From: Candidatus Acididesulfobacter guangdongensis
GTDB taxonomy: Bacteria; SZUA-79; Acidulodesulfobacterales; Acidulodesulfobacteraceae
DNA length: 64,000 bases
NCBI GenBank assembly: GCA_004195045.1
Contig: SGBC01000004.1
Location: forward strand, 28,631-92,630
Direction of reading: 5' to 3'
Shown here: piece by piece, positions 1 to 64,000 of the stretch
Numbering within the stretch: position 1 is the stretch's first letter
Layout: the number at the start of each line of letters is the position of its first letter
Made by a program: the position numbers and the translations under genes
The notes under the pieces: model-generated
Seen by the model: only the letters and a program-made list of their open reading frames with translations
What the model was told of the DNA's origin: nothing
The model's database searches: none

Positions 1-1037
1 TCAGTCATAGCAGCGGTTATAGCTATGATATTTTCATTATTTTTAGCTAATTTAACCAAAAAATTGCTCGCAACCTCCCCAAGCGTTATATTTCCGGTTT
101 TTTTGAGCATTATTCCCGTATTTTTATCAAATGCCGAAATACCGTGAAATAATGACGGGTTTTTTTCGGAAGGTCCATAACCTTTGCCTTTCTGGGTAAC
201 TATATGAAGCAGAATAGGTTTTTTTATTTTTTTAATATTTTCAAATGCACTAAGCAAATATTCTATATTATGCCCATCTATTGGTCCTATATATGTAAAA
301 CCGAGTTCTTCAAATATAATTCCAGGACCAATCATGTTTTTAAACAATTCTTCAGTTTTAGAAGCCAGTTTTGCAAATTGTAAACCTAATAGAGGTATAG
401 ACTTTAAAAATTTTTCCGTTTCGTTTCTAAATTTTATGTAAATCTCTCCGGTTAAAATTTTATTAAGATAATTTGAAAAAGCCCCTACGCTTTTTGATAT
501 TGACATTTCATTGTCGTTAAGTATTACTATGATGTCTTTTTTCATTGCGCCGGCGTGATTAAGACCCTCTAGCGCCAGTCCGTTAGAAATTGAGGCATCG
601 CCTATTACGGCAATAATTCGTCCGTTGCCGTTTTTTTTTATTATATCATCGGCAACAGCCATTCCTAAGGCTGCAGATATAGAAGTGCCGGCATGACCCG
701 TTCCAAAAAAATCATATTTGCTTTCGTTTATGGACGGGAAACCTGATAAACCGCCTAACTTTCTAATAGAATGGAATTTATCACGTCTCCCTGTAAGCAG
801 TTTATATGCATAAGATTGATGCCCTACATCCCAGATAACTTTATCATTTTTTTCTATATCAAATGATTTTAATATAGCAATAGTCAGTTCAACTACGCCC
901 AGACTTGAAGCAAGATGTCCGCCGTTTGTCGAGCATACTGAAATAATTTCTTTGCGGAGCTCTTTGGCTAATAGGTTAAGGTCTTCAGAATTTATTTTTT
1001 TAATATCGTTAATGTCATTTATATTATCTAATATCAT
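1..1037 (-). CDS. dxs: 1-deoxy-D-xylulose-5-phosphate synthase, N-terminal ~345 codons (continues beyond the left edge)
   Basis: Hand translation of the minus strand from ATG at 1037: MILDNINDINDIKKINSEDLNLLAKELRKEIISVCSTNGGHLASSLGVVELTIAILKSFDIEKNDKVIWDVGHQSYAYKLLTGRRD..., typical of the DXS N-terminus. Lies in the classical xseB-ispA-dxs order. Absent from the ORF track because no stop falls inside the window. Confidence 0.85.
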   Translation of the reverse strand, partial: MILDNINDINDIKKINSEDLNLLAKELRKEIISVCSTNGGHLASSLGVVELTIAILKSFDIEKNDKVIWDVGHQSYAYKLLTGRRDKFHSIRKLGGLSGFPSINESKYDFFGTGHAGTSISAALGMAVADDIIKKNGNGRIIAVIGDASISNGLALEGLNHAGAMKKDIIVILNDNEMSISKSVGAFSNYLNKILTGEIYIKFRNETEKFLKSIPLLGLQFAKLASKTEELFKNMIGPGIIFEELGFTYIGPIDGHNIEYLLSAFENIKKIKKPILLHIVTQKGKGYGPSEKNPSLFHGISAFDKNTGIMLKKTGNITLGEVASNFLVKLAKNNENIIAITAAMT

Positions 1038-1089
1038 TTTTTTTATTTTCTTATAAGGTATTATTATATATTATACATATTATTAATTT

Positions 1090-2055
1090 TTAGTTTACCC
1101 GTTTTGTTAAATAATACGAAAAATCTTTCAGCAAATTAAAATTTATATTTGTTTTGTCAAGACAGGAAATCCCTTTTTCCGTATATTCCTCTACTAATTT
1201 TTTGGTTTCTTCAATGCCTATAATTGATGCGATATTTGATTTATTATTATTTTTATCAATCCCTACGGTCTTTCCTGTAATTTGACTGCTGCCTATTACA
1301 TCAAGTAAGTCGTCTAACGCTTGAAAGGCAAGTCCTAAATAAGTTCCGTAATTTTTCAGAGCTGCTACCAGAGCATCATCCGCTCCTCCAAGGATTCCGC
1401 CCATAGCGCAGGCGGCTTTTATAAGGGCTGCAGTTTTTTTATCGTGTATTTCCGTCAGTATGCTGTTATCGATTGGAATACCTGAATTTGTTATGTCTAG
1501 AAACTGTCCTCCCACTAAACCTCCTGCGCCTGATAAAAAAGACAGTTCCTGAATTATTTTCAATATAGTATCGCATTTAAAATATTTTATATATTCGTTG
1601 TCGGAAATAATTATAAAAGCTTCCGAAAGCAATGCGTCTCCTGCAAGAATTGCTGCAGCTTCGCCAAAAACTATATGGTTTGTGGGTTTTCCCCTTCTTA
1701 AATTATCGTTGTCCATTGCAGGCAAATCGTCGTGTATAAGAGAATATGAATGTATAAGTTCTATTGAGCATGCAAACGGAAGCAATTGAGCTTTATTTTT
1801 AAAACCCAAGCATTCTGCGGTTATAAGCAAAAAAATAGGACGAATTCTCTTGCCTCCTAAGGAGACGGTATAATACATCGCATCGTTTATTGAAAAATCG
1901 GTAGAGATTTTTTTATCATTTCCAGAAATTTTGGCTAAGCTATTTTTTTTTGATAAATAGCTGCTGTCATTATTATAATTTTTCTGAAAATACGCATATA
2001 AGAAATTATTAATAATTTCTTTGTTTTGTTCTATGTAATCTTCTATTAAATACAT
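1090..2055 (-). CDS. ispA: (2E,6E)-farnesyl/geranyl diphosphate synthase (polyprenyl synthetase family)
   Basis: 321-aa ORF with both Asp-rich motifs (LIHDDLPAMDNDNLRRGKPT and ALDDLLD). Located between xseB and dxs. Confidence 0.85.
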   Translation of the reverse strand: MYLIEDYIEQNKEIINNFLYAYFQKNYNNDSSYLSKKNSLAKISGNDKKISTDFSINDAMYYTVSLGGKRIRPIFLLITAECLGFKNKAQLLPFACSIELIHSYSLIHDDLPAMDNDNLRRGKPTNHIVFGEAAAILAGDALLSEAFIIISDNEYIKYFKCDTILKIIQELSFLSGAGGLVGGQFLDITNSGIPIDNSILTEIHDKKTAALIKAACAMGGILGGADDALVAALKNYGTYLGLAFQALDDLLDVIGSSQITGKTVGIDKNNNKSNIASIIGIEETKKLVEEYTEKGISCLDKTNINFNLLKDFSYYLTKRVN

Positions 2056-2167
2056 ATAAAGTTAAATTTTAATTTTAAGTTTAAGATTTAGTTTGCAAAA
2101 CTCATTATTATTAATTATTATTAACTGCAACGCTGCCTGTAATAGTTTTTGCATTTTTAGACCTTTG

Positions 2168-2218
2168 TCAGACTTCTTTGAGTATCAGACTTCTTTGAGT
2201 ATCAGACTTCTTTAGTGT
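2168..2218. repeat. 17-bp tandem repeat x3 (TCAGACTTCTTTGAGTA, third copy diverged) that includes the xseB stop codon
   Basis: Copies at 2168-2184, 2185-2201 and 2202-2218. The third copy is the last 5 codons plus stop of xseB on the minus strand. Confidence 0.9.
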
Positions 2219-2492
2219 TGTCATTATCAGCTATATTTTCTACCGTATCTATATTGTCTAAAGGTTTTGTTTTTATGCCGCCATTTTTATCGGACATTAA
2301 TTCTTCAACTTTTTTTTCGGCAGCATCTAATTTATTAATACAATATTTAGAATATATAACCCCTTCCTCGTAAATTTTAAGCGATTCCTCAAGACCCAAA
2401 TCGCCTTTTTCAAGATTAGCAACATTTTCTTCGAGTTTTTTCAAAGCTTCTTCAAAGCTTAATTTGTTTAAATCTTTAATGTTTATATTCAT
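2202..2492 (-). CDS. xseB: exodeoxyribonuclease VII small subunit
   Basis: 96-aa helical protein. LSFEEALKKLEENVANLEKGDLGLEESLKIYEEG matches the XseB family pattern. First gene of the xseB-ispA-dxs order. Confidence 0.85.
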   Translation of the reverse strand: MNINIKDLNKLSFEEALKKLEENVANLEKGDLGLEESLKIYEEGVIYSKYCINKLDAAEKKVEELMSDKNGGIKTKPLDNIDTVENIADNDNTKEV

Positions 2493-2540
2493 AATTCTTT
2501 AATTATAATCTATTATTTATTAAATTAAAAGCGGGAAATT

Positions 2541-2650
2541 ATACCTTAATCCTGCAATAGAAAATATTTATGCATTTCTTTGCTCGGTTAAGCAACGGAA
2601 AAGGTGTCAGACACCTTTTCCTGGTAGATAACTTTCTATTGCAGGATTAA
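2541..2650. repeat. nested-hairpin repeat element; its left 55 bp recur exactly at 25266-25320
   Basis: Outer 18-bp inverted repeat TTAATCCTGCAATAGAAA (2546-2563) / TTTCTATTGCAGGATTAA (2633-2650). Inner hairpins TTGCT-cggtta-AGCAA (2580-2595) and GGAAAAGGTGT-cag-ACACCTTTTCC (2597-2621). Confidence 0.85.
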
Positions 2651-2870
2651 AATTGTAATTTTAAATTTTCATATAAACTGCACTGACGCAATTAAAAGCA
2701 GTGAATCACAATTTCATATTTATCGTATAATGCAAATTTATAAACAGACTGTATATAAAAAAGACAAAAATTAAATAATAATTTATTGCATAAAATTTTA
2801 GATGTAATATAATATATATAAAAATATAATAAATAATAATTAACTATATAATAAATATACAATTTATTTA

Positions 2871-2899
2871 TTGACTATTTGTGTATTTATGTATAAATT
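2871..2899 (+). promoter_or_regulatory. candidate sigma-70 promoter for the 2942 ORF/DUF4388/aroE unit
   Basis: TTGACT (2871-2876), 17 nt, TAAATT (2894-2899). A TATAAT lies 6 nt further downstream. Confidence 0.4.
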
Positions 2900-2941
2900 A
2901 TAATAAATAATTTAACGTTATGTCATTGGAGGATTTAAGAG

Positions 2942-3274
2942 GTGGGATCATTAACTTTATTAAATTTTAAAAATCTGTTTTACATTTTTATATTATTTGG
3001 GGCTTTAATAATGCTTATCAATATGGTTATAGCTTCTTCTCTTAAAAAAAGGATTCCAGGAGGTTTTGTAGGAAAATGGCTTGCTATTATGTTCGTCTTT
3101 ATGCTGTTTTTTTTCATAGCCGAAGCCGGAAGTTTCTTTTTTATTTCATATTTGACCAATATGGATCTGGCATATTTTCTTATTTCTTTAGTTCTATTTT
3201 TCGGTTCTATATTTGTAGCTATAGTTAACAGATTTATTTTTCACTTAATTAAAGAATTAGAGGTTCGAAAATAA
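2942..3274 (+). CDS. small hypothetical membrane protein (about 3 predicted TM helices)
   Basis: 110-aa ORF with a GTG start 8 nt after GGAGG (2929-2933). Three long hydrophobic stretches. Stop lies 4 nt before the next ORF. No family recognised. Confidence 0.5.
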   Translation: MGSLTLLNFKNLFYIFILFGALIMLINMVIASSLKKRIPGGFVGKWLAIMFVFMLFFFIAEAGSFFFISYLTNMDLAYFLISLVLFFGSIFVAIVNRFIFHLIKELEVRK

Positions 3275-3278
3275 TATT

Positions 3279-4223
3279 ATGGATGTTAAAGGAAATATAA
3301 CAAATCTAGAACTCTTTGATGTATTAAAATTTTTAGATATATCAAAAAAGACCGGTGTTTTAAATCTTCGTTTTGATAATTTTGCGGCTAAACTTTTCCT
3401 GAAAGACGGCTTGTTAAATTTTCTGTCTATTTCGGAAAATTCTATTCTTGAAAAATTTATAATGAAATATTTGGATATCAGTAAAGAAGATTATTTTCAA
3501 ATGCTTGAAAAGTACAGAACTTATTATAAAACTACGGCAGGATTTGACATATATTTTTTTAAACTTGGCGTTGTTCCGAAAGATAAAGAAAATGATTTTA
3601 TTTCTAACTATATACTTGAAACCATAAACTATATTCTGTTTTTATCTAACGGCGAATTTTCTTTTGACGAGAAGCCTCTTCCGGAAGTTATAAATTTCGC
3701 ATCTCCTATCAATCTTCTTCCGGTTCTGGTAGAAACAAAAAAAAGAAGGGACGAACTCGCCGTAATTTCTAAAGTTATACCTTCAAAGCAATATGTTCCT
3801 TCCGTTGTTACAAACAGGACCGGAAATTCAAGACCGTTAAGTCTTTCGCCTGCAATATGGAATGTTTTATCCCTTATTGACGGAAAAAGAACGGTTAATC
3901 AGATTATTGCTCTTTCCATTGAGAATGATTTTTTTATTATAAAAACATTATATAATCTTCTGCAAAGCGGATATATTCGCCTTGAGCCGCCTCAGAGCGC
4001 TAAGGCTGCCAATGTTGACATTGTAGATTCTATTAAAAAAATATTAAATGAACAATTAGGAAAAAAAGCAGATAAAATTCCTGTAGATTTCAGTCATGTC
4101 AGCACCGACAAGCAGTCTCTCACTAAACTTGTTAATGAAATAGAAAGATATGTGTACATGTTTATTGACGATAAAAAAGCGGCTAAAATAGATTATCTTC
4201 TCAAGCAGCTGCTGACGGTCTAA
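3279..4223 (+). CDS. DUF4388-like domain protein (function unknown)
   Basis: The N-terminus GNITNLELFDVLKFLDISKKTGVLNLRF resembles the DUF4388 signature seen in delta-proteobacterial signalling proteins. The rest is unassigned. Confidence 0.55.
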   Translation: MDVKGNITNLELFDVLKFLDISKKTGVLNLRFDNFAAKLFLKDGLLNFLSISENSILEKFIMKYLDISKEDYFQMLEKYRTYYKTTAGFDIYFFKLGVVPKDKENDFISNYILETINYILFLSNGEFSFDEKPLPEVINFASPINLLPVLVETKKRRDELAVISKVIPSKQYVPSVVTNRTGNSRPLSLSPAIWNVLSLIDGKRTVNQIIALSIENDFFIIKTLYNLLQSGYIRLEPPQSAKAANVDIVDSIKKILNEQLGKKADKIPVDFSHVSTDKQSLTKLVNEIERYVYMFIDDKKAAKIDYLLKQLLTV

Positions 4224-4228
4224 ATTTT

Positions 4229-5122
4229 ATGGATGTTATTATTTCCGAAAATCTTAAAGATAAATATGTCTGTCCTTTAGTTTTAGGCATATTCGGACAC
4301 AATATATCTTATTCCGTTTCTCCTCTCATTCATAATAAACTGGGGAATATTTTAAAATTAAATCTTTGCTATAAAAAATTTGATATCGGTCCTGATTGCT
4401 TTACGGAGGCATTTAACGGCTTCAAGACTCTTAAATTGGACGGCGCCAATATTACAAAACCTTATAAAATAGAGGTTGTAAAATATTTAGATAAATTGAG
4501 TCGGGAAGCAGAAATGATAGGAGCCGTAAATACCGTAAAATTGGAGAATAATATTTATAAGGGTTATAATACCGATAGCTGCGGTTTTATAAAAAGCGTT
4601 AAATATGAATTCAATTTTAATATAAATAATGCAAAAATTGTAATTATCGGAGCCGGCGGCGCTGCGAAAGCTGTTTTATATTCCGTGCTGAAAGAAGGTG
4701 CTTCAAACATATATGTAATAAACAGAAACCAAGAAAAAGCAGCTCAATTAGTTGAAACGGCGGCTAAATGGAGTGAATATAATAATTGGCTCAATATTCA
4801 ATCGTTATCGTATTCCGATTTTCTTTCCGGTAAAATTAAAGACGCCTTTTATGACTGCAATTTAATTATAAATACCGCGACCCCGTCTGAAGAATCAGCC
4901 GGAACAATATTGTCGCTGCCTTTCAGTAAATTAAACAAAAATGCCTATGCGATAGATATTTCATACAATCCTCCTGAAACCCCGTTTATGTCAATTATGA
5001 AAGAAAATAAAATTAAAACCGCAAATGGATTTTCAATGCTTATTTTTCAAGCCATCGAGAGTTTTTATATATGGACGGGCAAAAAACCTGCTTTTGATTT
5101 TACCGTTAATGCTGTAAAATAA
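4229..5122 (+). CDS. aroE: shikimate dehydrogenase
   Basis: GIFGHNISYSVSPLIHN substrate motif, NTD, and the Rossmann motif IIGAGGAAKAV. Confidence 0.85.
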   Translation: MDVIISENLKDKYVCPLVLGIFGHNISYSVSPLIHNKLGNILKLNLCYKKFDIGPDCFTEAFNGFKTLKLDGANITKPYKIEVVKYLDKLSREAEMIGAVNTVKLENNIYKGYNTDSCGFIKSVKYEFNFNINNAKIVIIGAGGAAKAVLYSVLKEGASNIYVINRNQEKAAQLVETAAKWSEYNNWLNIQSLSYSDFLSGKIKDAFYDCNLIINTATPSEESAGTILSLPFSKLNKNAYAIDISYNPPETPFMSIMKENKIKTANGFSMLIFQAIESFYIWTGKKPAFDFTVNAVK

Positions 5123-5257
5123 AATTAAATAGAATTGCCGGCTAAATTAACTTTTTTTATGCCGATAAAATTTTTATACAACAGACTGCATAATATATGG
5201 TAATATTATAAATTAGCTTATAACTTAATAATATATTAATATTTTATTGTTATCATT

Positions 5258-7084
5258 ATGGAATCTCAAAAACTCGGCGAAATTTTAGTAAAACACGGCA
5301 GTGTAAAAAAAGACGATATAAATAATGCTTTATTAATACAGGAAAAGATAAGAAATGGAATAAAAAAAGGCCAACAATTACAGGATGCTAAACTTGGAGA
5401 AATACTTGTTAAGAATAATATTGTTACCGCAAATCAGTTAGAACTGGCGCTTGAAGAACAGGGAAAAACAGGAGGCAGTATCGGTAGGCAGCTTTCAAAG
5501 CTAGGTTTCGTTAAAGATTCCGAACTTGTTTCGTTTTTATCAAAAGAGTTCGGCGCGGCTACCGTTAATCTTCTTTCCTCGGCAATACCGTCCGATGTTA
5601 TCAAATTAATTCCGCCGGATACTGCGTTAAAATATCATGTGGTTCCGTATAAAAGACAGGGCAATACTTTATATCTGGCAGTTTCTGATCCTACAAAGGT
5701 CACTGTGCTTGAGGATATTAAATTTTATACCGGACTTAATGTTGAAGTGGTACTTGCGGCGGAATCAGAAATAAATCAGGCGCTATCGACCTATTATAAT
5801 GCTTCAAGTATTTTGACTGAGCATAAAGACTATATTGATTCTATTTCTATTGAGGACACTAACGAAGAAATTGATATTTCAGAATTACAAAGGTCTTCTT
5901 CCGAAAAACCTATAATCCAATTTGTTAATAAAGTTATATCAGATGGAATTAGAAGAGGCGCAAGCGATTTGCATTTTGAACCATATGAAAATAATATACG
6001 CGTGAGATTCAGAATAGACGGAAAACTTAATGAAATCATGACAGTTCCGGGACAGCTGAAAAATGCTATAAGTTCAAGAATTAAAATTATGTCTCAAATG
6101 GACATAGCCGAAAGAAGAATGCCTCAGGACGGCAGAATAAAAGTCAGGGTAGAAAGTAAAGAAGTTGATATAAGGGTATCGTGCCTTCCCATATTGTACG
6201 GAGAAAAGATAGTTATGAGAATATTAGATAAGTCTTCTCTTCAGCTTGATATGAAAAAATTAGGATTTTCCGATAATCAGCTTAATGATTTTCAAGATGC
6301 TATTCATAAACCATACGGGATGATTTTAGTTACGGGACCGACCGGTTCAGGAAAAACAACCACTCTTTATAGCGCTCTGAGCGATTTAAATAAAAAAACC
6401 GTTAATATTTCTACGGCGGAAGACCCTGTAGAATATAATATTTACGGTATTAATCAGGTACAGATTAATGAAGATATAGGTTTGACGTTTGCTCAGGCGC
6501 TGCGTTCTTTTTTAAGACAGGACCCTGATATAATAATGGTAGGTGAGATAAGAGATTTAGAAACTGCGGAAATCGCTATAAAGGCTGCTTTAACAGGTCA
6601 TTTAGTTCTTTCAACTATTCATACCAATAATGCTGCGTCTACGATTTCCCGATTGATCAATGTAGGCGTTGAACCGTTTCTTGTGGCATCAAGCCTTAAT
6701 CTCGTAATAGCGCAAAGACTCATAAGAAAATTATGCACAGAATGTAAAGAACCATATATACCCGATGACAGGATGCTTCAAGGTTTCGGCTTTGAAGACG
6801 GCATAATAAAACGTAACGTATTGTATAAAGCTAAAGGATGTTCTGCCTGTATGAACACGGGATATAAGGGCAGGATTGCAATATATGAAGTGCTTACGGT
6901 AACCGATGACATTAAAGATTTAATTTATAAGAATGCAAATGAATTTGAAATTGAAAATATAGCCGTTAAAAACCATGGAATGATTACTTTAAGCGAATCG
7001 GCAAAAGAAAAATTTATCTCGGGCATAACCTCTATGGAAGAAATATTGCAATATCTTAAAACAAGTAATAATATAATTATATGA
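5258..7084 (+). CDS. pilB: type IV pilus assembly ATPase PilB (GspE family)
   Basis: Walker A VTGPTGSGKTTT, Asp/His boxes, tetracysteine CTECKE...CSACMNTG, and N-terminal T2SSE_N/MshEN-like repeats (KLGEILVK... twice). Confidence 0.9.
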   Translation: MESQKLGEILVKHGSVKKDDINNALLIQEKIRNGIKKGQQLQDAKLGEILVKNNIVTANQLELALEEQGKTGGSIGRQLSKLGFVKDSELVSFLSKEFGAATVNLLSSAIPSDVIKLIPPDTALKYHVVPYKRQGNTLYLAVSDPTKVTVLEDIKFYTGLNVEVVLAAESEINQALSTYYNASSILTEHKDYIDSISIEDTNEEIDISELQRSSSEKPIIQFVNKVISDGIRRGASDLHFEPYENNIRVRFRIDGKLNEIMTVPGQLKNAISSRIKIMSQMDIAERRMPQDGRIKVRVESKEVDIRVSCLPILYGEKIVMRILDKSSLQLDMKKLGFSDNQLNDFQDAIHKPYGMILVTGPTGSGKTTTLYSALSDLNKKTVNISTAEDPVEYNIYGINQVQINEDIGLTFAQALRSFLRQDPDIIMVGEIRDLETAEIAIKAALTGHLVLSTIHTNNAASTISRLINVGVEPFLVASSLNLVIAQRLIRKLCTECKEPYIPDDRMLQGFGFEDGIIKRNVLYKAKGCSACMNTGYKGRIAIYEVLTVTDDIKDLIYKNANEFEIENIAVKNHGMITLSESAKEKFISGITSMEEILQYLKTSNNIII

Positions 7085-7262
7085 CATAATAATATAATAT
7101 GATAACATAATCGTATAATTGTATGATATGATAACATTTGATATTATTTATTTCATTTGAGATTTCTTATTAGTTTATTTGCTTGTACGAGTTGTACGGT
7201 ATGATACTATTTTATTTTAATTTAATTTTAAATTTTTTATTAATTTATTAAAGGATAAGAAA

Positions 7263-8480
7263 ATGTCATCAATAGCAGATTTATTAAAAACTACCGTAGA
7301 TATGGGCGCTTCAGATTTGCATATAGCGGCGGGTTCGCCTCCCGTAATAAGACTGAGAGGTTCTCTTGCTCCCCTTAATTTTCCGTCGTTATCTCCTTCC
7401 GATACTCAAGGTCTTTGCTATAGCGTCATAACGGACGCGCAGAAGAAAAGATTTGAGGAGACGCACGAACTTGATTTTTCATTTTCACAGAAAGGAGTAT
7501 CGCGTTTCAGAGGCAACCTATATTTTGACAGAGGGTCGATTGCAGGCGCATTCAGGGTTATTCCTCACGCTATACCTTCAATAGACGCTTTAGGTTTGCC
7601 TCCAATAATAAAAGAAATTATAAAATCTCCGAGAGGTCTAATATTAGTAACCGGTCCGACCGGTTCCGGCAAAACTACTTCTCTGGCAGCTATGATAGAT
7701 TCTATAAATGCAACGAGACACGAACATATCATTACTATTGAAGACCCTATAGAATATATTTTTCAGCATAAATCATGTTTGGTCAATCAGAGAGAAGTGG
7801 GTCAGGATTCGTATAGCTTTGTAGAAAGTTTAAGACATATTTTAAGGGAAGACCCAGATGTAGTTCTGATAGGCGAAATACGGGATATGGAAACAATGGA
7901 AGCGGCATTGACTATAGCTGAAACAGGACATTTAACTTTTGGGACCCTGCATACTAATTCTGCCGTGCAGACTATTTCCAGAATTATAGACATATTTCCA
8001 TCAGACCAGCAGTCGCAGGTCAGGTCGTCATTATCGCTATCCTTAGTGGGTGTTATGTCTCAAACCCTTATTCCTAAAATAGATAATCTTGGCAGAATTT
8101 TGGCTGCCGAAGTTATGATACCTAATGCCGCTATAAGAAATTTAATCAGAGAAAATAAAATTCATCAAATATATTCTCAACTTCAGCTCGGACAAGAAAA
8201 ATACGGTATGCAAACTTTGAATCAGGCGCTTGCTTCGTTGGTGAACAACAGAATAATAAGCGAAACGGAAGCATATTCGCGCTCTTCGGACGTGGATGAA
8301 TTAAAACAGAATATTAATTCCGGTTTGATATCTAAGGGCGGTTCCTTAAATAATAATATTTCTTCGAATGTCAATAATAACGCAGGAACAAAAGGAACGC
8401 AGCAGCAAAATCAAAACGGCAGTTCTTTTAACAAAACTAACGACGGATTGTTTTCCGGGATTGATTTTGACAAATTATAG
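7263..8480 (+). CDS. pilT: twitching-motility retraction ATPase PilT, with an Asn/Gln-rich C-terminal tail
   Basis: ASDLHI, VTGPTGSGKTTS, GHLTFGTLHTNSA and the AIRNLIRE motif. About 54 extra low-complexity residues at the C-terminus. Confidence 0.9.
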   Translation: MSSIADLLKTTVDMGASDLHIAAGSPPVIRLRGSLAPLNFPSLSPSDTQGLCYSVITDAQKKRFEETHELDFSFSQKGVSRFRGNLYFDRGSIAGAFRVIPHAIPSIDALGLPPIIKEIIKSPRGLILVTGPTGSGKTTSLAAMIDSINATRHEHIITIEDPIEYIFQHKSCLVNQREVGQDSYSFVESLRHILREDPDVVLIGEIRDMETMEAALTIAETGHLTFGTLHTNSAVQTISRIIDIFPSDQQSQVRSSLSLSLVGVMSQTLIPKIDNLGRILAAEVMIPNAAIRNLIRENKIHQIYSQLQLGQEKYGMQTLNQALASLVNNRIISETEAYSRSSDVDELKQNINSGLISKGGSLNNNISSNVNNNAGTKGTQQQNQNGSSFNKTNDGLFSGIDFDKL

Positions 8481-8601
8481 AGCAGTTGCATTTACGAATC
8501 ATCGGACAGGTGTCGATATTAATATTTGATTGATTATATAATTATAATATGTTATTATATAATATAAGTATATCATAAAATTATAAAGGGGTGGTAATTA
8601 T

Positions 8602-9828
8602 ATGCCTATTTATCAATGGAAGGGCAGAAAGAAAACAGGAGAATATATCACAGGTCAGATTGACGCAACAAGTCCGGAAATTGTCATCGATGAGCTTCAT
8701 AAAAACAATATTTATCCTATTAATGTTGATAAAAAAAGCGAATTCCTGAGTATGCAGCTTACTGCTTCAAAGGAGATAAGTTCTAAAACCAAAATTAACG
8801 ATGATGACCTGATAGTATTTACAAGACAGTTTTCTTCATTAGTGGATTCGGGAGTTCCTATTTTGCAGGGTCTCTCTATAATGATAGAACAGCAAAAGAA
8901 TAAAAATTTAAAAGGCATCTTATCTAAAATTAAAGAAAATATAGAAAGCGGAGGAAGTTTATCAGACAGTTTCAGAAAATTTCCGCGTGTATTTAACGAT
9001 TTATATATAAATCTTGTTGACGCAGGAGAAAAAGGAGGCGTTTTAGATAAAGTTTTCAGACGGTTATCCGTATATTTCGAAAAAACTCTTAAACTTAAAA
9101 GAAAAGTGAAGGGTGCAATGATATATCCTACAATAGTTCTGTCAGTTGCATTCGGAGTTATAGTTATCTTATTAACATTTGTCATACCTGTATTCGCAAA
9201 CCTTTTTGCAAGCGTAGGCGCAAAATTGCCGGCCCTTACTCAGGAGGTAATTAATTTCAGCGATTTCGTTAAATCGTATATATTATATATAATTATCGCC
9301 ATCGGTGTAATAATTTTTTTAGTCAAATCATATTATAAAAAAGAAAACGGAAGACGAAATATAGACCGTTTGATACTTAAGATACCTCTGGTGGGGCTCT
9401 TATTAAAAAAAGTTTCCATCGCAAGATTTTCCAGAACCCTTTCGACAATGATTGAAAGCGGCGTTCCGATTTTATCGGCATTAGGTATAGTGTCTAAAAT
9501 AAGCGGAAATAAAATTATAGAAGAATCTTTAATTAAAGCAAAAGAAGATGTGGCATCCGGAGCCCCGCTTTCTGCCGCGATTAATAAAACAGGACTATTT
9601 CCTCCTCTTGTAATTCAGATGATAATGGTTGGAGAAAAAACAGGAAACCTCGATGCAATGTTGGCTAAAGTTGCCGACTACTACGACGAAGAAGTAGACA
9701 ATGCTGTAACTAATCTGACTTCAATGATGGAACCTGCTCTTATAGTTTTTCTCGGGATTGTAGTAGGCGTTTTGGTTGTAGCTATGTATTTGCCTATATT
9801 TAATCTCGGAAATGCAATCAAAGGATGA
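8602..9828 (+). CDS. pilC: type IV pilus inner-membrane platform protein PilC (GspF family)
   Basis: 408 aa with two GspF-type repeats (FTRQFSSLVDSGVPILQGL / FSRTLSTMIESGVPILSAL) and TM segments. Confidence 0.9.
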   Translation: MPIYQWKGRKKTGEYITGQIDATSPEIVIDELHKNNIYPINVDKKSEFLSMQLTASKEISSKTKINDDDLIVFTRQFSSLVDSGVPILQGLSIMIEQQKNKNLKGILSKIKENIESGGSLSDSFRKFPRVFNDLYINLVDAGEKGGVLDKVFRRLSVYFEKTLKLKRKVKGAMIYPTIVLSVAFGVIVILLTFVIPVFANLFASVGAKLPALTQEVINFSDFVKSYILYIIIAIGVIIFLVKSYYKKENGRRNIDRLILKIPLVGLLLKKVSIARFSRTLSTMIESGVPILSALGIVSKISGNKIIEESLIKAKEDVASGAPLSAAINKTGLFPPLVIQMIMVGEKTGNLDAMLAKVADYYDEEVDNAVTNLTSMMEPALIVFLGIVVGVLVVAMYLPIFNLGNAIKG

Positions 9829-9868
9829 TTTTTGCATCTTATTATTATATCTGTATCATACCTAACAT

Positions 9869-11710
9869 ATGGCAAATAAAAGCCTGAAAAGAAATTTTCA
9901 TATTGAAGGCAGTAACATTTATGAAAAGCTGAAATTTGTCATAGTATTCAGATTTACTGCAATTTCATTAGCGGTTTTAATTTACCTGCTCATATTAATT
10001 AATCACGGTTCGGATCTATTTTTTTATACTGAATACGAAATTTTTATTTTTTTAGTTATCATAGTTTTCCTCACTGTTCTATATTCATTTATAAATTATT
10101 ATATTAAAAAAAGGAATAAAGAAAAATATTTTGCTTTGTTTGGACTAATGCAGATTATTTTTGATTTTATTTTGATATCCGTTTTTGTAATTTTAAACGG
10201 AGGATTGGAAAGCAATCTGATTTTCTTATATTATCTATTAGTTTTAATAGCAGGATTTATTTTTTTAGGTGCCGGTATTATTTTTTTTACGGTGGCTTCT
10301 TCTTTAATTATCGGTTTTATTGCCGACTTGCAGTTTTATTTCAATGTACCTGGACATTACTATTATTTGTATGAGCCTGACAAACTGCTATTTGCGCTCA
10401 GTTTAAATATTTTAGGTTTATTGATATTCGGCTGGATTTTATATAAATTTTCCAATAATATAAAATATTTAAGTAATAAAGTGATAGAAATAGACGAGGT
10501 AATGAAAAATGCGGCAATATTTAACAAAGAACTTATAAATAGTTTTACGCAGGGCGTTATTGTTTTAAACGATAAAAATAATATCGTATTTATAAATAAA
10601 TCAGGAATGGATTTAATAGGTTCGGATGTATTTAATGACTCTATTGTCGGCAAAGCAGGCAGTTTTTATCATTTTAATTTAAAAATAGATGGCATATTCA
10701 AAGACTTTCCGCTAAATATTTTTGATGAAGAGAAAGTCGGCGCTATCCGTTTTGAAGTTAAACACAATGGGAAAATTATAGGTTTTGCCTATTCTGAATT
10801 TAAAGACAATAAAAATCCGGGACGGCGTATTTTGCTTTTTAAAGATATATCATATATAAAAGAATTAGAACTTGACTCAAAAATAAATGAAGGATTAATT
10901 GCTACCGGAAAATTAGCAGGCTGGCTTGCGCATGAAATAAGAAATCCATTGTCTGCAATTAATACTTCTATTGATATTCTAAATTCTGATAATATAAGTT
11001 GTAACATAATAGATGCCGGAGACAATAATGCTGATTTCAGCAAATTGACAGGGATAATAAAAACAGAAACTATAAGATTAGAGTCTTTAGTCAAAGATTT
11101 TCTCGGTTTTGTCAATAGTAAAACCGCAGCGTTTAATACAAACGCAATAGGCAGTTCAGTTAATTTTGAACACTTTAATCTTCATGATTTTTCTGAATAT
11201 ATAATTTCCCAATTTAAGTCATCGGAAGATTATGATATAACAAACAGAATAGACAATAGAATTGATATGTATTTTGAAAAATACCGCCTGCATCAAATAT
11301 TTGTGAATATAATTGAAAATGCTGCCGCTTCGGTTAAATCAAGACATAAAAATAATTTAAGCAATAATACAAAAGGTAAAATAAGAATAAGCGCCATGAA
11401 AATTTCAGGAAAGTTTTCGGCGGGACAGGACGAACATAGCGAAAGCGAACGGGAGAACAGCAAACAGAAGGCAGCCGGCGATTTCTTAATCATGAAATTT
11501 TACGATAACGGAGAAGGCATAGACGAAGATGTTATTAAAAATATATTTAAACCGCTGTTTACCACAAAAAAAAACGGCACGGGCCTTGGACTTTCAATAG
11601 TAAAATCAATAATCGATAATTTTAGCGGAAACATCAGTATAAAAAGCAAAAAAAATAAAGGTACGTTAATTAATATTGCATTACCATTATATGAGCATAA
11701 AAAACGGTAA
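9869..11710 (+). CDS. membrane sensor histidine kinase (PilS-like by position)
   Basis: Multi-TM N-terminus, H-box LAHEIRNPLSAI, and G-boxes FYDNGEGI and GTGLGLSIVKSI. Immediately precedes a sigma-54 response regulator and follows pilC. Confidence 0.75.
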   Translation: MANKSLKRNFHIEGSNIYEKLKFVIVFRFTAISLAVLIYLLILINHGSDLFFYTEYEIFIFLVIIVFLTVLYSFINYYIKKRNKEKYFALFGLMQIIFDFILISVFVILNGGLESNLIFLYYLLVLIAGFIFLGAGIIFFTVASSLIIGFIADLQFYFNVPGHYYYLYEPDKLLFALSLNILGLLIFGWILYKFSNNIKYLSNKVIEIDEVMKNAAIFNKELINSFTQGVIVLNDKNNIVFINKSGMDLIGSDVFNDSIVGKAGSFYHFNLKIDGIFKDFPLNIFDEEKVGAIRFEVKHNGKIIGFAYSEFKDNKNPGRRILLFKDISYIKELELDSKINEGLIATGKLAGWLAHEIRNPLSAINTSIDILNSDNISCNIIDAGDNNADFSKLTGIIKTETIRLESLVKDFLGFVNSKTAAFNTNAIGSSVNFEHFNLHDFSEYIISQFKSSEDYDITNRIDNRIDMYFEKYRLHQIFVNIIENAAASVKSRHKNNLSNNTKGKIRISAMKISGKFSAGQDEHSESERENSKQKAAGDFLIMKFYDNGEGIDEDVIKNIFKPLFTTKKNGTGLGLSIVKSIIDNFSGNISIKSKKNKGTLINIALPLYEHKKR

Positions 11711-13187
11711 AAAAATTCTTATAATAGACGACGAAAAATCTGTTTTAGATTCTTTGGAAATACTTTTAAAATATGAGGGTTATGAAATAACGGCTTTATT
11801 GTCTGCAAGAGAAGCGTTAAAACTTATTGCCGATAATACAGATAGCACATTTAATTTAATTATATCTGATATTTCGATGCCTGATATAAGCGGCATAGAT
11901 TTTCTTTGTCAGTTTAAAGACCTTTATCTTAAAAATATAAATTATTCTTATACGGCTCATCTATTGCCTGTCATACTTATGACGGCGTATTCCGATGTGA
12001 AAACAGCCGTAAATGCTTTAAAAGAAGGGGCGTTCGATTATCTCATAAAGCCTTTTGATACCGATGAATTTAAGATAACCGTTAAAAAAGCGGTAGAATA
12101 TTTTTCCGTATATGACGAACTTAATAATCTAAAAAATAAATTAGTAGATAATGACAGATTAAGGGGAAATATAGTTGGGGATTCGGCGGCAATATCTAAA
12201 ATTATAACCGAAGTAAATATTTTCGCAAAAAGTTTTTCCACAATGCTTATTACAGGTGAATCTGGAACCGGAAAAGAACTTGCGGCAAAACTTGCTCACG
12301 ATATATATTTCAATAAGCGCTCCGACGGCAAACATGGAGGCGAATTTGTTCCGGTCAATCTATCCGCGATTCCTGAAAATCTTATTGAAAGCGAACTTTT
12401 TGGTTACACTAAAGGTGCGTTTACCGGTGCAAATTATGATAAAAAAGGCATTTTGGAATATGCAGATAAAGGTACGCTGTTTCTTGACGAGATAGGCGAT
12501 TTGCCGATGTCTGTTCAGGTGAAACTGCTAAGGGTTCTGCAGGAAAAAACCTTTAGAAAAATAGGCTCAAATAAAGAATATTCTTTAGATATAAGATTTA
12601 TTGCCGCAACTAATAAAGATTTAAACGAATTAATAAGACGAGGCGAATTCAGAGAAGATTTATTCTTCAGGCTTAATGCCATTCATATTGAAATGCCTCC
12701 CTTAAGAAAGCATAAAGAAGATATTCCCTTACTAGTTTCATATTTTATCGGCAATTATTCAAAAAAACTTAATAAAAATATTGCATTTATTAACCAGAAT
12801 GCAGTTTCTATTTTAGCAGATTATGATTATCCGGGAAACATTCGCGAATTGGAAAATCTAATAGAAAGAGCATGTATATATTGCAGAACGGAAGAAATAA
12901 CGGAAAATTGCCTTCCTGACAGTATAAAAAAAAAATCAAATAATATTATTTCAAAAATTAATGAAACAACTTATGAAGATATTTTAAAAAAAATTATTTT
13001 TGTATTTAATGAAATTAATGCTAAAAATAAAATAAGTTTAGAAAAATTTATAGATGATATTGAAAAAAATATAATAATTGATAGAATGGAAAATAAAAAA
13101 CAATCTAAAAAACTGTTGGCAAAAGAACTTGGATTATCCGCAAGGTCTTTAAGATATATAGTTTCTAAAATTGCAGACAGAGGATGA
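11676..13187 (+). CDS. sigma-54-dependent response regulator (PilR-like / NtrC family)
   Basis: Receiver domain (KILIIDDEKS, ISDISMPDISG), AAA+ domain (GESGTGKE, GAFTGA, ...EDLFFRLN) and a C-terminal HTH. The true start may be the ATG at 11691 (MSIKNGKK...). Confidence 0.85.
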   Translation: MHYHYMSIKNGKKILIIDDEKSVLDSLEILLKYEGYEITALLSAREALKLIADNTDSTFNLIISDISMPDISGIDFLCQFKDLYLKNINYSYTAHLLPVILMTAYSDVKTAVNALKEGAFDYLIKPFDTDEFKITVKKAVEYFSVYDELNNLKNKLVDNDRLRGNIVGDSAAISKIITEVNIFAKSFSTMLITGESGTGKELAAKLAHDIYFNKRSDGKHGGEFVPVNLSAIPENLIESELFGYTKGAFTGANYDKKGILEYADKGTLFLDEIGDLPMSVQVKLLRVLQEKTFRKIGSNKEYSLDIRFIAATNKDLNELIRRGEFREDLFFRLNAIHIEMPPLRKHKEDIPLLVSYFIGNYSKKLNKNIAFINQNAVSILADYDYPGNIRELENLIERACIYCRTEEITENCLPDSIKKKSNNIISKINETTYEDILKKIIFVFNEINAKNKISLEKFIDDIEKNIIIDRMENKKQSKKLLAKELGLSARSLRYIVSKIADRG

Positions 13188-13969
13188 TTAATTATCTTAT
13201 AACATTGGAGTATGACGGGTCAAATTATCACGGCTGGCAAATCCAGAATAATTATTCTGCAGAAAATAACAATGTAGAATTAAAAACAATATCCGGAGAA
13301 ATTTTGAAAGCAATTAAAAAAATAACCGGAACAGACACTGAACTGTTTGTTTCAGGCAGGACAGACGCCGGGGTTCACGCATTAAATCAGGTGGCTAATT
13401 TCAAATTGCCTTTTTTACTTAATTTGGAAAAATTAAAATCAAGTTTAAACGGGGTGCTGCCGTATAACGATATCTCCGTTAAAAGTATTGAACTTGTTCA
13501 TAATTCCTTTCACGCAACTTTTGATACCGTATCAAAAACATATCTTTATAAATTAAATAACGGATTTAGAAGCGCGCTCTTGTCAAAACATTCATGGTAT
13601 ATTAAAGATAATCTTAATTTTAGTTTAATGAATCAGGCTTCTAATATGTTTGTCGGAAACTATAACTTTATAAATTTTGCAAAATCTGATAAGAGAAAGT
13701 GTATCGAAGATTATTTCAGAAGAATAACCGAAATTAATATTCAAAAAAAAAATTACGGATTTGACATTTATATAACCGGAGACGGTTTTTTAAGACATAT
13801 GGTAAGAAGAATTGTCGGAGCTATAGTTCTTTGCGGGTTAGGCAAAATTAATATCGAACGTATAAATTATCTGCTTAATGCGGGTAAAACGGCTGCTAAT
13901 ATTACTAAGGCTCCTCCGGAAGGTCTTTTTTTATATTCAATTAAATATAAACATAAATTTTTTTGTTGA
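13184..13969 (+). CDS. truA: tRNA pseudouridine(38-40) synthase
   Basis: YDGSNYHGWQIQ and the catalytic motif SGRTDAGVHA. Confidence 0.85.
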   Translation: MINYLITLEYDGSNYHGWQIQNNYSAENNNVELKTISGEILKAIKKITGTDTELFVSGRTDAGVHALNQVANFKLPFLLNLEKLKSSLNGVLPYNDISVKSIELVHNSFHATFDTVSKTYLYKLNNGFRSALLSKHSWYIKDNLNFSLMNQASNMFVGNYNFINFAKSDKRKCIEDYFRRITEINIQKKNYGFDIYITGDGFLRHMVRRIVGAIVLCGLGKINIERINYLLNAGKTAANITKAPPEGLFLYSIKYKHKFFC

Positions 13970-14032
13970 TATTTATCATTTATTTATTTATAATTAGTAA
14001 ATAAAGTTAACCATTACTAAAGTTTTATCTAA

Positions 14033-14056
14033 AAGTGGGTTTATCCCGCTTTTTTT
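14033..14056 (+). terminator. small hairpin plus T-run between truA and rimP
   Basis: AAGTGGG-tttat-CCCGCTT (7 bp including one G-U pair) followed by TTTTT. Confidence 0.4.
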
Positions 14057-14060
14057 ATTT

Positions 14061-14609
14061 ATGCATGATGATTTATTGAAAAAAATTGACGAACTTGCGG
14101 AAGATATTGCAAAATATTATGGCTGCTATATTGTCGGGTCTTTATTTGTTTCTTCTCTAAAAAATAGAGGGGTTGCTTTGAGAATCTATGCCGATGCGGA
14201 AGGCGGAATAAGCATATCTCAGCTTACCGATATATCCAAAGAATTAAGCATGGTTTTAGATATTAAAGAATTAATTGATTTCAAATATAATCTGGAAGTG
14301 TCTTCCCCGGGTATAGACAGAGTAATTTTTAAAATAAAAGATTATATAAGATTCAAAAATAAACGCGCTAAAATATCTTTAAACGAAAAAATTAGCGGAA
14401 GATTAAATTTTATAGGAAAAATTATTGATGTGTCAGATTTAATAAGCCAAACGGGTGAAAAAATATCGTTAGATTCGTTTAACGCAGACTTAAACAACGC
14501 CGGTTCGAATATTATAAATGCGAATATAAAAATATACGATGAAATAGACGATAAAAATTACGTTATATCTTTTTCAAAAATAAAAAAGGCAAATTTAATA
14601 GCAGAATAA
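14061..14609 (+). CDS. rimP: ribosome maturation factor RimP
   Basis: LEVSSPGIDRV motif. Immediately upstream of nusA. Confidence 0.8.
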   Translation: MHDDLLKKIDELAEDIAKYYGCYIVGSLFVSSLKNRGVALRIYADAEGGISISQLTDISKELSMVLDIKELIDFKYNLEVSSPGIDRVIFKIKDYIRFKNKRAKISLNEKISGRLNFIGKIIDVSDLISQTGEKISLDSFNADLNNAGSNIINANIKIYDEIDDKNYVISFSKIKKANLIAE

Positions 14610-14651
14610 AAATTTTAATTTTATATTTTATATAAGTTAAGGAGTTTAATT

Positions 14652-15947
14652 GTGGCGCAACTTAATACAGAGCATCTTTCTTTAGTTATAGATCAGGTCT
14701 CTAAAGATAAAAATATTGACAGGTCTTTAGTTATAGAAGCTGTTGAGCAGGCTATACTTGCAATTGCACGCAGAAACATCGGAAGCGGCTATGATTTAGA
14801 AGCTCATTATACTGAAGAAACAGGAGAAATCGAAGTTTTTATGTTTAAAGAGGTAGCCGAAGAAGTTAAAAACGACAAAACGGAAATTACACTTGAGGAT
14901 GCTATTGAATACGATGCCGACAGTCATATCGGAGACAGTCTCGGTCTTAAAGTAGAAAAAAATATTTACGGAAGAATTGAAGCTCAGGTTGCCAAACAAA
15001 TTATATTTCAAAAAATAAAAGAAGTCGAACATAAAAATATATTTGATGAATTTAATCTCAGAAAAGGCGAAATTGTAAACGGTCTTGTAAGAAAAGTCGA
15101 AAAATCAATGATAATTGTAGATCTCGGCAAAACAGAAGCTGTTTTACCTAAACAGGATCAAATATTTAGTGAAGTATATAAATCTCATGACAGAATAAGA
15201 GCAGTATTATCGGATATCAAAATGGAAAAAGGAGGTCCGAAGCTTATTCTTTCCAGAGCGTCGGATGAATTTTTAATAAAACTTTTTGAATCTGAAATTC
15301 CTGAAATTTATGATGGGATAGTGAAGATAGTCAAGGTTGCAAGAGCTCCCGGTTTCAGATCTAAAGTTGCGGTTTACAGCAACAGCAGAGATGTTGACCC
15401 CATAGGTGCGTGCGTTGGAATTAAAGGTTTCAGAATACAAAACATTATCAATGAGTTAAGAGGAGAAAAAATAGATATAATTGAATATTCCGATAATCCT
15501 GCTAAGTTGGCTTCAAATGCTTTAAGCCCTGCCGAACCGTCAAAGGTTTCGCTAAATAGCCAGGCTAAGGTTATCACCGTAATCGTCCCCGACGATCAGT
15601 TATCGCTTGCGATAGGAAGGCAAGGACAAAATGTGAGGCTTACGTCAAAATTAACGGACTATAAAATAGATGTTGTTTCCGAATCTAAGTCTGCTAAGAA
15701 AGATATAGAAGGGTACAAAATGCTCATGGATATTCCGGGTATGGGGGATATTATAGCAAGGTCGCTTTATCAGAGCGGTTATTCTACCGCTGAAATTATA
15801 GCAGGCGCAGATTCTGAAAAGTTGGCGAATGATTTATCCGTCGATATTAAAAAAGCGGATAAAATTATTCAATCGGCTCAGGATTTACTTAATCGTCTGC
15901 AATCAGATTTAGAACTTAAAGAACGGATAAACAGGGAAATTAACTAA
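14652..15947 (+). CDS. nusA: transcription termination/antitermination factor NusA
   Basis: GTG start after AAGGAG. S1 and KH domains (GACVGIKGFRIQNI, LAIGRQGQNVRL). Confidence 0.9.
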   Translation: MAQLNTEHLSLVIDQVSKDKNIDRSLVIEAVEQAILAIARRNIGSGYDLEAHYTEETGEIEVFMFKEVAEEVKNDKTEITLEDAIEYDADSHIGDSLGLKVEKNIYGRIEAQVAKQIIFQKIKEVEHKNIFDEFNLRKGEIVNGLVRKVEKSMIIVDLGKTEAVLPKQDQIFSEVYKSHDRIRAVLSDIKMEKGGPKLILSRASDEFLIKLFESEIPEIYDGIVKIVKVARAPGFRSKVAVYSNSRDVDPIGACVGIKGFRIQNIINELRGEKIDIIEYSDNPAKLASNALSPAEPSKVSLNSQAKVITVIVPDDQLSLAIGRQGQNVRLTSKLTDYKIDVVSESKSAKKDIEGYKMLMDIPGMGDIIARSLYQSGYSTAEIIAGADSEKLANDLSVDIKKADKIIQSAQDLLNRLQSDLELKERINREIN

Positions 15948-15950
15948 ACT

Positions 15951-18446
15951 ATGGCAGATAATAACGAAGTAATAAATGAAAGCAATGTTCAAGATTCCTT
16001 AAAAACTGAAGAAAGAAGAGTTTCTAAGGGAGTTATCAGGAGAAGACTGAGCAAAGTTGAATTAACCGGCGATGATAATTCTAAAAATGATAACTCTAAA
16101 GATATAAGCGAAGAACATCTGACATCTGATATGTCGGCAGGATCGTTATCTTCCCAATCTCAAGCAGAAGTTTCTCCTGATAATACGCAAAGCAAAGAAA
16201 ACCCAGTTCATGATTTAAATAATCATGAATTTGTTCAAAACAAATTAAATAAAAATGAAGAAATAGGTGCGTTAAATATAAATATAAAGGCAGAAGGAGA
16301 GCAGAGCGGATTAGCAGACCTGAATGCTAAAAATAACAAATTCGGAACTGCGGGAAGCACTGAAAATTTGCAAAAGGAAAATAAAGATAATTCAGTGTCA
16401 AATGCGAACTTAAAAACAGAAAAGCCTGCCGTTTTACCATTGAATGCAGTTAAGGGTTTAGTCAATGGTTTAAAGGATGCTGCGGAATTAAATACACCTG
16501 AAAATAAATCATTAAAGAAAAATACCGTAAAAAAACAGAATGTAGTTAAACCTAAAAAAAATGAAAAAATAATAGATCTAATTGAAGAAAAAGAATATGT
16601 AGCTCCAAGAAAACCCAGAAAAAGATTTAAGGCATATAAAGATTTTAATAAACATAACGAATATAATTCAACGTTAATAACAGAAAAAAAACAATCTAAA
16701 AAAGTAATTAAAATAAGCAATGGAATAACCGTCAACGAACTTTCTCAGGCAATAGGCGTTAAAGCTTCCGAAGTTATCAAAAAGCTTCTGGATGTCGATA
16801 TTATAGCTACAATTAATCAGATCATAGATATAGATGCAGCTTCGCTTATAACTTCCGAATATGGATATACGGTTGAAAATGTCAGTTTTGATGAAGTCGT
16901 AGCGCTTGAGGAATCTCCTGATGCCGAAGAGTCCTTGGTTCCGAGAGCTCCGGTAGTAACAGTTATGGGTCATGTTGACCATGGTAAGACTTCTTTGTTG
17001 GATGCCATAAGAAAAACAAATGTTACGACCAATGAAGCAGGCGGTATTACTCAGCATATCGGCGCGTATAACGTGAAAGTGGACGATTCGATGGTTGTTT
17101 TCCTTGATACTCCCGGACATGAAGCTTTTACCGAAATGCGGGCTAGAGGAGCAGGTATCACGGATATAGTAATTCTTGTAGTAGCCGCTGATGACGGTGT
17201 TATGCCTCAGACTATCGAAGCTATTAATCATGCTAAAGCAGCTAATGTTCCTATAATAGTTGCAATAAATAAAATAGATAAACCCGGAGCTAATCCGGAA
17301 AAAATTAAAAACAGTTTAATGGAATACGGTTTAGTATCTGAAGAATTAGGCGGTTCTACTTTGTTTTCGTCAGTATCGGCAAAAACAGGACAGGGATTAA
17401 AAGAACTTCTTGAACTTATTATACTTCAGGCGGAAATATTAGAGTTAAAAGCTAATCCTAATAAACCGGCAAGAGGAACGGTAATAGAAGCGTCTCTCGA
17501 TAAAGGAAGAGGTCCTGTTGCAACCGTGCTTGTTCAGAGCGGCACATTGCATATTAACGATAGCGCTGTATGCGGTTTATATTTTGTCAAAGTAAGAGCA
17601 ATGATGGACTATAACGGTAACAAATTAGAAAAAGCAGGTCCTTCTACTCCGGTGGAAATATTCGGATTAGAAGGCGTTCCCTCAGCCGGCGACAGTTTTA
17701 TAGTTTTAAAAGACGAAAAAGAAGCTAAAAAAATAAGCATGGAAAGACAGCTGAAACGGAGAGAAAGCGAATACAGATCATCAAGCAAAATGACGCTTGA
17801 GAATCTATATTCTAAAATAAAAGCAGGCGATGTGAAAGAACTTAAATTAATTGTCAAGAGTGATGTGTTTGGCTCCATGGAAGCTCTTATCCAATCGTTC
17901 AATAAGCTTTCTACAGATAAAGTTAAGGTTGTGATAATTCATAGCGGCGCTTCAGCTATTACGGAATCAGATATTATGCTTGCAAAAGCAACGGGTTCTA
18001 TCGTTATAGCTTTTAATGTGCGTCCTGAGCCTAAAGCTCTTACTTTAAGCGAAACTGAGAATATAGAGATAAGATATTACAATATTATTTATGATGCGGT
18101 AAAAGATATTAAAGATGCAATGGAAGGTCTTCTCGCACCTATAGAGAAAGAGATTGTGGTCGGAAAAGCGGAGGTAAGAAGCGTATTTAATGTTCCCAAA
18201 ATAGGTGCTGTTGCCGGATGTATGGTAACATCCGGGGTTGTCAAAAGAGCGGCAGGAGCCAGGCTTTTGAGAGATAATGTTATAATATACAGCGGACATA
18301 TCGATTCTTTAAAGAGATTTAAAGATGATGTTAAAGAGGTGCAGTCAAATTTTGAATGCGGTATATCCCTTGAAAATTTTAATGATATTAAAATTAATGA
18401 TGTTATAGAAATTTATGAAATTGAATATATAAAACAAACATTATGA
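15951..18446 (+). CDS. infB: translation initiation factor IF-2
   Basis: GTPase motifs [14 protein letters not shown] and NKID. Long low-complexity N-terminal region. Confidence 0.95.
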
Positions 18447-18850
18447 TAGAAAGGAATAAAAGGGTTGCAGAATTGATTGCCCGCGAAGTTTCATTAGTAT
18501 TAGAATTTAAAATTAACGATGACAGGCTTAAAAATGTTACAATTTTAAGGGCTGAGATATCGAAAGATCTTAGGTATTGTAAAATTTTTTTTAGTGTTAT
18601 TGCTATAAAAAACGGAAATATTTATGATATGCAAGATAGTACATATTCTGATTATATAGAAAAGGAAGTAAAAAAGGTAATGAGCGGATTTAAAAGTTCA
18701 AAACATTTTATTAAAAAAGAAGTTTTTTCTAAAGTCTTGCTAAGATTAATACCGGATTTAAGTTTTGAATATGATCCTGGTATTGAACAATCATCGAGGA
18801 TTCTTAAAATAATAAACGATAATAAGAAAATCACGGACGATAATTTGTAA
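18443..18850 (+). CDS. rbfA: ribosome-binding factor A
   Basis: RVAELIAREVS start typical of RbfA. Follows infB with overlapping stop/start. Confidence 0.85.
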   Translation: MIERNKRVAELIAREVSLVLEFKINDDRLKNVTILRAEISKDLRYCKIFFSVIAIKNGNIYDMQDSTYSDYIEKEVKKVMSGFKSSKHFIKKEVFSKVLLRLIPDLSFEYDPGIEQSSRILKIINDNKKITDDNL

Positions 18851-18899
18851 TATAATTTTTTTTATAATAATTATTATAATAAAAGGACAAAAAATATAA

Positions 18900-19982
18900 A
18901 TGTATAGGCTAAACAATGCCGGAAGTTTTTCAGACAGCGCAGATGAAATATTTCATTTAATAGAGACGTCTAAAAAAATACTTGTTGCAACGCATGAAAA
19001 TCCTGAAGGCGATGCGATAAGCTCTGCTATAGCTGTAGGGATGTTTTTAAAATCTTTAGATAAAGAAATATATCTTTACGATAAAGACCCGATACCCTTA
19101 AATCTAAGGTTTTTGCCGTGGGCAAAGGAATTTTCTCAGAAACTTCCGGCGGAACCCATAGATTTACTCATTGTAGTAGATTGCGGCGAGATTCAAAGAG
19201 TCGGCGACGGTTATGAAAACATGTTGACGATTAACAGAATAATTAACATTGACCACCACTTTACGAATAATAATTTTGGGCATGCTAATTTTGTTATTCC
19301 GGATGCAAGTTCTACAGGGGAGGTACTATTCTACCTTTTTGCGGCATACGGTGCTAAAGAAAACAAAATAGAATATAAAATCGGCGAAGAATTACCGTAC
19401 AAAGCTGAAGAAAGACACAGAGTGCTGTCTAAAATAAATAAAGATATGGCAATATGTCTTTATGCGTCGATATTAACGGATACCGGTTCATTTAGATACG
19501 CTTCTGCTACAAAAAACGCTTTTTATATCGCTTCTGTCCTGAATCAATATGATATAGCTCCGGCTAAAATCGCCGAAGAAATATATGAAACAAAACCTCT
19601 GGAACAGTATAAGTTGTTATCAAAAAGTTTAGCTACGCTCGAATTAGTTCAAGACGGAAAAATTGCATCTATGATTGGTTCTAAACAAATGCTTAATGAA
19701 ATATTTCAAGATAATGAAAATCAGCAGAAAGGCTTGGCTTTATTTGAAAACTTTGTTAATTATCCAAGGTCTATTAACGGCGTTGAAATTGCTATTTTTT
19801 TTAAAGAAGTTTCTTTTAATGAATACAGATTGAGTTTTAGAGCAAAAAGCTATGCGGATGTTTCTAAAGTTGCAGAAAAATATGGCGGCGGAGGTCATAA
19901 ATTTGCGGCAGGATGCAAGGCAAGCGGAGATTTAAATAATCTTAAAAAGGATATATATGAATACTGCAGAAAAGTTCTCTAG
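18900..19982 (+). CDS. DHH/DHHA1 phosphoesterase (NrnA-like oligoribonuclease/pAp phosphatase)
   Basis: HENPEGDAISS, VVDCGE, NIDHHFTNN (DHH) and GGGGHKFAAG (DHHA1). Confidence 0.8.
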   Translation: MYRLNNAGSFSDSADEIFHLIETSKKILVATHENPEGDAISSAIAVGMFLKSLDKEIYLYDKDPIPLNLRFLPWAKEFSQKLPAEPIDLLIVVDCGEIQRVGDGYENMLTINRIINIDHHFTNNNFGHANFVIPDASSTGEVLFYLFAAYGAKENKIEYKIGEELPYKAEERHRVLSKINKDMAICLYASILTDTGSFRYASATKNAFYIASVLNQYDIAPAKIAEEIYETKPLEQYKLLSKSLATLELVQDGKIASMIGSKQMLNEIFQDNENQQKGLALFENFVNYPRSINGVEIAIFFKEVSFNEYRLSFRAKSYADVSKVAEKYGGGGHKFAAGCKASGDLNNLKKDIYEYCRKVL

Positions 19983-20685
19983 ATCAGGGCTTTTAATAAT
20001 AGATAAACCGGCAGATATTACATCTTTCGGGGTAGATAATTTTATAAAAAAAACATTGAATTGTAAAAAAGTAGGTCATGCAGGCACTATTGATCCGTTC
20101 GCCACAGGAGTTTTGCCTATTTTAATAAATAATGCTACAAAATTGCAAGACAAGTTTCTTGATATGCCAAAATCATACGAAGGAACATTTGAATGCGGGA
20201 AGTTTACCGATACGCTTGATGCGTCAGGTAAAATAATTATAGAAAAAGAAATTTCCGGTGACGATGTTGTTGGAATTTCAAACTATCTGCGGAATTTAAA
20301 GGGAGATATTATTCAAAAAGCTCCGTTATACAGTGCTAAAAAATATAAGGGCATAGCCTTCTATAAATATGCAAGAAAGAATAAAAGCAATGAATTGCCG
20401 GATGAAATTATTAATAAAACATCAACGGTTCATATATATGAATTTGAAATCAAATCTGTTGAAGGATTGTTTATTAATTTTAGCTGCAGGGTTTCTAAGG
20501 GCACATATATAAGAGCTTTTGCGCAAGATATTCTAGATAATTTTAATTTACCGATTAACCTTATTTCTCTCAGAAGAACAAATGCAGGCGGATACGATAT
20601 TTCAGATGCAATATCTTTTAAAGACCTTGAAAAAGGCAAAGATTTTATTGTAAGTAATCTGATTAATATAGATTCAAATCATTAG
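19957..20685 (+). CDS. truB: tRNA pseudouridine(55) synthase
   Basis: GLLIIDKP...VGHAGTIDPFATGVLPI with the catalytic Asp. Confidence 0.85.
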   Translation: MNTAEKFSRSGLLIIDKPADITSFGVDNFIKKTLNCKKVGHAGTIDPFATGVLPILINNATKLQDKFLDMPKSYEGTFECGKFTDTLDASGKIIIEKEISGDDVVGISNYLRNLKGDIIQKAPLYSAKKYKGIAFYKYARKNKSNELPDEIINKTSTVHIYEFEIKSVEGLFINFSCRVSKGTYIRAFAQDILDNFNLPINLISLRRTNAGGYDISDAISFKDLEKGKDFIVSNLINIDSNH

Positions 20686-20802
20686 TTCTTATTTTTGCGA
20701 TTCTATATTTACTGCGTTACTCAGTACAATTGTATATTAGGATTTATTTATTAAAAAAAATTAACATATAATATTAAACTATTTTTTGGAGGAATTTATT
20801 AA

Positions 20803-21072
20803 ATGGCTATATCAAAAGAGGAAAAACAGTCAATAATCGGAAAATTTAAACAGCATGATTCCGATTCAGGTTCTGTTGAGGTACAGGTTGCGTTATTAAC
20901 TTACCGCATAAATTTATTATCTGAACATTTTAAGAAGTTTGCTAAAGACCATCACTCAAGAAGAGGACTCTTAAAAATGGTTTCGAGAAGAAGGCATCTT
21001 CTTGATTATATTAAAGGAAAAGATGAAGCTAGATATAAATCTTTAATAGAATCTCTTGAGCTTAGAAAATGA
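20803..21072 (+). CDS. rpsO: 30S ribosomal protein S15
   Basis: 89 aa with [52 protein letters not shown]. Confidence 0.95.
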
Positions 21073-21149
21073 TTTTAAATTAATTTAACTATATTGCTGT
21101 TAAGTTTTTTTATATTCGGCAATAAAAGAGATGAGGATTAAATATTACG

Positions 21150-23231
21150 ATGATAAATAATTATATTGTTGAAAGCTTTGATTTAGACGGGAAAAAAATT
21201 ACTATTGAAGCAGGAAGATTAGCTAAGCAGGCTAGCGGCAGCGCATTAGTCACTATCGGAAAGACTAAAGTGCTTGTTACTACCTGTGTAAATAAAAATA
21301 TTAAAGAAGGTATAGATTTTATGCCTCTGACAGTAAATTATGTCGAGAAATTCTATTCCGCAGGCAGAATACCGGGAGGTTTTTTTAAAAGAGAAGGAAG
21401 GGCTACAGAAAAAGAAGTTCTTACTTCAAGATTTTTAGACCGTCCTATAAGACCGCTTTTTCCCGAAAATTATTTTTTGGATACTCAGGTTATTGCAACC
21501 GTTGTATCGATGGATGAGGAAAATGACCCGGATATGGCAGCTATGCTCGGTGTTTCATTTTCGCTTATATCTTCAGAGATTCCTTTCAATGGTCCTACCG
21601 CAGGTGTAAGAGTAGGAAGGATAAACGGAGAATTTATTGTTAACCCGACCTATCAGGAAATTGAAAAAAGCGATACGCACCTGGTAATAGCAGGTTCAAG
21701 CGATGCAATAACGATGGTGGAAGGAAGTTTTGACGAATTAGACGAAGAAGTGCTTCTTTCGGCAATAAATTTTGGACATAATAAAATTAAAGAGTTGGCG
21801 GCATTTCAAAAATCTATTATCGATAAATTGGATATAAAGAAAATAGAAATTCCTTTACAGGATAAACCTGAAGAAATTATAGAAAAAATTAGAGAAAATG
21901 TATACGATGAATTAAAAAAATGTATATTGATAACCTCTAAACAGGAAAGGAATGAAGCTGTATCATCTCTTAGAGAAAAAACTAAAACATTATTCAGCGA
22001 AATTTATCCGGATAATGAAAATATAATATATGCTGTATTTGAAGATATTCAGAAAGATATATTAAGAAATTTAATTTTAGACGAAGGCAAAAGAATAGAC
22101 GGCAGGGGTTTAAAAGATATAAGACCGATAACCTGTTCCATAGATGAAATTCCAATGGCTCACGGTTCTGCGGTTTTCACTCGCGGAGAAACTCAAGCTT
22201 TAGTGGTGACGACATTAGGGACAAAATTTGACGAACAGATTGTGGATGCCCCTGAAAAAGAATCGTCTAAAAGATTTATGATACATTATAATTTTCCTCC
22301 GTTTTCTGTCGGAGAAGTCGCTCCGTTAAGAGGTCCCGGCAGGCGTGAAATAGGGCACGGTTCTCTCGGCGAAAAAGCACTGAGATATGTTATTCCTTCT
22401 AAGGACGAATTTCCTTATACCATAAGGATTGTTTCCGAAATTCTTGAATCAAACGGTTCTTCATCTCAGGCAACAATTTGCGGGGCTACTTTGTCTCTTA
22501 TGGACGCAGGAGTGCCTATTAAATCACCTATAGCCGGTATTGCAATGGGACTTATAAAAGAAAATGAAAAAGTTGCAATATTAACTGATATTTTAGGCGA
22601 CGAAGATCATCTCGGAGATATGGATTTTAAAGTTGCAGGAACAAGAAACGGTGTTACGGCTCTTCAAATGGATATAAAGATTGCCGGCGTAACCGACGAT
22701 ATATTGCGCAATGCTTTGGCTCAAGCGAAAGAAGGACGTATTACTATTCTTGATATTATGCTTAAAACGATTAACGAACCTAAGAAAGAACTTGCTTCCA
22801 ACGCTCCCCAAATCATAACAATCAGGGTTAAACCAGACAAAGTCAGAGAAATTATTGGACAGGGCGGCAAGGTTATTAAAGGGATAATTGAAAAAAGCGG
22901 AGCGAAGATAGATATTGATGATACCGGAAAAGTAAATATATATTCATCCGATAAAAATTCTTTAGATATTGCCGTTGCGATGATAAGCGACATTACTCAG
23001 GAAGCCGAGATAGGAAAAATATATTACGGAAAGGTCAGAAAAATAATGGATTTTGGCGCTTTTGTCGAAATATTTCCTGGAACGGACGGTCTTGTTCATA
23101 TATCTCAACTTGACGAAAAACGGGTTGAAAACGTATCCGATTTTCTAAAAGAAGGCGATGAAGTGAAGGTTAAGGTTATAGATATTGATAAAGCAGGTAA
23201 AATTAAACTTTCCATAAAAGCGGCTTTATAA
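21150..23231 (+). CDS. pnp: polyribonucleotide nucleotidyltransferase (PNPase)
   Basis: Two RNase PH domains, a KH domain (IIGQGGKVIKGI) and an S1 domain (GKVRKIMDFGAFVEI). Confidence 0.95.
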   Translation: MINNYIVESFDLDGKKITIEAGRLAKQASGSALVTIGKTKVLVTTCVNKNIKEGIDFMPLTVNYVEKFYSAGRIPGGFFKREGRATEKEVLTSRFLDRPIRPLFPENYFLDTQVIATVVSMDEENDPDMAAMLGVSFSLISSEIPFNGPTAGVRVGRINGEFIVNPTYQEIEKSDTHLVIAGSSDAITMVEGSFDELDEEVLLSAINFGHNKIKELAAFQKSIIDKLDIKKIEIPLQDKPEEIIEKIRENVYDELKKCILITSKQERNEAVSSLREKTKTLFSEIYPDNENIIYAVFEDIQKDILRNLILDEGKRIDGRGLKDIRPITCSIDEIPMAHGSAVFTRGETQALVVTTLGTKFDEQIVDAPEKESSKRFMIHYNFPPFSVGEVAPLRGPGRREIGHGSLGEKALRYVIPSKDEFPYTIRIVSEILESNGSSSQATICGATLSLMDAGVPIKSPIAGIAMGLIKENEKVAILTDILGDEDHLGDMDFKVAGTRNGVTALQMDIKIAGVTDDILRNALAQAKEGRITILDIMLKTINEPKKELASNAPQIITIRVKPDKVREIIGQGGKVIKGIIEKSGAKIDIDDTGKVNIYSSDKNSLDIAVAMISDITQEAEIGKIYYGKVRKIMDFGAFVEIFPGTDGLVHISQLDEKRVENVSDFLKEGDEVKVKVIDIDKAGKIKLSIKAAL

Positions 23232-23245
23232 CAGGTGCAAAAAAT

Positions 23246-24544
23246 ATGAGACAGGTTTATAAAGATATTTTAGAATCAGGCGCAACTGTTATAACTGAAA
23301 GGAAATCTTATTTTGATTCTATTTCTATCGGTTTTTGGGTAAAAACAGGCAGTTCAAATGAACCTTCCGATATCAACGGCATATCGCATTTTATAGAGCA
23401 TATGCTTTTTAAAGGAACAAAAAAACGTTCATATTTAGATATTGATAAAGAAATTGATATTATGGGAGGAGCGTTAAATGCTTTTACCGGAAACGAATTA
23501 ACCTGTTTTTATACAAAAGTCTTGGCAAAAAACTATGAAAGAGCTATTGATTTGCTTACGGATATAATGTTTAATTCGTTGTTTTCCGCAAGCGAAATTG
23601 AAAAGGAAAAATCTGTCGTGCTCCAAGAGATCATGGGCGCTCAGGACGATCCGTACGATTATGTTCATGACCTTTTTCATGAAGACTTTTACGGTAATTC
23701 TTTTTACGGAAATCCTATACTGGGAAATGCTGAAACGGTGCAGAGTTTTGACAAAGATAAGATTATTAAATATTTTAATGAATATTATGTCCCTCAAAAC
23801 ATTATAGTATCCGTTGCCGGAAATATAGACCATAGTAAAGTGGTAGCCTCTATAGATTCGTTTATAAAAAAGTTTTATAAAGAAAATAATCAAAATAAAT
23901 TTAATAATAGCGGATTGAAAAGCGGCAAAAACCATGATAGTTTAAATACTTTGAATAGCGTAAATAAAAAAATACCTAAAAATTACGGTGAATTTTTTCA
24001 TAGCAAAGATTTAGAGCAGATTCATTTTATACTCGGATTCGACGGTATTAAGAAAACAGACAAAGAATATTATGTCATGGAAATTTTAAATACAGTTCTC
24101 GGCGGTTCCGTCAGCTCACGGTTATTTCAAGAGGTGAGAGAAAAAAAAGGTTTGGCATATTCTATTTATTCCAGCAGCGTTTTTCACAGGACAGACGGCT
24201 ATGTATTAATATATGCGGGGGTTGCAAAAGACAAATTTAAGACGGCAAAAGACGTTATTTTAAATATTGTTAATGAGTTGTCAGAAAACAAGATTAGTGC
24301 AGATGACATATCGAATGCAAAAAAACATGTATCGGACAGTTTTTTGCTTGGATTAGAATCGTCCAGCAATTTAATGACCCGGAATGCTTTAAATGAAATA
24401 TACTATAGCAAATATATTTCAAAAAGTCAGGTATTAAAAAAAATAGAAGCCGTAAATGATGACTCAATATTTAATTTGACCAATAAAATATTTTCAGATA
24501 GAAATAAAGTATTGGTAACTGTTCTCGGTAAAGAGCATAGCTGA
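23246..24544 (+). CDS. M16-family zinc peptidase (pitrilysin-like)
   Basis: Inverted zinc motif HFIEHMLFKGT (HxxEH). Position after pnp is common. Confidence 0.85.
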   Translation: MRQVYKDILESGATVITERKSYFDSISIGFWVKTGSSNEPSDINGISHFIEHMLFKGTKKRSYLDIDKEIDIMGGALNAFTGNELTCFYTKVLAKNYERAIDLLTDIMFNSLFSASEIEKEKSVVLQEIMGAQDDPYDYVHDLFHEDFYGNSFYGNPILGNAETVQSFDKDKIIKYFNEYYVPQNIIVSVAGNIDHSKVVASIDSFIKKFYKENNQNKFNNSGLKSGKNHDSLNTLNSVNKKIPKNYGEFFHSKDLEQIHFILGFDGIKKTDKEYYVMEILNTVLGGSVSSRLFQEVREKKGLAYSIYSSSVFHRTDGYVLIYAGVAKDKFKTAKDVILNIVNELSENKISADDISNAKKHVSDSFLLGLESSSNLMTRNALNEIYYSKYISKSQVLKKIEAVNDDSIFNLTNKIFSDRNKVLVTVLGKEHS

Positions 24545-24603
24545 TTTTATTATTATAAAACATTATAAAAACAAAGAAATTATTTTATGTATATTATACT
24601 ATT

Positions 24604-25170
24604 ATGAGTCAGGAAGATGTTCATTATCCAAAATCTTACGATATAACTTATAGAATCGGCTATGGTGTGGGATTTGCAGGAATTTTAATATTTGTTGCCG
24701 CCTATTTTTTCAGCAGTTCCGATTATATATTGCTGGGGCTTTCAATATTTGAAGCAGGGACGCTGCTTTCGGGAATATTTCTTCTTGTGTGGAGAAAAGA
24801 AGTTAAGATTTTTATTCTTTCATGTATTATTACAGGAATACTGCTTGGCGCTATTTCTTTTTATTTTATTAATTTTAATGATTTATTTAAAGATATCTTA
24901 ATCATAATTTCAATCGGATTTGTACTTGCGGGCTTAGGCGGTTTATACGGTAAAGAAGCGCATTGTTTCCATTTTTATGAAGGATGGATTTTATTGTGGT
25001 CATTTCCAATATTAATTCTGTTGAATATTATTGCTTATGCCGCAAATATTCAATTTTTCCCCTTCGTGCATACCATTTTTAGTATATTATATTTGATTAT
25101 TGCGGTACTTGCTTTTTCATTTTTAATTAAAAAAATAAAACAGCCGCTCATGCAGTATTGCAAAAATTAA
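24604..25170 (+). CDS. hypothetical multi-pass membrane protein
   Basis: 188 aa with 5-6 hydrophobic helices. No confident family assignment. Confidence 0.5.
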   Translation: MSQEDVHYPKSYDITYRIGYGVGFAGILIFVAAYFFSSSDYILLGLSIFEAGTLLSGIFLLVWRKEVKIFILSCIITGILLGAISFYFINFNDLFKDILIIISIGFVLAGLGGLYGKEAHCFHFYEGWILLWSFPILILLNIIAYAANIQFFPFVHTIFSILYLIIAVLAFSFLIKKIKQPLMQYCKN

Positions 25171-25265
25171 TATAAAATATTATTGTCCATATACAAATCT
25201 ATATATAAATATAAATAGATATAAACTATATAAAATAGATATATAAAATATTATAAATTATACAT

Positions 25266-25320
25266 ATACCTTAATCCTGCAATAGAAAATATTTATGCAT
25301 TTCTTTGCTCGGTTAAGCAA
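25266..25320. repeat. second, truncated copy (left half) of the 2541-2650 element
   Basis: 55/55 identity to 2541-2595 (ATACCTTAATCCTGCAATAGAAAATATTTATGCATTTCTTTGCTCGGTTAAGCAA). The right arm and the GC-rich hairpin are absent. Confidence 0.9.
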
Positions 25321-25328
25321 AAAATTTA

Positions 25329-25357
25329 TTGACTTATGACTATAAAGTCATTACAAT
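25329..25357 (+). promoter_or_regulatory. candidate sigma-70 promoter with a palindromic operator in the spacer (efflux operon)
   Basis: TTGACT (25329-25334), 17 nt, TACAAT (25352-25357). The spacer contains ATGACT-ataa-AGTCAT (25336-25351). Confidence 0.55.
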
Positions 25358-25498
25358 ATTATAGTATCGGGCTATTTTTATAAATATGCTTTAATGGACG
25401 TAAAAAGCTGTAAAGCTATATGTAAAAAAAAGCATACTTTTTAACAAATTATTTATAAAAGCATTAGACATAATAAAAATTAAGGAATGGCAGCATAA

Positions 25499-26113
25499 AT
25501 GACTGAAGAAGAAACAGGAAAAATAAATAAATTCGATTGTATTTTAGCGTCTGCAAGAAAACTTATTGAACAAGAAGGTTTTTCTAATTTTACTATGGAT
25601 AAGCTGGCTAGTAATGCAGGGGTTGCGAAAGGCACTATTTATCTTTATTTTAAAGACAAAAACGATGTGCTTGAAAATGTTTTAAAAAGCGGCTTTCAAA
25701 TTATGTTTAGCAGGATGACTGATAAAGTAGAAAAAAAAGAAACCCCTGAAGAAAAAATTAAAACTTTAATATATGAAAACCTTTTATATATTGGCGAAAA
25801 TAAATACTTTTTCAAAACAGTTTTTTTAGACGAGATGCACGTCGTATTTTTAAAAAAAACTTCTCAGGAATCTTATAATTTGAGAAGAAGAAAATATGCA
25901 GTATTTATTTCTGAGATAATTATTAAAGGCATAGACGAAGGTATTTTTAAAAATCTATTAGACCCTTTAAAGGCTGGTTTTTACCTCATTTCCCTTATTA
26001 AAACTAATGCTATATATAATTTTAGAAATAATAAGGCTGAATTTAACGAAGATTTAATTAAATCGGAAGCAGCTGAAATATTTGATATTTTTATTGACGG
26101 AATCAAAAATTAA
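25499..26113 (+). CDS. TetR/AcrR-family transcriptional repressor
   Basis: N-terminal HTH FSNFTMDKLASNAGVAKGTIYLYFKDK. First gene of the efflux operon. Confidence 0.85.
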   Translation: MTEEETGKINKFDCILASARKLIEQEGFSNFTMDKLASNAGVAKGTIYLYFKDKNDVLENVLKSGFQIMFSRMTDKVEKKETPEEKIKTLIYENLLYIGENKYFFKTVFLDEMHVVFLKKTSQESYNLRRRKYAVFISEIIIKGIDEGIFKNLLDPLKAGFYLISLIKTNAIYNFRNNKAEFNEDLIKSEAAEIFDIFIDGIKN

Positions 26114-26123
26114 TTAAAGGATT

Positions 26124-27344
26124 ATGAAAATGAAAAATAAAATTATAAATTTTTTAGAATACAAAAATATTATCGGTACTAATGAGAGATATAATCAAGG
26201 TTCTAAATTAAATAGAAACAATGACCAAAATTTGGCTTCGGTGCGTAAAATATATAAAAAAAAAATTAAGTATATTTCAGCAGCTTCTTTGCTTCTGTTG
26301 TTTATTCTGATTTCTGTTTTTACTTTAAGCGCATGTTCAAGTAAAAAGATAGCGGTTAAGCATAATATGCTTGTGACGGTAAAACACGTTAAAACCATGA
26401 ATGCGCATGTATATATTACTTCACCGGGATATTTCATACCTTATAAAACAGCAGATGTTTCTTCCAGAACTGCAGGTCAGATAGTAAAAATTTATGCGCA
26501 TGACGGAAATTCAGTTCATGCCGGAGAAGTTTTGGCGGTTATAGACAGAACAAAAGCTCGTTATACGCTGAAGGCTCAGGAGGCTTTAATAAATAAAGAC
26601 AAGGCAAATCTTTCACTCGCGCTGACCACTTTAAAACGAGATAAAATGCTATACCGAAAGGAACTTTTAACACCTTTAGAATACGATGCCGCAATTTCAA
26701 ACTATAAAATAGCGTTTTCGGTACTTAATTCCGCTAAATCAGTTCTAGGGTTTGACGCGAAGAATTATAGGGATACTTTAATAAAATCATTAATTAGCGG
26801 CGTAGTTTATAAAAGGGATATTAACATTGGAGATTATGTTGCCGTAAATAAAGTTGCTTATGAAATTGTTTCCCTTAAACCGCTTGAATTAGAATTTCAT
26901 ATTCCTCAGAGCCAGATTCCTCAGATTAAAATTGGACAGACTGTATCTGCAGAGGTAAAGGGTTTTCCGAATAAAATGTTTAAGGGCAAAATATATTTCA
27001 TAAGCCCTCAGCTTAATCCTCAGACCAGAATGATAAGAGTAAAGGCATTATTTAAAAACAATAAATTAATCCTCAGACCGCAATTGTTTGCCAATGTCTA
27101 TGTTGAGGTTAAAACAATTCGGGACGGTTTTTTTGTACCTGAAGCAGCTTTGAGAACAGGTTTAACCGGAAATTTTGTTTTTATATATAAAAATGGCAAG
27201 GCTTATCTGAAAAAGGTAAAAACCGGTATAACAAAGAACGGATATATACAAATTATCAAAGGTATAACTAAAAATGATTTTGTAGTAGTCAAAGGTTCAA
27301 ATCTTGTACGGAACGGACAGACTGTCTCTGTTGCCGCTAAATAA
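26124..27344 (+). CDS. RND efflux periplasmic adaptor (membrane fusion protein, HlyD/AcrA family)
   Basis: Signal-anchor with lipobox-like LSAC, a coiled-coil hairpin region, and beta-barrel domain motifs. Between the TetR and RND pump genes. Confidence 0.85.
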   Translation: MKMKNKIINFLEYKNIIGTNERYNQGSKLNRNNDQNLASVRKIYKKKIKYISAASLLLLFILISVFTLSACSSKKIAVKHNMLVTVKHVKTMNAHVYITSPGYFIPYKTADVSSRTAGQIVKIYAHDGNSVHAGEVLAVIDRTKARYTLKAQEALINKDKANLSLALTTLKRDKMLYRKELLTPLEYDAAISNYKIAFSVLNSAKSVLGFDAKNYRDTLIKSLISGVVYKRDINIGDYVAVNKVAYEIVSLKPLELEFHIPQSQIPQIKIGQTVSAEVKGFPNKMFKGKIYFISPQLNPQTRMIRVKALFKNNKLILRPQLFANVYVEVKTIRDGFFVPEAALRTGLTGNFVFIYKNGKAYLKKVKTGITKNGYIQIIKGITKNDFVVVKGSNLVRNGQTVSVAAK

Positions 27345-27381
27345 TGATTCAGATAAATAAAATTTAAATAAATTCATTATT

Positions 27382-30300
27382 ATGAAAATTTCTGATATAT
27401 CTATTAAAAGACCTGTATTTGCCGTAATGATGGTAAGTATTTTTGTTGTTCTCGGCATTTTTGGGTACTTTACCCTTGCAGTAGATTTATATCCTAATAT
27501 TCAATTTCCTATCGTAAACATAACGACAACTTTGCCAGGCGCAAGTCCCAAAGAAATGGAGCTTGATGTTACCAAGAAAATTGAAGATGCCGTAAATTCC
27601 GTTTCAGGCATAAAACATATCATGTCCACCAGCAGCGTTGGACAGTCTACCGTGACGGTTGAATTTCATTTAAACAGAAATATAGACCACAGATACGAAG
27701 TGGTAACAGCCGACGTAGATGCTATTCTGGATACGCTGCCTAAAAATATTAATACGCCTGTAATTAAAAAATTAAATGTAAATTCTTCACCTATTTTATG
27801 GATTACCCTCAGCGGAAACCGCTCAAAAAGATTTTTGACATTTTATGCCGAAAAGGTTCTGGAGCGCAAATTTGAAAGATTATCCGGTGTAGGACAGGTT
27901 ATAGTCAGCGGCGCAAGAAACAGAAGAATGGAATTTTATATCAATAATAATAAACTTATAAGTCATAACCTTGGCGTAAATCAAGTAATAAGTGCTATAG
28001 AATCTCAAAGCGTTGCAATGCCGACCGGTAATTTAAAAACTAATACCAAAACATATTTTACATATTTAAAAGGCAGACTTCACAGTTCAAAAGCTTTTAA
28101 CAATATGATAATAAACAGCGTGGGCGGTGTTCCGGTAAAATTTTCTCAGATAGGACTTGCAAAAAATTATGAAGCTCCGGCTACTTCTATAACTACTTTC
28201 GACGGAAAACCGGCAGTGGGGTTAGGTATAACCATTAAAACACATGCGAATGCCGTAAAAGTAGCAGACGAATCGATTAGTTATTTGAATGAAATAAAAT
28301 ATTCGTTCCCTCCCGGCGTCCATGCTTCAATTGCGTATAACAGCGCAACGTATATTAAAAGGTCTATATCTTCTGTAGAATTTGATATTGTATGGGGCGC
28401 TATTCTTACGGTTCTAATCGTATTTTTTTTCTTGAAAGATATAAGGACTACATTGATTGCGGCTACTTCGCTTCCTGCCGCCGTCATTTCTACTTTCGGA
28501 TTTATGCATATGATGGGTTTTGCTTTAAACAATATGACTATGCTGGGTCTGTCTCTTTCCGTAGGACTTTTAATAGACGATGCTATAGTTGTCATTGAAA
28601 ATATATTCAGGCATGTGGAAAACGGCGAAGAACGGGTTGCCGCTTCCATGAATTCGATGAGCGAAATAGGCATCGCTATTTTAGCAACGACTCTGTCCAT
28701 TGTTGCCGTATTTGTCCCGGTTGCTTTTATGCCGGGTATGATAGGTAAATTCTTCTATGAATTTGGTTTAACGGTTGCTTTTGCCGTTCTTGTTTCATTA
28801 TTCGTGTCTTTTACCCTTACGCCTATGCTCGCGTCAAAATTTGTAGTTCACAAAAAGAAACACGGAGCGCTTTTTACAGTTCTTGAGAACATGATGCGCA
28901 GGGTTACAGCTATATACAAAAATATGATAGGATGGAGTTTAAATCACCGGTTAATTGTGGTATTAGCCGCAATTTTAATATTTGTGGGCTCTCTGTATAT
29001 GACTAAATATATAGGCAAAGAGATGATGCCGCCGTCTAATTCAGGGAATTTTCTTGTATATTTTCAAGCGCCTGAAGGAACAAGCGTCAGGGTTATGAAA
29101 AAATATTCTGCAAAACTTTACAAGGTTGTCGAAAAAACTCCTTTCCTTAAAAGTATTTTTATGGCAACAGGTTTTGGCGCGAACGGTTCAAGGTATAAAG
29201 GAATGTTCTTTGTTGCTATTAAAAGTAATAGAAATCTAAATCAGCAGCAGGTAATGGGAATATTACGAAAAAAAATAGCCGTAGTGCCCGGCGTTATTAC
29301 TCAGGTAATGGATATGCCGACGGTTGGCGGCGCTTCTCAAAATGTTGCGCCTCTGCAAGTTATAATTATGGGTCCAAGCTTGAGCAGGATAACGGCTTAT
29401 TCTGAACAATTAATGCATAAACTAAGAAAAACTCCCGGACTTATAGACGTAACTTCAAATATGCAATTTCATCAGCCCGAGCTTTTGATACATGTTAAAA
29501 GAAATATAGCCGGTTCTCTTGGTGTGAGCGTTGCTTCTATAGGAGAAACTATAGATGCCTTAGTAGGCGGTGATATAAATATTTTTAAAAATTACAACTT
29601 TGTTTATGAAAATCACATATATAATCAGCAGATAAGATTATTCAGAAACGAAAGAAATAAACCCGGAGATATTAAAAATATATATGTTTCTAATAATGCC
29701 GGTAAACTTGTACCTTTAAGAGACCTTATAACCATAAAAAAAACGATAGGTCCTCAGGTAATAAACAGAAGGGATTTAGAAAATGCCGTCACTGTTTATG
29801 CTAATATGGCAAACCATGTACCGTTGGGGTTCGGAATAAAGAAAGCGACTGAATATCTTAGCAGAATAATTCCTAAAAAATCTTTATATACCTACGAATT
29901 TTCAGGCATGGCTTCTAAGATGAAGCAATCTTTCGCTTCTATGGGCGGAGCGCTGCTGCTTGCTTTAATAATTGTTTATATGATACTGGCATCTTTGTTT
30001 GACAGTTTTGTCGATCCTTTAGTTATTATGCTTTCCGTTCCATTAGCGTTAGTCGGCGCGATAGGAGCTTTGTTTTTAGCGCATAGAAACTTAAGCGTTA
30101 TTGCGCTTATAGGAATAATACTGCTGCTCGGTCTTGTCGTAAAAAATGCTATATTATTAGTAGATTATACAATTATTTTAATTAAAGAACGCAATTACAA
30201 AAGAAATGATGCAATAATTGAAGCAGGAAGCGTCAGACTGCGTCCTATTTTAATGACCACAATGGCTATGGTTTTCGGTATGCTGCCTATAGCTCTCGGC

Positions 30301-30444
30301 ACAGGAGTAGGCGCTTCTTCAAGAGCTCCTATGGGCATAGATGTTATAGGCGGACTTTTAACCTCCATGTTTCTGACATTGATAGTCGTACCTGTTGTTT
30401 ACTCTCTTGTTGATGATTTAAAGAAAAAAGCAAGACGAAAATAA
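27382..30444 (+). CDS. RND efflux permease (AcrB/HAE1-like)
   Basis: 1020 aa. N-terminus ISDISIKRPVFAVMMVSIFVVLG and 12-TM architecture with two large periplasmic loops. Confidence 0.9.
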   Translation: MKISDISIKRPVFAVMMVSIFVVLGIFGYFTLAVDLYPNIQFPIVNITTTLPGASPKEMELDVTKKIEDAVNSVSGIKHIMSTSSVGQSTVTVEFHLNRNIDHRYEVVTADVDAILDTLPKNINTPVIKKLNVNSSPILWITLSGNRSKRFLTFYAEKVLERKFERLSGVGQVIVSGARNRRMEFYINNNKLISHNLGVNQVISAIESQSVAMPTGNLKTNTKTYFTYLKGRLHSSKAFNNMIINSVGGVPVKFSQIGLAKNYEAPATSITTFDGKPAVGLGITIKTHANAVKVADESISYLNEIKYSFPPGVHASIAYNSATYIKRSISSVEFDIVWGAILTVLIVFFFLKDIRTTLIAATSLPAAVISTFGFMHMMGFALNNMTMLGLSLSVGLLIDDAIVVIENIFRHVENGEERVAASMNSMSEIGIAILATTLSIVAVFVPVAFMPGMIGKFFYEFGLTVAFAVLVSLFVSFTLTPMLASKFVVHKKKHGALFTVLENMMRRVTAIYKNMIGWSLNHRLIVVLAAILIFVGSLYMTKYIGKEMMPPSNSGNFLVYFQAPEGTSVRVMKKYSAKLYKVVEKTPFLKSIFMATGFGANGSRYKGMFFVAIKSNRNLNQQQVMGILRKKIAVVPGVITQVMDMPTVGGASQNVAPLQVIIMGPSLSRITAYSEQLMHKLRKTPGLIDVTSNMQFHQPELLIHVKRNIAGSLGVSVASIGETIDALVGGDINIFKNYNFVYENHIYNQQIRLFRNERNKPGDIKNIYVSNNAGKLVPLRDLITIKKTIGPQVINRRDLENAVTVYANMANHVPLGFGIKKATEYLSRIIPKKSLYTYEFSGMASKMKQSFASMGGALLLALIIVYMILASLFDSFVDPLVIMLSVPLALVGAIGALFLAHRNLSVIALIGIILLLGLVVKNAILLVDYTIILIKERNYKRNDAIIEAGSVRLRPILMTTMAMVFGMLPIALGTGVGASSRAPMGIDVIGGLLTSMFLTLIVVPVVYSLVDDLKKKARRK

Positions 30445-30616
30445 ATAATCAAATAATCTTTAAAAAATTTTTAAATTTTATCCCATCCTTCTTTAGGCGA
30501 CAGCCTTAAATCTGTCACCTAAAATTTAAAGAGTTGCCCGCAATACAATAATAGAGTTACAACAGGCGGGAGTAATGCACACAGCTAAGGTAAATTATTT
30601 TGTAATCTAAATTAAA

Positions 30617-32152
30617 ATGGTTGACGCATCTCATAAAAATTATAAATGGATAATTCTTGCCTTAGTTGTAGTGTCCTCGTTCATGGCTATTCTTGACGTG
30701 AATATTGTTACAGTGGGAATGCCTAAAATTATGTCTCATTTCGGCGTTGACATAACTGACGTTGAATGGGTTATGATTGCCTACACTATAACCTATTCTA
30801 TCGTTATTTTGCCTATGAGTTTTATTAGGAGAAAGTATGGAATAAAATATCCTTTTATGTTTTCAATACTGCTCTTTACGATAGGTTCCGCGTTATGCGG
30901 GATTTCTCCTTCGTTTACAGATTTAATTATTTTTCGTATAATTCAGGCAATTGGCGGCGCAGGGCTTACCCCTACAGGGTTAAATCTTATAGCTGAAGTT
31001 TTCCCGCCTTCGGAAAGAGGGGAGGCAATGGGCATATGGTCAATAGGCGCAATGGTAGCGCCTGCAATAGGTCCTTTTCTCGGAGGCTATCTCGTAGATT
31101 ATGTAAATTGGAGATGGATTTTTTATGTAAATGTTCCTATCGGCATTCTTGCATTGTCAGGCACAGCTATTATTTTAGCATATGATAGACCTTTAATAGC
31201 ATATAGCAAAAAATTTGATTATGTCGGTTTTGCTTTTATTTCTTTATGTCTAGGACTATTGTTATACGCTTTAAACGAAGGTCAGACATTCGGCTGGCAT
31301 TCTCCTGTAATAATACAGTCTGAACTTATAAGCGGAATTACCTTTGTCTGTTTTCTTATAAATGAAATTTTTGTAACGACTCCGTTAATAAATTTAGAAA
31401 TTTTTTCAAATTATAATTTTATTATATCTACTTTAGTAAATATGGTTAGAGCTATAGGTATTTTTGGGGCGATGTTTATTCTTCCGCTTTTTCTTGAAAA
31501 TATTCTCGGCTATAATGCGATGCGCGCAGGTATATTAATGGCTCCCACCGCTATTTCGGTTGCTTTTGTTTCTTTTTTTTCAGGGAGAATAACGGACAGG
31601 ATAGGTCCAAGATATCCTTTGGTAATTGGATTGCTAATTGTGGCGTATTCTATGTTTTTATTTAATAATCTATCGCTGAATACAAGTATGTATGCCATAA
31701 TTATTAATCAAGTAATCAGAGGCATAGGAATAGGTCTGCTCAACGCGCCGGTTATGAGTGCTGCGTTAAATTCAGTTAAAAAAGAACTTATTCCTGAGGC
31801 TTCAAGCCTTATACCTGCAACATTGCAGATAGGGGCTTCTTTCGGGATTGCTTTCATAGGGAATGAATTGGCAATAAGACAGGTTTATCACTTGAATCAA
31901 TATGCAAGAGATGTCGATTATAATTCCCCTATTTATCATAATATGGTTAATTTTTTGCAGAGCGATATTATAAATAAGGCTCCGTCCTATTTAAGATTTG
32001 GAATAGCATTTCCTTCAAACAAATTAGCTTTTTTCGATTATTTAATTCAGATGCTTTCTTCTATATCTTCTTACGGCGATGCGTTCGCAATTTTAGGATA
32101 TATTACATTAGGCGGAGCTTTAATAGCTGTTTTTATCAAAAATAAGGTATAA
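30617..32152 (+). CDS. MFS drug:H+ antiporter, DHA2 (EmrB/QacA-like, 14-TM)
   Basis: 511 aa with LDVNIVTVGMPKI, FRIIQAIGGAGLTP and about 14 hydrophobic segments. Confidence 0.85.
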   Translation: MVDASHKNYKWIILALVVVSSFMAILDVNIVTVGMPKIMSHFGVDITDVEWVMIAYTITYSIVILPMSFIRRKYGIKYPFMFSILLFTIGSALCGISPSFTDLIIFRIIQAIGGAGLTPTGLNLIAEVFPPSERGEAMGIWSIGAMVAPAIGPFLGGYLVDYVNWRWIFYVNVPIGILALSGTAIILAYDRPLIAYSKKFDYVGFAFISLCLGLLLYALNEGQTFGWHSPVIIQSELISGITFVCFLINEIFVTTPLINLEIFSNYNFIISTLVNMVRAIGIFGAMFILPLFLENILGYNAMRAGILMAPTAISVAFVSFFSGRITDRIGPRYPLVIGLLIVAYSMFLFNNLSLNTSMYAIIINQVIRGIGIGLLNAPVMSAALNSVKKELIPEASSLIPATLQIGASFGIAFIGNELAIRQVYHLNQYARDVDYNSPIYHNMVNFLQSDIINKAPSYLRFGIAFPSNKLAFFDYLIQMLSSISSYGDAFAILGYITLGGALIAVFIKNKV

Positions 32153-32225
32153 TTATAATTTATAATATGCATAAATATATAATTAAAACTGGTTCAATAC
32201 GCTACTAACGCAATATGCTGTCAAA

Positions 32226-33761
32226 ATGAATGAATATACTAATACTATGATTGAAAATATTGATAGCGGTAAAATAATTTATTCCGTTTCTGAATTGACA
32301 CTTTTAATTAAAGAAACAGTAGAAACTAAATTTTATTCAATATGGATTAAAGGTGAAATTTCAGGATTTAAGAGCAGTTATGCTTCCGGCTATTATTTCG
32401 ATTTGAAAGATAGCAAAGCAAAAATATCATCTATAATTTTTAAATATGATATTCAAAGGTTAAACTTTAAAATTAAAGAAGGGATGTCCGTTATTGCGTT
32501 CGGAAGAATTAATCTGTACGAACCGAGAGGGACATACAGTTTTATTATATCCGATATTGAACCGGAAGGGTACGGTAAACTCGCATTAGCTTATGAGCAA
32601 TTAAAAGAAAAGCTGCAGAATGAGGGTCTTTTTGATAAAGAACATAAGAGAAATATCCCTTTTCTTCCTTATACTATAGGAATAGTCACATCTAAAAGCG
32701 GTGCCGTGCTGCATGATATTGTCAAAATTATAAGAAGGAGATTTGATAATATTCATCTGGTATTTGCAAACGCTTCCGTTCAGGGAATCAATAGTTCAGC
32801 CGAGATAGCAAACGCTATAAAATTACTGAACCAATACAGTAAAAATGAACATAAAATAGATATTTTAATAGTAGGCAGAGGCGGCGGTTCATTGGAAGAT
32901 TTATGGTCTTTTAATGAAGAAAAAACTGCATATGCTATTTATAATTCAGATATTCCGGTTATCAGCGCAGTCGGACATGAAACTGATTTTACTATTGCAG
33001 ATTTTGTAGCAGACGTGAGAGCTTCTACGCCTTCTAATGCAGCTGAGATTGCAGTTCCCGTAAAAATAGATTTGCTAAGCGCAATAAAAAAATTCAACGA
33101 AAGATTAAAATCGGCAGCCTTAAACATAATCAAAAATAAAAACAATACTATAAAATATTTGCATAGCAGGCAATACAATAAAAATCCGAAAAAAATAATT
33201 GAAGAGAAGTTTATATTAATCGACGACGTTATAAATGACCTGTTTAATGCAGAAAAAATAATTATAAATAATTATAAACTTAAGGTAAATTCGCTGAATA
33301 AAAGACTCGAACTCAGACATCCGGCTCATATTTTAAAAGATAAATATTTAAGATTTAAAGAAATGCAAACTCGGTTTAAATTGCGTCATCCTTATAAAAT
33401 TATCAAAGATTATAAAATTATAATTGAAAAAAGTAATAAAATATTAAATGACGCTATGTTTAGAAAAATATTCTATTTTAAGTCCATTGCCGGCGGCACG
33501 GATTTAAATAATGATAAAGCGATAAAAAATAGAATACTTACCGATAGAAACAGTTTGCGATTGTCGTATAATACATTGCAGTCAATAAGCCCTTATTCTG
33601 TTCTAAAGAGAGGCTACAGCATAGCTCTCAGCGAAACTGATAAAATTATTTCTTCAATTACGGATGTAAATATAAATGACAAGATTAAAATAATAATGAA
33701 CGATGGTCTAATTAATTCAACAGTTATAAGTAAAGATAGTAAAATAAATAAAATTAGCTGA
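32226..33761 (+). CDS. xseA: exodeoxyribonuclease VII large subunit
   Basis: N-terminal OB fold (YSVSELTLLIKETVE...IWIKGEIS), catalytic core (IGIVTSKSGAVLHDI, GRGGGSLEDLWSFNEE, ISAVGHETD) and a long coiled-coil tail. Confidence 0.85.
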   Translation: MNEYTNTMIENIDSGKIIYSVSELTLLIKETVETKFYSIWIKGEISGFKSSYASGYYFDLKDSKAKISSIIFKYDIQRLNFKIKEGMSVIAFGRINLYEPRGTYSFIISDIEPEGYGKLALAYEQLKEKLQNEGLFDKEHKRNIPFLPYTIGIVTSKSGAVLHDIVKIIRRRFDNIHLVFANASVQGINSSAEIANAIKLLNQYSKNEHKIDILIVGRGGGSLEDLWSFNEEKTAYAIYNSDIPVISAVGHETDFTIADFVADVRASTPSNAAEIAVPVKIDLLSAIKKFNERLKSAALNIIKNKNNTIKYLHSRQYNKNPKKIIEEKFILIDDVINDLFNAEKIIINNYKLKVNSLNKRLELRHPAHILKDKYLRFKEMQTRFKLRHPYKIIKDYKIIIEKSNKILNDAMFRKIFYFKSIAGGTDLNNDKAIKNRILTDRNSLRLSYNTLQSISPYSVLKRGYSIALSETDKIISSITDVNINDKIKIIMNDGLINSTVISKDSKINKIS

Positions 33762-33781
33762 TTGTTAACATAGTTAACAAT
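33761..33781. terminator. AT-rich palindromic hairpin between convergent xseA and the modC-like gene
   Basis: ATTGTTAAC-ata-GTTAACAAT, a perfect 9-bp stem. Weak T/A tracts flank it. Confidence 0.35.
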
Positions 33782-33802
33782 AATAAAACAATAATAAATA
33801 TC

Positions 33803-34972
33803 TTATTTCAATCTTGCATGTTTCTTTTTTATTATGTGTATTGCAGATTTTTTAAGAGAAATCGATACTGATTTGCCTACTGATAAATTCATTATTTCAT
33901 AGGCATGAAACGGCAGTAAAACTTTAAATTGAATATTATCAGCCAGATTTTCGGAAGTATCTATTAAAATATCCATCATACGCGAGGTAAAAACCGCAGA
34001 CGTTATTTTTCCTCTGAAATGATTTTCTTTCACAGCTTTCGAAGGCGTTCTGTCTTCTCTCAGAATTATTATATCTTCAGGTCTTATAACAAAATATACA
34101 TTTTCATTTTCTTCAAATTCCTGCTGATAGTAGCTTTCGATATATTGCTCATTATTTAAGCCGTTATTTTTAAAATAAATCATTATATTATTATTTTCTT
34201 TATCTATCGCGGCGATTTTTCCTTCAAATATATTTTCCGTGCCGAGCAGATAAGCAGTGTCCATTGTTGACGGTTTTTTTAGAATATCTTTTGGATTTCC
34301 TGAATCCTGTATATGTCCGTTATTTAAAATAAACATAGTGTCTGAAAGATTCATAACGTCTTCAATGTCATGAGTTACTAAAAGTATTGTTATTTTAAGT
34401 TCTTTTTGAATATGTTTAATTAAACTTCTTACTTTTGTTTTAGAGATAATATCTAAATTAGAAAATGGTTCATCCATAAGAATAATTTCAGGGTTTGTAA
34501 CAATAGCTCGGGCTAAACTGATTCTCTGTGATTGTCCCATGCTTATTTCATTGGGATACCTTTTTTCCAATCCTGATATGCCTAAAATATCCATAATATT
34601 TAAAACTGTTCTTTTAATTGATGTTTCGTTATGTTTGCTTGAAAACAATTTTTCAATGTTTTTATTTAATTTTAGCCCGAAAGCAATATTGTTCATTATA
34701 TTCATATTCGGAAATAAAAGCGGTTCGTCCATTACAAGAGAGATAGAACGTTCGTAGGGTTCCATTTTATTAATATTATTTCCTTTTAAAAGAATATCGC
34801 CGGAATCTTGCTTTATTAAACCGCAAATTATAGACAGGAGGGTGCTTTTCCCCTCCCCGGAATAGCCGAATATTGAAGATATTTCGCCTTTTTTAATAGT
34901 CAAGGTTATATCTTTGAGTATTTTTTTATTCTTAAACGATTTGTTTATATTTTTAATTTCTAAAAAATTCAT
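33803..34972 (-). CDS. ABC transporter ATP-binding protein with C-terminal TOBE-like domain (ModC-like, molybdate/tungstate-type)
   Basis: Walker A GYSGEGKST, signature ISMGQSQRISLA, Walker B ILMDEPFSNLD, and a C-terminal beta-rich extension. Confidence 0.8.
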   Translation of the reverse strand: MNFLEIKNINKSFKNKKILKDITLTIKKGEISSIFGYSGEGKSTLLSIICGLIKQDSGDILLKGNNINKMEPYERSISLVMDEPLLFPNMNIMNNIAFGLKLNKNIEKLFSSKHNETSIKRTVLNIMDILGISGLEKRYPNEISMGQSQRISLARAIVTNPEIILMDEPFSNLDIISKTKVRSLIKHIQKELKITILLVTHDIEDVMNLSDTMFILNNGHIQDSGNPKDILKKPSTMDTAYLLGTENIFEGKIAAIDKENNNIMIYFKNNGLNNEQYIESYYQQEFEENENVYFVIRPEDIIILREDRTPSKAVKENHFRGKITSAVFTSRMMDILIDTSENLADNIQFKVLLPFHAYEIMNLSVGKSVSISLKKSAIHIIKKKHARLK

Positions 34973-35119
34973 TGAGTTATATTTTGAGTTTTATTAATTA
35001 TGTTCAATATTTATTGAATATAGATATATAAAATAAAATAAAATAAGAAATATATAAATAAAAATAAATTTAAAGCTGCGATTTTTCTATATTCATCATC
35101 ATTATTATTATATTCTATA

Positions 35120-35941
35120 TTATTTTGTACGCTTTGCCCTATAATAAAAAAACTTAAAAATACCGAGAGATATAAAAGATATGAGCATTAATACGGCAGA
35201 AATCGCAATTGCCGCAGGATAATTTCCGTAGCTGGTTTTAACAAAAACTTCAATAGGCGCTGTTTCAGTCAGGTTTGGAATAACTCCGGAGACCATCTGT
35301 GTGGCGGCGTATTCGCCCATAGAGCGCGACCAGCTCATCGCTGCCCCTGCCAATAAACCGTTTAATGAAAGAGGAAGTATTATTTTATATAATATTTCAA
35401 AAGACGAAGCCCCTAATGTTTTGCTTAAATTAATCATTTTTCTGTTTATCGAATCAAATGATTCCTTTAAAATATTAACGAAAAAAGGAAATGAAATTAT
35501 AAGCTGAACAAGTATTATACCTTGCGGAGTAAAAACAAATTTTATTCCGTGAGATATAAAAAATTTACCTATCGGATTCAGCGGACCCATTGTAATTAAT
35601 ACTGCGAAGCCAATCACAAGAGGGGATGTCGTGAGAGGAAGGGTGCTTATTAAATCCAGCAAAAATGAAATCTTATTTTTTTTAAAAGATAATATATAGC
35701 TTAATGGTATCCCTATTATTAGATTTATTAAGACTACCGCAGATGATATTTTAAAACTTAAAAAAATAGCATTCCAAAGATGAGCGTTTGATATTTCCGA
35801 CAAAAATAATTTCAACGATGTTTGAAAAAATATTCCTGCTAAAAGCAAAGATAAGCCTATAAAAAAAGCAAAGCCTATAAAAAAAACTATAATGTCAAAC
35901 GTTTTATTATTTCTTATGAATAATTTTTTGAAATTTTGCAT
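35120..35941 (-). CDS. ABC transporter permease (ModB/CysTW-like)
   Basis: EAA-loop region SKTLGASSFEILYKIILPLSLNGLLAGAAMSWSRSMGEYAAT. Six TM segments. Confidence 0.8.
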   Translation of the reverse strand: MQNFKKLFIRNNKTFDIIVFFIGFAFFIGLSLLLAGIFFQTSLKLFLSEISNAHLWNAIFLSFKISSAVVLINLIIGIPLSYILSFKKNKISFLLDLISTLPLTTSPLVIGFAVLITMGPLNPIGKFFISHGIKFVFTPQGIILVQLIISFPFFVNILKESFDSINRKMINLSKTLGASSFEILYKIILPLSLNGLLAGAAMSWSRSMGEYAATQMVSGVIPNLTETAPIEVFVKTSYGNYPAAIAISAVLMLISFISLGIFKFFYYRAKRTK

Positions 35942-36177
35942 TTAATAATTTAAATATAATACATCGAAATTGTTTTTAATTTAACTTTGTGTTTTTTAAA
36001 GAAGATTTTATATTTTAAAAATAAAAGATATAAAAGAAAGAGTAAAAATAAAAAAAATAGCTACCGCACTATAATCATGTGCAGGATATGTTTGGATAAA
36101 ATATTGCCTGCTCATCAATAATGCGATAGTTATTATATAATATGAATTTTTAAATATCTAATATTTTTTTTATTATC

Positions 36178-36984
36178 TTATTGTACCGGTGTAAAACCCC
36201 AATGTTTCAGTATTTTTTTTCCTCTATGCGAAAATAAAAGTTGCTCAAACTCTTTATCTAATATTTTATGTTTTGATTGATTAAGTATTGATACCGTAAA
36301 TTTTGCGCGTGTATTATATTTCGGCTTAATTTTTATGATATTTATTTTAGCGCCCGTTTTTTTAAGTTCCAGCAGCTGAGAGGTATATAGAATTCCTAAA
36401 TCAGTATTTCCGGAAGCTAAAATAGGCATAACAAGAGCAGCGTCCAATAGATGGTCTGCATGTCCTGTTATTATTCTGAAAGCGCCGGGATATTTTTTAT
36501 TAATTTTTCTGAACATCGCCCATGTATAATCTCCTGCAGGGTCGCTGTGAGGGCTGGATGTTGTCAGCGACACATTTTTATCCATTAATTTCTGAATCAG
36601 ATTAGATGCTGTAACATGAGCAGGATTGCTTATGGGTGTTGCAGCAGCAAGATAGTCGTAAGCAAAAACTTTATATGAATTTAAAAAACCTTTTTTTTCT
36701 AACTGCCGTTGAAATTTTCCGTTTGCCGACAGAAACATATCGGCAGGAGCGCCTTCTTCAATATCCCCCTTTAATACGCCTGCCCCAAGGAAGTTATAAT
36801 ATATAATAACTCCGGGATGTTCTTCTTTAAAAATCTTTCCTATTTCCATTATAGGTTTAGGAAGAGCATCTGCCGCAAGTATTCTTAAAGTTGCTGCTTC
36901 AGCTTTGGCGTTGTTTAAATTAAACGAAATAAATGCAAATAAAAACAAAAGTAACGCAAATGTAAAAAGCTTTTTTTTGTTCAT
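36178..36984 (-). CDS. periplasmic oxyanion-binding protein (ModA-like, molybdate/tungstate)
   Basis: Signal peptide, then LRILAADALPKPIMEIGKIFKEEHPGV...GAPADMFLSAN and SDPAGDY, which resemble ModA family motifs. Confidence 0.7.
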   Translation of the reverse strand: MNKKKLFTFALLLFLFAFISFNLNNAKAEAATLRILAADALPKPIMEIGKIFKEEHPGVIIYYNFLGAGVLKGDIEEGAPADMFLSANGKFQRQLEKKGFLNSYKVFAYDYLAAATPISNPAHVTASNLIQKLMDKNVSLTTSSPHSDPAGDYTWAMFRKINKKYPGAFRIITGHADHLLDAALVMPILASGNTDLGILYTSQLLELKKTGAKINIIKIKPKYNTRAKFTVSILNQSKHKILDKEFEQLLFSHRGKKILKHWGFTPVQ

Positions 36985-37272
36985 TTTTTTACCTCTTTTT
37001 AATTAATGTTTGTTTAGTTAATGTTCTATCTAGCAGCCTGCAAGCCTGTTTGTCTGTCCCTGTCTTCTGTTATTCTATCTATATACTTATTAATTAATAA
37101 ATTAGTTAGTTAGTTAGTGTATCCATTTATATTTATTTTCTGCTGTACTGCATTATTAATTATTTGATTTTAGTTTATATAATTATATATAGTTTTATAC
37201 ATAATTATAATAATAAATTATATGCTGCCGACATACAGTTATTTAAATATAATTCAATATATTGATTTTTTA

Positions 37273-38595
37273 TCAAAAAGTTCTTATGAGCATAAAATTA
37301 ATAGTGTTCTGTACACTTTTTCCATCGCCGAAAACCCTGTGATTTGTAATTTGATTTTCAAGTTCAACCCTAAATTGAGCATGCTTAAAAATATTCATAG
37401 CGGGTCTGAAACCAAGCGTAAGCGTAGAATCAAAATAATTAAACGCTTCCCCCGGTATGCTCACGGACTCCCACATACCGTTCGGATCCCATACCCTTAC
37501 TTCCCTTACGGTTTGTGAAAATCTGCCTATTTTTGATAAATCATAATGATGTATATAAAAGGCAAGCCCTGAAAAGTGTGATCTGCCGTATGTTGAATTT
37601 GATGTAGGAATTAGAGCTGTGTTGGGCGATACGGCATTATTTATATTGATATTATTATTTTGAACAATAGATTTATTAATTCCTCCGTTAATTCCCATTT
37701 CATAATCCAGAACAAAATCTAAACAATGTAATGTTTTATATTCAGCATCCATATAATTATAAAAATATTTATTTAAATTATCAGGTATTATATTATTATT
37801 ATATATGAGAAAATTTTCCGCTCCGTAAACCATGCCCTCATGAAAATTTATTATCTTTAATGGTTTATATGAAATATAAAATTCATAAGTGGGATAGCTG
37901 TTTATCGGCAGCATTGACTGATAAACATAAGAAACCTGAAAAAATGTTTTTAATTTTTTAGGAATAATAGGATAACTGAGCGCTATTCCGGTGAGTGAGC
38001 CCGGTTCCACAGAGTCGATAATAGAATATGTATTTTCCCAGTTTTTTGACAAATTGTGCGATTCAAAGCCTATTGGCGAATTATGCATGCCTATATCGAC
38101 TTTTAGACCGTTTCCGACGGGTATGCCGAATGATACATACAGATTTCTGAAACCGTAAAGAGGTCTTTTATATGCCGGTTCCATATAATACGAAAGATTC
38201 CCCATGTATGATTCAGGATGCTGAATACTTTCGCCTGTATCTAATGTAGCCGTAAAACCTACGCCAAAATTATTTCTTCCGTCCGAAAACGGATTTTTAG
38301 ATAATGTTATATCTAATTCGTTTATTGTGAAACCGTTAGCTTTAAAATCATCGTTATAATTTCCGTTATAATTTCCATGAGGATATTCTGGAGCAGCAAT
38401 GGGGTCTGCAAAATTATATGTATAAGATGTAGCAAATACACCTGAGAGTTTAATTTGCGATAAAAAATTATTTTTTTTGCTGTATGAAGATGCATAAGTT
38501 ATGCGAGGTATATTAAATAATACAACAGACATAATTTGCATAACTGCAAAGAGAACAATTAAAAATTTTAAAGAGTTCAGTCGTTCCTTTTTCAT
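37273..38595 (-). CDS. putative outer-membrane beta-barrel protein/porin
   Basis: N-terminal signal peptide, alternating aromatic/polar beta-strand pattern rich in Y/G/N, and a C-terminal ...MLIRTF with terminal Phe. No family recognised. Confidence 0.5.
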   Translation of the reverse strand: MKKERLNSLKFLIVLFAVMQIMSVVLFNIPRITYASSYSKKNNFLSQIKLSGVFATSYTYNFADPIAAPEYPHGNYNGNYNDDFKANGFTINELDITLSKNPFSDGRNNFGVGFTATLDTGESIQHPESYMGNLSYYMEPAYKRPLYGFRNLYVSFGIPVGNGLKVDIGMHNSPIGFESHNLSKNWENTYSIIDSVEPGSLTGIALSYPIIPKKLKTFFQVSYVYQSMLPINSYPTYEFYISYKPLKIINFHEGMVYGAENFLIYNNNIIPDNLNKYFYNYMDAEYKTLHCLDFVLDYEMGINGGINKSIVQNNNININNAVSPNTALIPTSNSTYGRSHFSGLAFYIHHYDLSKIGRFSQTVREVRVWDPNGMWESVSIPGEAFNYFDSTLTLGFRPAMNIFKHAQFRVELENQITNHRVFGDGKSVQNTINFMLIRTF

Positions 38596-38896
38596 TTTGA
38601 TTTCACCGTTAATTTTGTTTATTAATTTTGAATTTTAGAGACTGTAAGTAAAATTTTCTGATAAGACTTACTATTTAACTTATTTTAAAAATTTTTATTC
38701 TTTCTTTTTTTTTGCAATTTCAAGTAATTTGTTCTCGATAGCTGCTCGTTCATCGTTATATCTTTAATGATATAACGGTATAATAAAAAAAATATAAATT
38801 TGCCATCAGAGATGTTGAGATATAATTATAAAAAATAGACCGCAATAATTATTGTTAGGACTATTATGATATAACGAAAAATAAAAGTCAATAAAA

Positions 38897-40003
38897 TTAT
38901 TTTAAATATCTGTTGACGTTATTATTTTGAGTAGTTAGCGATTTGGCAAATATCGTTTTACCTTTTTTTGTTGCGATGAAATATAAATAATTTGTCTTCA
39001 ACGGATGCATTGCAGCCATTATTGCCGCAATATTCGGATTTGCGATTGGCGCCGGAGGAAGTCCGTAATTTAAATAAGTGTTATACGGAGATTTTGTTTT
39101 TATATATTTCACGTTCATGCGATAGCAAAATTTGATAAATCCGGCTGTTTTCTTTTTTGCTCCCTTGGAATATTTATTATTTTTATTATTAAGCTCCGTC
39201 TTGTTTAGATATTTATTAGATTTTTTTTCATAATTTTTAAACATATTTAAATCTTCCGCATATATATTCGTAGGATCGCTTTCTAAAGGCATATTTATAT
39301 CCAATCTATTATGAAACACTGAAGATACCGTTTTCATGTCTTTACCGCCGTTTGTCTCTTTGATAATCAGCGAAGCTATAGTTAAATCTTTATAGGATAT
39401 TTTTAAATTTTTAGTTTTTAATTTAAATTCATTAAACATTTTTTTTAAAATATTTTTAGGCGTCGAGTTGATTTTAAAAATATAGGTATCCGGATATAAA
39501 TATCCTTCCGCGCTTTTTTTATCGATGCCAATACTCAATAAGACATTTTCATTAAAACTTGCTTTGATGAATCTGATTTCTTTTACTATATGTTTTTTAT
39601 TCAGAAGCATTGCAATTTGAAAAATATTCATACCCGGAACAATCGTTATTTTTGCAGTAGCAATTTTCCCGTTGACAAATTTATAATAAATCGAAGCGGG
39701 GGATTCATTCATGGAAACATAATATGTACCGGATTCTATATATCTTGAATAACCGGTTATGAAACCTATAAAATAAAACAGATATGGATTAGATATAATA
39801 TGCCTTTTATATAATTTAAAAGAGACAGTTTTTAATGAGTAGCCTTTTTTTATTCGAAATAAAGCGGTTTTGTGTTTAATATAAGATTGCGGGGTGAAGG
39901 CGTAAAATAAAAGATACAAAATTAAAAAAAGCGGGACAAAATAAATAAAATTTTTTTTTATTTTATTTATTTTTTTGGATGTTTGATAATTAAAATAGCA
40001 CAT
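38897..40003 (-). CDS. mltG: endolytic murein transglycosylase MltG (YceG-like)
   Basis: N-terminal TM anchor. ASLIIKET, FHNRL, ESDPT and SPYNTYLNYGLPPAPIANP motifs of YceG/MltG. Confidence 0.8.
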   Translation of the reverse strand: MCYFNYQTSKKINKIKKNFIYFVPLFLILYLLFYAFTPQSYIKHKTALFRIKKGYSLKTVSFKLYKRHIISNPYLFYFIGFITGYSRYIESGTYYVSMNESPASIYYKFVNGKIATAKITIVPGMNIFQIAMLLNKKHIVKEIRFIKASFNENVLLSIGIDKKSAEGYLYPDTYIFKINSTPKNILKKMFNEFKLKTKNLKISYKDLTIASLIIKETNGGKDMKTVSSVFHNRLDINMPLESDPTNIYAEDLNMFKNYEKKSNKYLNKTELNNKNNKYSKGAKKKTAGFIKFCYRMNVKYIKTKSPYNTYLNYGLPPAPIANPNIAAIMAAMHPLKTNYLYFIATKKGKTIFAKSLTTQNNNVNRYLK

Positions 40004-40133
40004 GTCGGATACTGAAATAAACCATTTAGTTTCGTTTTATTTTTTTGATGTAATTGTATTGTGCAATAAATTTCTAAATTTATATTCCGGATGCTACAAT
40101 AGCTATCTATTTGTTCGGATATACTTTTATTAT

Positions 40134-40592
40134 TCAAATATCTATATTATTTATACCATTATTTATGCCGTCCAAATATGCTTGAAGGACAAATGAAGCA
40201 GCTATGGAATCAATAGCCTGTTTTCTTTTTTTTCTATTCACGTCTTTGTCTATTAAACTTCTTCTTGCTTGGGCAGTTGAAAATCTTTCATCGTAAGTAA
40301 TTATAGGAATGTCTTTGATTGGCAGGTTTTCAATAGTTTTTTTGAATTCACTTATGAATTTTTCAGTTTCAATAGAAAGCGATGACTGCTGTCCGCTGAG
40401 ACCGACAGGCATTCCGACAACCACTGCCGATACATTTTCGGCAACAATAATATCTTTTAGTTCAGCGGCTGATTTTTCAAGGTTTTCATTTATTATAAAC
40501 TTGCGCGGAAATGCGACAGCGCCTCTATCATCGCTTAAAGCTACGCCAATTCGTTTAAGTCCGTAATCAATACATATAGCTTTTTTATTCAT
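40134..40592 (-). CDS. ruvX: Holliday-junction resolvase-like nuclease RuvX (YqgF)
   Basis: ICIDYGLKRIGVALSD and DERFST motifs. Confidence 0.85.
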   Translation of the reverse strand: MNKKAICIDYGLKRIGVALSDDRGAVAFPRKFIINENLEKSAAELKDIIVAENVSAVVVGMPVGLSGQQSSLSIETEKFISEFKKTIENLPIKDIPIITYDERFSTAQARRSLIDKDVNRKKRKQAIDSIAASFVLQAYLDGINNGINNIDI

Positions 40593-41632
40593 TATGATGC
40601 TTCAAATCCAAGGTCGTTTATTAACTCAACATCTAATTCAGTATTTCTTCCGGAAGTTACTAAGTAATTTCCCAGAAGAAATCCGTTAGCTCCAGCCATT
40701 AAGGCGAATGGCTGTAATTGCCGTAAATTTAATTCCCTGCCTCCTTGCGCAAGTATGTTCTTTGACGGATTAATCAGGCGAAAGATAGAAATAGTCTTGA
40801 GACATTCCATAGGTGTTAAGTCGCGATTATTTTCCAACGCTGTCCCTTTAATTGGATTTAAAAAATTAATAGGAATATTGTCAACATCAAGCTCCTTTAA
40901 CTGTCTTGCCATTTTAATTCTGTCAAGACGAGATTCGCCCATACCTATTATAACGCCGGAGCATACTTTAAGTTTGGCATCTTTTGCTTTGTTTATTGTT
41001 TCAATATTATTTTTGTAAGAGTGTGTCGTACAGATATTGCCGAAGAAATCTTTACTGGTTTCAATGTTGTGATGAAAAATTTCCAATCCGTGAAATTTTA
41101 AATATTCCAAGTCGCCTTTTTCCATTAATCCCAAAGATGCGCATGCAGTGATTCCTATATCATCTTTAATAGTCTTAATAGCTTCGGCTATAATGGAAAG
41201 TTCTTTTTTGTCGCTTACCGACGTTCCGCTTGTGACTATGGAAAATTCATTTGCTCCGTTTTCTTTAGCGGTTCTGGCAGCATTAACTAATTCTTTTACC
41301 GGAAGAAGTTTATTTATTTTTTTATTAATTTTAGGTATTTTTGAAGATTGTCCGCAGAAAGCGCAGTCTTCTGAGCATAAACCCGTTTTTGCGCTGACGA
41401 TTGAACAAAAATTAATTTTGTTGCCTGTCCATTTTTCTTTAAGTTCCAGCGCAATAGAGAAAACAGCCAGCATCTCAGATTTGCTGCAATCATAAATAGA
41501 CAAAAGAATATCGTCTGGAATTTCTTTATTTTCGGAGATATAATTTCTTAATGTATCAGCTAAACCTTTATTGGCGGAAGATTGTTCTGAAACTTTAAAA
41601 ATGTCATCAGTTTTCAAATTCATGATTTTCAC
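40592..41632 (-). CDS. bioB: biotin synthase
   Basis: Radical SAM motif CSEDCAFCGQS and the BioB-typical C-terminal part (GANGFLLGNYLVTSG). Confidence 0.9.
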   Translation of the reverse strand: MKIMNLKTDDIFKVSEQSSANKGLADTLRNYISENKEIPDDILLSIYDCSKSEMLAVFSIALELKEKWTGNKINFCSIVSAKTGLCSEDCAFCGQSSKIPKINKKINKLLPVKELVNAARTAKENGANEFSIVTSGTSVSDKKELSIIAEAIKTIKDDIGITACASLGLMEKGDLEYLKFHGLEIFHHNIETSKDFFGNICTTHSYKNNIETINKAKDAKLKVCSGVIIGMGESRLDRIKMARQLKELDVDNIPINFLNPIKGTALENNRDLTPMECLKTISIFRLINPSKNILAQGGRELNLRQLQPFALMAGANGFLLGNYLVTSGRNTELDVELINDLGFEAS

Positions 41633-41919
41633 CTAATTTACAGTAAGACAAGCCTCTCAATCTATTTATTGACTAATTAAATTAACAACTAATTTATTAA
41701 AATTAATTAATGAACTAAATAGCTAATTAAATAACTTGATTGATTAACTAACTTAATTAACTGGTACTTATTAACTAACCCAACAAATAATAGTATTTGT
41801 GATGCAATCTTATTTTTTTATTTAAAACCGTATACCTAACTAACGTAACAAATAAGTCACTTGCAATATTTTATGAAATTATTCGGATTAGCAAGAAATT
41901 GCCGCTTTTAACACACAAA

Positions 41920-42324
41920 TTAAAAATCAAAAAAACCGAAATTTTTCAAATTGTCAAGCATTTCTTCAATATCATTTGATTTTTTCAGCGAATCTGCAAT
42001 AATTTTAAGCTTATCCTGATAAGTTATAACTTTCTCTCTCATAGTTAATATGACGGATATACCTTCATTATTAATAGCAAGGTCGTTTTTTAGATGAGAA
42101 ATAGTTTGAAGTTTATTGAGGCTTGATAAATCCATAGACAAATAATCGTTTTCTTTGTTTATAGAAATTAAGCCCTCATCAATAAAAAAGCAAACAGCGC
42201 TCCTGCTCAAACAAAATGTAGTACAAATGTTAGACAAGCTTGTAAATTTATAAATATCATTTGAACAGCTGTCTGATGAATAATTTTTTTGTATTTTCAT
42301 TTTAGAGTCAGACTTATTTGTCAA
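41920..42324 (-). CDS. CbpM-like chaperone modulator (MerR-fold)
   Basis: Lies directly downstream of the CbpA-like J-protein. The pattern TTFCLSRSAVCFFIDEGLI...DLSSLNKLQTISHLKNDLAINNEGISVIL parallels E. coli CbpM. Confidence 0.55.
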   Translation of the reverse strand: MTNKSDSKMKIQKNYSSDSCSNDIYKFTSLSNICTTFCLSRSAVCFFIDEGLISINKENDYLSMDLSSLNKLQTISHLKNDLAINNEGISVILTMREKVITYQDKLKIIADSLKKSNDIEEMLDNLKNFGFFDF

Positions 42325-42418
42325 AATATACGTCCATGATTTATCTTATATTCTATAAAAAGATATAGAGAAAATATAATTATTGTTCTGAATAATTTAA
42401 CTAATTTTATTTAATAAC

Positions 42419-43324
42419 TTAATAACCTTCTTTGGCTAATTCATTAAAATATTTTTTGGCGTTATCAGATATATTAGACGGCAATTCCACCTGAATATTT
42501 ACTATTTCATCTCCGTAAATTTTTCCTTTAATATCAGGAGCGCCTTTTTTAGGAATCCTGAACTTAGCGCCATTTTGCGTTCCGGGAGGCACAGTAAGCA
42601 TTATCTTTCCGTCAATAGTCGGAACTTCAACCTTTGCTCCAAGAACGGCTTCTGTCAATTTTATTTTTTTAGTTACATAAATATCGTTGCCCTTTCTTTC
42701 AAAAACGTTATCGCTCATAACGCCGATTTCAATATATAAATCACCGTTTTTTCCCCCGTTTATTCCAGCAGAACCTTTGCCTTGGATTCTGATTTTTCCG
42801 CCGTTGGCTATACCGGCAGGTATTTTTACTTTTATTTTTTCGTTATTAAAATCAATTATTTTTTCGATTCCGCTTACGCTTTCTTGAACGGAAATATTAA
42901 GTTTAGCCTGAATATCCTGACCGGTTTGAGGACCTCTTTGTTTAGATGACCTATTGAATAGATCTGAGAAAATATCTTCAAAATTAAACTCTCCTCCTCC
43001 GGCATTAAAATTATAGTTTTGCTGCCCTCCGCCCATATTGCCGCTGTAATAATATTGATTTTGTCCTTGAGATGCAGACCCGCCGCCTCCATTTTTATAA
43101 TTGAAGTAATTGCTGCCAAGGTCATCATATTCCTTCCGCTTTTTTTCATCTTTAAGGATATCGTATGCTTCTTGAAGTTCTTTAAATTTATTTTCAGCTG
43201 TTTTATCGTTGGGATTTACATCGGGATGATATTTTCTGGCTAATTTCCTATATGCCTTTTTTATATCATCCGCAGAAGCTTTTTTGTCTATGCCTAAAAT
43301 TTTATAATAATCTTTTGTTTCCAT
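42419..43324 (-). CDS. cbpA: J-domain co-chaperone, CbpA-like (DnaJ class II, no zinc finger)
   Basis: J domain [33 protein letters not shown], a G/N-rich linker, two C-terminal beta domains, and no CxxCxGxG repeats. Confidence 0.85.
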
Positions 43325-43511
43325 ATATTATATTTATACCAAAATTTTAAAATCTATTCAATATTTTATTTAAAAAATATAACTTTAATATTCTTTTTTT
43401 TAATCGTTTATATTATAATTTATTTTACAGATAATTAAATTGAATCTTTTCATATTATTTTTTTATACAATTTAACAATATTACAAGAATTATAAAATAT
43501 GGAGCGTAAAA

Positions 43512-43997
43512 TTGGAAAATTTAAATTTTAAAATTGGAAAAATTGACGGTATAGCCGTGTTGCCTGTTGCAAAAAATATAGATGAAAGAGGATGGCTTGC
43601 CGAACTTTACAGAACAGATGAACTTGATGAAAGTATATTTCCTAAGATGGCTTACGTTTCATTGACAAATCAGGGGGTCAGAAGAGGTCCTCACGAACAT
43701 AAAACGCAGACAGACTATTTTTGTTTTATCGGACCGTCAAATTTCAAAATAATTTTATGGGATAACAGGAAAAGTTCAAAAACATATATGAATAAAACCG
43801 TTTTATTTTTTGGAGAAGATAAACCGGCCTCCGTCATTGTTCCGCCTGGAGTAGTCCATGCTTACAAGAATATAGGCATAACAGCCGGAATAGTCATTAA
43901 CGCAGCTAATGTGCTGTATGCCGGATATAAAAAGCAGGAACCTGTCGATGAGATAAGATATGAGAATGATGCTGAAACGATTTTTAAATTTGATTGA
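43512..43997 (+). CDS. RmlC-like cupin (dTDP-4-dehydrorhamnose 3,5-epimerase family)
   Basis: TTG start. DERGWLAELYR...GVRRGPHEHK...VIVPPGVVHAYKNIG resembles the RmlC/sugar epimerase cupin pattern. Confidence 0.6.
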   Translation: MENLNFKIGKIDGIAVLPVAKNIDERGWLAELYRTDELDESIFPKMAYVSLTNQGVRRGPHEHKTQTDYFCFIGPSNFKIILWDNRKSSKTYMNKTVLFFGEDKPASVIVPPGVVHAYKNIGITAGIVINAANVLYAGYKKQEPVDEIRYENDAETIFKFD

Positions 43998-44027
43998 TAA
44001 AAATATTTTTTAACATATGCCTAATAT

Positions 44028-45194
44028 ATGCTTATTAGAGAACTTATTTCAAATGAAATAGAAAACATTAAGCTGAAAGGTTTTTATAGACAGCTCAATG
44101 AAAATAAAAACAATAATGCGATTATTAACTTATCGTCCAATGATTATCTTGGATTGGCTTATAATGCGGAAATAAAAAGAGCTGCAAAACAAATAATTTC
44201 TGCATATCCTCTGTCTAGCGCGTCGTCTCCTTTAATGTACGGCTATTTTATGCCGCATATTGATTTGGAAAACAAATTATGCAGCTTCAAAGGAGGATAT
44301 GAAAGATGTATTCTTTACCCGTCAGGCTATCAGGCAAATATGGGAGTAATCTCCGCTTTATCGGGAATATCGCTCAGTAAAACCTTTATAGCGTTTGATG
44401 AATTATCCCATGCGTCAATTGTTGACGGCGTATTGTGTTCAAAAGCAAAATTCAGAAGATTTAGGCATAATGATTCTGAGCATCTTGATAAAATATTAAA
44501 AAAATATAGTTCCTATGAAATAAAAATCGTTATAACAGAAGGCGTATTCAGTATGGATGGCGATATTGCCGATCTGCCGGATATTATAAATGTATCAAAA
44601 GATAATAACGCAATTACGATTCTTGACGATGCCCACGCTACCGGAACTATAGGGTCGCTTGGCGGAGGCAGCTGCAATTTTTACAGCGACAACGGCGTAA
44701 AACTGAAACCGGATGTTATGGTCGGTACGCTTGGTAAAGCTCTTGCTTCTGAGGGAGCTTTTGTTCTTTCTGATAATTTAATTATTGACTATTTAATAAA
44801 TAAAAGCAGACCGTATATTTTTTCTACGGCAATATCTCCTGTTGCTGCAGGTATCGCGCTGCAGGCGTTAAATATTATTGAAAATAAACCTGAATTAGTT
44901 ATTAAATTACAGATGATGTCTCAAAATATCAGGATTGTTTTAAAAAATAGCGGATTAAATATTCTGAATTCAAATACGCATATAATACCCATATTGATAG
45001 GCGATGAAATAAAGGCTGCAGAAATAGAAAAGACATTCATTAATAAAGGTATACTTCTAAAAGCGGTTAAATATCCTACTGTTGCCAAAGGCAGCGCCAG
45101 GTTGCGTTTAAGTGTAAATGCTGGGCTTAGCGATGCCGATGTCAAATACGTTTTAGATAATCTAACAGGATTGATTAAACAAATAGGTCATTAA
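44028..45194 (+). CDS. bioF: 8-amino-7-oxononanoate synthase (alpha-oxoamine synthase family)
   Basis: SNDYLGL, FSMDGD, DDAHATG and the PLP-lysine context GTLGKALAS. Adjacent to the BioC-like methyltransferase. Confidence 0.8.
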   Translation: MLIRELISNEIENIKLKGFYRQLNENKNNNAIINLSSNDYLGLAYNAEIKRAAKQIISAYPLSSASSPLMYGYFMPHIDLENKLCSFKGGYERCILYPSGYQANMGVISALSGISLSKTFIAFDELSHASIVDGVLCSKAKFRRFRHNDSEHLDKILKKYSSYEIKIVITEGVFSMDGDIADLPDIINVSKDNNAITILDDAHATGTIGSLGGGSCNFYSDNGVKLKPDVMVGTLGKALASEGAFVLSDNLIIDYLINKSRPYIFSTAISPVAAGIALQALNIIENKPELVIKLQMMSQNIRIVLKNSGLNILNSNTHIIPILIGDEIKAAEIEKTFINKGILLKAVKYPTVAKGSARLRLSVNAGLSDADVKYVLDNLTGLIKQIGH

Positions 45195-45246
45195 ATTTTG
45201 TTAAATATTAGTTAATTAATGTGGCAGCTGCTGCATATATGCATAT

Positions 45247-46281
45247 ATGATAAATAAAAATAAAATCAATAAAATAGATAAAAACAAAGTTAAAAAAAAT
45301 TTTTCAAATTCTCATCAATATGATAATGCAATATCGTATCATAGCATCACCCTTGAAATGATTGCGGACGACATATTATCTTTTTTTATATCGCGGCATA
45401 GTGCAGTATTTATTAATAATGACGGCTGGTTAAATAGATTAAACATTCTTGATGCAGGCTGCGGAACGTGCAACGGACTTTTGCATATTAAAAACAAAAT
45501 AAATAATAACAATATAAAGAATTTTGATTTTATCTATCTGGGGGTTGACATAGCATTAGGAGCATTAAAAAGAGGGCAGTCAAAAGTTAAAGCCGATGAA
45601 ACTGGCGGTGCTTATTTGTGTTGCGCTGATTGTGAAGAAATGCCGGTAAAGAATAAAATAATGAATGTTGTTTTTTCTAATATGGTTTTGCACTGGCTAA
45701 ATAAACCTTTACATTTTATTAAATCAGTTAAAAACAGTTTAAACTTAGATAGTGAAAATTTATTTATCTGCTCATTTCTTTCCGAAGGTACGTTAAAAGA
45801 ACTTAATCTGTGCTATGATAAATATAAATATTCGGGCGGCAATACTGCGAAAAATGTTGCCCTCCATAAATTCCCCGATGCCTGTTATATTAAAGAGCTA
45901 TTAATTTCCGAAGGTTTTGTCGTAGAAGAATTTAAAATTGTAGAACATAAAGAATATGCGAAAACAGCTTTTGAATTATTTAAGAGGATAAATCTTATAG
46001 GAGCTAAAAATTCTACAAATAATTTTATTATAAAAGATGATTTAAATAAAACTAAACCTGAAATAAAAAACACAGAATTATGTAAAAATAACGCAAGCGT
46101 AAATAATCAGCCTGCATCTATTGGCGATCATGCCGATAATATTAGAAGCGAGCCTATTTTTTCACGATATTCAATCCTTAAAAAAGTTCTGAAAGATTAT
46201 GAAAATACATACACTGCAGATGGGGATAATGTTTACGCCTCTTATTATTTAACTTATATAAGAGCAAAACTTGCAGATTAA
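45247..46281 (+). CDS. class I SAM-dependent methyltransferase, BioC-like with a long C-terminal extension
   Basis: SAM motif ILDAGCGTCNG and VFSNMVLHWL. Follows bioF. About 80 aa longer than typical BioC. Confidence 0.6.
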   Translation: MINKNKINKIDKNKVKKNFSNSHQYDNAISYHSITLEMIADDILSFFISRHSAVFINNDGWLNRLNILDAGCGTCNGLLHIKNKINNNNIKNFDFIYLGVDIALGALKRGQSKVKADETGGAYLCCADCEEMPVKNKIMNVVFSNMVLHWLNKPLHFIKSVKNSLNLDSENLFICSFLSEGTLKELNLCYDKYKYSGGNTAKNVALHKFPDACYIKELLISEGFVVEEFKIVEHKEYAKTAFELFKRINLIGAKNSTNNFIIKDDLNKTKPEIKNTELCKNNASVNNQPASIGDHADNIRSEPIFSRYSILKKVLKDYENTYTADGDNVYASYYLTYIRAKLAD

Positions 46282-46403
46282 ACTTTTATTGTAAAAACTT
46301 TTATTATAATAGACGTTAAATAAAACCTGCTAATTACGATAATTTGACCTGAAGGTTTGGGATTAAACTTTTATTGCATTTTATTGGAATAGATGTTAAA
46401 AAA

Positions 46404-46460
46404 ATCCCCGATAGCTTACATGCGTTATAACTGCATATAAGTTATCGGGGATTTTATTAT
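46404..46460. terminator. long bidirectional intrinsic terminator between convergent bioC-like gene and pal
   Basis: An approximately 20-bp stem, ATCCCCGATAGCTTACATGCG / TGCATATAAGTTATCGGGGAT, with one mismatch and two G-U pairs. Loop TTATAAC. A-run upstream and T-run downstream. Confidence 0.75.
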
Positions 46461-46490
46461 TATTTACTTCTTTTTTTATTTTAAAATAAT

Positions 46491-47051
46491 TTATTTTGAA
46501 GCAGGTACGAAATGGTCTCTTCTGTTTATAGCATAACAAACTCTCGTATGAGCTCTGCATATTGGTTTTTCTTTACCAAAGCTAATTGTTTTAAGTCTGT
46601 TTGCGCTTATGCCAAGGTCTTCTAAATAAGCCTTAGCAGCATTTGCTCTTCTCCAACCGAGCGCTAAGTTATAACTCTCTGAACCTCTTCTATCGCAGTT
46701 GCCCTGAATCTGAATGGCAGTATCGCGATGATATTTTAAATATATCGCATCTTTTTTCAAAATCATTTTGTCTAACGGAGTAAGAATGGATTTGTTAAAC
46801 GCAAAATGAATGTTATTGCCGTTAGAGGCAATATTGTAAGATGCAAGCCATGGATACTTTCTTAAATAAGAGTTGACTTTTTGAGAAACGACAGGTTGTG
46901 TCGGCTGCTGAATAGCTACTGCCGGTTTCTTTGCAGGCGGCAAGGCGCTTGAAGATGTTTTAGTCACTTTTGGAGCGCAGCCGGAAAGAACGGCAGATAC
47001 TCCGAATACTAGTCCAAGAATAGACAAGCCTATCTTTGTTTTTTTGTTCAT
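46491..47051 (-). CDS. pal: peptidoglycan-associated lipoprotein (Pal/OmpA-C family)
   Basis: Lipobox LSGC and an OmpA-like domain (IHFAFNKSIL...IQGNCDRRGSESYNLALGWRRANAAKAYL). Confidence 0.85.
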   Translation of the reverse strand: MNKKTKIGLSILGLVFGVSAVLSGCAPKVTKTSSSALPPAKKPAVAIQQPTQPVVSQKVNSYLRKYPWLASYNIASNGNNIHFAFNKSILTPLDKMILKKDAIYLKYHRDTAIQIQGNCDRRGSESYNLALGWRRANAAKAYLEDLGISANRLKTISFGKEKPICRAHTRVCYAINRRDHFVPASK

Positions 47052-47218
47052 GTTACTCTCTCCTTAAAAAATAAAATTAAATAAATTTTGTTTAAATAAA
47101 AAAATATAAAATCATCTTTTTTCATTATACAATTTATATATATATCATTATTTAAAAAAAAATCAATATATTTTTTATAGACGGTTGAATTATTTTTTTT
47201 ATGAGATAAACTTTAATT

Positions 47219-48268
47219 ATGGATAGTTATGCCGATAATAAAAAAAATGAATTTTATATTCAGTGGCATTTTATGGACAGCTGTAATCTAAGATGTATTC
47301 ATTGCTATCAGAATGATTATCTATTTAAAGAGCCCGACTTAAATAACTTAAATATTATTTTTCGCAAACTTGATGATGCTTTGGCAAAATGGAAAATGAA
47401 CGGTTTTGTTTCATTGACGGGAGGAGAACCGTTCCTGAGTCCTTCATCTTTATTTTATGTGGCTGAATTAATAGAAAATTCGCCAAATTTTCAAAATGTT
47501 GCCATATTATCAAACGGTACGTTAATAGGCGAAAATATTATTAAAGAAATTAAAAGGTTTAAAAAAATTACGGAGATTCAAATATCTATAGACGGACCTA
47601 ATGCTCAAATACATGAATCCATAAGAGGAAAGGGTACGTTTTTGAAAACGGTTGAAACTGTTAAAAAATTAGTCGGTGCAGGATTAAAAACTTCTATCAT
47701 GTTTACGGTGCATAAAAAAAATATGGATTATGCCGAGGATATGCTGTATTTAGCTAAAGAGCTTAAAGTAAATGCCTTAACTGTTGAAAGAATGACAACA
47801 ATGAATGAAGAAGAAAAAAAAGAATTTTTTATAAATCCTTATGATTTAGAAAGAATTTATAAAAACATATATGAAAAATCTAAAGTAATATTTGCAGAAT
47901 CTGCGACAAGACTTATAACTTCCAGACCGTTATGGAATCTGGTAGATGAAAATGCAGGCGGATTTTGCCCGGTAGGGCTTTCTTCGGTCTGCATTCTGCA
48001 TGACGGTACCGTGCTTCCCTGCAGAAGGCTATATTTGCCGCTGGGAAATATTATTGAAGAAGGTCTCTTTAAAATATGGTATGGTTCAAAAATTTTATGG
48101 GATATGAGAAATAAGAAAAATATTTCGGATAATAGCGGCGCTCATACGCAATCTGCATGTTCGGATATTAATTGTTCCCATTTTAAAAGATGCGGAGGAT
48201 GCAAGGCGATAAGCTATTATTATCATGGAAATATACACGAAAAAGATCCTCAATGCTGGCTCAGCTGA
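47219..48268 (+). CDS. radical SAM/SPASM-domain peptide-modifying enzyme (putative RiPP maturase)
   Basis: CX3CX2C at C22/C26/C29 (SCNLRCIHCY) and a GGEP SAM motif. The C-terminus has 8 Cys in a SPASM-like arrangement (FCPVG..VCILHDGTVLPC...ACSDINCSHFKRCGGC...PQC). Confidence 0.85.
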   Translation: MDSYADNKKNEFYIQWHFMDSCNLRCIHCYQNDYLFKEPDLNNLNIIFRKLDDALAKWKMNGFVSLTGGEPFLSPSSLFYVAELIENSPNFQNVAILSNGTLIGENIIKEIKRFKKITEIQISIDGPNAQIHESIRGKGTFLKTVETVKKLVGAGLKTSIMFTVHKKNMDYAEDMLYLAKELKVNALTVERMTTMNEEEKKEFFINPYDLERIYKNIYEKSKVIFAESATRLITSRPLWNLVDENAGGFCPVGLSSVCILHDGTVLPCRRLYLPLGNIIEEGLFKIWYGSKILWDMRNKKNISDNSGAHTQSACSDINCSHFKRCGGCKAISYYYHGNIHEKDPQCWLS

Positions 48269-48381
48269 TTTTATAAAACAATACAGTTAATGAGTACATT
48301 AATGCCGGTTTAACTGATTTTATAAAAAAATACGGTTATACGGTTAGTCGGTACAATTAATTAAGGGATGGTTCGCTGATT

Positions 48382-48660
48382 ATGAATGTTAAATATAAAC
48401 TTTTACCTCAATATATTCTGCATAATGACGGAACGGACAAGTATATGCTATTTGATACGCAGACAGGCGGCATATACAAATTAAATGCCGTATCATTTAA
48501 TATTTTGTCCCTTTGCAGCGGTGAATACACAAGCGATGAAATAAAAGATGAGATCTTAAAAATGTTTGATGTTGACTTAGATGTTTTAACTGAAGATTTT
48601 AATGATATTATTACAAAATTTCTAAATGAAAATATAATTTCTTGCCCAACTTCACCATGA
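48382..48660 (+). CDS. PqqD-family peptide chaperone (RiPP recognition element)
   Basis: 92 aa. YMLFDTQTGGIYKLNAVSFNILSLCSGEYTSDEIKDEILKMFDVDLDVLTEDFNDIITKFLNENII has the PqqD length and pattern (beta strands followed by a helical bundle). Confidence 0.75.
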   Translation: MNVKYKLLPQYILHNDGTDKYMLFDTQTGGIYKLNAVSFNILSLCSGEYTSDEIKDEILKMFDVDLDVLTEDFNDIITKFLNENIISCPTSP

Positions 48661-48889
48661 TTATCAGCAGCATATTGTACTATAATTTATGGGGCAATAA
48701 AAATGCCTGTGAAGACTACAAAATAAAAAATAAAATGTAATAATATTAATGTGTTGTAATATAATTTTAGAATAACAAAAGTGGTGAAGTTGGGCTAAAA
48801 CTCCTAAAAAAATGTTTTTTTGGGATTAATGAATTTTTTTATAATTTTTCTTAAAATAACGTCAGTTAAAATTAAGGAGGTGAAAAAAC

Positions 48890-48994
48890 ATGAAAACCAA
48901 TTACGAAAAGCCGATTTTGGAAAATCTGGATGCCGAAGAATTTTATTCAACTTTGATGGAAAACTATGGAATTAACGATTCGTGCTATTCTTGA
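48890..48994 (+). CDS. candidate 34-aa RiPP precursor peptide MKTNYEKPILENLDAEEFYSTLMENYGINDSCYS
   Basis: Hand-translated; below the ORF-track size cutoff. TAAGGAGGTG ends 7 nt before the ATG. Followed by a strong hairpin plus T-run (49034-49104). Same strand as, and directly after, the rSAM and PqqD genes. Confidence 0.55.
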   Translation: MKTNYEKPILENLDAEEFYSTLMENYGINDSCYS

Positions 48995-49033
48995 AAATCC
49001 TGCAAGTGAAATGTGCAGTTGGCACATAAGAAT

Positions 49034-49104
49034 TAAGCGCCTTATTCTTGAAATATTAAAAAAATATAAAAAGAAAAAGGCGCTTATTTTATTTATTTTT
49101 TTTA
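49034..49104 (+). terminator. intrinsic terminator after the candidate precursor peptide
   Basis: TAAGCGCCTTATTCTT (49034-49049) pairs with AAGAAAAAGGCGCTTA (49071-49086) with one mismatch. Followed by TTTTATTTATTTTTTTT. Confidence 0.7.
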
Positions 49105-49204
49105 ATTTTCATTGATTATACTGTATTGATTTGAAATATTGCGTAATTATTGCAGCAATAGTTTAGTTGAAGTTTTATGCATATTAAAATATAAAATACT
49201 TATA

Positions 49205-49254
49205 TTATCTTATCTTATCTTATCTTATCTTATCTTATCTTATCTTATCTTATC
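49205..49254. repeat. pentanucleotide microsatellite (TTATC)x10
   Basis: Ten perfect units counted from 49205. The array ends 2 nt from the gatD stop codon (49257-49259, minus strand). Confidence 0.95.
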
Positions 49255-49256
49255 TT

Positions 49257-50039
49257 TTATATTGTTTTGCCGATTATTTTTTGTAAATCTTTTATATCTT
49301 TTCTTGCATTAATTTCAAAATTATTATCAATATTGATATTATTTTTTGCAGTTATATCATCAAGCCCGATTTTATATTTATTTTTAACGGCTGTGTCTAT
49401 AAGCATATCGCAAAAAATAAAATTTTTCGGCAAAATACTTCCATGCATATATGTACCGTAGAAATTATTTGCGACAGCCCCCTCGCTTTTATCTGCGCCG
49501 TTGTTGCCGTATCCAGCCAACACTTTTCCGAAACTCTGCTGCGATTCAGATAAGTACGTTCTCCCCCCGTGATTTTCAAATCCTACAATTATAATATCGC
49601 CGAAAATAGAGGCTATATTTCCTGTTAATCGGGGTTTTTCCGGTTCAGCTATTGTATGTCCGCTAAAAATAGAAATGCCTTCTATTATTTTATTATCTGC
49701 AGCTTTGTAGTAATTTAGCAGAAGCTGATAGCCACCGCAAATTGAAAGCATTATTTTGCCTGCATCTTTAGCATCTTTAAGCTCATTTTTCTTGTTAATT
49801 GTTAAATCTTTATAAATCAAAGCCTGTTCGGAATCCTGCCCTCCGCCGATAAACATAATGTCCGTTTTGTTTATGTCTATTTTTTCGCCTATAGTAGACG
49901 ATTTAATGTCAACGTTTATTCCATAAAGTGAGGCTCTGTACTTAAAATATAGAATATTTCCTCTATCCCCGTATATATTCATAATCTCAGGATAAAGGTC
50001 AACGGCTTTCAATTTTAGCTTCAGCGAATTATTATTCAT
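49257..50039 (-). CDS. gatD: lipid II isoglutaminyl synthase, glutaminase subunit GatD (CobQ-type GATase)
   Basis: Motif-by-motif match to S. aureus GatD as I recall it: LYPEIMNIYGDRGNI, FIGGGQDSEQAL, ICGGYQLL (catalytic Cys), RLTGNI, VGFENHGGRTY, GYGNNGADKSEG, GTYMHGSILPKN. Confidence 0.88.
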   Translation of the reverse strand: MNNNSLKLKLKAVDLYPEIMNIYGDRGNILYFKYRASLYGINVDIKSSTIGEKIDINKTDIMFIGGGQDSEQALIYKDLTINKKNELKDAKDAGKIMLSICGGYQLLLNYYKAADNKIIEGISIFSGHTIAEPEKPRLTGNIASIFGDIIIVGFENHGGRTYLSESQQSFGKVLAGYGNNGADKSEGAVANNFYGTYMHGSILPKNFIFCDMLIDTAVKNKYKIGLDDITAKNNINIDNNFEINARKDIKDLQKIIGKTI

Positions 50040-50235
50040 TTTTGTGTAGATAGAATTTAGTGAAATTAGATAAAAAGCAAAGCCTGAATTTAGTTTAATT
50101 CATCATTAAATAATTGCCCGTTATTTTTTGATATTGTTTTATTAGTTTGTTTATCTGTTTAATAAGTTATGACATTGTGATAAAATTGTACCGACTGTTG
50201 CGCTATAATTAATTTTATTTTATTAATAAACTAAG

Positions 50236-50315
50236 ATTGCGTCTATTGTAACATAATTTAATGCTTTAAATTAAAATTGCATTGATTATACCATAATTCG
50301 ATGCTTTAGCTTAAA
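50236..50315. repeat. degenerate 40-bp tandem duplication in the gatD upstream region
   Basis: 50236-50275 and 50276-50315 both begin ATTGC and end TTAAA. 31 of 40 positions match by hand alignment. Confidence 0.7.
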
Positions 50316-50468
50316 TAGATTAAATTGTTTATTGCATAATATAACTTAAATATACATTATAAGTTATAAATATAAAAAATATAAATAAAATATAAATATC
50401 GCACCTGCTTTCAGATATAACTTAAATAAAATAATAAAATAAAAATAATTAAAAAAGGAAAAATTATT

Positions 50469-50885
50469 ATGAAGCTGATACACACCGCTATAAAAACCGT
50501 AAATTTAGACAAATCTTTAGCCTTCTATACCGATATATTAAATATGCATATTAAAGAAAAAAAATATATTGAAGCGCATAAAGTAACGCTGGTTTTTTTA
50601 CAAGATGATGCATCAAATTTTGAAATAGAACTTATTTTTGAAGCAGATGCTGAAAATGAAAAAACAGAAAATGTAAATTATGGGCACACAAATGGCGCCG
50701 ATTGCAGTTTTGCCCATTTTGCTTTTATGACAGATAATATAGACAGAGATTTTATCGCCATGAAAGAAAAAGGAGCCGTATTTATGCGCGAACCATTTTA
50801 TTCGCTTGATAAAAGTATGAAATTAGCATTTATTAAAGATCCTGACGATAATACGATAGAATTGATACAATATTTTAAATTATAA
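50469..50885 (+). CDS. VOC-family protein (glyoxalase I / methylmalonyl-CoA epimerase-like)
   Basis: HTAIKTVNLDKSLAFYTDILNM...FEIELI...HFAF...DPDDNTIELI, the typical paired beta-alpha-beta-beta-beta pattern with metal ligands. Confidence 0.7.
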   Translation: MKLIHTAIKTVNLDKSLAFYTDILNMHIKEKKYIEAHKVTLVFLQDDASNFEIELIFEADAENEKTENVNYGHTNGADCSFAHFAFMTDNIDRDFIAMKEKGAVFMREPFYSLDKSMKLAFIKDPDDNTIELIQYFKL

Positions 50886-50921
50886 AAATAAAAATGACTT
50901 TCATTTTTTTATTTTTTATTT

Positions 50922-51371
50922 CTATACCTGAGTGCCGCGATTGACGCTATTGTATTTAACTTTGACTATTGTATCAAGTCCGCCCCTTGATTCAAATTTT
51001 GCTTCAATTTCCATATATTGAGGTTTCAATAAGTCAGTCAAATCATTTAATATTCGGTTTACGGCATGCTCCTGAAGTATTCCGATGTTCCGAAAAGACA
51101 GCAGATAATATTTTAACGACTTCATTTCAACGAGACTGTCATTCGGAATATATTTTATATTAAGTTCTGCCGTATCAGGAAGTCCGCTCCAGGGACAGAC
51201 TGAAGTAAATTCTTTTGTTCCGATATTCACTTCTGTTCCGCTTTGAGGATAATCGAAAGGGATTGTTTCTAAAACTTTTACGTCTATACCGGCTTCAGTT
51301 TTAATATCAAATCTTTTTTCTTTGTATTTGTTATCGTCATAGTGATTGTACTGCTCATATAAATCAGACAT
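50922..51371 (-). CDS. queF: NADPH-dependent 7-cyano-7-deazaguanine (preQ0) reductase, unimodular type
   Basis: Catalytic Cys context EFTSVCPWSGLPD and the QueF motif VEMKSLKYYL. Confidence 0.9.
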   Translation of the reverse strand: MSDLYEQYNHYDDNKYKEKRFDIKTEAGIDVKVLETIPFDYPQSGTEVNIGTKEFTSVCPWSGLPDTAELNIKYIPNDSLVEMKSLKYYLLSFRNIGILQEHAVNRILNDLTDLLKPQYMEIEAKFESRGGLDTIVKVKYNSVNRGTQV

Positions 51372-51778
51372 AATATTATAATCTCCTTAAAATAAAATGA
51401 CCGGAAAATAAAATAGCCGGCAGGCATTATTTATTAGACAACAGGGTGTTAACGCATCAGCTAAGTAAGGCAGCAGACGTATAATCAATTATTTATTATA
51501 ATTTATTGATTGTAATTATTATATCTCGTGCATATAATTCGTTTTTTTTGTTTGATAATATGCAATTTTTCATTTAAGATATGTATATGATATATATCAA
51601 ACAAAAAGAAAAACAAACAAACAAATCATTATTATATTGCGAGATAATCAATAATCAAATAATCAGTAATAAATAATATAGCATAAAAAAATCAGTTTTA
51701 AAATTATTAAATTATTTAATAAATTAAATATTAAACTAAAGATAAATATAATTATAAAATAAATACGTAAAATATATA

Positions 51779-52699
51779 ATGTCAACTGATAATAGCCGAC
51801 CGATAGGTATTTTTGATTCCGGATTGGGCGGTCTGACCGTATTCAAAGAAATACGGCAATTGCTTAGATATGAAAATCTTATATATTTCGGTGATACGGC
51901 AAGAGTACCTTACGGAAACAAATCGAAAGAAACAATTTTAAGATATTCCAAAGAAATAACAAAATTTTTACTAAAAAATGATGTAAAACTTATTGTCGTT
52001 GCCTGCAATACCGTATCAAGTTTAGCTCTTGATGAATTAAAAAAAGAATTCGGCATACCTATTTTTGGCGTGATAGAGCCGGGCGCCAGATGCGCTTATA
52101 AAAAATTAATTGAAAGAAGCCGCAGTGAGAATAAAGGAACTGCAACTGAAAAAAAAATCTTAAGCGATGCAGCAGCCGATTTGTCCGATACGGCAACTAT
52201 AGCAGTTATCGGAACATCTGCAACAATAGGGAGCAAGGCTTATTCCAACGCAATAAACAGATTAAATAATTATAATAACGGCGAAGGCGCAAACATAAAT
52301 GTTAAGATAATAGAAAAAGCCTGTCCTTTATTAGTCCCGCTTGTAGAAGAAGGTTGGATTAATTCCGATATTACACGCGATGTAATAAAATATTATTTGC
52401 AGCCTGTAATTGAAAGCAATCCGTTTTCTATCGTTCTTGGTTGCACCCATTATCCGATGTTAAAAAAAATTATCTCAGAAATTGCGGATAACAGCACAGA
52501 AATTATTGATTCAGGAAAAGAAGTCGCTATAGAAGTAAAAAATTTTTTACTTAGAAATAAAATGTTAAATGGCAAGGCTGATAGACCTTATGAAAAATAT
52601 TATGTCAGCGACGATCCTGAAAAATTTAAATTGCTGGGAAGCAATTTTATCGGCAGCAATATAACGGAGCATATCGAAGTTGTAATTGATTTTCTTTAA
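51779..52699 (+). CDS. murI: glutamate racemase
   Basis: IGIFDSGLGGLTV, VVACNTVS and LGCTHYP catalytic motifs. Contains an internal insertion of about 30 aa. Confidence 0.9.
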   Translation: MSTDNSRPIGIFDSGLGGLTVFKEIRQLLRYENLIYFGDTARVPYGNKSKETILRYSKEITKFLLKNDVKLIVVACNTVSSLALDELKKEFGIPIFGVIEPGARCAYKKLIERSRSENKGTATEKKILSDAAADLSDTATIAVIGTSATIGSKAYSNAINRLNNYNNGEGANINVKIIEKACPLLVPLVEEGWINSDITRDVIKYYLQPVIESNPFSIVLGCTHYPMLKKIISEIADNSTEIIDSGKEVAIEVKNFLLRNKMLNGKADRPYEKYYVSDDPEKFKLLGSNFIGSNITEHIEVVIDFL

Positions 52700-52800
52700 A
52701 TAACATTTTATATAATAACATTTAATATTTAATATAATTTACATGAAAAAATTAAAAAAATAAATGAAAAAAGGCATACATTAAAAAAGGTTCAAAAACT

Positions 52801-55266
52801 ATGATAAAAAATTTTAGAAAAGAATTGCAAAAAAGATTAATTATGTCCGATGGCGCATTGGGCACTGTTTTACAGCTTCAAGGTCTTCTGCCTAAAGGTT
52901 TATTGCCTGAAAGTTTTAATATAACCGATAAAATTGAGCATATTATAGCTGTTCATAAAAGCTATGCGGAGGCTGGAAGCGAAATATTAGTGGCAAACAC
53001 TTTTGGGGCAAATAGAATAAAACTCGCAGAATACGGTCTGGAAAACAAATTATATGAAATTAATTATAATGCCGTAAAAGCAGCGCAAAAAGCCTCCGAA
53101 GGCAAATGTCTTATAGCTATGTCTTTAGCTCCTACCGGAAAATTTATTTATCCGGTCGGTGAATTAACATTCAAGGAAAGCGTTGAATTATATAAAGAAC
53201 AGATAAAAGCCGGTCTCGATGCCGATGTTGATTTATTTCAGCTTGAAACTATGATAGATCTGCAGGAGGTCAGAGCGGCAATAATAGCCGTTAAAGAATT
53301 AAGCGACAAACCGGTAATAGCGATGATGACATTTGATAATACATACAGAACTATTCTTGGCACCACCCCCGAAGTTTTCGCCGTTACCGCCGACAGTCTG
53401 GGTGTCGATGTTATCGGAGCAAATTGTTCCGTCGGACCAGAAGATATTTATGAAATTTTAAAAAAAATGGCTGCCGTTACCGATATTCCTCTCATTTCTA
53501 AGCCTAATGCAGGCATACCTTCTTTAATAAACGGAAAAACCATATTTCCAGGCAAGCCGGATGATTTTTCCAAAATAATAGAAGAACTTGCATTAATAGG
53601 AGTCAGGGTTGTATCAGCCTGCTGCGGTAGCAATAGCTCGTTTATCAGAGCTATGTCGGACGAAGTAAAGATAATAAACAGCGGCGGATTACCCGAAAAA
53701 GGTATAAAAAGAGAACCGGGGCTTTTTGTAACTTCCAGAACATCAGTTATAGGATTAGGCTCTAATCATCCGCCTGTCATGATAGGGGAAAGAATAAATC
53801 CTACGGGAAAAAAAGATTTTATAGAAGAGTTAAAAAACGGCAAAACTAATTATATTAGAAAAACTGCTAAAATTCAAATCGATGACGGCGCATCCATGCT
53901 TGATATTAATGTCGGCGTTCCCGGTACTGACGAAATTGAACTGATGAAAAAAGCAATCTTGGCTGCTTCTAATGTTGTGCAGAGCCCCTTAGTTATAGAT
54001 TCTTCCAATCCTGATGCCGTAGAAGAGGCTCTCATGCTATATCCTGGTAAAGCATTGATTAATTCTATAAGCGGCGAAGAAAAAAAGTTAACTAAATTAA
54101 TGCCTCTTATTAAAAAATACGGCGCTGCCGTTATAGTTCTTGCTTTAGACGACGGCGGCATTCCCGAAACATCGGATGAGAGAATCAAAACTGCGTATAA
54201 AGTTTATTACAAACTAACGGATTTTGGCATTAAATCGTATGATGTTATGATCGATTTTTTAACCCTTCCGATAAGCGCCGGACAAGATAAGGCGCTGATA
54301 ACATTAGACGCGATTAAAAAAAATAAAACTATTCTGAATCTTCCTACCGTTCTGGGCGTCAGTAATATATCTTTCGGTTTGCCGAAAAGAACCCATATTA
54401 ATGCAGCTTTTTTAACGATGTGTTTTTCGGAAGGATTGAGCGCCGCTATAGTAAATCCAGAAGACGAACTGCTAACAGGCAGTTTTTATGCGGTAAAAGT
54501 TTTAATAGCCAAAGATTATCTTGCAAAGGCTTATATAAATCATTTTTCGGAAAAAGCAAACAGTTATAATAACGAAAAAAATTTAAACACGTCAGAAAAA
54601 TCTAAAAATGCAGATGATAAAAGCAATATCTTAAGTCCGGGCGAAAAATTGTACAGCGCTGTTTTAAACGGAGAAAAAGAAGGCGTTGTTTCTATTGTGG
54701 AAAATTTGCTGTCCGAGGGTATAGCACCTTTAGAAATAGGCAATAAATATTTAATACCTGCACTTGAAGAAGTTGGAAAGCTTTTTGATAAAAATATATA
54801 TTTTTTGCCGCAGGTTATGGAAAGCGCAGAGGTTATGAAGATTGCTTTTGCCAGAATTAAGAGAGATTTGCCGAAAAACATAAACGATGCTGAAACCGTA
54901 AAAATTTTAATGGCGACCGTTGAAGGAGATGTTCACGATATCGGCAAAAATATTGTCGCAACGCTTTTAGAAAATAACGGTTTTGAGGTTATCGACCTTG
55001 GCAGAAATGTAAAGACCGAAAAAATAGTTGAAGAGGCAATAAAAAACAAAGTCGATTTTGTAGGGCTATCGGCTTTGATGACGACTACCGTCGGTGAAAT
55101 GGAAAATGTTATAAAAGAATTGAAAAAAAACGGTATAAATGTTTTTTCAATGGTCGGCGGAGCCGTAGTAAACGAAGATTATGCAAAGTCTATAAATGCT
55201 GATATTTATGCAAAAAATGCTATGGAAGCTGTTGAAAAAATTAAACAATTAATAAATAAAAAATGA
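52801..55266 (+). CDS. metH: cobalamin-dependent methionine synthase, short form lacking the AdoMet reactivation domain
   Basis: Hcy-methyltransferase N-domain (DGALGT...GANCS...ACCGS), pterin-binding domain (LDINVG...ISFGLP), and B12 domain with DVHDIGKN (DxHxxG), SALMTTT and GGA. The ORF ends about 30 aa after the B12 domain. Confidence 0.88.
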   Translation: MIKNFRKELQKRLIMSDGALGTVLQLQGLLPKGLLPESFNITDKIEHIIAVHKSYAEAGSEILVANTFGANRIKLAEYGLENKLYEINYNAVKAAQKASEGKCLIAMSLAPTGKFIYPVGELTFKESVELYKEQIKAGLDADVDLFQLETMIDLQEVRAAIIAVKELSDKPVIAMMTFDNTYRTILGTTPEVFAVTADSLGVDVIGANCSVGPEDIYEILKKMAAVTDIPLISKPNAGIPSLINGKTIFPGKPDDFSKIIEELALIGVRVVSACCGSNSSFIRAMSDEVKIINSGGLPEKGIKREPGLFVTSRTSVIGLGSNHPPVMIGERINPTGKKDFIEELKNGKTNYIRKTAKIQIDDGASMLDINVGVPGTDEIELMKKAILAASNVVQSPLVIDSSNPDAVEEALMLYPGKALINSISGEEKKLTKLMPLIKKYGAAVIVLALDDGGIPETSDERIKTAYKVYYKLTDFGIKSYDVMIDFLTLPISAGQDKALITLDAIKKNKTILNLPTVLGVSNISFGLPKRTHINAAFLTMCFSEGLSAAIVNPEDELLTGSFYAVKVLIAKDYLAKAYINHFSEKANSYNNEKNLNTSEKSKNADDKSNILSPGEKLYSAVLNGEKEGVVSIVENLLSEGIAPLEIGNKYLIPALEEVGKLFDKNIYFLPQVMESAEVMKIAFARIKRDLPKNINDAETVKILMATVEGDVHDIGKNIVATLLENNGFEVIDLGRNVKTEKIVEEAIKNKVDFVGLSALMTTTVGEMENVIKELKKNGINVFSMVGGAVVNEDYAKSINADIYAKNAMEAVEKIKQLINKK

Positions 55267-55300
55267 CAATTTCACAAGGGCTGTAAAATTTTTTAAAGGA

Positions 55301-55353
55301 AATTTGATTATTGAAACCTGAATATCTAACAAAATAGAAAGGTTAATCAAATT
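55301..55353 (+). other. imperfect hairpin after metH (possible terminator or RNA element)
   Basis: AATTTGATT/AATCAAATT (9 bp) plus AACCT/AGGTT (5 bp), with a 5-nt bulge and a 20-nt loop. TTTTT lies only 10 nt downstream. Confidence 0.3.
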
Positions 55354-55420
55354 GCACAATTTTTAATCAGCAGGTAAGTTGTTAAAATATTAGAGTAATT
55401 CTTAAGTTATTGAAATTATT

Positions 55421-56992
55421 ATGTATTTAAATATAAAAAATAAAATTGAAATCATTCTGTATAAATTTTTTAAACTGATTTTAGTTGCAGTTTTCAAAAG
55501 AAACGGGGATGTATTACCGATTTATTTGCTAAAAAAATTAGATAAAAATTTAATTGATAATTTTGCAAGAGATATAAATGCTATAAATATTCCGGTAATA
55601 TTTGTCACAGGAACTAACGGAAAAACTACAACCGCCAATTTAATAGCTTCAGGTTTAAATAAAGCCGGTATGAAAGTTTGTTCAAACATCAACGGAGCAA
55701 ATATGACAAACGGCATTTTCGGGTCTATTATTGAGCGATATTCATTTAATGGCAAATTTAATGCGGATATTATGGTAATTGAAACAGACGAGAAGGTTTT
55801 TCCATATATTATTTCAAAAATAAATCCGGATCTTGTAGTAATTACTAATTTTTATAGAGACCAGTTAGACAGATACGGAGAAGTAAATACTACAATGCTC
55901 AGTATTAAAAAATCAATACAGTCTTTAAAAACTTATCCTGTTTTAATTTTGCCTTCCAATGAACCTCTCGCGTCTTTTGTGGGATTTAATACTAAAAATA
56001 AAAAGTTTTATTTTAACGTTAAATCAGAGAAAAAAGAATTTAATAATGATTACAACAACAATAATAATGACAATAACAACGGTAAAAGCAATAATGACAA
56101 ATTAAATACATTAAATGCTTTAGGTAGCGATTTAGATGACCATAACTTATGTAAACGCGAAAAAGAAAATAGCAATATCGCTTTAACCGATGCAATCTCC
56201 TGCCCTCAATGCGGAAATATATTGTCCGCTTATTTTAACGTTCATTATACTATGATAAATTATTGCTGTAATTATTGCGGATATAAAAACGCTGCTGCTG
56301 ATGTAGAGGCAGAATCGTCCGGCGATGATTATATAACTTTTAATTTTAAAAATATGGAAGAATTTAATTCTAAGGTAAAAAGCAAAGGATTCTATTTTAA
56401 GCCTTCAATACAGGGTTATTATAACATATTAAACTATATGGCAGCCTTTCTGGTGCTAAAATTTTATTGCATAGACGACGAGATAATAAAAAAAACATTT
56501 GAAAATTATTCCACAAAATTTGGCAGGTCTTTTAAGAAAATAGTTCAAGGAATAGAGTGCAGCATAGATTTAGTAAAAAATCCATCAGGATTCAACAATG
56601 TATTAGAAAAGATATTTGAAAAAGATGATTGCATTAATGCTTTATTTGCTTTTTCCGACAGAGATGCGGACGGCAGGGATATTTCATGGATTTGGGACGT
56701 AAATTTTGAAAAATATATTAATAAATTTAATAATATTGCAATTACGGGGCTTAGACCGTACGATATGGCTATAAGGCTTAAAACTGCCGGAATAGATATA
56801 AAGAAAATAAAAGTAAATCATAATGTTAAAAAAGCGTTTAACGGAATTATAAATGACAGATATAATTACGGCAATGCCGTAGACGGCAGCTATAACTGCT
56901 GTAATTACAGCAATAATAAAAAAAAATTAAATAAACTCTATATATTTTCAACTTATACAGAACTTTCAAATTTAGAAAAAATTATTGTATAA
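55421..56992 (+). CDS. murT: lipid II isoglutaminyl synthase, ligase subunit MurT (Mur-ligase fold plus DUF1727)
   Basis: VTGTNGKTTTANLI, VIETDE, ITNFYRDQLDRYGE, a Cys4 ribbon (CPQCGN...CNYCGY), and DADGRDISWIWDVNFEK (DUF1727). All parallel S. aureus MurT. Confidence 0.88.
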   Translation: MYLNIKNKIEIILYKFFKLILVAVFKRNGDVLPIYLLKKLDKNLIDNFARDINAINIPVIFVTGTNGKTTTANLIASGLNKAGMKVCSNINGANMTNGIFGSIIERYSFNGKFNADIMVIETDEKVFPYIISKINPDLVVITNFYRDQLDRYGEVNTTMLSIKKSIQSLKTYPVLILPSNEPLASFVGFNTKNKKFYFNVKSEKKEFNNDYNNNNNDNNNGKSNNDKLNTLNALGSDLDDHNLCKREKENSNIALTDAISCPQCGNILSAYFNVHYTMINYCCNYCGYKNAAADVEAESSGDDYITFNFKNMEEFNSKVKSKGFYFKPSIQGYYNILNYMAAFLVLKFYCIDDEIIKKTFENYSTKFGRSFKKIVQGIECSIDLVKNPSGFNNVLEKIFEKDDCINALFAFSDRDADGRDISWIWDVNFEKYINKFNNIAITGLRPYDMAIRLKTAGIDIKKIKVNHNVKKAFNGIINDRYNYGNAVDGSYNCCNYSNNKKKLNKLYIFSTYTELSNLEKIIV

Positions 56993-57280
56993 TTAAATTG
57001 CCGTTATAACGATACTGTCGCCGAATAATGTAATTTTTCGTTGCCCATTTTTAATTTTAGTGATAAACTTTTCGTTATAAGCCGCTTTGGTTATAATTCG
57101 CTTTGATTATATGTGCAGCCTGTATTTGTTTAACATTTTTGCTGCGCAATAATTTTAAATGTTGCTGCGCTATCGCTTTTTTAACGTCGTATTTTGTTAA
57201 ACGTCTTTACTATAGAATATCCTTAGTGTGTTCTTTAAATTTTTAACGGTAATAATAATTTAAGGCTATATATAAATATC

Positions 57281-57643
57281 ATGAATCCATACTATTATAT
57301 GATTTTTGCCGTTATCTTTTCATCGTTTGGCCAGCTTTTGCAAAAAATAGGCTCGGGTAAAGTAAAAGAGGAACATTTAAAAATAGGTTTTAAATCTGTC
57401 CTTATATTTTTTAATCCCTTTATTTTCAGTGCGCTGGTCATCCTTTTTTTCGCCACATTATTTTATCTTCTGGCATTATCCAAACTTCCGCTGTCTATTG
57501 CATACCCGCTCTTATCAAGCGGTTATATTTTTGTGCTGTTGCTTTCAAAATTTTTTTTGAAAGAAAAAGTTGGAATCAGAAGATGGCTTGGGGTTTTTGT
57601 TATTATTACGGGGATATGCGTTGTTTTTTTTTCAGGCAGGTAA
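57281..57643 (+). CDS. small 4-TM DMT/SMR-like transporter, ArnE/ArnF-like
   Basis: SFGQLLQK and LPLSIAYPLLSSGYIFVLL...RRWLGVFVIITGICVV resemble E. coli ArnE (GQLCQK, VPVGIAYPMLS). Confidence 0.55.
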   Translation: MNPYYYMIFAVIFSSFGQLLQKIGSGKVKEEHLKIGFKSVLIFFNPFIFSALVILFFATLFYLLALSKLPLSIAYPLLSSGYIFVLLLSKFFLKEKVGIRRWLGVFVIITGICVVFFSGR

Positions 57644-57798
57644 AATAAATAATAAAATAATAAAAGAGTTGCAGACACTAAAGCAATAAAAAAAATATAA
57701 AATAAAAATAAATGATACTTGTATAGAATAGGTTGTATAATCATATTTATTTAAAAAATAATTTAATTTAAATATTTACAATTCGGAAGATAATTTTA

Positions 57799-58563
57799 AT
57801 GAACGTGTTATCGTCAAAATCTTTTATTGTTTCCATAAAAAAAATGAATGAAGCAGACTTATTAATAGTCTATGTTACCGAAGATTATGGAAAAATCGTC
57901 TGTTTTGCCAATAATGCAAGAAAAAGCAAAAAGAGGTTTCTTGGAAAACTTGAACCCGCTATGCTGACAAGTATAAAATTTTATGAAAAAGCGGGAATGT
58001 CGCTGGCAATACTTTATGAAGTAGATTCTGTCGAAGAATATAAAAATATCAGAAAAAATATAAATGCCTACATGTCTATATCAAAACTTCTGGAAATTAC
58101 AAAAGCGCTTGTTCCTGAAAAAGACAAAAATATAATGATTTTTAATTTGCTAAGGGACGTATATATTAGTTTGAATGACGCGGTCGGAAACGATTGCACG
58201 GAAGATATCATCTTAAAGCATGAGCTTTATTTTATTTCTAATTTTTTAAAGTATATCGGCATATTTCCCAATTTTACGACATGCACATTATGTTCGCAGA
58301 AAAATGCAGATAATTATTTTACTTTCAGCATAGCAAAAGGCGGAGCAGTCTGCGGCAATTGCGCCAAAACGGTAAAAACAATAAATTTGCCTGTAAGCGC
58401 CGTAAAAATTATTAATCTCATGGCAAATTCCAGTACTTCGATAATTTCAAAATTAAATGCCAAAGACTATGTCCTGAGAGACTGCATTAACTTTTTAGAA
58501 AATATTTTATCCTCTTATGCAGGAAATTCATTTAAATCTTTCAATCTTAATAAAAAATATTAA
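57799..58563 (+). CDS. recO: DNA repair protein RecO
   Basis: N-terminal OB-fold pattern (SFIVSIKKMNEADLLIVYVTEDYGKIVCFANNARKSKKRF) and a zinc finger (CTLCSQ...CGNC). Confidence 0.8.
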   Translation: MNVLSSKSFIVSIKKMNEADLLIVYVTEDYGKIVCFANNARKSKKRFLGKLEPAMLTSIKFYEKAGMSLAILYEVDSVEEYKNIRKNINAYMSISKLLEITKALVPEKDKNIMIFNLLRDVYISLNDAVGNDCTEDIILKHELYFISNFLKYIGIFPNFTTCTLCSQKNADNYFTFSIAKGGAVCGNCAKTVKTINLPVSAVKIINLMANSSTSIISKLNAKDYVLRDCINFLENILSSYAGNSFKSFNLNKKY

Positions 58564-58583
58564 TTTAAATTAGTTTATAAATT

Positions 58584-60026
58584 ATGGATAGCTTAAACAA
58601 ATATTTAAGAAAATTTCCGAAAATTCAATTAATTTTGCAGGATGAAGGTGTCAAAAAATTAATAGACAAATATTCTTATAATGCCGTAAAAGATAAATTA
58701 GAAGAAATATTGTCAGAAGAAAAAGAGAAAATAAAAATAAAAATAAATTTTAAAGATGATGCAGTACTTGAAGACAATATTTTTAAAATAGAGCGCTTCG
58801 CATTTTTGCTGAATGATTATTTTAATAACTTTTCATTCAGTCTTAAAAGGGTTATTAACGGAACGGGCGTAGTTGTTCATACCAATCTTGGCAGGTCTAT
58901 CTTGCCGAAAGCGGCAGTTGAAAATGTGTTTAAAATATCTTCTTCATATTCAAATCTTGAATTCAATCTTGAAGAAGGAATGAGGGGTAAAAGATATTCC
59001 CATGTGGAAACATTGCTTAACAGAATTTTAAACTGTGAAGCGGCTATTGTAGTTAATAATAATGCTGCTGCCGTGTTTATGGCGTTAAATACTTTTGCCG
59101 CAGGAATCAAAAAAGAAGTTATAGTTTCGAGAGGCGAGCTTGTTGAAATAGGCGGTTCGTTTAGAATTCCGGATATAATGAAAGCGTCAGGAGCGCAGCT
59201 TATCGAAGTCGGAACTACAAATAAAACTAAAATTAATGATTACGAATCAGAAATAAACGAAAATACGGCGCTGCTGCTTAAAGTTCATCACAGCAATTTT
59301 AAAATGACGGGATTTGTTCACGAGGTAAATTCTAAAGAGCTTGTAGAAACAGGAGAAAAATACAATATTCCTGTTATGGAAGATCTCGGTTCAGGAAGTT
59401 TTATCAAATTTGAAAAATTCGGTCTTCCAAAAGAGCCTACCGCTCAGGAAGTTATTAACGCAGGGATTGATATAGTAACATTCAGCGGAGACAAACTTCT
59501 TGGCGGACCGCAGGCAGGTATTATTGCAGGCAAAAAAGAGTATGTTGATTTAATTGCAAAAAACCCGTTAAACAGGGCTTTCAGGATTGACAAAATGACT
59601 CTGGCGGCGCTTGAAGCAGTCTTGTTTGAATATTTAGATATAAATAACGCTATCAAGAACATTCCGACCCTCCGCCTGCTTTCACAAAATATTTTAGAAA
59701 TAAAAAAAAGAGGGTTAAAACTTTTAAATAAGGTTAAAAAGCTTGAAAGCACCTATAAAATCATGTATACTTTTAACATTATAGAAGATTTCAGTATTGT
59801 AGGAGGCGGAGCAATGCCTGATTACGAAATGAAAACATATTGCCTGTCCGTTACTCATAAATTTTTTGCGGCGGAAAAATTAAGCGAAATATTCAGAGGT
59901 TTACAAATACCTGTTGTCGGTAAAATCAAAGACGGTAAATTCCTGATCGATTTAAGGACTGTTTTAGATGACGATATAAACGATATAATCGGAAATTTCA
60001 TAAAAGTTTCTCAGATGTCAAATTAA
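58584..60026 (+). CDS. selA: L-seryl-tRNA(Sec) selenium transferase
   Basis: VINGTGVVVHTNLGRS and the PLP-lysine motif FSGDKLLGGPQAGII. Confidence 0.9.
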   Translation: MDSLNKYLRKFPKIQLILQDEGVKKLIDKYSYNAVKDKLEEILSEEKEKIKIKINFKDDAVLEDNIFKIERFAFLLNDYFNNFSFSLKRVINGTGVVVHTNLGRSILPKAAVENVFKISSSYSNLEFNLEEGMRGKRYSHVETLLNRILNCEAAIVVNNNAAAVFMALNTFAAGIKKEVIVSRGELVEIGGSFRIPDIMKASGAQLIEVGTTNKTKINDYESEINENTALLLKVHHSNFKMTGFVHEVNSKELVETGEKYNIPVMEDLGSGSFIKFEKFGLPKEPTAQEVINAGIDIVTFSGDKLLGGPQAGIIAGKKEYVDLIAKNPLNRAFRIDKMTLAALEAVLFEYLDINNAIKNIPTLRLLSQNILEIKKRGLKLLNKVKKLESTYKIMYTFNIIEDFSIVGGGAMPDYEMKTYCLSVTHKFFAAEKLSEIFRGLQIPVVGKIKDGKFLIDLRTVLDDDINDIIGNFIKVSQMSN

Positions 60027-60157
60027 TTAAATAGAAAAATAAAAAGACATATTTGAACGACGCTTACTTATATATTAATATTATATATATAAAATAATTT
60101 AATATTGTGGTATTATAATAATATCATCGCTTTTAATTTATAATATAATATGCGGGT

Positions 60158-60760
60158 TTGCTTATGCTATCTTCCAGTGTATTAGTTCTAAATAAATCCT
60201 TTTTGCCGGTTCACGTAACTTCTCTTAAGAGGGCTTTTATACTTTTATATCAAGGAGCTGCTAAGGCTGTTGATGAAAATTACCGCACATTCACTTTTGA
60301 TTCATGGAAAGATATTTCTGTTACAGACGGCGCTCAATCAGTAGGTCTCGTGGATAGGTTCATTAGAGTGCCGAGGGTAATTCTTCTTACAGGGTATGAT
60401 AAAGTACCTAAAAGATATATTAAATTTTCGAGAGCAAATATATTTTTCAGGGATAAAAATAAATGCCAGTACTGCGGAAAAGAATTTAAAAAAAACGATT
60501 TAAATTTAGACCATGTAATTCCCAGAACGTACGGCGGAATATCTTCATGGGAAAATGTCGTATGCAGCTGCATTAAATGCAATAGAATTAAGGGCGGCAG
60601 AACGCCGGAAGAAGCGGGAATGAATTTAATACGGAAGCCTAGAAAACCGGAATGGTCTCCTTATTATCATATATCTTTGACAAATATATTATATAAAGAA
60701 TGGATGCCGTTTCTTAATATTGTTGATAGCGCCTACTGGCACGTAGAACTTGAAGAGTAA
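60158..60760 (+). CDS. HNH endonuclease-family protein
   Basis: CQYCGK...LDHVIPRTYGG...WENVVCSCIKCNRIKG (HNH with two CxxC pairs). Alternative ATG start at 60164. Confidence 0.8.
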   Translation: MLMLSSSVLVLNKSFLPVHVTSLKRAFILLYQGAAKAVDENYRTFTFDSWKDISVTDGAQSVGLVDRFIRVPRVILLTGYDKVPKRYIKFSRANIFFRDKNKCQYCGKEFKKNDLNLDHVIPRTYGGISSWENVVCSCIKCNRIKGGRTPEEAGMNLIRKPRKPEWSPYYHISLTNILYKEWMPFLNIVDSAYWHVELEE

Positions 60761-60783
60761 ATTATAAAAATATATAAAAACAT

Positions 60784-61563
60784 ATGGATTTTATATTGCG
60801 TTATTTTGAAAGAATAGGACTGTTTGTTTTATATATAATAAATGAATTAGGTTCTCTAATTATATATTTGTGGAACTGCACTCTGTCTATTCTCCGGTAT
60901 TCCGTGAATCTCGACAACCTTTTTGACCAGATGTCTTTTATAGGAATAGGTTCATTTTATATTGTCGGATTGACGGGTCTTTTTACGGGCATGGTTTTAG
61001 CTCTTCAGTCATATTACGCAGCTAGGATTGTGGGCGTAACTTACATGATTGGTCCCACTATTGCCCTTGCAATGACCAGAGAGTTAGGACCTGTCTTAAC
61101 CGCATTAATGATTACGGCCAGATGCGGGTCATCCATGGCTTCGGAAATAGGCACTATGAAAATTTCGGAACAGGTAGATGCCCTTGAGGTAATGGCGGTA
61201 GACCCTTTTTATTTTCTTTCAGTTCCGAGGATCATCGCTTCTATGATAATGCTTCCTATAATGTCTATCGTAACCTCGCTTATAGGAATATTTGGAGGAT
61301 ACGTAGTTTATAAATTTTTTCTTGGATTAAACGGCACGGTATTTGTCGATATGATATACAAATATATTAATCTCAGCGATATTTATAACGGTTTAATAAA
61401 GGCAGTTTTTTTTGGAATTATACTTGCTACTATAAGTACTTTCAAAGGTTTTGAAGCATCCGGGGGTTCTAAAGGCGTAGGGAGAGTGACGACGCAGGCG
61501 GTTGTACTGAGTTCAATTTATATTCTTTTTGCTGATTACATACTGACTTCAATATTATTTTAA
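60784..61563 (+). CDS. mlaE: MlaE-family ABC permease (lipid asymmetry/MCE system)
   Basis: LAMTRELGPVLTALMITARCGSSMASEIGTMKISEQVDALEVMAVDP, the MlaE signature region. Confidence 0.85.
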   Translation: MDFILRYFERIGLFVLYIINELGSLIIYLWNCTLSILRYSVNLDNLFDQMSFIGIGSFYIVGLTGLFTGMVLALQSYYAARIVGVTYMIGPTIALAMTRELGPVLTALMITARCGSSMASEIGTMKISEQVDALEVMAVDPFYFLSVPRIIASMIMLPIMSIVTSLIGIFGGYVVYKFFLGLNGTVFVDMIYKYINLSDIYNGLIKAVFFGIILATISTFKGFEASGGSKGVGRVTTQAVVLSSIYILFADYILTSILF

Positions 61564-61653
61564 TATTGTTTTTAGATTATAGACCTCAATTATATATGAT
61601 ATTTATTATACGATATATATTATAAAATTATTTATATGATTTATATAATTCAT

Positions 61654-61740
61654 TAAATTAAATTAAATTAAATTAACTTAAATTAAGTAAAATAAAATAA
61701 AGTTAAGTTAAAACTAAACTAAACTAAATTAAATTAATAA
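61654..61740. repeat. AT-rich pentamer low-complexity tract (AAATT / AAACT units) between mlaE and mlaF
   Basis: The sequence AAATTAAATTAAATTAAATTAACTTAAATTAAG...AAACTAAACTAAACTAAATTAAATTAA is visible in the window. Confidence 0.8.
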
Positions 61741-61783
61741 ATGAATTAATGTCGGAATTCTATTGTATTTTGGATTTATGTAA

Positions 61784-62527
61784 ATGATAATTCTTGAGAA
61801 TATAAATAAATCTTTTAAAAACGTTAAGGTTCTGAATAATCTCAATATAAGTTTTGAAGATAAGAAAATTACCGTTGTAATAGGCAGAAGCGGGGAAGGC
61901 AAAAGTGTTATGCTGAAGCATATAGTAGGGCTCTTAAGACCTGATTCAGGCAGAGTTCTATTCAACGATATTGATCTAAATACCATAAATAAGAAAGAGC
62001 TGAATGAATTAAGAAAAAAATTTGGAATGGTATTTCAGGACGGAGCATTGTTTGATTCAATTAATATTTTTGAAAATGTAGCATTTCCTTTAAGGCAGCA
62101 TCTGAAATTATCCGAAGGAGATATTATAAAAAAAGTGATGTCCGGTTTAAATGATGTCGGTTTAAGCGGGATTGAATCAAAAATGCCGGCAGAATTGTCC
62201 GGCGGTATGAGAAAAAGGGTGGCAGTCGCAAGAGCCATGATATTAGAGCCCGAAACAGTTCTTTTTGACGAACCTACTACCGGACTTGACCCTATAATGT
62301 CGGATGTAATAAATAATCTCATAATTTCAACGCAGAAACACTTTAAATATACAGGCATTATTATAAGTCATGATATCGAAGGAGCTTATAAAACAGCTGA
62401 TACTATTGCAATGTTATATGAAGGTGCTATAATTGAAAAAGGTGATGCCGAAAAATTTAAGACATCGGATAATCCGGTTGTAAGACAATTTGTAACAGGA
62501 AGCATGAATGGTCCGATAGTTATATGA
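61784..62527 (+). CDS. mlaF: MlaF-family ABC ATP-binding protein
   Basis: Walker A GRSGEGKS, signature LSGGMRKRVAVARA, Walker B VLFDEPTTGLDP, and ISHD. Confidence 0.85.
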   Translation: MIILENINKSFKNVKVLNNLNISFEDKKITVVIGRSGEGKSVMLKHIVGLLRPDSGRVLFNDIDLNTINKKELNELRKKFGMVFQDGALFDSINIFENVAFPLRQHLKLSEGDIIKKVMSGLNDVGLSGIESKMPAELSGGMRKRVAVARAMILEPETVLFDEPTTGLDPIMSDVINNLIISTQKHFKYTGIIISHDIEGAYKTADTIAMLYEGAIIEKGDAEKFKTSDNPVVRQFVTGSMNGPIVI

Positions 62528-62706
62528 TTTGCATCGTTATATGTTCTTATATGCAGCATATTATTTTAAGCAAAAATTGAGTATGTTTGTATTAAGTTTC
62601 AGTATATACGATGTAATTTTGTTTAGTTTATAGCAAAATGTGTCAAAAATAACCGATATCGAATAAATTGAATCTTTTTTTTATTATTTTTTACTAATGA
62701 TATATC

Positions 62707-64000
62707 ATGAAACTAAATAAAGAAACTAAAGTTGGTCTTTTTACCGTCGCAATTCTGATAATACTTGTTTTCTTTTCTATGAAAGTCGGTAAGATTAACC
62801 TTTTCAAACCCCCTACATATATTATTTCCGCGTATTTTGCGTCTGCAAACGGCATAAGCACCGGAACTAACGTTGAAATGGCAGGAATAAAAGTTGGAAC
62901 GGTCAAAAAGATTAAACTCGAAAACGGTCAGGCGCGTGTTTATATGGAAATAAATTCCAAATATAAAATTTATCCTGATTATACCGCTTCGATAAGGTCT
63001 ATGAGTTTATTGGGAGAGAGCTATATATCTATTGCTCCTGCTAATACTATACAGGCTTTATCGTCAAAACCGGTGCCTGAAAATGAAATAATTAAAAGCT
63101 ATAAATCGCCTGAAAATATGTCTTCCTTGATTTTAAAATTTGCAAAAACTGCTGATAATCTTGATGCCGTTACAAAATCGCTGAAAAAATCAATCGGCAC
63201 TAAAACGGGCGAACATAAAATAAAAGCAATATTGGCTAATATTGCAGAACTTTCAGATAATTTAAACAGATTAGTATATTTAAATCAGAAGAACTTTAAT
63301 GTGATAATGACTAATTTTGCCGGTTTTTCCCGCAATATTAATGGATTAACCGTCGAAAACGACAGGGCGTTGACAAAAACAATTCATAATTTTAAGGCAA
63401 TATCCGATAATTTAAGACAGGAGCTTCCTTCTATCACCGATAACATCAAAATTGTGTCGGCAAATTTAAGCGATATTTTAACTAAAAATAAGTCTAATAT
63501 CAATAGAAGCCTGCTGCATATCAGGAAAGACACAAAACAGCTTCAATTGTCTTTAAATCAAATATACGGTATATCGTCAAAGATAAATAAAGGCAGAGGA
63601 ACTTTAGGCAAACTTGTAAATAGAAGCTCCGTATATAATAATCTTAACGGTTCGCTTAAAGGCATTAATAATTTAGTAGGGGGTTTTAATAGTTTTAAGG
63701 TTGGAATGAATATAAATTCTCAATATTTAGACCGTTCAAACGGTTCGGTCACAGAAGTCAATGTGAGACTTCAGCCTTCTCCTGGTCATTATTATGTTCT
63801 CGGTGTAGATTCGACGCCTGTCAATTACGGCAATTCATACGGAGAAACCCAGACTACAACATATACTACCAATAATCCGCCGTCGGGTGAGTTTTATCCT
63901 TCAAGCGTCACAACAAACACCACTCAATATTCAAATTCTAATAGTCTTAAATTTAATGCAGAAATTGCGAAAAATTTTTATAACTGGACTTTTTTGGCGG
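62707..64000 (+). CDS. MCE/MlaD-family substrate-binding protein with long C-terminal extension (open to the right edge)
   Basis: Hand translation: MKLNKETKVGLFTVAILIILVFFSMKVGKINLFKPPTYIISAYFASANGISTGTNVEMAGIKVGTVKKIKLENGQARVYMEI... I checked the frame codon by codon from 63001 to 64000 and found no stop. More than 431 codons. Confidence 0.8.
   Translation, partial: MKLNKETKVGLFTVAILIILVFFSMKVGKINLFKPPTYIISAYFASANGISTGTNVEMAGIKVGTVKKIKLENGQARVYMEINSKYKIYPDYTASIRSMSLLGESYISIAPANTIQALSSKPVPENEIIKSYKSPENMSSLILKFAKTADNLDAVTKSLKKSIGTKTGEHKIKAILANIAELSDNLNRLVYLNQKNFNVIMTNFAGFSRNINGLTVENDRALTKTIHNFKAISDNLRQELPSITDNIKIVSANLSDILTKNKSNINRSLLHIRKDTKQLQLSLNQIYGISSKINKGRGTLGKLVNRSSVYNNLNGSLKGINNLVGGFNSFKVGMNINSQYLDRSNGSVTEVNVRLQPSPGHYYVLGVDSTPVNYGNSYGETQTTTYTTNNPPSGEFYPSSVTTNTTQYSNSNSLKFNAEIAKNFYNWTFLA

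Follow-up and report, generated by a model that had tools for sequence, protein, structure and literature searches.

In a 2026 census of prokaryotic selenoproteins, natural RiPPs that contain selenocysteine (Sec) are represented by one family only, SbtA/SbtM. This thio(seleno)oxazole system of Geobacter and Desulfobacteria comprises the radical SAM (rSAM) maturase SbtM (TIGR04082) and the precursor SbtA (TIGR04081, 'selenobacteriocin'). The natural substrate of SbtM has a UGA-encoded Sec with a SECIS element directly 3', and the product is a thio/seleno-oxazole (PMC11002830; PMC9204691). The reaction produces a 5-thio/seleno-oxazole by the loss of four hydrogen atoms per Cys or Sec.

Several other described systems have components of the same kind. 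The mycofactocin (MftA/B/C) and PQQ (PqqA/D/E) systems combine an rSAM/SPASM enzyme and a PqqD-type protein with a peptide of approximately 30–40 residues that is changed near its C-terminus, and neither has a dedicated exporter. Discrete recognition elements of lasso-peptide systems bind the motif [Y/W]xxPx[L/V/I/F/A] (PMC13381572), while sactipeptide and ranthipeptide synthases mostly have a recognition domain fused at the N-terminus. As for Sec-containing proteins in general, the SECIS elements of bacteria are mostly located within the coding sequence, and families of C-terminal 'star' selenoproteins are known (PMC13188914).

In this study, we characterized in silico a three-gene cassette located in a 64-kb stretch of DNA (hereafter, the window) from a 'Candidatus Acididesulfobacter' genome. 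The cassette codes for an rSAM/SPASM enzyme, a PqqD-type protein and a precursor peptide (Table 1). It has in common with SbtM/SbtA the rSAM/SPASM enzyme, a short precursor with an in-frame UGA that is very probably a Sec codon, and a hairpin just 3' of it, and both systems are found in anaerobes that reduce sulfate or metals. Unlike SbtM, the enzyme is accompanied by a separate PqqD protein, and the precursor would contain one Sec in the context Y-S-U-K within CxxUxxC, whereas SbtA contains two in the context SGUG. The locus is best explained, and we think probably so, as a self-contained RiPP cassette in which a Sec-containing precursor is bound through its leader by the PqqD-type protein and modified at Cys and Sec by the rSAM enzyme. 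If the Sec reading is true, this would be the second known kind of rSAM-matured, selenium-containing ribosomal peptide. A second Sec RiPP family, unrelated in detail to the first, would mean that selenium has been recruited repeatedly into ribosomal natural products, and the cassette would offer an easily testable system of three genes and 39 residues.

Organization of the cassette

The three genes, all on the forward strand, are located where the first-pass annotation of this DNA had placed them, and the two flanking genes that it had named pal and gatD are indeed an OmpA/Pal-type gene and a GATase_3 gene, both on the opposite strand. Biotin genes are also among the neighbors. Homologous loci fall into three classes, with enzymes 56–92% (class A), 42–51% (class B) and 31–38% (class C) identical to that of the window, and the peptide classes follow the rSAM tree. 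No peptidase or exporter gene was found within approximately 5 kb of the cassette, as had been noted before, and a protease and an exporter are missing throughout the class-A branch. Given this absence, the product may remain attached to its leader inside the cell, or it may depend on housekeeping functions; an intracellular peptide-derived cofactor, as had been suggested before, is one possibility. Likewise, no mftD/E/F or pqqB/C gene was found near the cassette.

A long hairpin followed by a U-run downstream of the precursor gene (−31 kcal/mol, z = −4.46 by RNA folding) is the probable intrinsic terminator of the cassette. A strict terminator scan detected no terminator after the peptide gene and missed this hairpin because its loop is too long.

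Table 1. Features of the cassette, its flanking genes and selA (positions in the window)
Feature	Position	Strand	Basis
Radical SAM/SPASM peptide maturase, 349 aa	47219..48268	+	Pfam, invariant Cys, AF2 model
Discrete PqqD-family RiPP recognition element, 92 aa	48382..48660	+	PF05402, AF2 model
Shine-Dalgarno sequence AAGGAGGTGA of the precursor gene	48874..48883	+	6 nt upstream of ATG
Precursor peptide gene, 39 codons + stop (predicted), MKTNYEKPILENLDAEEFYSTLMENYGINDSCYS-U-KSCK	48890..49009	+	Codon-position bias, conserved extension
In-frame UGA, proposed selenocysteine codon (Sec35)	48992..48994	+	TGA in 8/8 intact orthologues
SECIS-like hairpin	49011..49027	+	Covariation, only in UGA genes
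Long hairpin AAGCGCCUU...AAGGCGCUU, then U-run (probable terminator)	49033..49104 (approx.)	+	RNA fold
selA, L-seryl-tRNA(Sec) selenium transferase, outside the cassette	58584..60026	+	PF03841, TIGR00474
OmpA/Pal-type gene, flanking the cassette	46491-47051	-	
GATase_3 (gatD-type) gene, flanking the cassette	49257-50039	-	

The precursor and its recognition element

The small ORF appears to be translated and is under coding selection, with 180/118/393 substitutions per codon position, and the precursor is under strong purifying selection. The sequence AGGAGGTGA, 5–6 nt from the start codon, is identical in seven of seven compared orthologues. The mechanical ORF has 34 codons (48890–48994, +) and ends at TGA. 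The first-pass annotation had described it as a 34-codon ORF with a Shine-Dalgarno sequence and a terminator of its own; the Shine-Dalgarno sequence is present and the terminator is probable from folding, but the end was most likely misplaced, with UGA as a Sec codon and the reading frame continuing to codon 39. The most likely product is a 39-aa selenopeptide precursor with the core S-C-Y-S-U-K-S-C-K, in which C32, U35 and C38 are spaced as CxxUxxC.

The N-terminal part of the precursor contains a YxxPxL motif (Y5-x-x-P8-x-L10), and the Y, P and F of the leader and the first Cys of the core are invariant across the three classes. Neither NCBIfam (E <= 10) nor Pfam contains a family for any of the peptide classes, even when U is replaced by C, and TIGR04081, the SbtA model, likewise gave no match to the precursor or its U-to-C version (NCBIfam, E <= 10). 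These results agree with the earlier view that the peptide is not SCIFF-like. It also ends in KSCK instead of the GVY of MftA and has no E-x3-Y motif of the PqqA type, and a conserved small ORF is present in the homologous loci.

The 92-aa protein is, as had been suggested, a genuine peptide-recognition element of the PqqD type: it scores 39.1 bits against PF05402 (cut-off, 23.4) and 19 bits against the PqqD equivalog TIGR03859 (cut-off, 46). Its AF2 model (pLDDT 91) has the winged-helix fold of such elements and is most similar in the PDB to TbiB1 complexed with a leader peptide (TM 0.75–0.78, rmsd 2.1 Å), and its gene adjoins the rSAM gene in 26 of the 27 peptide-bearing loci. The best structural matches are TbiB1–leader complexes, and the precursor has the leader motif YxxPx[L/F/I/V] that is bound by lasso B1 proteins such as TbiB1 and TfuB1. 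The cassette differs from lasso systems in having no lasso cyclase or B2 protease and in pairing the recognition element with a radical SAM enzyme. By analogy with the B1 proteins, the PqqD-type protein would bind the leader via YxxPxL and pass the C-terminal core to the rSAM/SPASM enzyme.

The radical SAM/SPASM enzyme and its likely reaction

The enzyme matches Radical_SAM (PF04055, 80.7 bits; cut-off, 29.5) and SPASM (PF13186, 33.2 bits; cut-off, 21.5) in Pfam and has no fused recognition domain. All the residues previously pointed out are present, namely the CX3CX2C motif (C22/C26/C29), GGEP at residues 68–71 and eight Cys residues in the C-terminal part (250, 258, 268, 314, 319, 325, 328 and 346). 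Seven of the eight, C250, C268, C314, C319, C325, C328 and C346, form the SPASM motif and are invariant in 21 homologues. Together with the discrete PqqD-type element and the conserved precursor, these features support the assignment of the locus to peptide maturation.

No curated equivalog cut-off in NCBIfam was reached by the enzyme, and all equivalog scores, including those of AhbD, NirJ and MftC, were far below their cut-offs. The top match was TIGR04340 (120 bits; cut-off, 400), the model of the ACGX system, in which the enzyme gene sits beside that of an ACGX-repeat peptide; the window precursor has no such repeats. MftC (TIGR03962) gave 82 bits (cut-off, 265), and PqqE was not among the best 25 models. 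Unlike in mycofactocin and PQQ, the core of the precursor is based on Cys and Sec. A Tyr reaction of the mycofactocin or PQQ kind, or a Cys-Tyr link, was rejected, given that relatives have Cys, Arg or His in place of Tyr33.

Among the experimentally characterized peptide maturases in NCBIfam, SbtM was the top-scoring one in all three classes (107, 138 and 172 bits). The score of the window enzyme against TIGR04082 (107 bits; cut-off, 350) is barely higher than that against WgkB (92 bits) and lower than those against AhbD (116 bits) and the uncharacterized ACGX model (120 bits). Since only positions 198–515 of the SbtM model were matched, the enzyme lacks the N-terminal approximately 200 residues of SbtM.

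As for the reaction, SAM would be cleaved at the cluster bound by C22/C26/C29, the seven conserved Cys residues would serve two clusters, and the thiolate or selenolate of the substrate would probably be ligated at the open iron site of an auxiliary cluster, so that the Cys and Sec residues may be modified via hydrogen abstraction. We favor an SbtM-like oxidation to thio/seleno-oxazoles, with thio/seleno-ether rings as a close second. The former product would leave the chalcogen free for metal binding or redox chemistry.

In the latter case, the enzyme would be a sactipeptide- or ranthipeptide-type synthase that links the sulfur or selenium of C32, U35 and C38 to a carbon atom in a different residue, with the recognition logic unchanged. 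We regard this as a possible, though tentative, alternative. When rSAM/SPASM maturases act on Cys-containing peptides, they most commonly form thioethers, and PapB and Tte1186 accept Sec and form selenoethers in vitro (PMC10177961). The AF2 model of the enzyme (pLDDT 85) is nearest to SkfB, CteB, SuiB and anSME, and the thioether-forming SkfB and CteB are the nearest solved structures by both sequence and fold. The group of SkfB, AlbA, CteB and PapB, whose substrates also bear Cys, gives the closest solved structures with TM values of 0.65–0.69. Furthermore, the seven conserved Cys residues imply an open site on the auxiliary cluster, as in thioether-forming enzymes. However, the AlbA, SkfB, StsB and PapB models scored 60–84 bits (cut-offs, 300–850), less than the SbtM model, and synthases of this type mostly have the fused N-terminal recognition domain that the window enzyme lacks. 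In addition, no conserved acceptor residue is visible: across the classes, Cys alone is invariant in the core. Placing a costly Sec in an inert selenoether would also bring no obvious selective advantage.

Evidence for selenocysteine at codon 35

UGA at codon 35 is very probably decoded as Sec, a reading that draws on the comparison of related sequences. The opposite view, which was that of the first-pass annotation, is that UGA is a plain stop, that the product is a 34-residue peptide with a single Cys ending in S-C-Y-S, and that the hairpin is merely a part of the terminator. The mechanical ORF stops at this TGA, as does the public gene call, and TGA is an ordinary stop in the window, where 12 of the 45 long ORFs end with it (30 with TAA and 3 with TAG). 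We nevertheless consider the plain-stop reading unlikely for the following reasons.

The TGA is invariant in all eight of the orthologues compared, intact ones only, despite heavy third-position substitution and although TAA is the commoner stop in the window, while the second stop is not fixed and is TGA, TAA or TAG. The codons between the two stops encode K[S/E]CK in frame in all eight; changes in the K, C and K codons are all synonymous, and S/E variation is found at the second post-TGA codon. Moreover, paralogues have Cys in the UGA column (SCYSCKGCK in locus L170, and SCCSCKSCK and SCRTCRACF in the two paralogues of L003, L003a and L003b, respectively).

An RNA element is associated with the UGA. 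A bacterial SECIS is expected to be a hairpin shortly past the UGA with G/U in its apical loop, as in E. coli fdhF. Just 3' of the true stop, the window contains a SECIS-like hairpin with a 6-bp stem (AUGUGC/GCACAU) and the loop AGUUG, which starts 19 nt after the U of UGA (17–22 nt in the orthologues). The loop in the orthologues is AG[G/U]U[U/G]. In an alignment of only seven related sequences, 100% of the cells pair, compensatory changes occur at four of the six pairs, and the register controls were clean. All UGA genes have the hairpin, whereas none of the Cys paralogues has it, and it is the only such hairpin with a preceding TGA in the 64 kb. Rfam scans of positions 46000–50500 and, in a focused search, 48975–49050 gave no match to a SECIS or riboswitch, which is in line with the plain-stop view. 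The location of the element beyond the stop codon differs from that of most bacterial SECIS elements and counts against the Sec reading, although it would suit the position of the residue. Like the UXX-star and KCU-star selenoproteins, the peptide would have Sec a few residues from its C-terminus, so that a SECIS must be located at or beyond the stop codon; in contrast to the cassette peptide, these 'star' selenoproteins have not been described as precursors of RiPPs that work with a maturase and a recognition element. The small hairpin past the true stop would direct the recoding of UGA and the synthesis of the 39-residue precursor.

The contig also encodes SelA, 9.6 kb from the cassette and flanked by recO and an HNH gene (PF03841, 504 bits; TIGR00474, 575 bits; cut-off of the latter, 268), which suggests that the organism makes Sec-tRNA and counts against UGA being a plain stop. 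The genes for SelB and SelD were not among the 16 larger ORFs scanned with Pfam in the window, which represents 64 kb of the genome, and ARAGORN, run on the window and ten class-A loci, detected no tRNA, including tRNA-Sec. Taken together, the invariant TGA, the conserved extension, the Cys paralogues, the covarying hairpin linked to TGA and SelA lead us to infer a 39-aa selenopeptide. Public gene calls cut such precursors at UGA, and selenopeptides are therefore probably under-counted.

A superfamily of Cys-rich precursors

The rSAM, PqqD and peptide genes occur together in 26–27 loci, and the peptide was found in 29 loci at the first count and in more later. Across phyla, the enzyme is accompanied by the PqqD gene and the peptide, which have diversified in parallel with it. 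A wider search retrieved 717 precursor proteins at E <= 1, and 278 representatives were obtained at 50% identity. These Cys-rich precursors come from bacterial and archaeal anaerobes, and their cores (for example, CxQCSSCHGCR and WCFGCTNCNCN) are invariant across the superfamily only at Cys. The cassette had been called an orphan, but it is the minimal branch of this large unnamed superfamily, which it anchors and which numbers several hundred precursors or more, with Cys/His-rich cores of unusual invariance. Pfam and NCBIfam contain no description of the superfamily, a full-text search of the searchable literature for the core motifs found no mention of it, and two genome papers on Acidulodesulfobacterales mention neither selenocysteine nor radical SAM. 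Distant relatives have additional tailoring enzymes (alpha/alpha-toroid, AsnB-like, a second rSAM and amidohydrolase-GNAT) and sometimes ABC transporters.

Given these extra enzymes, which are missing in the window, the cassette might be a decaying remnant of a larger cluster of the class-B or class-C type that has lost its functional product. Some relatives have indeed lost parts, so the cassette is dispensable: the peptide or PqqD gene is missing from some class-A genomes, L163 has no peptide, only the rSAM gene is present in L173, and L004 is degenerate and frameshifted. However, decay is very improbable for the window cassette, where the peptide is under strong purifying selection, no cluster ligand of the rSAM enzyme has been lost and a costly Sec codon with its hairpin has apparently been retained. 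The pal/bio-gene position is also kept in several species, although their rSAM enzymes are only 58–62% identical to that of the window.

It is hardly credible that the enzyme acts in tetrapyrrole or other small-molecule metabolism as an AhbD/NirJ-type protein with the PqqD and small-ORF neighborhood being incidental, since AhbD, although the second-best NCBIfam match, is only partly matched at 116 bits (far below its cut-off of 500), NirJ2 (96 bits; cut-off, 500), AhbC (73 bits; cut-off, 650) and NirJ (75 bits; cut-off, 515) score still lower, anSME is absent among the listed matches, no heme-pathway genes are adjacent, and the PqqD gene and peptide co-diversify with the enzyme across phyla.

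A functional, self-contained RiPP cassette is the reading that we retain, and the strong conservation of the core would fit a conserved role in physiology, for example in metal handling or redox chemistry, better than that of an arms-race antibiotic. More speculatively, and we think this rather doubtful, the rSAM enzymes of the superfamily, which would be widespread in strict anaerobes with the cassette as its minimal, selenium-bearing member, might turn Cys/Sec residues that lie close together (CxxUxxC, CxQCSSCHGCR and WCFGCTNCNCN) into thio/seleno-oxazole-type ligands. The products would be an oxygen-independent counterpart of bufferins and methanobactins, which bind copper and are made by MNIO enzymes, and the cassette could provide the sulfate reducers of acid mine drainage with an intracellular or secreted selenopeptide for metal or redox functions.

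Genes for FmdB-type zinc-ribbon proteins with an ACGK end, located beside the cassette in L003 and L004, were considered as encoding a second substrate and dropped because they are absent from the window and the other loci. A second UGA-for-Cys variant was found in class C, at locus L175.

Composition of the cassette

The cassette consists of three co-directional ORFs between an OmpA/Pal-type and a GATase_3 (gatD-type) gene, in agreement with the public contig record. The ORF coordinates confirmed its units where the first-pass annotation had placed them, and the reading of the first two products as a radical SAM (rSAM)/SPASM enzyme and a PqqD protein was upheld. The enzyme has C22/C26/C29, GGEP at 68-71 and eight C-terminal Cys, and it exceeded the Pfam cut-offs for both Radical_SAM (80.7 bits) and SPASM (33.2 bits). 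The 92-aa protein scored 39.1 bits against PF05402 PqqD (cut-off 23.4) and matches, at 100% identity, an annotated protein from a 'Candidatus Acididesulfobacter guangdongensis' MAG; this is an acid-mine-drainage lineage.

Coordinates of the features discussed (L numbers denote fetched loci; L001 is the window's own contig in the public record)
Feature	Sequence	Positions	Strand
bioB	window	40592-41632	
bioF-like aminotransferase	window	44028-45194	
bioC-like methyltransferase	window	45247-46281	
OmpA/Pal-type gene	window	46491-47051	-
rSAM/SPASM enzyme, 349 aa	window	47219-48268	+
PqqD protein, 92 aa	window	48382-48660	+
Shine-Dalgarno of small ORF, AAGGAGGTGA	window	48874-48883	+
Small ORF, 34 codons to first TGA	window	48890-48994	+
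Precursor gene read through UGA, 39 aa	window	48890-49009	+
49-codon ORF	window	48966-49115	+
Same ORF, public record	L001	7748-7897	
SECIS-like hairpin, AUGUGC-AGUUG-GCACAU	window	49011-49027	+
Microsatellite (CTTAT) x 11.6	window	49199-49256	
GATase_3 (gatD-type) gene	window	49257-50039	-
40-nt tandem repeat	window	50227-50315	
murT	window	55421-56992	+
recO	window	57799-58563	
selA	window	58584-60026	+
HNH endonuclease gene	window	60158-60760	
All-Cys precursor	L003	4824-4979	+
All-Cys precursor	L003	5748-5867	+
All-Cys precursor	L170	6346-6498	+
Class-C precursor with TGA	L175	595-789	+
Extra-gene region, class B/C	L007	7505-11030	
Extra-gene region, class B/C	L008	4617-9294	
Extra-gene region, class B/C	L088	3234-6620	
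Extra-gene region, class B/C	L166	7673-12753	
Extra-gene region, class B/C	L171	1998-4481	
Site of cassette decay (rSAM and PqqD genes, no peptide gene)	L163	7350-7835	
Site of cassette decay (rSAM gene alone)	L173	3517-3544	
Truncated PqqD gene, frameshifted peptide	L004	7055-7814	
FmdB-family gene (TIGR02605)	L003	3987-4247	-
FmdB-family gene (TIGR02605)	L004	7367-7573	+

Every curated NCBIfam cut-off was missed by the rSAM enzyme: it scored 120 bits with the ACGX model (cut-off 400), 116 with AhbD (500), 107 with SbtM (350), 106 with GeoRSP (400), 96 with NirJ2 (500), 92 with WgkB (650), 84 with StsB (625), 82 with MftC (265) and 78 with PapB (340). A heme-pathway or anSME clade was therefore rejected. 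The enzyme's AlphaFold model (pLDDT 85) is nearest to SkfB, CteB, SuiB and anSME (TM 0.65-0.73), which a sequence-profile search of the PDB also returned. Among 21 homologues, SPASM Cys 250, 268, 314, 319, 325, 328 and 346 are invariant, whereas C258 is not. Seven Cys ligands for two [4Fe-4S] clusters would leave one open iron site, and in thioether-forming maturases such an auxiliary-cluster site holds the substrate chalcogen (PMC10177961).

The predicted model of the PqqD protein (pLDDT 91) best matched PDB structures of leader-bound TbiB1, a discrete recognition element of lasso-peptide systems (TM 0.75-0.78, rmsd 2.1 A, 27-28% identity), followed by TfuB1 and PqqD. The small peptide carries the leader motif Y5-E-K-P8-I-L10, and every relative found has the leader Y and P, an F downstream of them and the first core Cys. 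Discrete lasso recognition elements, and also the recently described LppB, bind [Y/W]xxPx[L/V/I/F/A] (PMC13381572). Given the YxxPxL motif and the TbiB1-like fold, the proposed recognition of the leader by the PqqD protein is well supported by analogy.

The public record also annotates the 49-codon ORF as a gene, most likely spuriously; it overlaps with the precursor gene's end and with both the SECIS-like hairpin and the terminator. The perfect-looking pentanucleotide microsatellite lies between the cassette terminator and the gatD 3' end, and the 40-nt repeat (2.2 copies, 77% match) in an AT-rich spacer upstream of a glyoxalase-family gene. Genes gatD and murT normally form a pair; here murT (Mur_ligase_M plus MurT_C) is ~5 kb from gatD on the opposite strand.

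The precursor gene and its UGA codon

A search for rSAM homologues gave 926 (E <= 1e-10), and loci were fetched from genomes and metagenomes. The first count, made with a peptide profile, placed the precursor gene directly behind the PqqD gene at 29 fetched loci, and loci fetched later added more; of 27 peptide-bearing loci, 26 have adjoining PqqD and rSAM genes. In each of seven class-A orthologues the TGA comes after 34 codons, the Shine-Dalgarno spacing is nearly constant (5-6 nt), and the substitutions at codon positions 1/2/3 (180/118/393) are a signature of translation and purifying selection. The small gene is thus real, and the first-pass interpretation of the locus as RiPP-like is supported by the rSAM/SPASM enzyme, the PqqD element and the conserved, co-inherited precursor. 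Its 'orphan' label, however, was not borne out, as the peptide belongs to a superfamily of 717 proteins at E <= 1 in a 5.8-billion-protein set (278 cluster representatives at 50% identity). These have no informative name ('hypothetical protein' where any) and no Pfam or NCBIfam match, and full-text literature searches for the core motifs returned nothing relevant. The peptide classes track the rSAM tree: class A, including the window's peptide (core S-C-x-x-[C/U]-x-x-C-x, U being Sec), has rSAM enzymes 56-92% identical to the window's enzyme, class B (WCFGC[T/S]NCNCN) 42-51% and class C (CxQCS[S/G/A]CHGCR) 31-38%.

Read past the first stop, the window encodes S-C-Y-S-TGA-K-S-C-K-TGA. TGA occupies this codon in all eight intact class-A 'short' orthologues (the window, L002, L003c, L005, L164, L168, L169 and L172), each continuing in frame with K-[S/E]-C-K (one extra K in L164). 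Their second stop differs (TGA, TAA or TAG); the K, C and K codons show synonymous changes only (AAA/AAG and TGC/TGT), and the second extension codon is Ser (TCC) or Glu, with GAG/GAA synonymous. The usual stop in the window is TAA (30 TAA, 12 TGA and 3 TAG among 45 long ORFs). A Cys codon fills the UGA column in an orthologue, L170 (GSCYSCKGCK), and in two paralogues, L003a (NSCCSCKSCK) and L003b (NSCRTCRACF).

Counted from the U of UGA, the SECIS-like hairpin begins at a distance of 17-22 nt (19 nt in the window); in the seven sequences compared, pairing is complete (100% of cells), four of six pairs show compensatory changes and shifted registers fail. No Rfam model matched it; its loop consensus, AG[G/U]U[U/G], is similar to the apex (GC-AGGUC-UGC) of the fdhF SECIS in E. 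coli. Such a hairpin is missing from the three Cys-encoding genes, whose 48-nt folds reach -2 to -4 kcal/mol; those of genes with the UGA reach -7 to -15. The whole 64 kb holds one other hairpin of this form, without an upstream TGA. The hairpin lies past the true stop, as it must in C-terminal 'star' selenoproteins.

SelA matched PF03841 (504 bits) and the equivalog TIGR00474 (575 bits, cut-off 268), and its gene, which has recO on one side and an HNH endonuclease gene on the other, indicates that the organism probably decodes Sec. No selB adjoins selA, and selB, selC and selD were not found within the 64-kb window. A conserved UGA and extension, Cys homologues, a downstream hairpin and Sec machinery are the standard criteria for a bacterial selenoprotein (PMC13188914), and UGA35 of the precursor is very probably decoded as Sec. 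If so, the product is the 39-aa MKTNYEKPILENLDAEEFYSTLMENYGINDSCYS-U-KSCK, and the cassette comprises an rSAM/SPASM maturase, a recognition element and a selenopeptide precursor. The 34-codon end and the Cys-poor peptide of the first-pass annotation consequently do not stand, since that end was in all likelihood a recoded UGA with more core beyond.

All-Cys precursors occur in some class-A genomes; locus L003 has three precursor genes (two Cys, one UGA) around a single maturase gene. A class-C precursor, on the 1.5-kb contig L175 without a maturase gene, has TGA where the third core Cys would be (FCIQCSG-TGA-HGCR-stop), with a hairpin downstream; in this peptide (CIQCSG-U-HGCR) Sec may have replaced Cys a second time, independently, within the superfamily.

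Proposed maturation chemistry

The cassette shares its three-gene logic with mycofactocin and PQQ, yet membership tests of both failed. In mode of working it can be likened to the thio(seleno)oxazole maturase/precursor pair SbtM/SbtA (TIGR04082/TIGR04081), but family membership tests failed here as well. The match to the SbtM model covered just its positions 198-515; the window's enzyme lacks the ~200 N-terminal residues of SbtM, in place of which the cassette has a separate PqqD protein. The precursor did not match TIGR04081, and its Sec context is YSUK, in contrast to SGUG in SbtA. In a 2026 census of prokaryotic selenoproteins, 'selenobacteriocin' (TIGR04081) was the one RiPP precursor family listed.

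Alongside the observed parts, family placement, co-inheritance and coding and recoding signatures, we propose that SelB, directed by the hairpin, would read UGA35 as Sec, and that selenium shortage would release a 34-mer ending SCYS. The PqqD protein would bind the YxxPxL leader, and the rSAM enzyme would hold the core thiolate/selenolate at its open auxiliary-cluster site and abstract hydrogen via the 5'-deoxyadenosyl radical. We tentatively favor an SbtM-like reaction because no enzyme other than SbtM is known to act on a natural Sec precursor, and because SbtM is the top-scoring characterised peptide maturase for the three classes (107, 138 and 172 bits). It is also favored because Cys/Sec positions alone are invariant in the cores, with no acceptor residue conserved across classes, and because Cys appears to have been replaced by Sec at least twice (the window's class A, and L175 in class C); a repeated swap to costly Sec would be easiest to understand for a chalcogen that remains chemically active. 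In SbtM, two oxidations at C-beta yield a 5-thio/seleno-oxazole (PMC9204691, PMC11002830). Thio/seleno-ether formation, a close rival though in itself rather unlikely, would accord with SkfB and CteB being the nearest solved structures and with selenoether formation by PapB and Tte1186 in vitro, but the lack of a conserved acceptor residue speaks against it. The remaining probability falls to other, unforeseen reactions. The biological role of the product could, speculatively, be metal handling or redox chemistry in the metal-rich acidic habitat.

Neighborhood and loss of the cassette

Within the Acididesulfobacter lineage, the cassette has stayed beside pal and the bioF-like, bioC-like and bioB genes, and gatD, queF and murI are close by. 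Loci L168, L170 and L172 show this arrangement although their rSAM enzymes are only 58-62% identical to the window's enzyme, which indicates vertical retention; outside the lineage the neighbors are others. No functional tie between the cassette and the biotin-pathway-like genes was found in the window or these three loci. The lack of a protease or exporter noted in the first pass extends to every class-A locus fetched, and none of these has an additional tailoring enzyme. Additional genes are frequent at class B and C loci and encode a prenyltransferase/squalene-cyclase-like alpha/alpha-toroid protein of ~290 aa (14 loci), an AsnB-like amidotransferase (8 loci), a 600-aa unknown protein, a 1100-aa metallo-beta-lactamase-fold protein, an amidohydrolase-GNAT fusion, a second rSAM enzyme, a methyltransferase and, in L171, ABC transporters; no named NCBIfam system matched them.

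Some class-A relatives show decay of the cassette: in A. diazotrophicus (L163) the rSAM and PqqD genes have no peptide gene nearby, one MAG (L173) has the rSAM gene alone, and in L004 the PqqD gene is truncated and the peptide frameshifted, its last Cys changed to Tyr. Given these losses, the cassette is useful but dispensable. In the class-A loci L003 and L004, FmdB-family zinc-ribbon genes, absent from the window, adjoin the cassette; their products end in EAIACGKT[S/D]G.FG, and the ACGK ending recalls the 'ACGX' peptides tied to the best-scoring rSAM model.

Follow-up and report, generated by a model that had tools for sequence, protein, structure and literature searches.

A short precursor gene with a probable selenocysteine codon beside a radical SAM/SPASM–PqqD pair in Candidatus Acididesulfobacter guangdongensis

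A stretch of 64,000 nucleotides from Candidatus Acididesulfobacter guangdongensis, hereafter the window, contains a very short open reading frame (ORF) downstream of genes for a radical SAM (rSAM) enzyme with a SPASM domain and for a PqqD-family protein. The original prediction treated this ORF as a 34-residue precursor with a single Cys near its end. The locus raises the question of where the gene ends, and what the neighbouring enzymes would make of its product. Here we report an analysis according to which the locus is probably a three-gene RiPP cassette (rSAM/SPASM enzyme, PqqD protein and precursor) whose precursor carries genetically encoded selenocysteine (Sec). Hardly any peptide natural products are known whose selenium is genetically encoded, the SbtA/SbtM system being the only one in the literature searched, and this locus would be a second family unrelated to it. 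All features given with coordinates below lie on the + strand.

Start, frame and extent of the precursor gene

The gene begins with an ATG at 48890 and its frame, read from the window sequence, is MKTNYEKPILENLDAEEFYSTLMENYGINDSCYS followed by a TGA at 48992-48994, in agreement with the start and frame originally predicted. The ATG is preceded at a distance of 6 nt by a Shine-Dalgarno site, AAGGAGGTGA (48874-48883), with a 10-nt match; across the 46 long ORFs of the window the match is 6 nt or less, making this the strongest ribosome-binding site of the window and bearing out the earlier remark that a good site stands at optimal spacing. The 45 nt preceding the ATG are identical in the related locus L001, and no convincing sigma-70 promoter was definable for the peptide gene. 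In related loci the invariant residues of the precursor show synonymous substitutions. Judged by its sequence, the ORF at 48890-48994 is conserved far beyond chance and is a real gene.

Beyond the TGA the frame reads K-S-C-K and meets a second TGA at 49007-49009. The set of comparable genes, here called Sec-type, consists of nine distinct genes with conserved read-through frames and three that were added later (n = 12), and TGA occupies the Sec position in 12/12 of them. In eleven of the twelve a stop comes after the in-frame tail K-[S/E]-C-K(-K) or RACF; the remaining gene, L112b, has K-T, another TGA where C38 would stand, K and then TAA. Codons at K36, C38 and K39 vary synonymously within the set. 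When the peptides are aligned without gaps, Cys stands in the column of U35 in P0122, P0130, P0135, P0160, P0174, P0239, L002a/b and L112a, the last being a Cys-type gene that takes the same position after PqqD in its locus. In its Cys form the end of the peptide reads ...DSCYSCKSCK, and Cys and Sec forms pair up twice independently, as ...SCYS[C/U]KSCK and as ...[C/U]RACF. An exhaustive search of representative proteins with the 34-mer returned only two true relatives, one of which was the Cys form P0122. This form was the key clue to the Sec reading.

The TGA at 48992-48994 most probably encodes selenocysteine (U35), and because this is very probable the gene is taken to have 39 codons, not 34. 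Conserved read-through, synonymous variation and the alignment with Cys homologues support a re-called gene at 48890-49009 (39 codons plus the TGA stop), of which the 34-codon ORF at 48890-48994 is the portion as far as the Sec codon. The re-called product, MKTNYEKPILENLDAEEFYSTLMENYGINDSCYSUKSCK (39 residues, U = Sec), would consist of a Y-x2-P leader and a C-x2-U-x2-C core with C32, U35 and C38. The N-terminal part had been proposed as a PqqD-bound leader, and a conserved Y-x2-P-[LIMV]-[FLI] motif is present there. The C-terminal end has to be revised: rather than closing with ...DSCYS, the frame most probably runs through the TGA as Sec into K-S-C-K, and the Cys originally taken for the only one, three residues before the end, is part of a core with three chalcogen positions. 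None of the flanking residues then singled out (D30, N29 and S34) is invariant, with G30 in L110, K29 in most, A34 in L108 and V34 in L102b.

An overlapping +1 ORF after the TGA (MLFLK...) has no conserved start or stop and was rejected, because the Sec tail and the hairpin described below account for the conservation there. No other credible selenoprotein gene was found: every in-frame TGA join of the window proved to be an antisense artefact, and the covariance-model matches in the window and related loci add no further selenoprotein genes.

A candidate SECIS and the selenocysteine machinery

Folding, covariation and a covariance model place a SECIS-like hairpin at 49011-49027 (stem 49011-49016/49022-49027, 6 bp; loop AGUUG), which we regard as a candidate SECIS, the RNA signal for Sec insertion. 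It begins 16 nt past the TGA at 48992-48994 (15-21 nt past the UGA across the TGA-type genes), and the final UGA stop lies 1 nt 5' of it. The spacing exceeds that usually quoted for E. coli fdhF. It is a GC hairpin with a G-K-U loop, the G and U being invariant. Compensatory changes occur in 5/7 pairs, and 93.7% of cells are paired, against 19-56% in slid controls; of 500 shuffles, none was as good. The hairpin follows 12/12 TGA-type genes and 1/4 Cys-type genes, the single Cys-type gene that keeps it being that of L102. On the window, the covariance model gave the hairpin as the sole strong match (27.4 bits, next 11.7), and on the related loci its strong matches sit after TGA-type genes, except for one stray in L087. 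A search of Rfam at gathering and E-value thresholds yielded neither a SECIS nor any other credible family for 48850-49150, its Rota_CRE and rox2 matches falling by chance on the AT-rich terminator hairpin.

That second hairpin is long and imperfect and is followed by a T-run (49031-49105). It probably serves as a terminator, perhaps for the convergent gatD as well, so that the 16-bp terminator stem of the original prediction resolves into two structures, the 6-bp SECIS-like hairpin and this one. This AT-rich hairpin spans 49031-49089, ahead of the T-run; its arms (49031-49057/49063-49089, 27 nt) are 81% complementary, with a GC core AAGCGCC/GGCGCTT. The folded stretch 48985-49115 has a minimum free energy of -33.4 kcal/mol (z = -4.85). 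A consensus terminator scan flagged neither hairpin.

The window also contains selA (58584-60026), encoding an L-seryl-tRNA(Sec) selenium transferase of 480 aa that matches PF03841 with 504 bits over profile positions 1-366 of 367, and its presence is evidence for a Sec-decoding trait in this genome. Within the 64-kb window selB, selC and selD were not found (selB and selD among the ORFs scanned), nor was a tRNA of any kind.

The conserved cassette and its relatives

The upstream gene (47219-48268) encodes a radical SAM/SPASM peptide maturase of 349 aa, with PF04055 (80.7 bits) and PF13186 SPASM (33.2 bits) both above their gathering scores. Ten Cys are invariant, C22-x3-C26-x2-C29 (CxxxCxxC) and seven in the C-terminal part. 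The enzyme reaches no NCBIfam equivalog, the best being ACGX rSAM (120 bits, cut-off 400). A Foldseek search with its AF2 model (pLDDT 87) gave SkfB, CteB, SuiB and anSME as top matches, with the highest TM-scores for anSME (0.71-0.72); it did not discriminate between chemistries. These four and PqqE are all similarly distant, at about 14-22% identity. Of the solved structures, those of SkfB and CteB, both thioether-forming, come closest in sequence as well as in fold. Between maturase and precursor lies the gene for a discrete PqqD-family peptide chaperone, i.e. an RRE or leader-binding domain (48382-48660, 92 aa; PF05402 39.1 bits, cut-off 23.4), whose closest solved sequence relative is, weakly, the lasso-peptide protein TbiB1 (5v1u, E 0.0013). 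The features of an RRE-dependent rSAM/SPASM cassette are present: a CxxxCxxC core, SPASM, an adjacent PqqD/RRE and a co-conserved short precursor. Motifs of the Y-x2-P type are of the kind recognised by PqqD-type RRE domains.

Linkage was tested in both directions, from the rSAM to the peptide and from a peptide DNA pattern to the rSAM. The peptide directly follows an rSAM-PqqD pair, with PqqD between the rSAM and peptide genes, in L001, L002, L004, L081, L094, L095, L098, L099, L108, L110 and L112. In the peptide-bearing loci rSAM identity is 55-92%, and the ORF is still kept at 55-59%. Searching metagenomes with the DNA pattern gave 11 matches, six by chance (about as expected) and five true; rSAM and PqqD are present in every true match with upstream sequence. 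A contig profile scan with the rSAM alignment picked out 6/80 loci as close relatives, the rest having generic rSAM patterns (CNLRCxHCY). The proposed tie between a precursor-type gene and the rSAM/PqqD pair is upheld in these many loci, and loss of the ORF and its C-terminal motif beside orthologous pairs, which would have spoken against it, was looked for and both proved conserved. In L003, PqqD is lost and the peptide is pseudogenised by an in-frame stop. Ca. Acidulidesulfobacter diazotrophicus (L107, rSAM 64%) has the rSAM-PqqD pair but no peptide within 4 kb.

The peptide belongs to a superfamily, found in Bacteria and Archaea and numbering at least 267 peptide clusters, whose invariants are Y-x2-P...F...C-x2-C-x2-C. 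Y-x2-P is invariant in 14 aligned peptides, and an ungapped alignment that includes sister subfamilies yields the invariant pattern Y-x2-P-x9-F-x13-C-x2-C-x2-C. The two sister subfamilies, A (...NGGNWCFGCTNCNCN) and B (...NGGRFCVQCSSCHGCR), share with the window a PqqD, a homologous rSAM (34-50% identity) and the order of the genes, and differ from it in that the members seen are all Cys-only. At L084, L087, L089 and L090, the subfamily A loci examined, the next genes encode a protein that matches LVIVD faintly and one of unknown kind; a second rSAM is present in L084 and L087. Members of both are 'hypothetical' or unnamed in every source checked. No NCBIfam or Pfam model exists for any peptide subfamily, NCBIfam matched neither the Cys forms nor the 39-mer with U changed to C at E<=1, and the literature searched contained no paper with the peptide core motifs.

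Around the cassettes of relatives there are a thioredoxin-like gene, AhpC, rhodanese, weak DsrE-like matches and a MerA-like gene, and an HMA-like ORF was identified by eye only. Met-rich secreted proteins in L002 and L102 looked LTXXQ/CpxP-like by eye, an assignment to which Pfam gave no support. No protease or exporter is linked to the cassette.

Could the gene nevertheless stop at the TGA, giving a 34-aa single-Cys precursor with the hairpin acting only in RNA stability or termination? Public gene calls in relatives do contain the shortened 34-aa form (P0121, P0225 and P0228), TGA is a normal stop here (30% of window stops, 14/46 long ORFs), and hairpins are common downstream of precursor genes. 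This would, however, leave unexplained the TGA in all twelve genes, the in-frame Cys-containing tail with its synonymous variation, the Cys-for-TGA homologues (including L112) with the same KSCK or RACF tail, and a hairpin that tracks the TGA form, and we hold it to be very improbable. Just as remote, in our judgement, is a free-standing small selenoprotein with a CxxU/UxxC redox or metal site, which is not an rSAM substrate and owes its position to co-regulation only. Its leader-like invariant Y-x2-P, the rSAM-PqqD-peptide order conserved across subfamilies and across Bacteria and Archaea, and the decay of the peptide where PqqD is lost all argue against such a protein, even though thioredoxin-like, AhpC, rhodanese and MerA-like neighbours occur in relatives, L102-L105 have two peptide genes and no rSAM within their short contigs, and among prokaryotic selenoproteins both CxxU and UxxC count as classical redox motifs (PMC13188914). 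The 39-residue Sec peptide is probably modified by the neighbouring radical SAM enzyme and PqqD, as far as sequence comparison can tell.

Possible chemistry and comparison with known systems

In the mechanism proposed for the Sec precursor, translation would start at 48890 behind the unusually strong Shine-Dalgarno site, SelB with Sec-tRNA(Sec) would bind the hairpin and insert Sec35, and the UGA at 49007 would end translation to give the 39-mer with the core C32-x2-U35-x2-C38. Under scarce selenium, termination at codon 35 would yield the 34-mer. The 92-aa PqqD would bind the leader (invariant Y5, P8 and F18) and hand it to the rSAM/SPASM enzyme. Besides one SAM cluster this enzyme is predicted to hold two auxiliary clusters; the conserved Cys ligands number only seven, which would leave room for a substrate chalcogen at an auxiliary-cluster iron. 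Hydrogen abstraction by the 5'-deoxyadenosyl radical would then be followed by formation of S-C and Se-C bonds. Because the core lies at the extreme C-terminus, the acceptors would be N-terminal to the donors. Classical sactipeptides have the opposite arrangement. Our tentative proposal, for which the odds are somewhat below even, is that thioether and selenoether cross-links of the sacti-/ranthipeptide type run from C32, U35 and C38 to upstream core carbons. PapB and Tte1186 turn synthetic Sec-substituted peptides into selenoethers via Se-Fe at an auxiliary cluster (PMC10177961). A single thioether had been among the chemistries first suggested, and a thioether is still plausible, now with three chalcogen donors in C-x2-U-x2-C. 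The suggested MftC-like C-terminal decarboxylation is without basis, since CYS is not the C-terminus and Val-Tyr is absent.

As to function, the cassettes of relatives adjoin thiol-redox and metal genes, and on that ground we suggest, speculatively, that the selenopeptide most plausibly serves in redox or metal binding, inside the cell or in the periplasm. A wider reading, which we consider possible but rather doubtful, is that the window holds the first Sec-bearing example in a large uncharacterised RiPP superfamily (at least 267 clusters), in which Ca. Acidulodesulfobacteriota, an acid-mine-drainage lineage, repeatedly swapped the central Cys for Sec, with the SECIS beyond the true stop, and that a natural selenoether, or some other Se cross-link or heterocycle, is formed by the rSAM/SPASM enzyme. 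If so, the product would represent a new class among selenium natural products, perhaps a selenopeptide that binds soft metals (Hg, Cu, As) or acts in redox reactions. The same cassette with Cys or Sec at one core position, sometimes both per locus, would form a natural Cys/Sec series and so a natural experiment on selenium use and on how SPASM auxiliary Fe-S clusters engage a substrate chalcogen, and a widespread unnamed rSAM/PqqD/peptide superfamily would gain a name and a testable substrate. Gene callers systematically cut such precursors at the Sec codon, which misled the original prediction likewise, and RiPP genome mining therefore misses the real core. The cassette comprises only three genes in about 1.8 kb and is therefore directly testable by heterologous expression.

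The 'selenobiotic' SbtA/SbtM system (TIGR04081/TIGR04082; Haft 2011; Lewis et al. 2021, in the summary of PMC9204691) carries its Sec within GGUG. It resembles the present one in its short precursor, UGA-encoded Sec, SECIS directly downstream and adjoining rSAM/SPASM maturase; there too Cys can replace Sec, and the hosts are deltaproteobacteria-like anaerobes. By its sequence, the window system nevertheless appears to lie outside the SbtA/SbtM family on the side of both maturase and precursor. The rSAM scores 107.3 bits (TIGR04082 cut-off 350), matches only profile positions 198-515 of 516 and is without the N-terminal part of roughly 195 aa; leader binding would fall to a PqqD protein encoded on its own; and Sec sits in S-C-Y-S-U-K-S-C-K (C-x2-U-x2-C), not GGUG, with no NCBIfam match. 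These differences also bear on whether the same precursor and enzymes could follow SbtM-like chemistry, with double oxidation of the Cys/Sec beta-carbon to a thio(seleno)oxazole-type heterocycle, or anSME-like oxidation, and no cross-links. Among the NCBIfam matches of the rSAM, TIGR04082 ranks third, over the catalytic and SPASM part, SbtM/SbtA is the sole natural Sec-containing RiPP precedent in the literature searched, anSME tops the TM-scores of the fold search, and a chalcogen left free would account for selection of Sec at a defined position. Yet the score is far under the cut-off and no better than for unrelated SPASM families, no Gly precedes the chalcogen (S/A/V-U), and SbtM is a 516-aa protein with an N-terminal extension, whereas the window system uses a discrete PqqD. 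We think this chemistry, the main alternative to cross-links, unlikely.

The thioether SPASM maturases (the sactisynthases SkfB and AlbA, and CteB, Tte1186 and PapB of the SCIFF/ranthipeptides) act on a Cys-rich core, and their seven auxiliary-cluster Cys are also present in the window enzyme. SkfB (6efn) is its best neighbour (54.7 bits; Foldseek E 1.9e-15), together with CteB (5wgg/5why), as a structural neighbour only, at just 20-22% identity, and the cut-offs of all thioether equivalogs are missed (AlbA 76/850, PapB 78.5/340, StsB 84/625 and SkfB 60/300 bits). Thioether-forming SPASM maturases carry a fused RRE, whereas here the RRE is discrete and the donors are at the extreme C-terminus. 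In having a short peptide, a discrete PqqD-family chaperone and an rSAM/SPASM enzyme, with no dedicated exporter and embedded among housekeeping genes, the window cassette is like those of PQQ (PqqA/D/E) and mycofactocin (MftA/B/C), and its leader resembles the PqqA leader W-x-K-P-x-F. It differs from both in its peptide, which has no Glu/Tyr or C-terminal Val-Tyr core and ends in ...UKSCK, and in having no downstream tailoring genes; MftC (TIGR03962) is matched with 81.8 bits against a cut-off of 265, and PqqE is not among the top 25 matches of the enzyme. There is no lasso protease or cyclase here, and the likeness to lasso systems (TbiA/TbiB1) is one of leader recognition only, not of membership: the lasso-peptide leader motif is likewise of the Y-x2-P-x-L type, and TbiB1 is the nearest solved relative of the window's PqqD protein.

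The peptide gene and its conserved partners

The short gene with its ATG at 48890 quite probably encodes a selenocysteine (Sec)-containing substrate of the radical SAM (rSAM)/SPASM and PqqD-family enzymes encoded beside it, judging from sequence comparison. As the original prediction claimed, 34 sense codons (MKTNYEKPILENLDAEEFYSTLMENYGINDSCYS) are followed by TGA at 48992-48994. The strong ribosome-binding site was likewise confirmed: the Shine-Dalgarno sequence AAGGAGGTGA (48874-48883), 6 nt 5' of the ATG, matches the consensus over 10 nt, against at most 6 nt for any of the window's 46 long ORFs. Two genes precede the peptide gene on the same strand and encode a radical SAM/SPASM protein of 349 aa (47219-48268; PF04055 and PF13186), with C22-x3-C26-x2-C29 and seven other invariant Cys, and a PqqD-family protein of 92 aa (48382-48660; PF05402, 39 bits). 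The predicted single 16-bp terminator stem gave way to two hairpins, a short GC hairpin (49011-49027) and a long imperfect AT-rich hairpin followed by a T-run (49031-49089). The latter is probably the terminator of the peptide operon and perhaps also that of the convergent gatD (49257-50039, minus strand). The 229-nt spacer between the PqqD and peptide genes contains a small AT-rich hairpin (TCCTAAAAAAA TG TTTTTTTGGGA, 48802-48825) and a TATAAT (48840-48845), for which no convincing -35 element was found. In the related locus L001 the spacer measures 110 nt, without the part bearing this hairpin, and the 45 nt 5' of the ATG are identical to those of the window.

Homologues of the rSAM protein (43-90% identity) are in many cases unnamed and otherwise carry generic names only, the nearest occurring in Candidatus Acidulidesulfobacter and related acid-mine-drainage genomes. 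Conservation beside orthologous rSAM/PqqD pairs, proposed as a check on the gene, was found in 11 named loci (L001, L002, L004, L081, L094, L095, L098, L099, L108, L110 and L112), whose rSAM proteins are 55-59% identical to that of the window (92% in L001). The survey covered close relatives with enough flanking DNA, all but two of which were positive; the remaining two are instructive. In L003, PqqD has been lost and an in-frame stop makes the peptide gene a pseudogene; L107 (Ca. A. diazotrophicus) has rSAM-PqqD and no peptide gene within 4 kb. The L003 (= L111) gene (5713-5829) also has a degraded tail, and a MerA-like gene with HMA and pyridine-nucleotide-disulfide reductase domains (L111 883-2589) lies just 5' of the rSAM gene. 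At L106/L107 5350-5835 (Ca. Acidulidesulfobacter diazotrophicus SGBB01000001.1) the rSAM is 64% identical and accompanied by PqqD, 3' of which a 480-nt AT-rich stretch without a precursor gene is followed by a rhodanese gene. In the reverse direction, a degenerate DNA pattern for F-Y-x6-Y-G-x2-D-S-C-Y gave 11 matches in metagenome contigs (5 true peptide genes and 6 by chance), and rSAM and PqqD were present for each true match having upstream sequence. Codons of invariant peptide residues differ synonymously among loci, which indicates selection at the protein level. These comparisons point to a genuine peptide gene linked to the rSAM/PqqD enzymes.

The in-frame TGA and the downstream hairpin

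The originally predicted gene is thus real and interesting; its end was mis-set, so that the main point was missed. The UGA at 48992-48994 most likely encodes Sec, the frame continuing as ...DSCYS-U-KSCK to a TGA stop at 49007-49009. An exhaustive search of protein-cluster representatives returned the 39-aa peptide P0122 (MKKTYNVPLFQEIPAEEFYSLIMEGYGMKDSCYSCKSCK), which has Cys exactly at the window's TGA and an identical tail after it. Two independent Cys/Sec pairs are known, ...SCYS[C/U]KSCK and ...[C/U]RACF (L002b vs L102b, peptide genes of two related loci), and in L112 the gene directly after PqqD, in the same position as the window's, is a Cys form. All 12 distinct genes of Sec type have TGA at this codon, and TGA accounts for only 30% of stops in the window's long ORFs (TAA, 61%). 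In 11 of the 12 the tail after TGA reads K-[S/E]-C-K(-K) or R-A-C-F, then TAA, TAG or TGA; L112b, the remaining gene, carries another TGA in place of C38. Tail codons vary synonymously (AAA/AAG, TGC/TGT, GAA/GAG), and the public 34-aa entries P0121, P0225 and P0228 are Sec forms cut at UGA. A full-length selA (58584-60026, plus strand; PF03841, 504 bits) is located 9.6 kb 3' of the peptide gene, so the organism has at least this component of Sec synthesis; neither a tRNA(Sec) nor a selB or selD gene was found in the window. Features of this kind serve as the criteria by which selenoproteins are recognised in sequence data, a line of reasoning that Haft also applied to truncated selenoproteins (bioRxiv 10.1101/2022.07.06.499078).

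The L112 precursor genes are in tandem after PqqD (3698-3817 and 3857-3976), the former an all-Cys form (...RSCYSCKGCK) and the latter with two in-frame TGAs (...DSCYS-TGA-K-T-TGA-K-TAA, then a hairpin). This second gene may encode a double-Sec core, C-x2-U-x2-U, or its second TGA may be a stop.

The hairpin of Sec-type genes begins 15-21 nt 3' of the TGA; that of the window pairs 49011-49016 with 49022-49027 around the loop AGUUG. The hairpin sequence varies by locus with pairing retained: in an alignment of 9 sequences (7 in an earlier version), 93.7% of cells are paired and 5 of 7 pairs have compensatory changes. No column shuffle, out of 500, scored as high as the real alignment, and in slid controls the paired fraction was 19-56%. 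The hairpin follows 12/12 TGA-type genes vs 1/4 Cys-type genes. A covariance model trained on these hairpins has one strong match in the 64-kb window (27.4 bits; next best 11.7), and in 25 related loci its strong matches follow TGA-type peptide genes, bar one stray, with L110 matched though outside the training set. The hairpin has no match in Rfam. Its loop G and U are invariant, and its apex, GCAGGUUGC, appears to resemble closely that of the E. coli fdhF SECIS (GCAGGUCUGC), where SelB is contacted by the G and U of the loop.

The stray (L087 1575-1596, plus strand, 23.7 bits) is antisense to an ABC-transporter gene and probably due to chance. The P0122 gene, unlike other Cys-type genes, keeps a GC hairpin 3' of its stop (AGCGC-AGUCG-GCGCU, L102 202-223), possibly left over from a recent change of Sec to Cys.

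Related precursors and genomic surroundings

Fourteen peptides of three subfamilies align without internal gaps and share the invariant pattern Y-x2-P-x9-F-x13-C-x2-C-x2-C (Y5, P8, F18, C32, U35 and C38 of the window peptide). The subfamilies end in ...WEEFNGGNWCFGCTNCNCN (A), ...EKFNGGRFCVQCSSCHGCR (B) and ...AEEFYSLIMEGYGMKDSCYS[C/U]KSCK (C, the window's). A profile search at E<=0.01 returned at least 267 clusters, all unnamed or 'hypothetical' and none with a Pfam domain; no NCBIfam model matches any of the peptides, and the core motifs were not found in the literature searched. In A and B, hosted by Firmicutes, Omnitrophota, Thermoplasmatota, Methanoperedens and Desulfobacterales, homologous rSAM and PqqD precede the peptide as in the window. 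Sister cassettes, all unnamed, occur at L084, L087, L089, L090 and L006 (A) and L007, L008 and L009 (B), with cores ...NWCFGCTNCNCN or ...RFCVQCSSCHGCR. In the four A loci examined (L084, L087, L089, L090), the next genes encode a protein faintly matching LVIVD and an uncharacterised protein; L084 and L087 have a second rSAM of 513-516 aa. Several precursor genes occur in L002 (2860-2979, 3748-3867, 5325-5444) and L102 (86-205, 1204-1323). In L002, Cys-only paralogues (...NSCCSCKSCK and ...NSCRTCRACF) lie 5' of the rSAM gene and the Sec form 3'. In both loci an unnamed protein of 191-209 aa, rich in Met, apparently secreted (by eye) and without a Pfam match, is encoded between two of the peptide genes.

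The cassette adjoins pal, with bioF and bioC flanking, in the window, L001, L004 and L110, and is also flanked by gatD in the first three and not in L110. The window's surroundings (43512-46281 and 49257-56992) are of housekeeping type, comprising bioF-/bioC-like, pal, gatD, murT-like, queF-like, murI and metH genes; gatD with the murT-like gene would constitute lipid II isoglutaminyl synthase. The names gatD, bioC and pal come from family-library matches and the rest were assigned by eye from translations. The cassette has no linked protease or transporter. Neighbours in other relatives include a thioredoxin-like gene, GCV_H, AhpC, rhodanese, weak DsrE-like matches and a MerA-like gene; an ORF of L002 appears HMA/CopZ-like by eye only. 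We speculate that the role is redox or soft-metal binding, which fits the acid-mine-drainage habitat.

Proposed maturation and comparison with known systems

Cassette architecture, leader and core conservation and the Sec signature are established at the level of sequence. In the proposed scheme, Sec35 would be inserted SelB-dependently, the Y-x2-P leader would be bound by the PqqD protein and the C-x2-U-x2-C core would be modified by the rSAM/SPASM enzyme. The nearest solved relative of the PqqD protein is TbiB1 (E 0.0013), a lasso-peptide leader-binding RRE recognising a Y-x2-P leader. For its two auxiliary clusters the rSAM protein offers seven conserved Cys, so that one iron would be without a protein Cys ligand; CteB-type thioether synthases have one such auxiliary iron, and the substrate Cys binds it. 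Among solved enzymes, SkfB and CteB, which form thioethers, come closest in both sequence and predicted fold (AF2 pLDDT 87), followed by SuiB, anSME, TigE and PqqE, at identities of 14-22% and with all equivalog cut-offs missed. PapB and Tte1186 act on synthetic substrates carrying Sec, giving selenoethers via a Se-Fe intermediate (PMC10177961). Because of the free auxiliary iron, the proximity to SkfB and CteB and these selenoethers, we tentatively favour thio/selenoether cross-linking, an assignment that is a reasoned guess and not a finding. Oxidation of the SbtM type, giving a thio(seleno)oxazole, is the main alternative and appears less likely: the two systems are alike in outline (Sec precursor, SECIS, rSAM/SPASM), but the window's rSAM scores 107 bits on the SbtM model TIGR04082 (cut-off 350) and lacks the SbtM N-terminal extension.

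None of the named sacti-, ranthi-, mycofactocin, PQQ, ACGX, GeoRSP and SynChlorMet families was reached at curated cut-offs. SbtA/SbtM, which is described as limited to Geobacter and Desulfobacteria, has Sec in GGUG and yields a thio(seleno)oxazole product (PMC9204691), and is also cited in a 2026 review of prokaryotic selenoproteomes. Membership of SbtA/SbtM was rejected on the TIGR04082 score, the extension, the occurrence of PqqD as a discrete protein in the window's system and a Sec motif that differs from GGUG. The window's gene would represent a new rSAM/PqqD RiPP family through a precursor that contains Sec; SbtA/SbtM, the one natural RiPP with both Sec and an rSAM maturase in the literature searched, is the sole precedent found.
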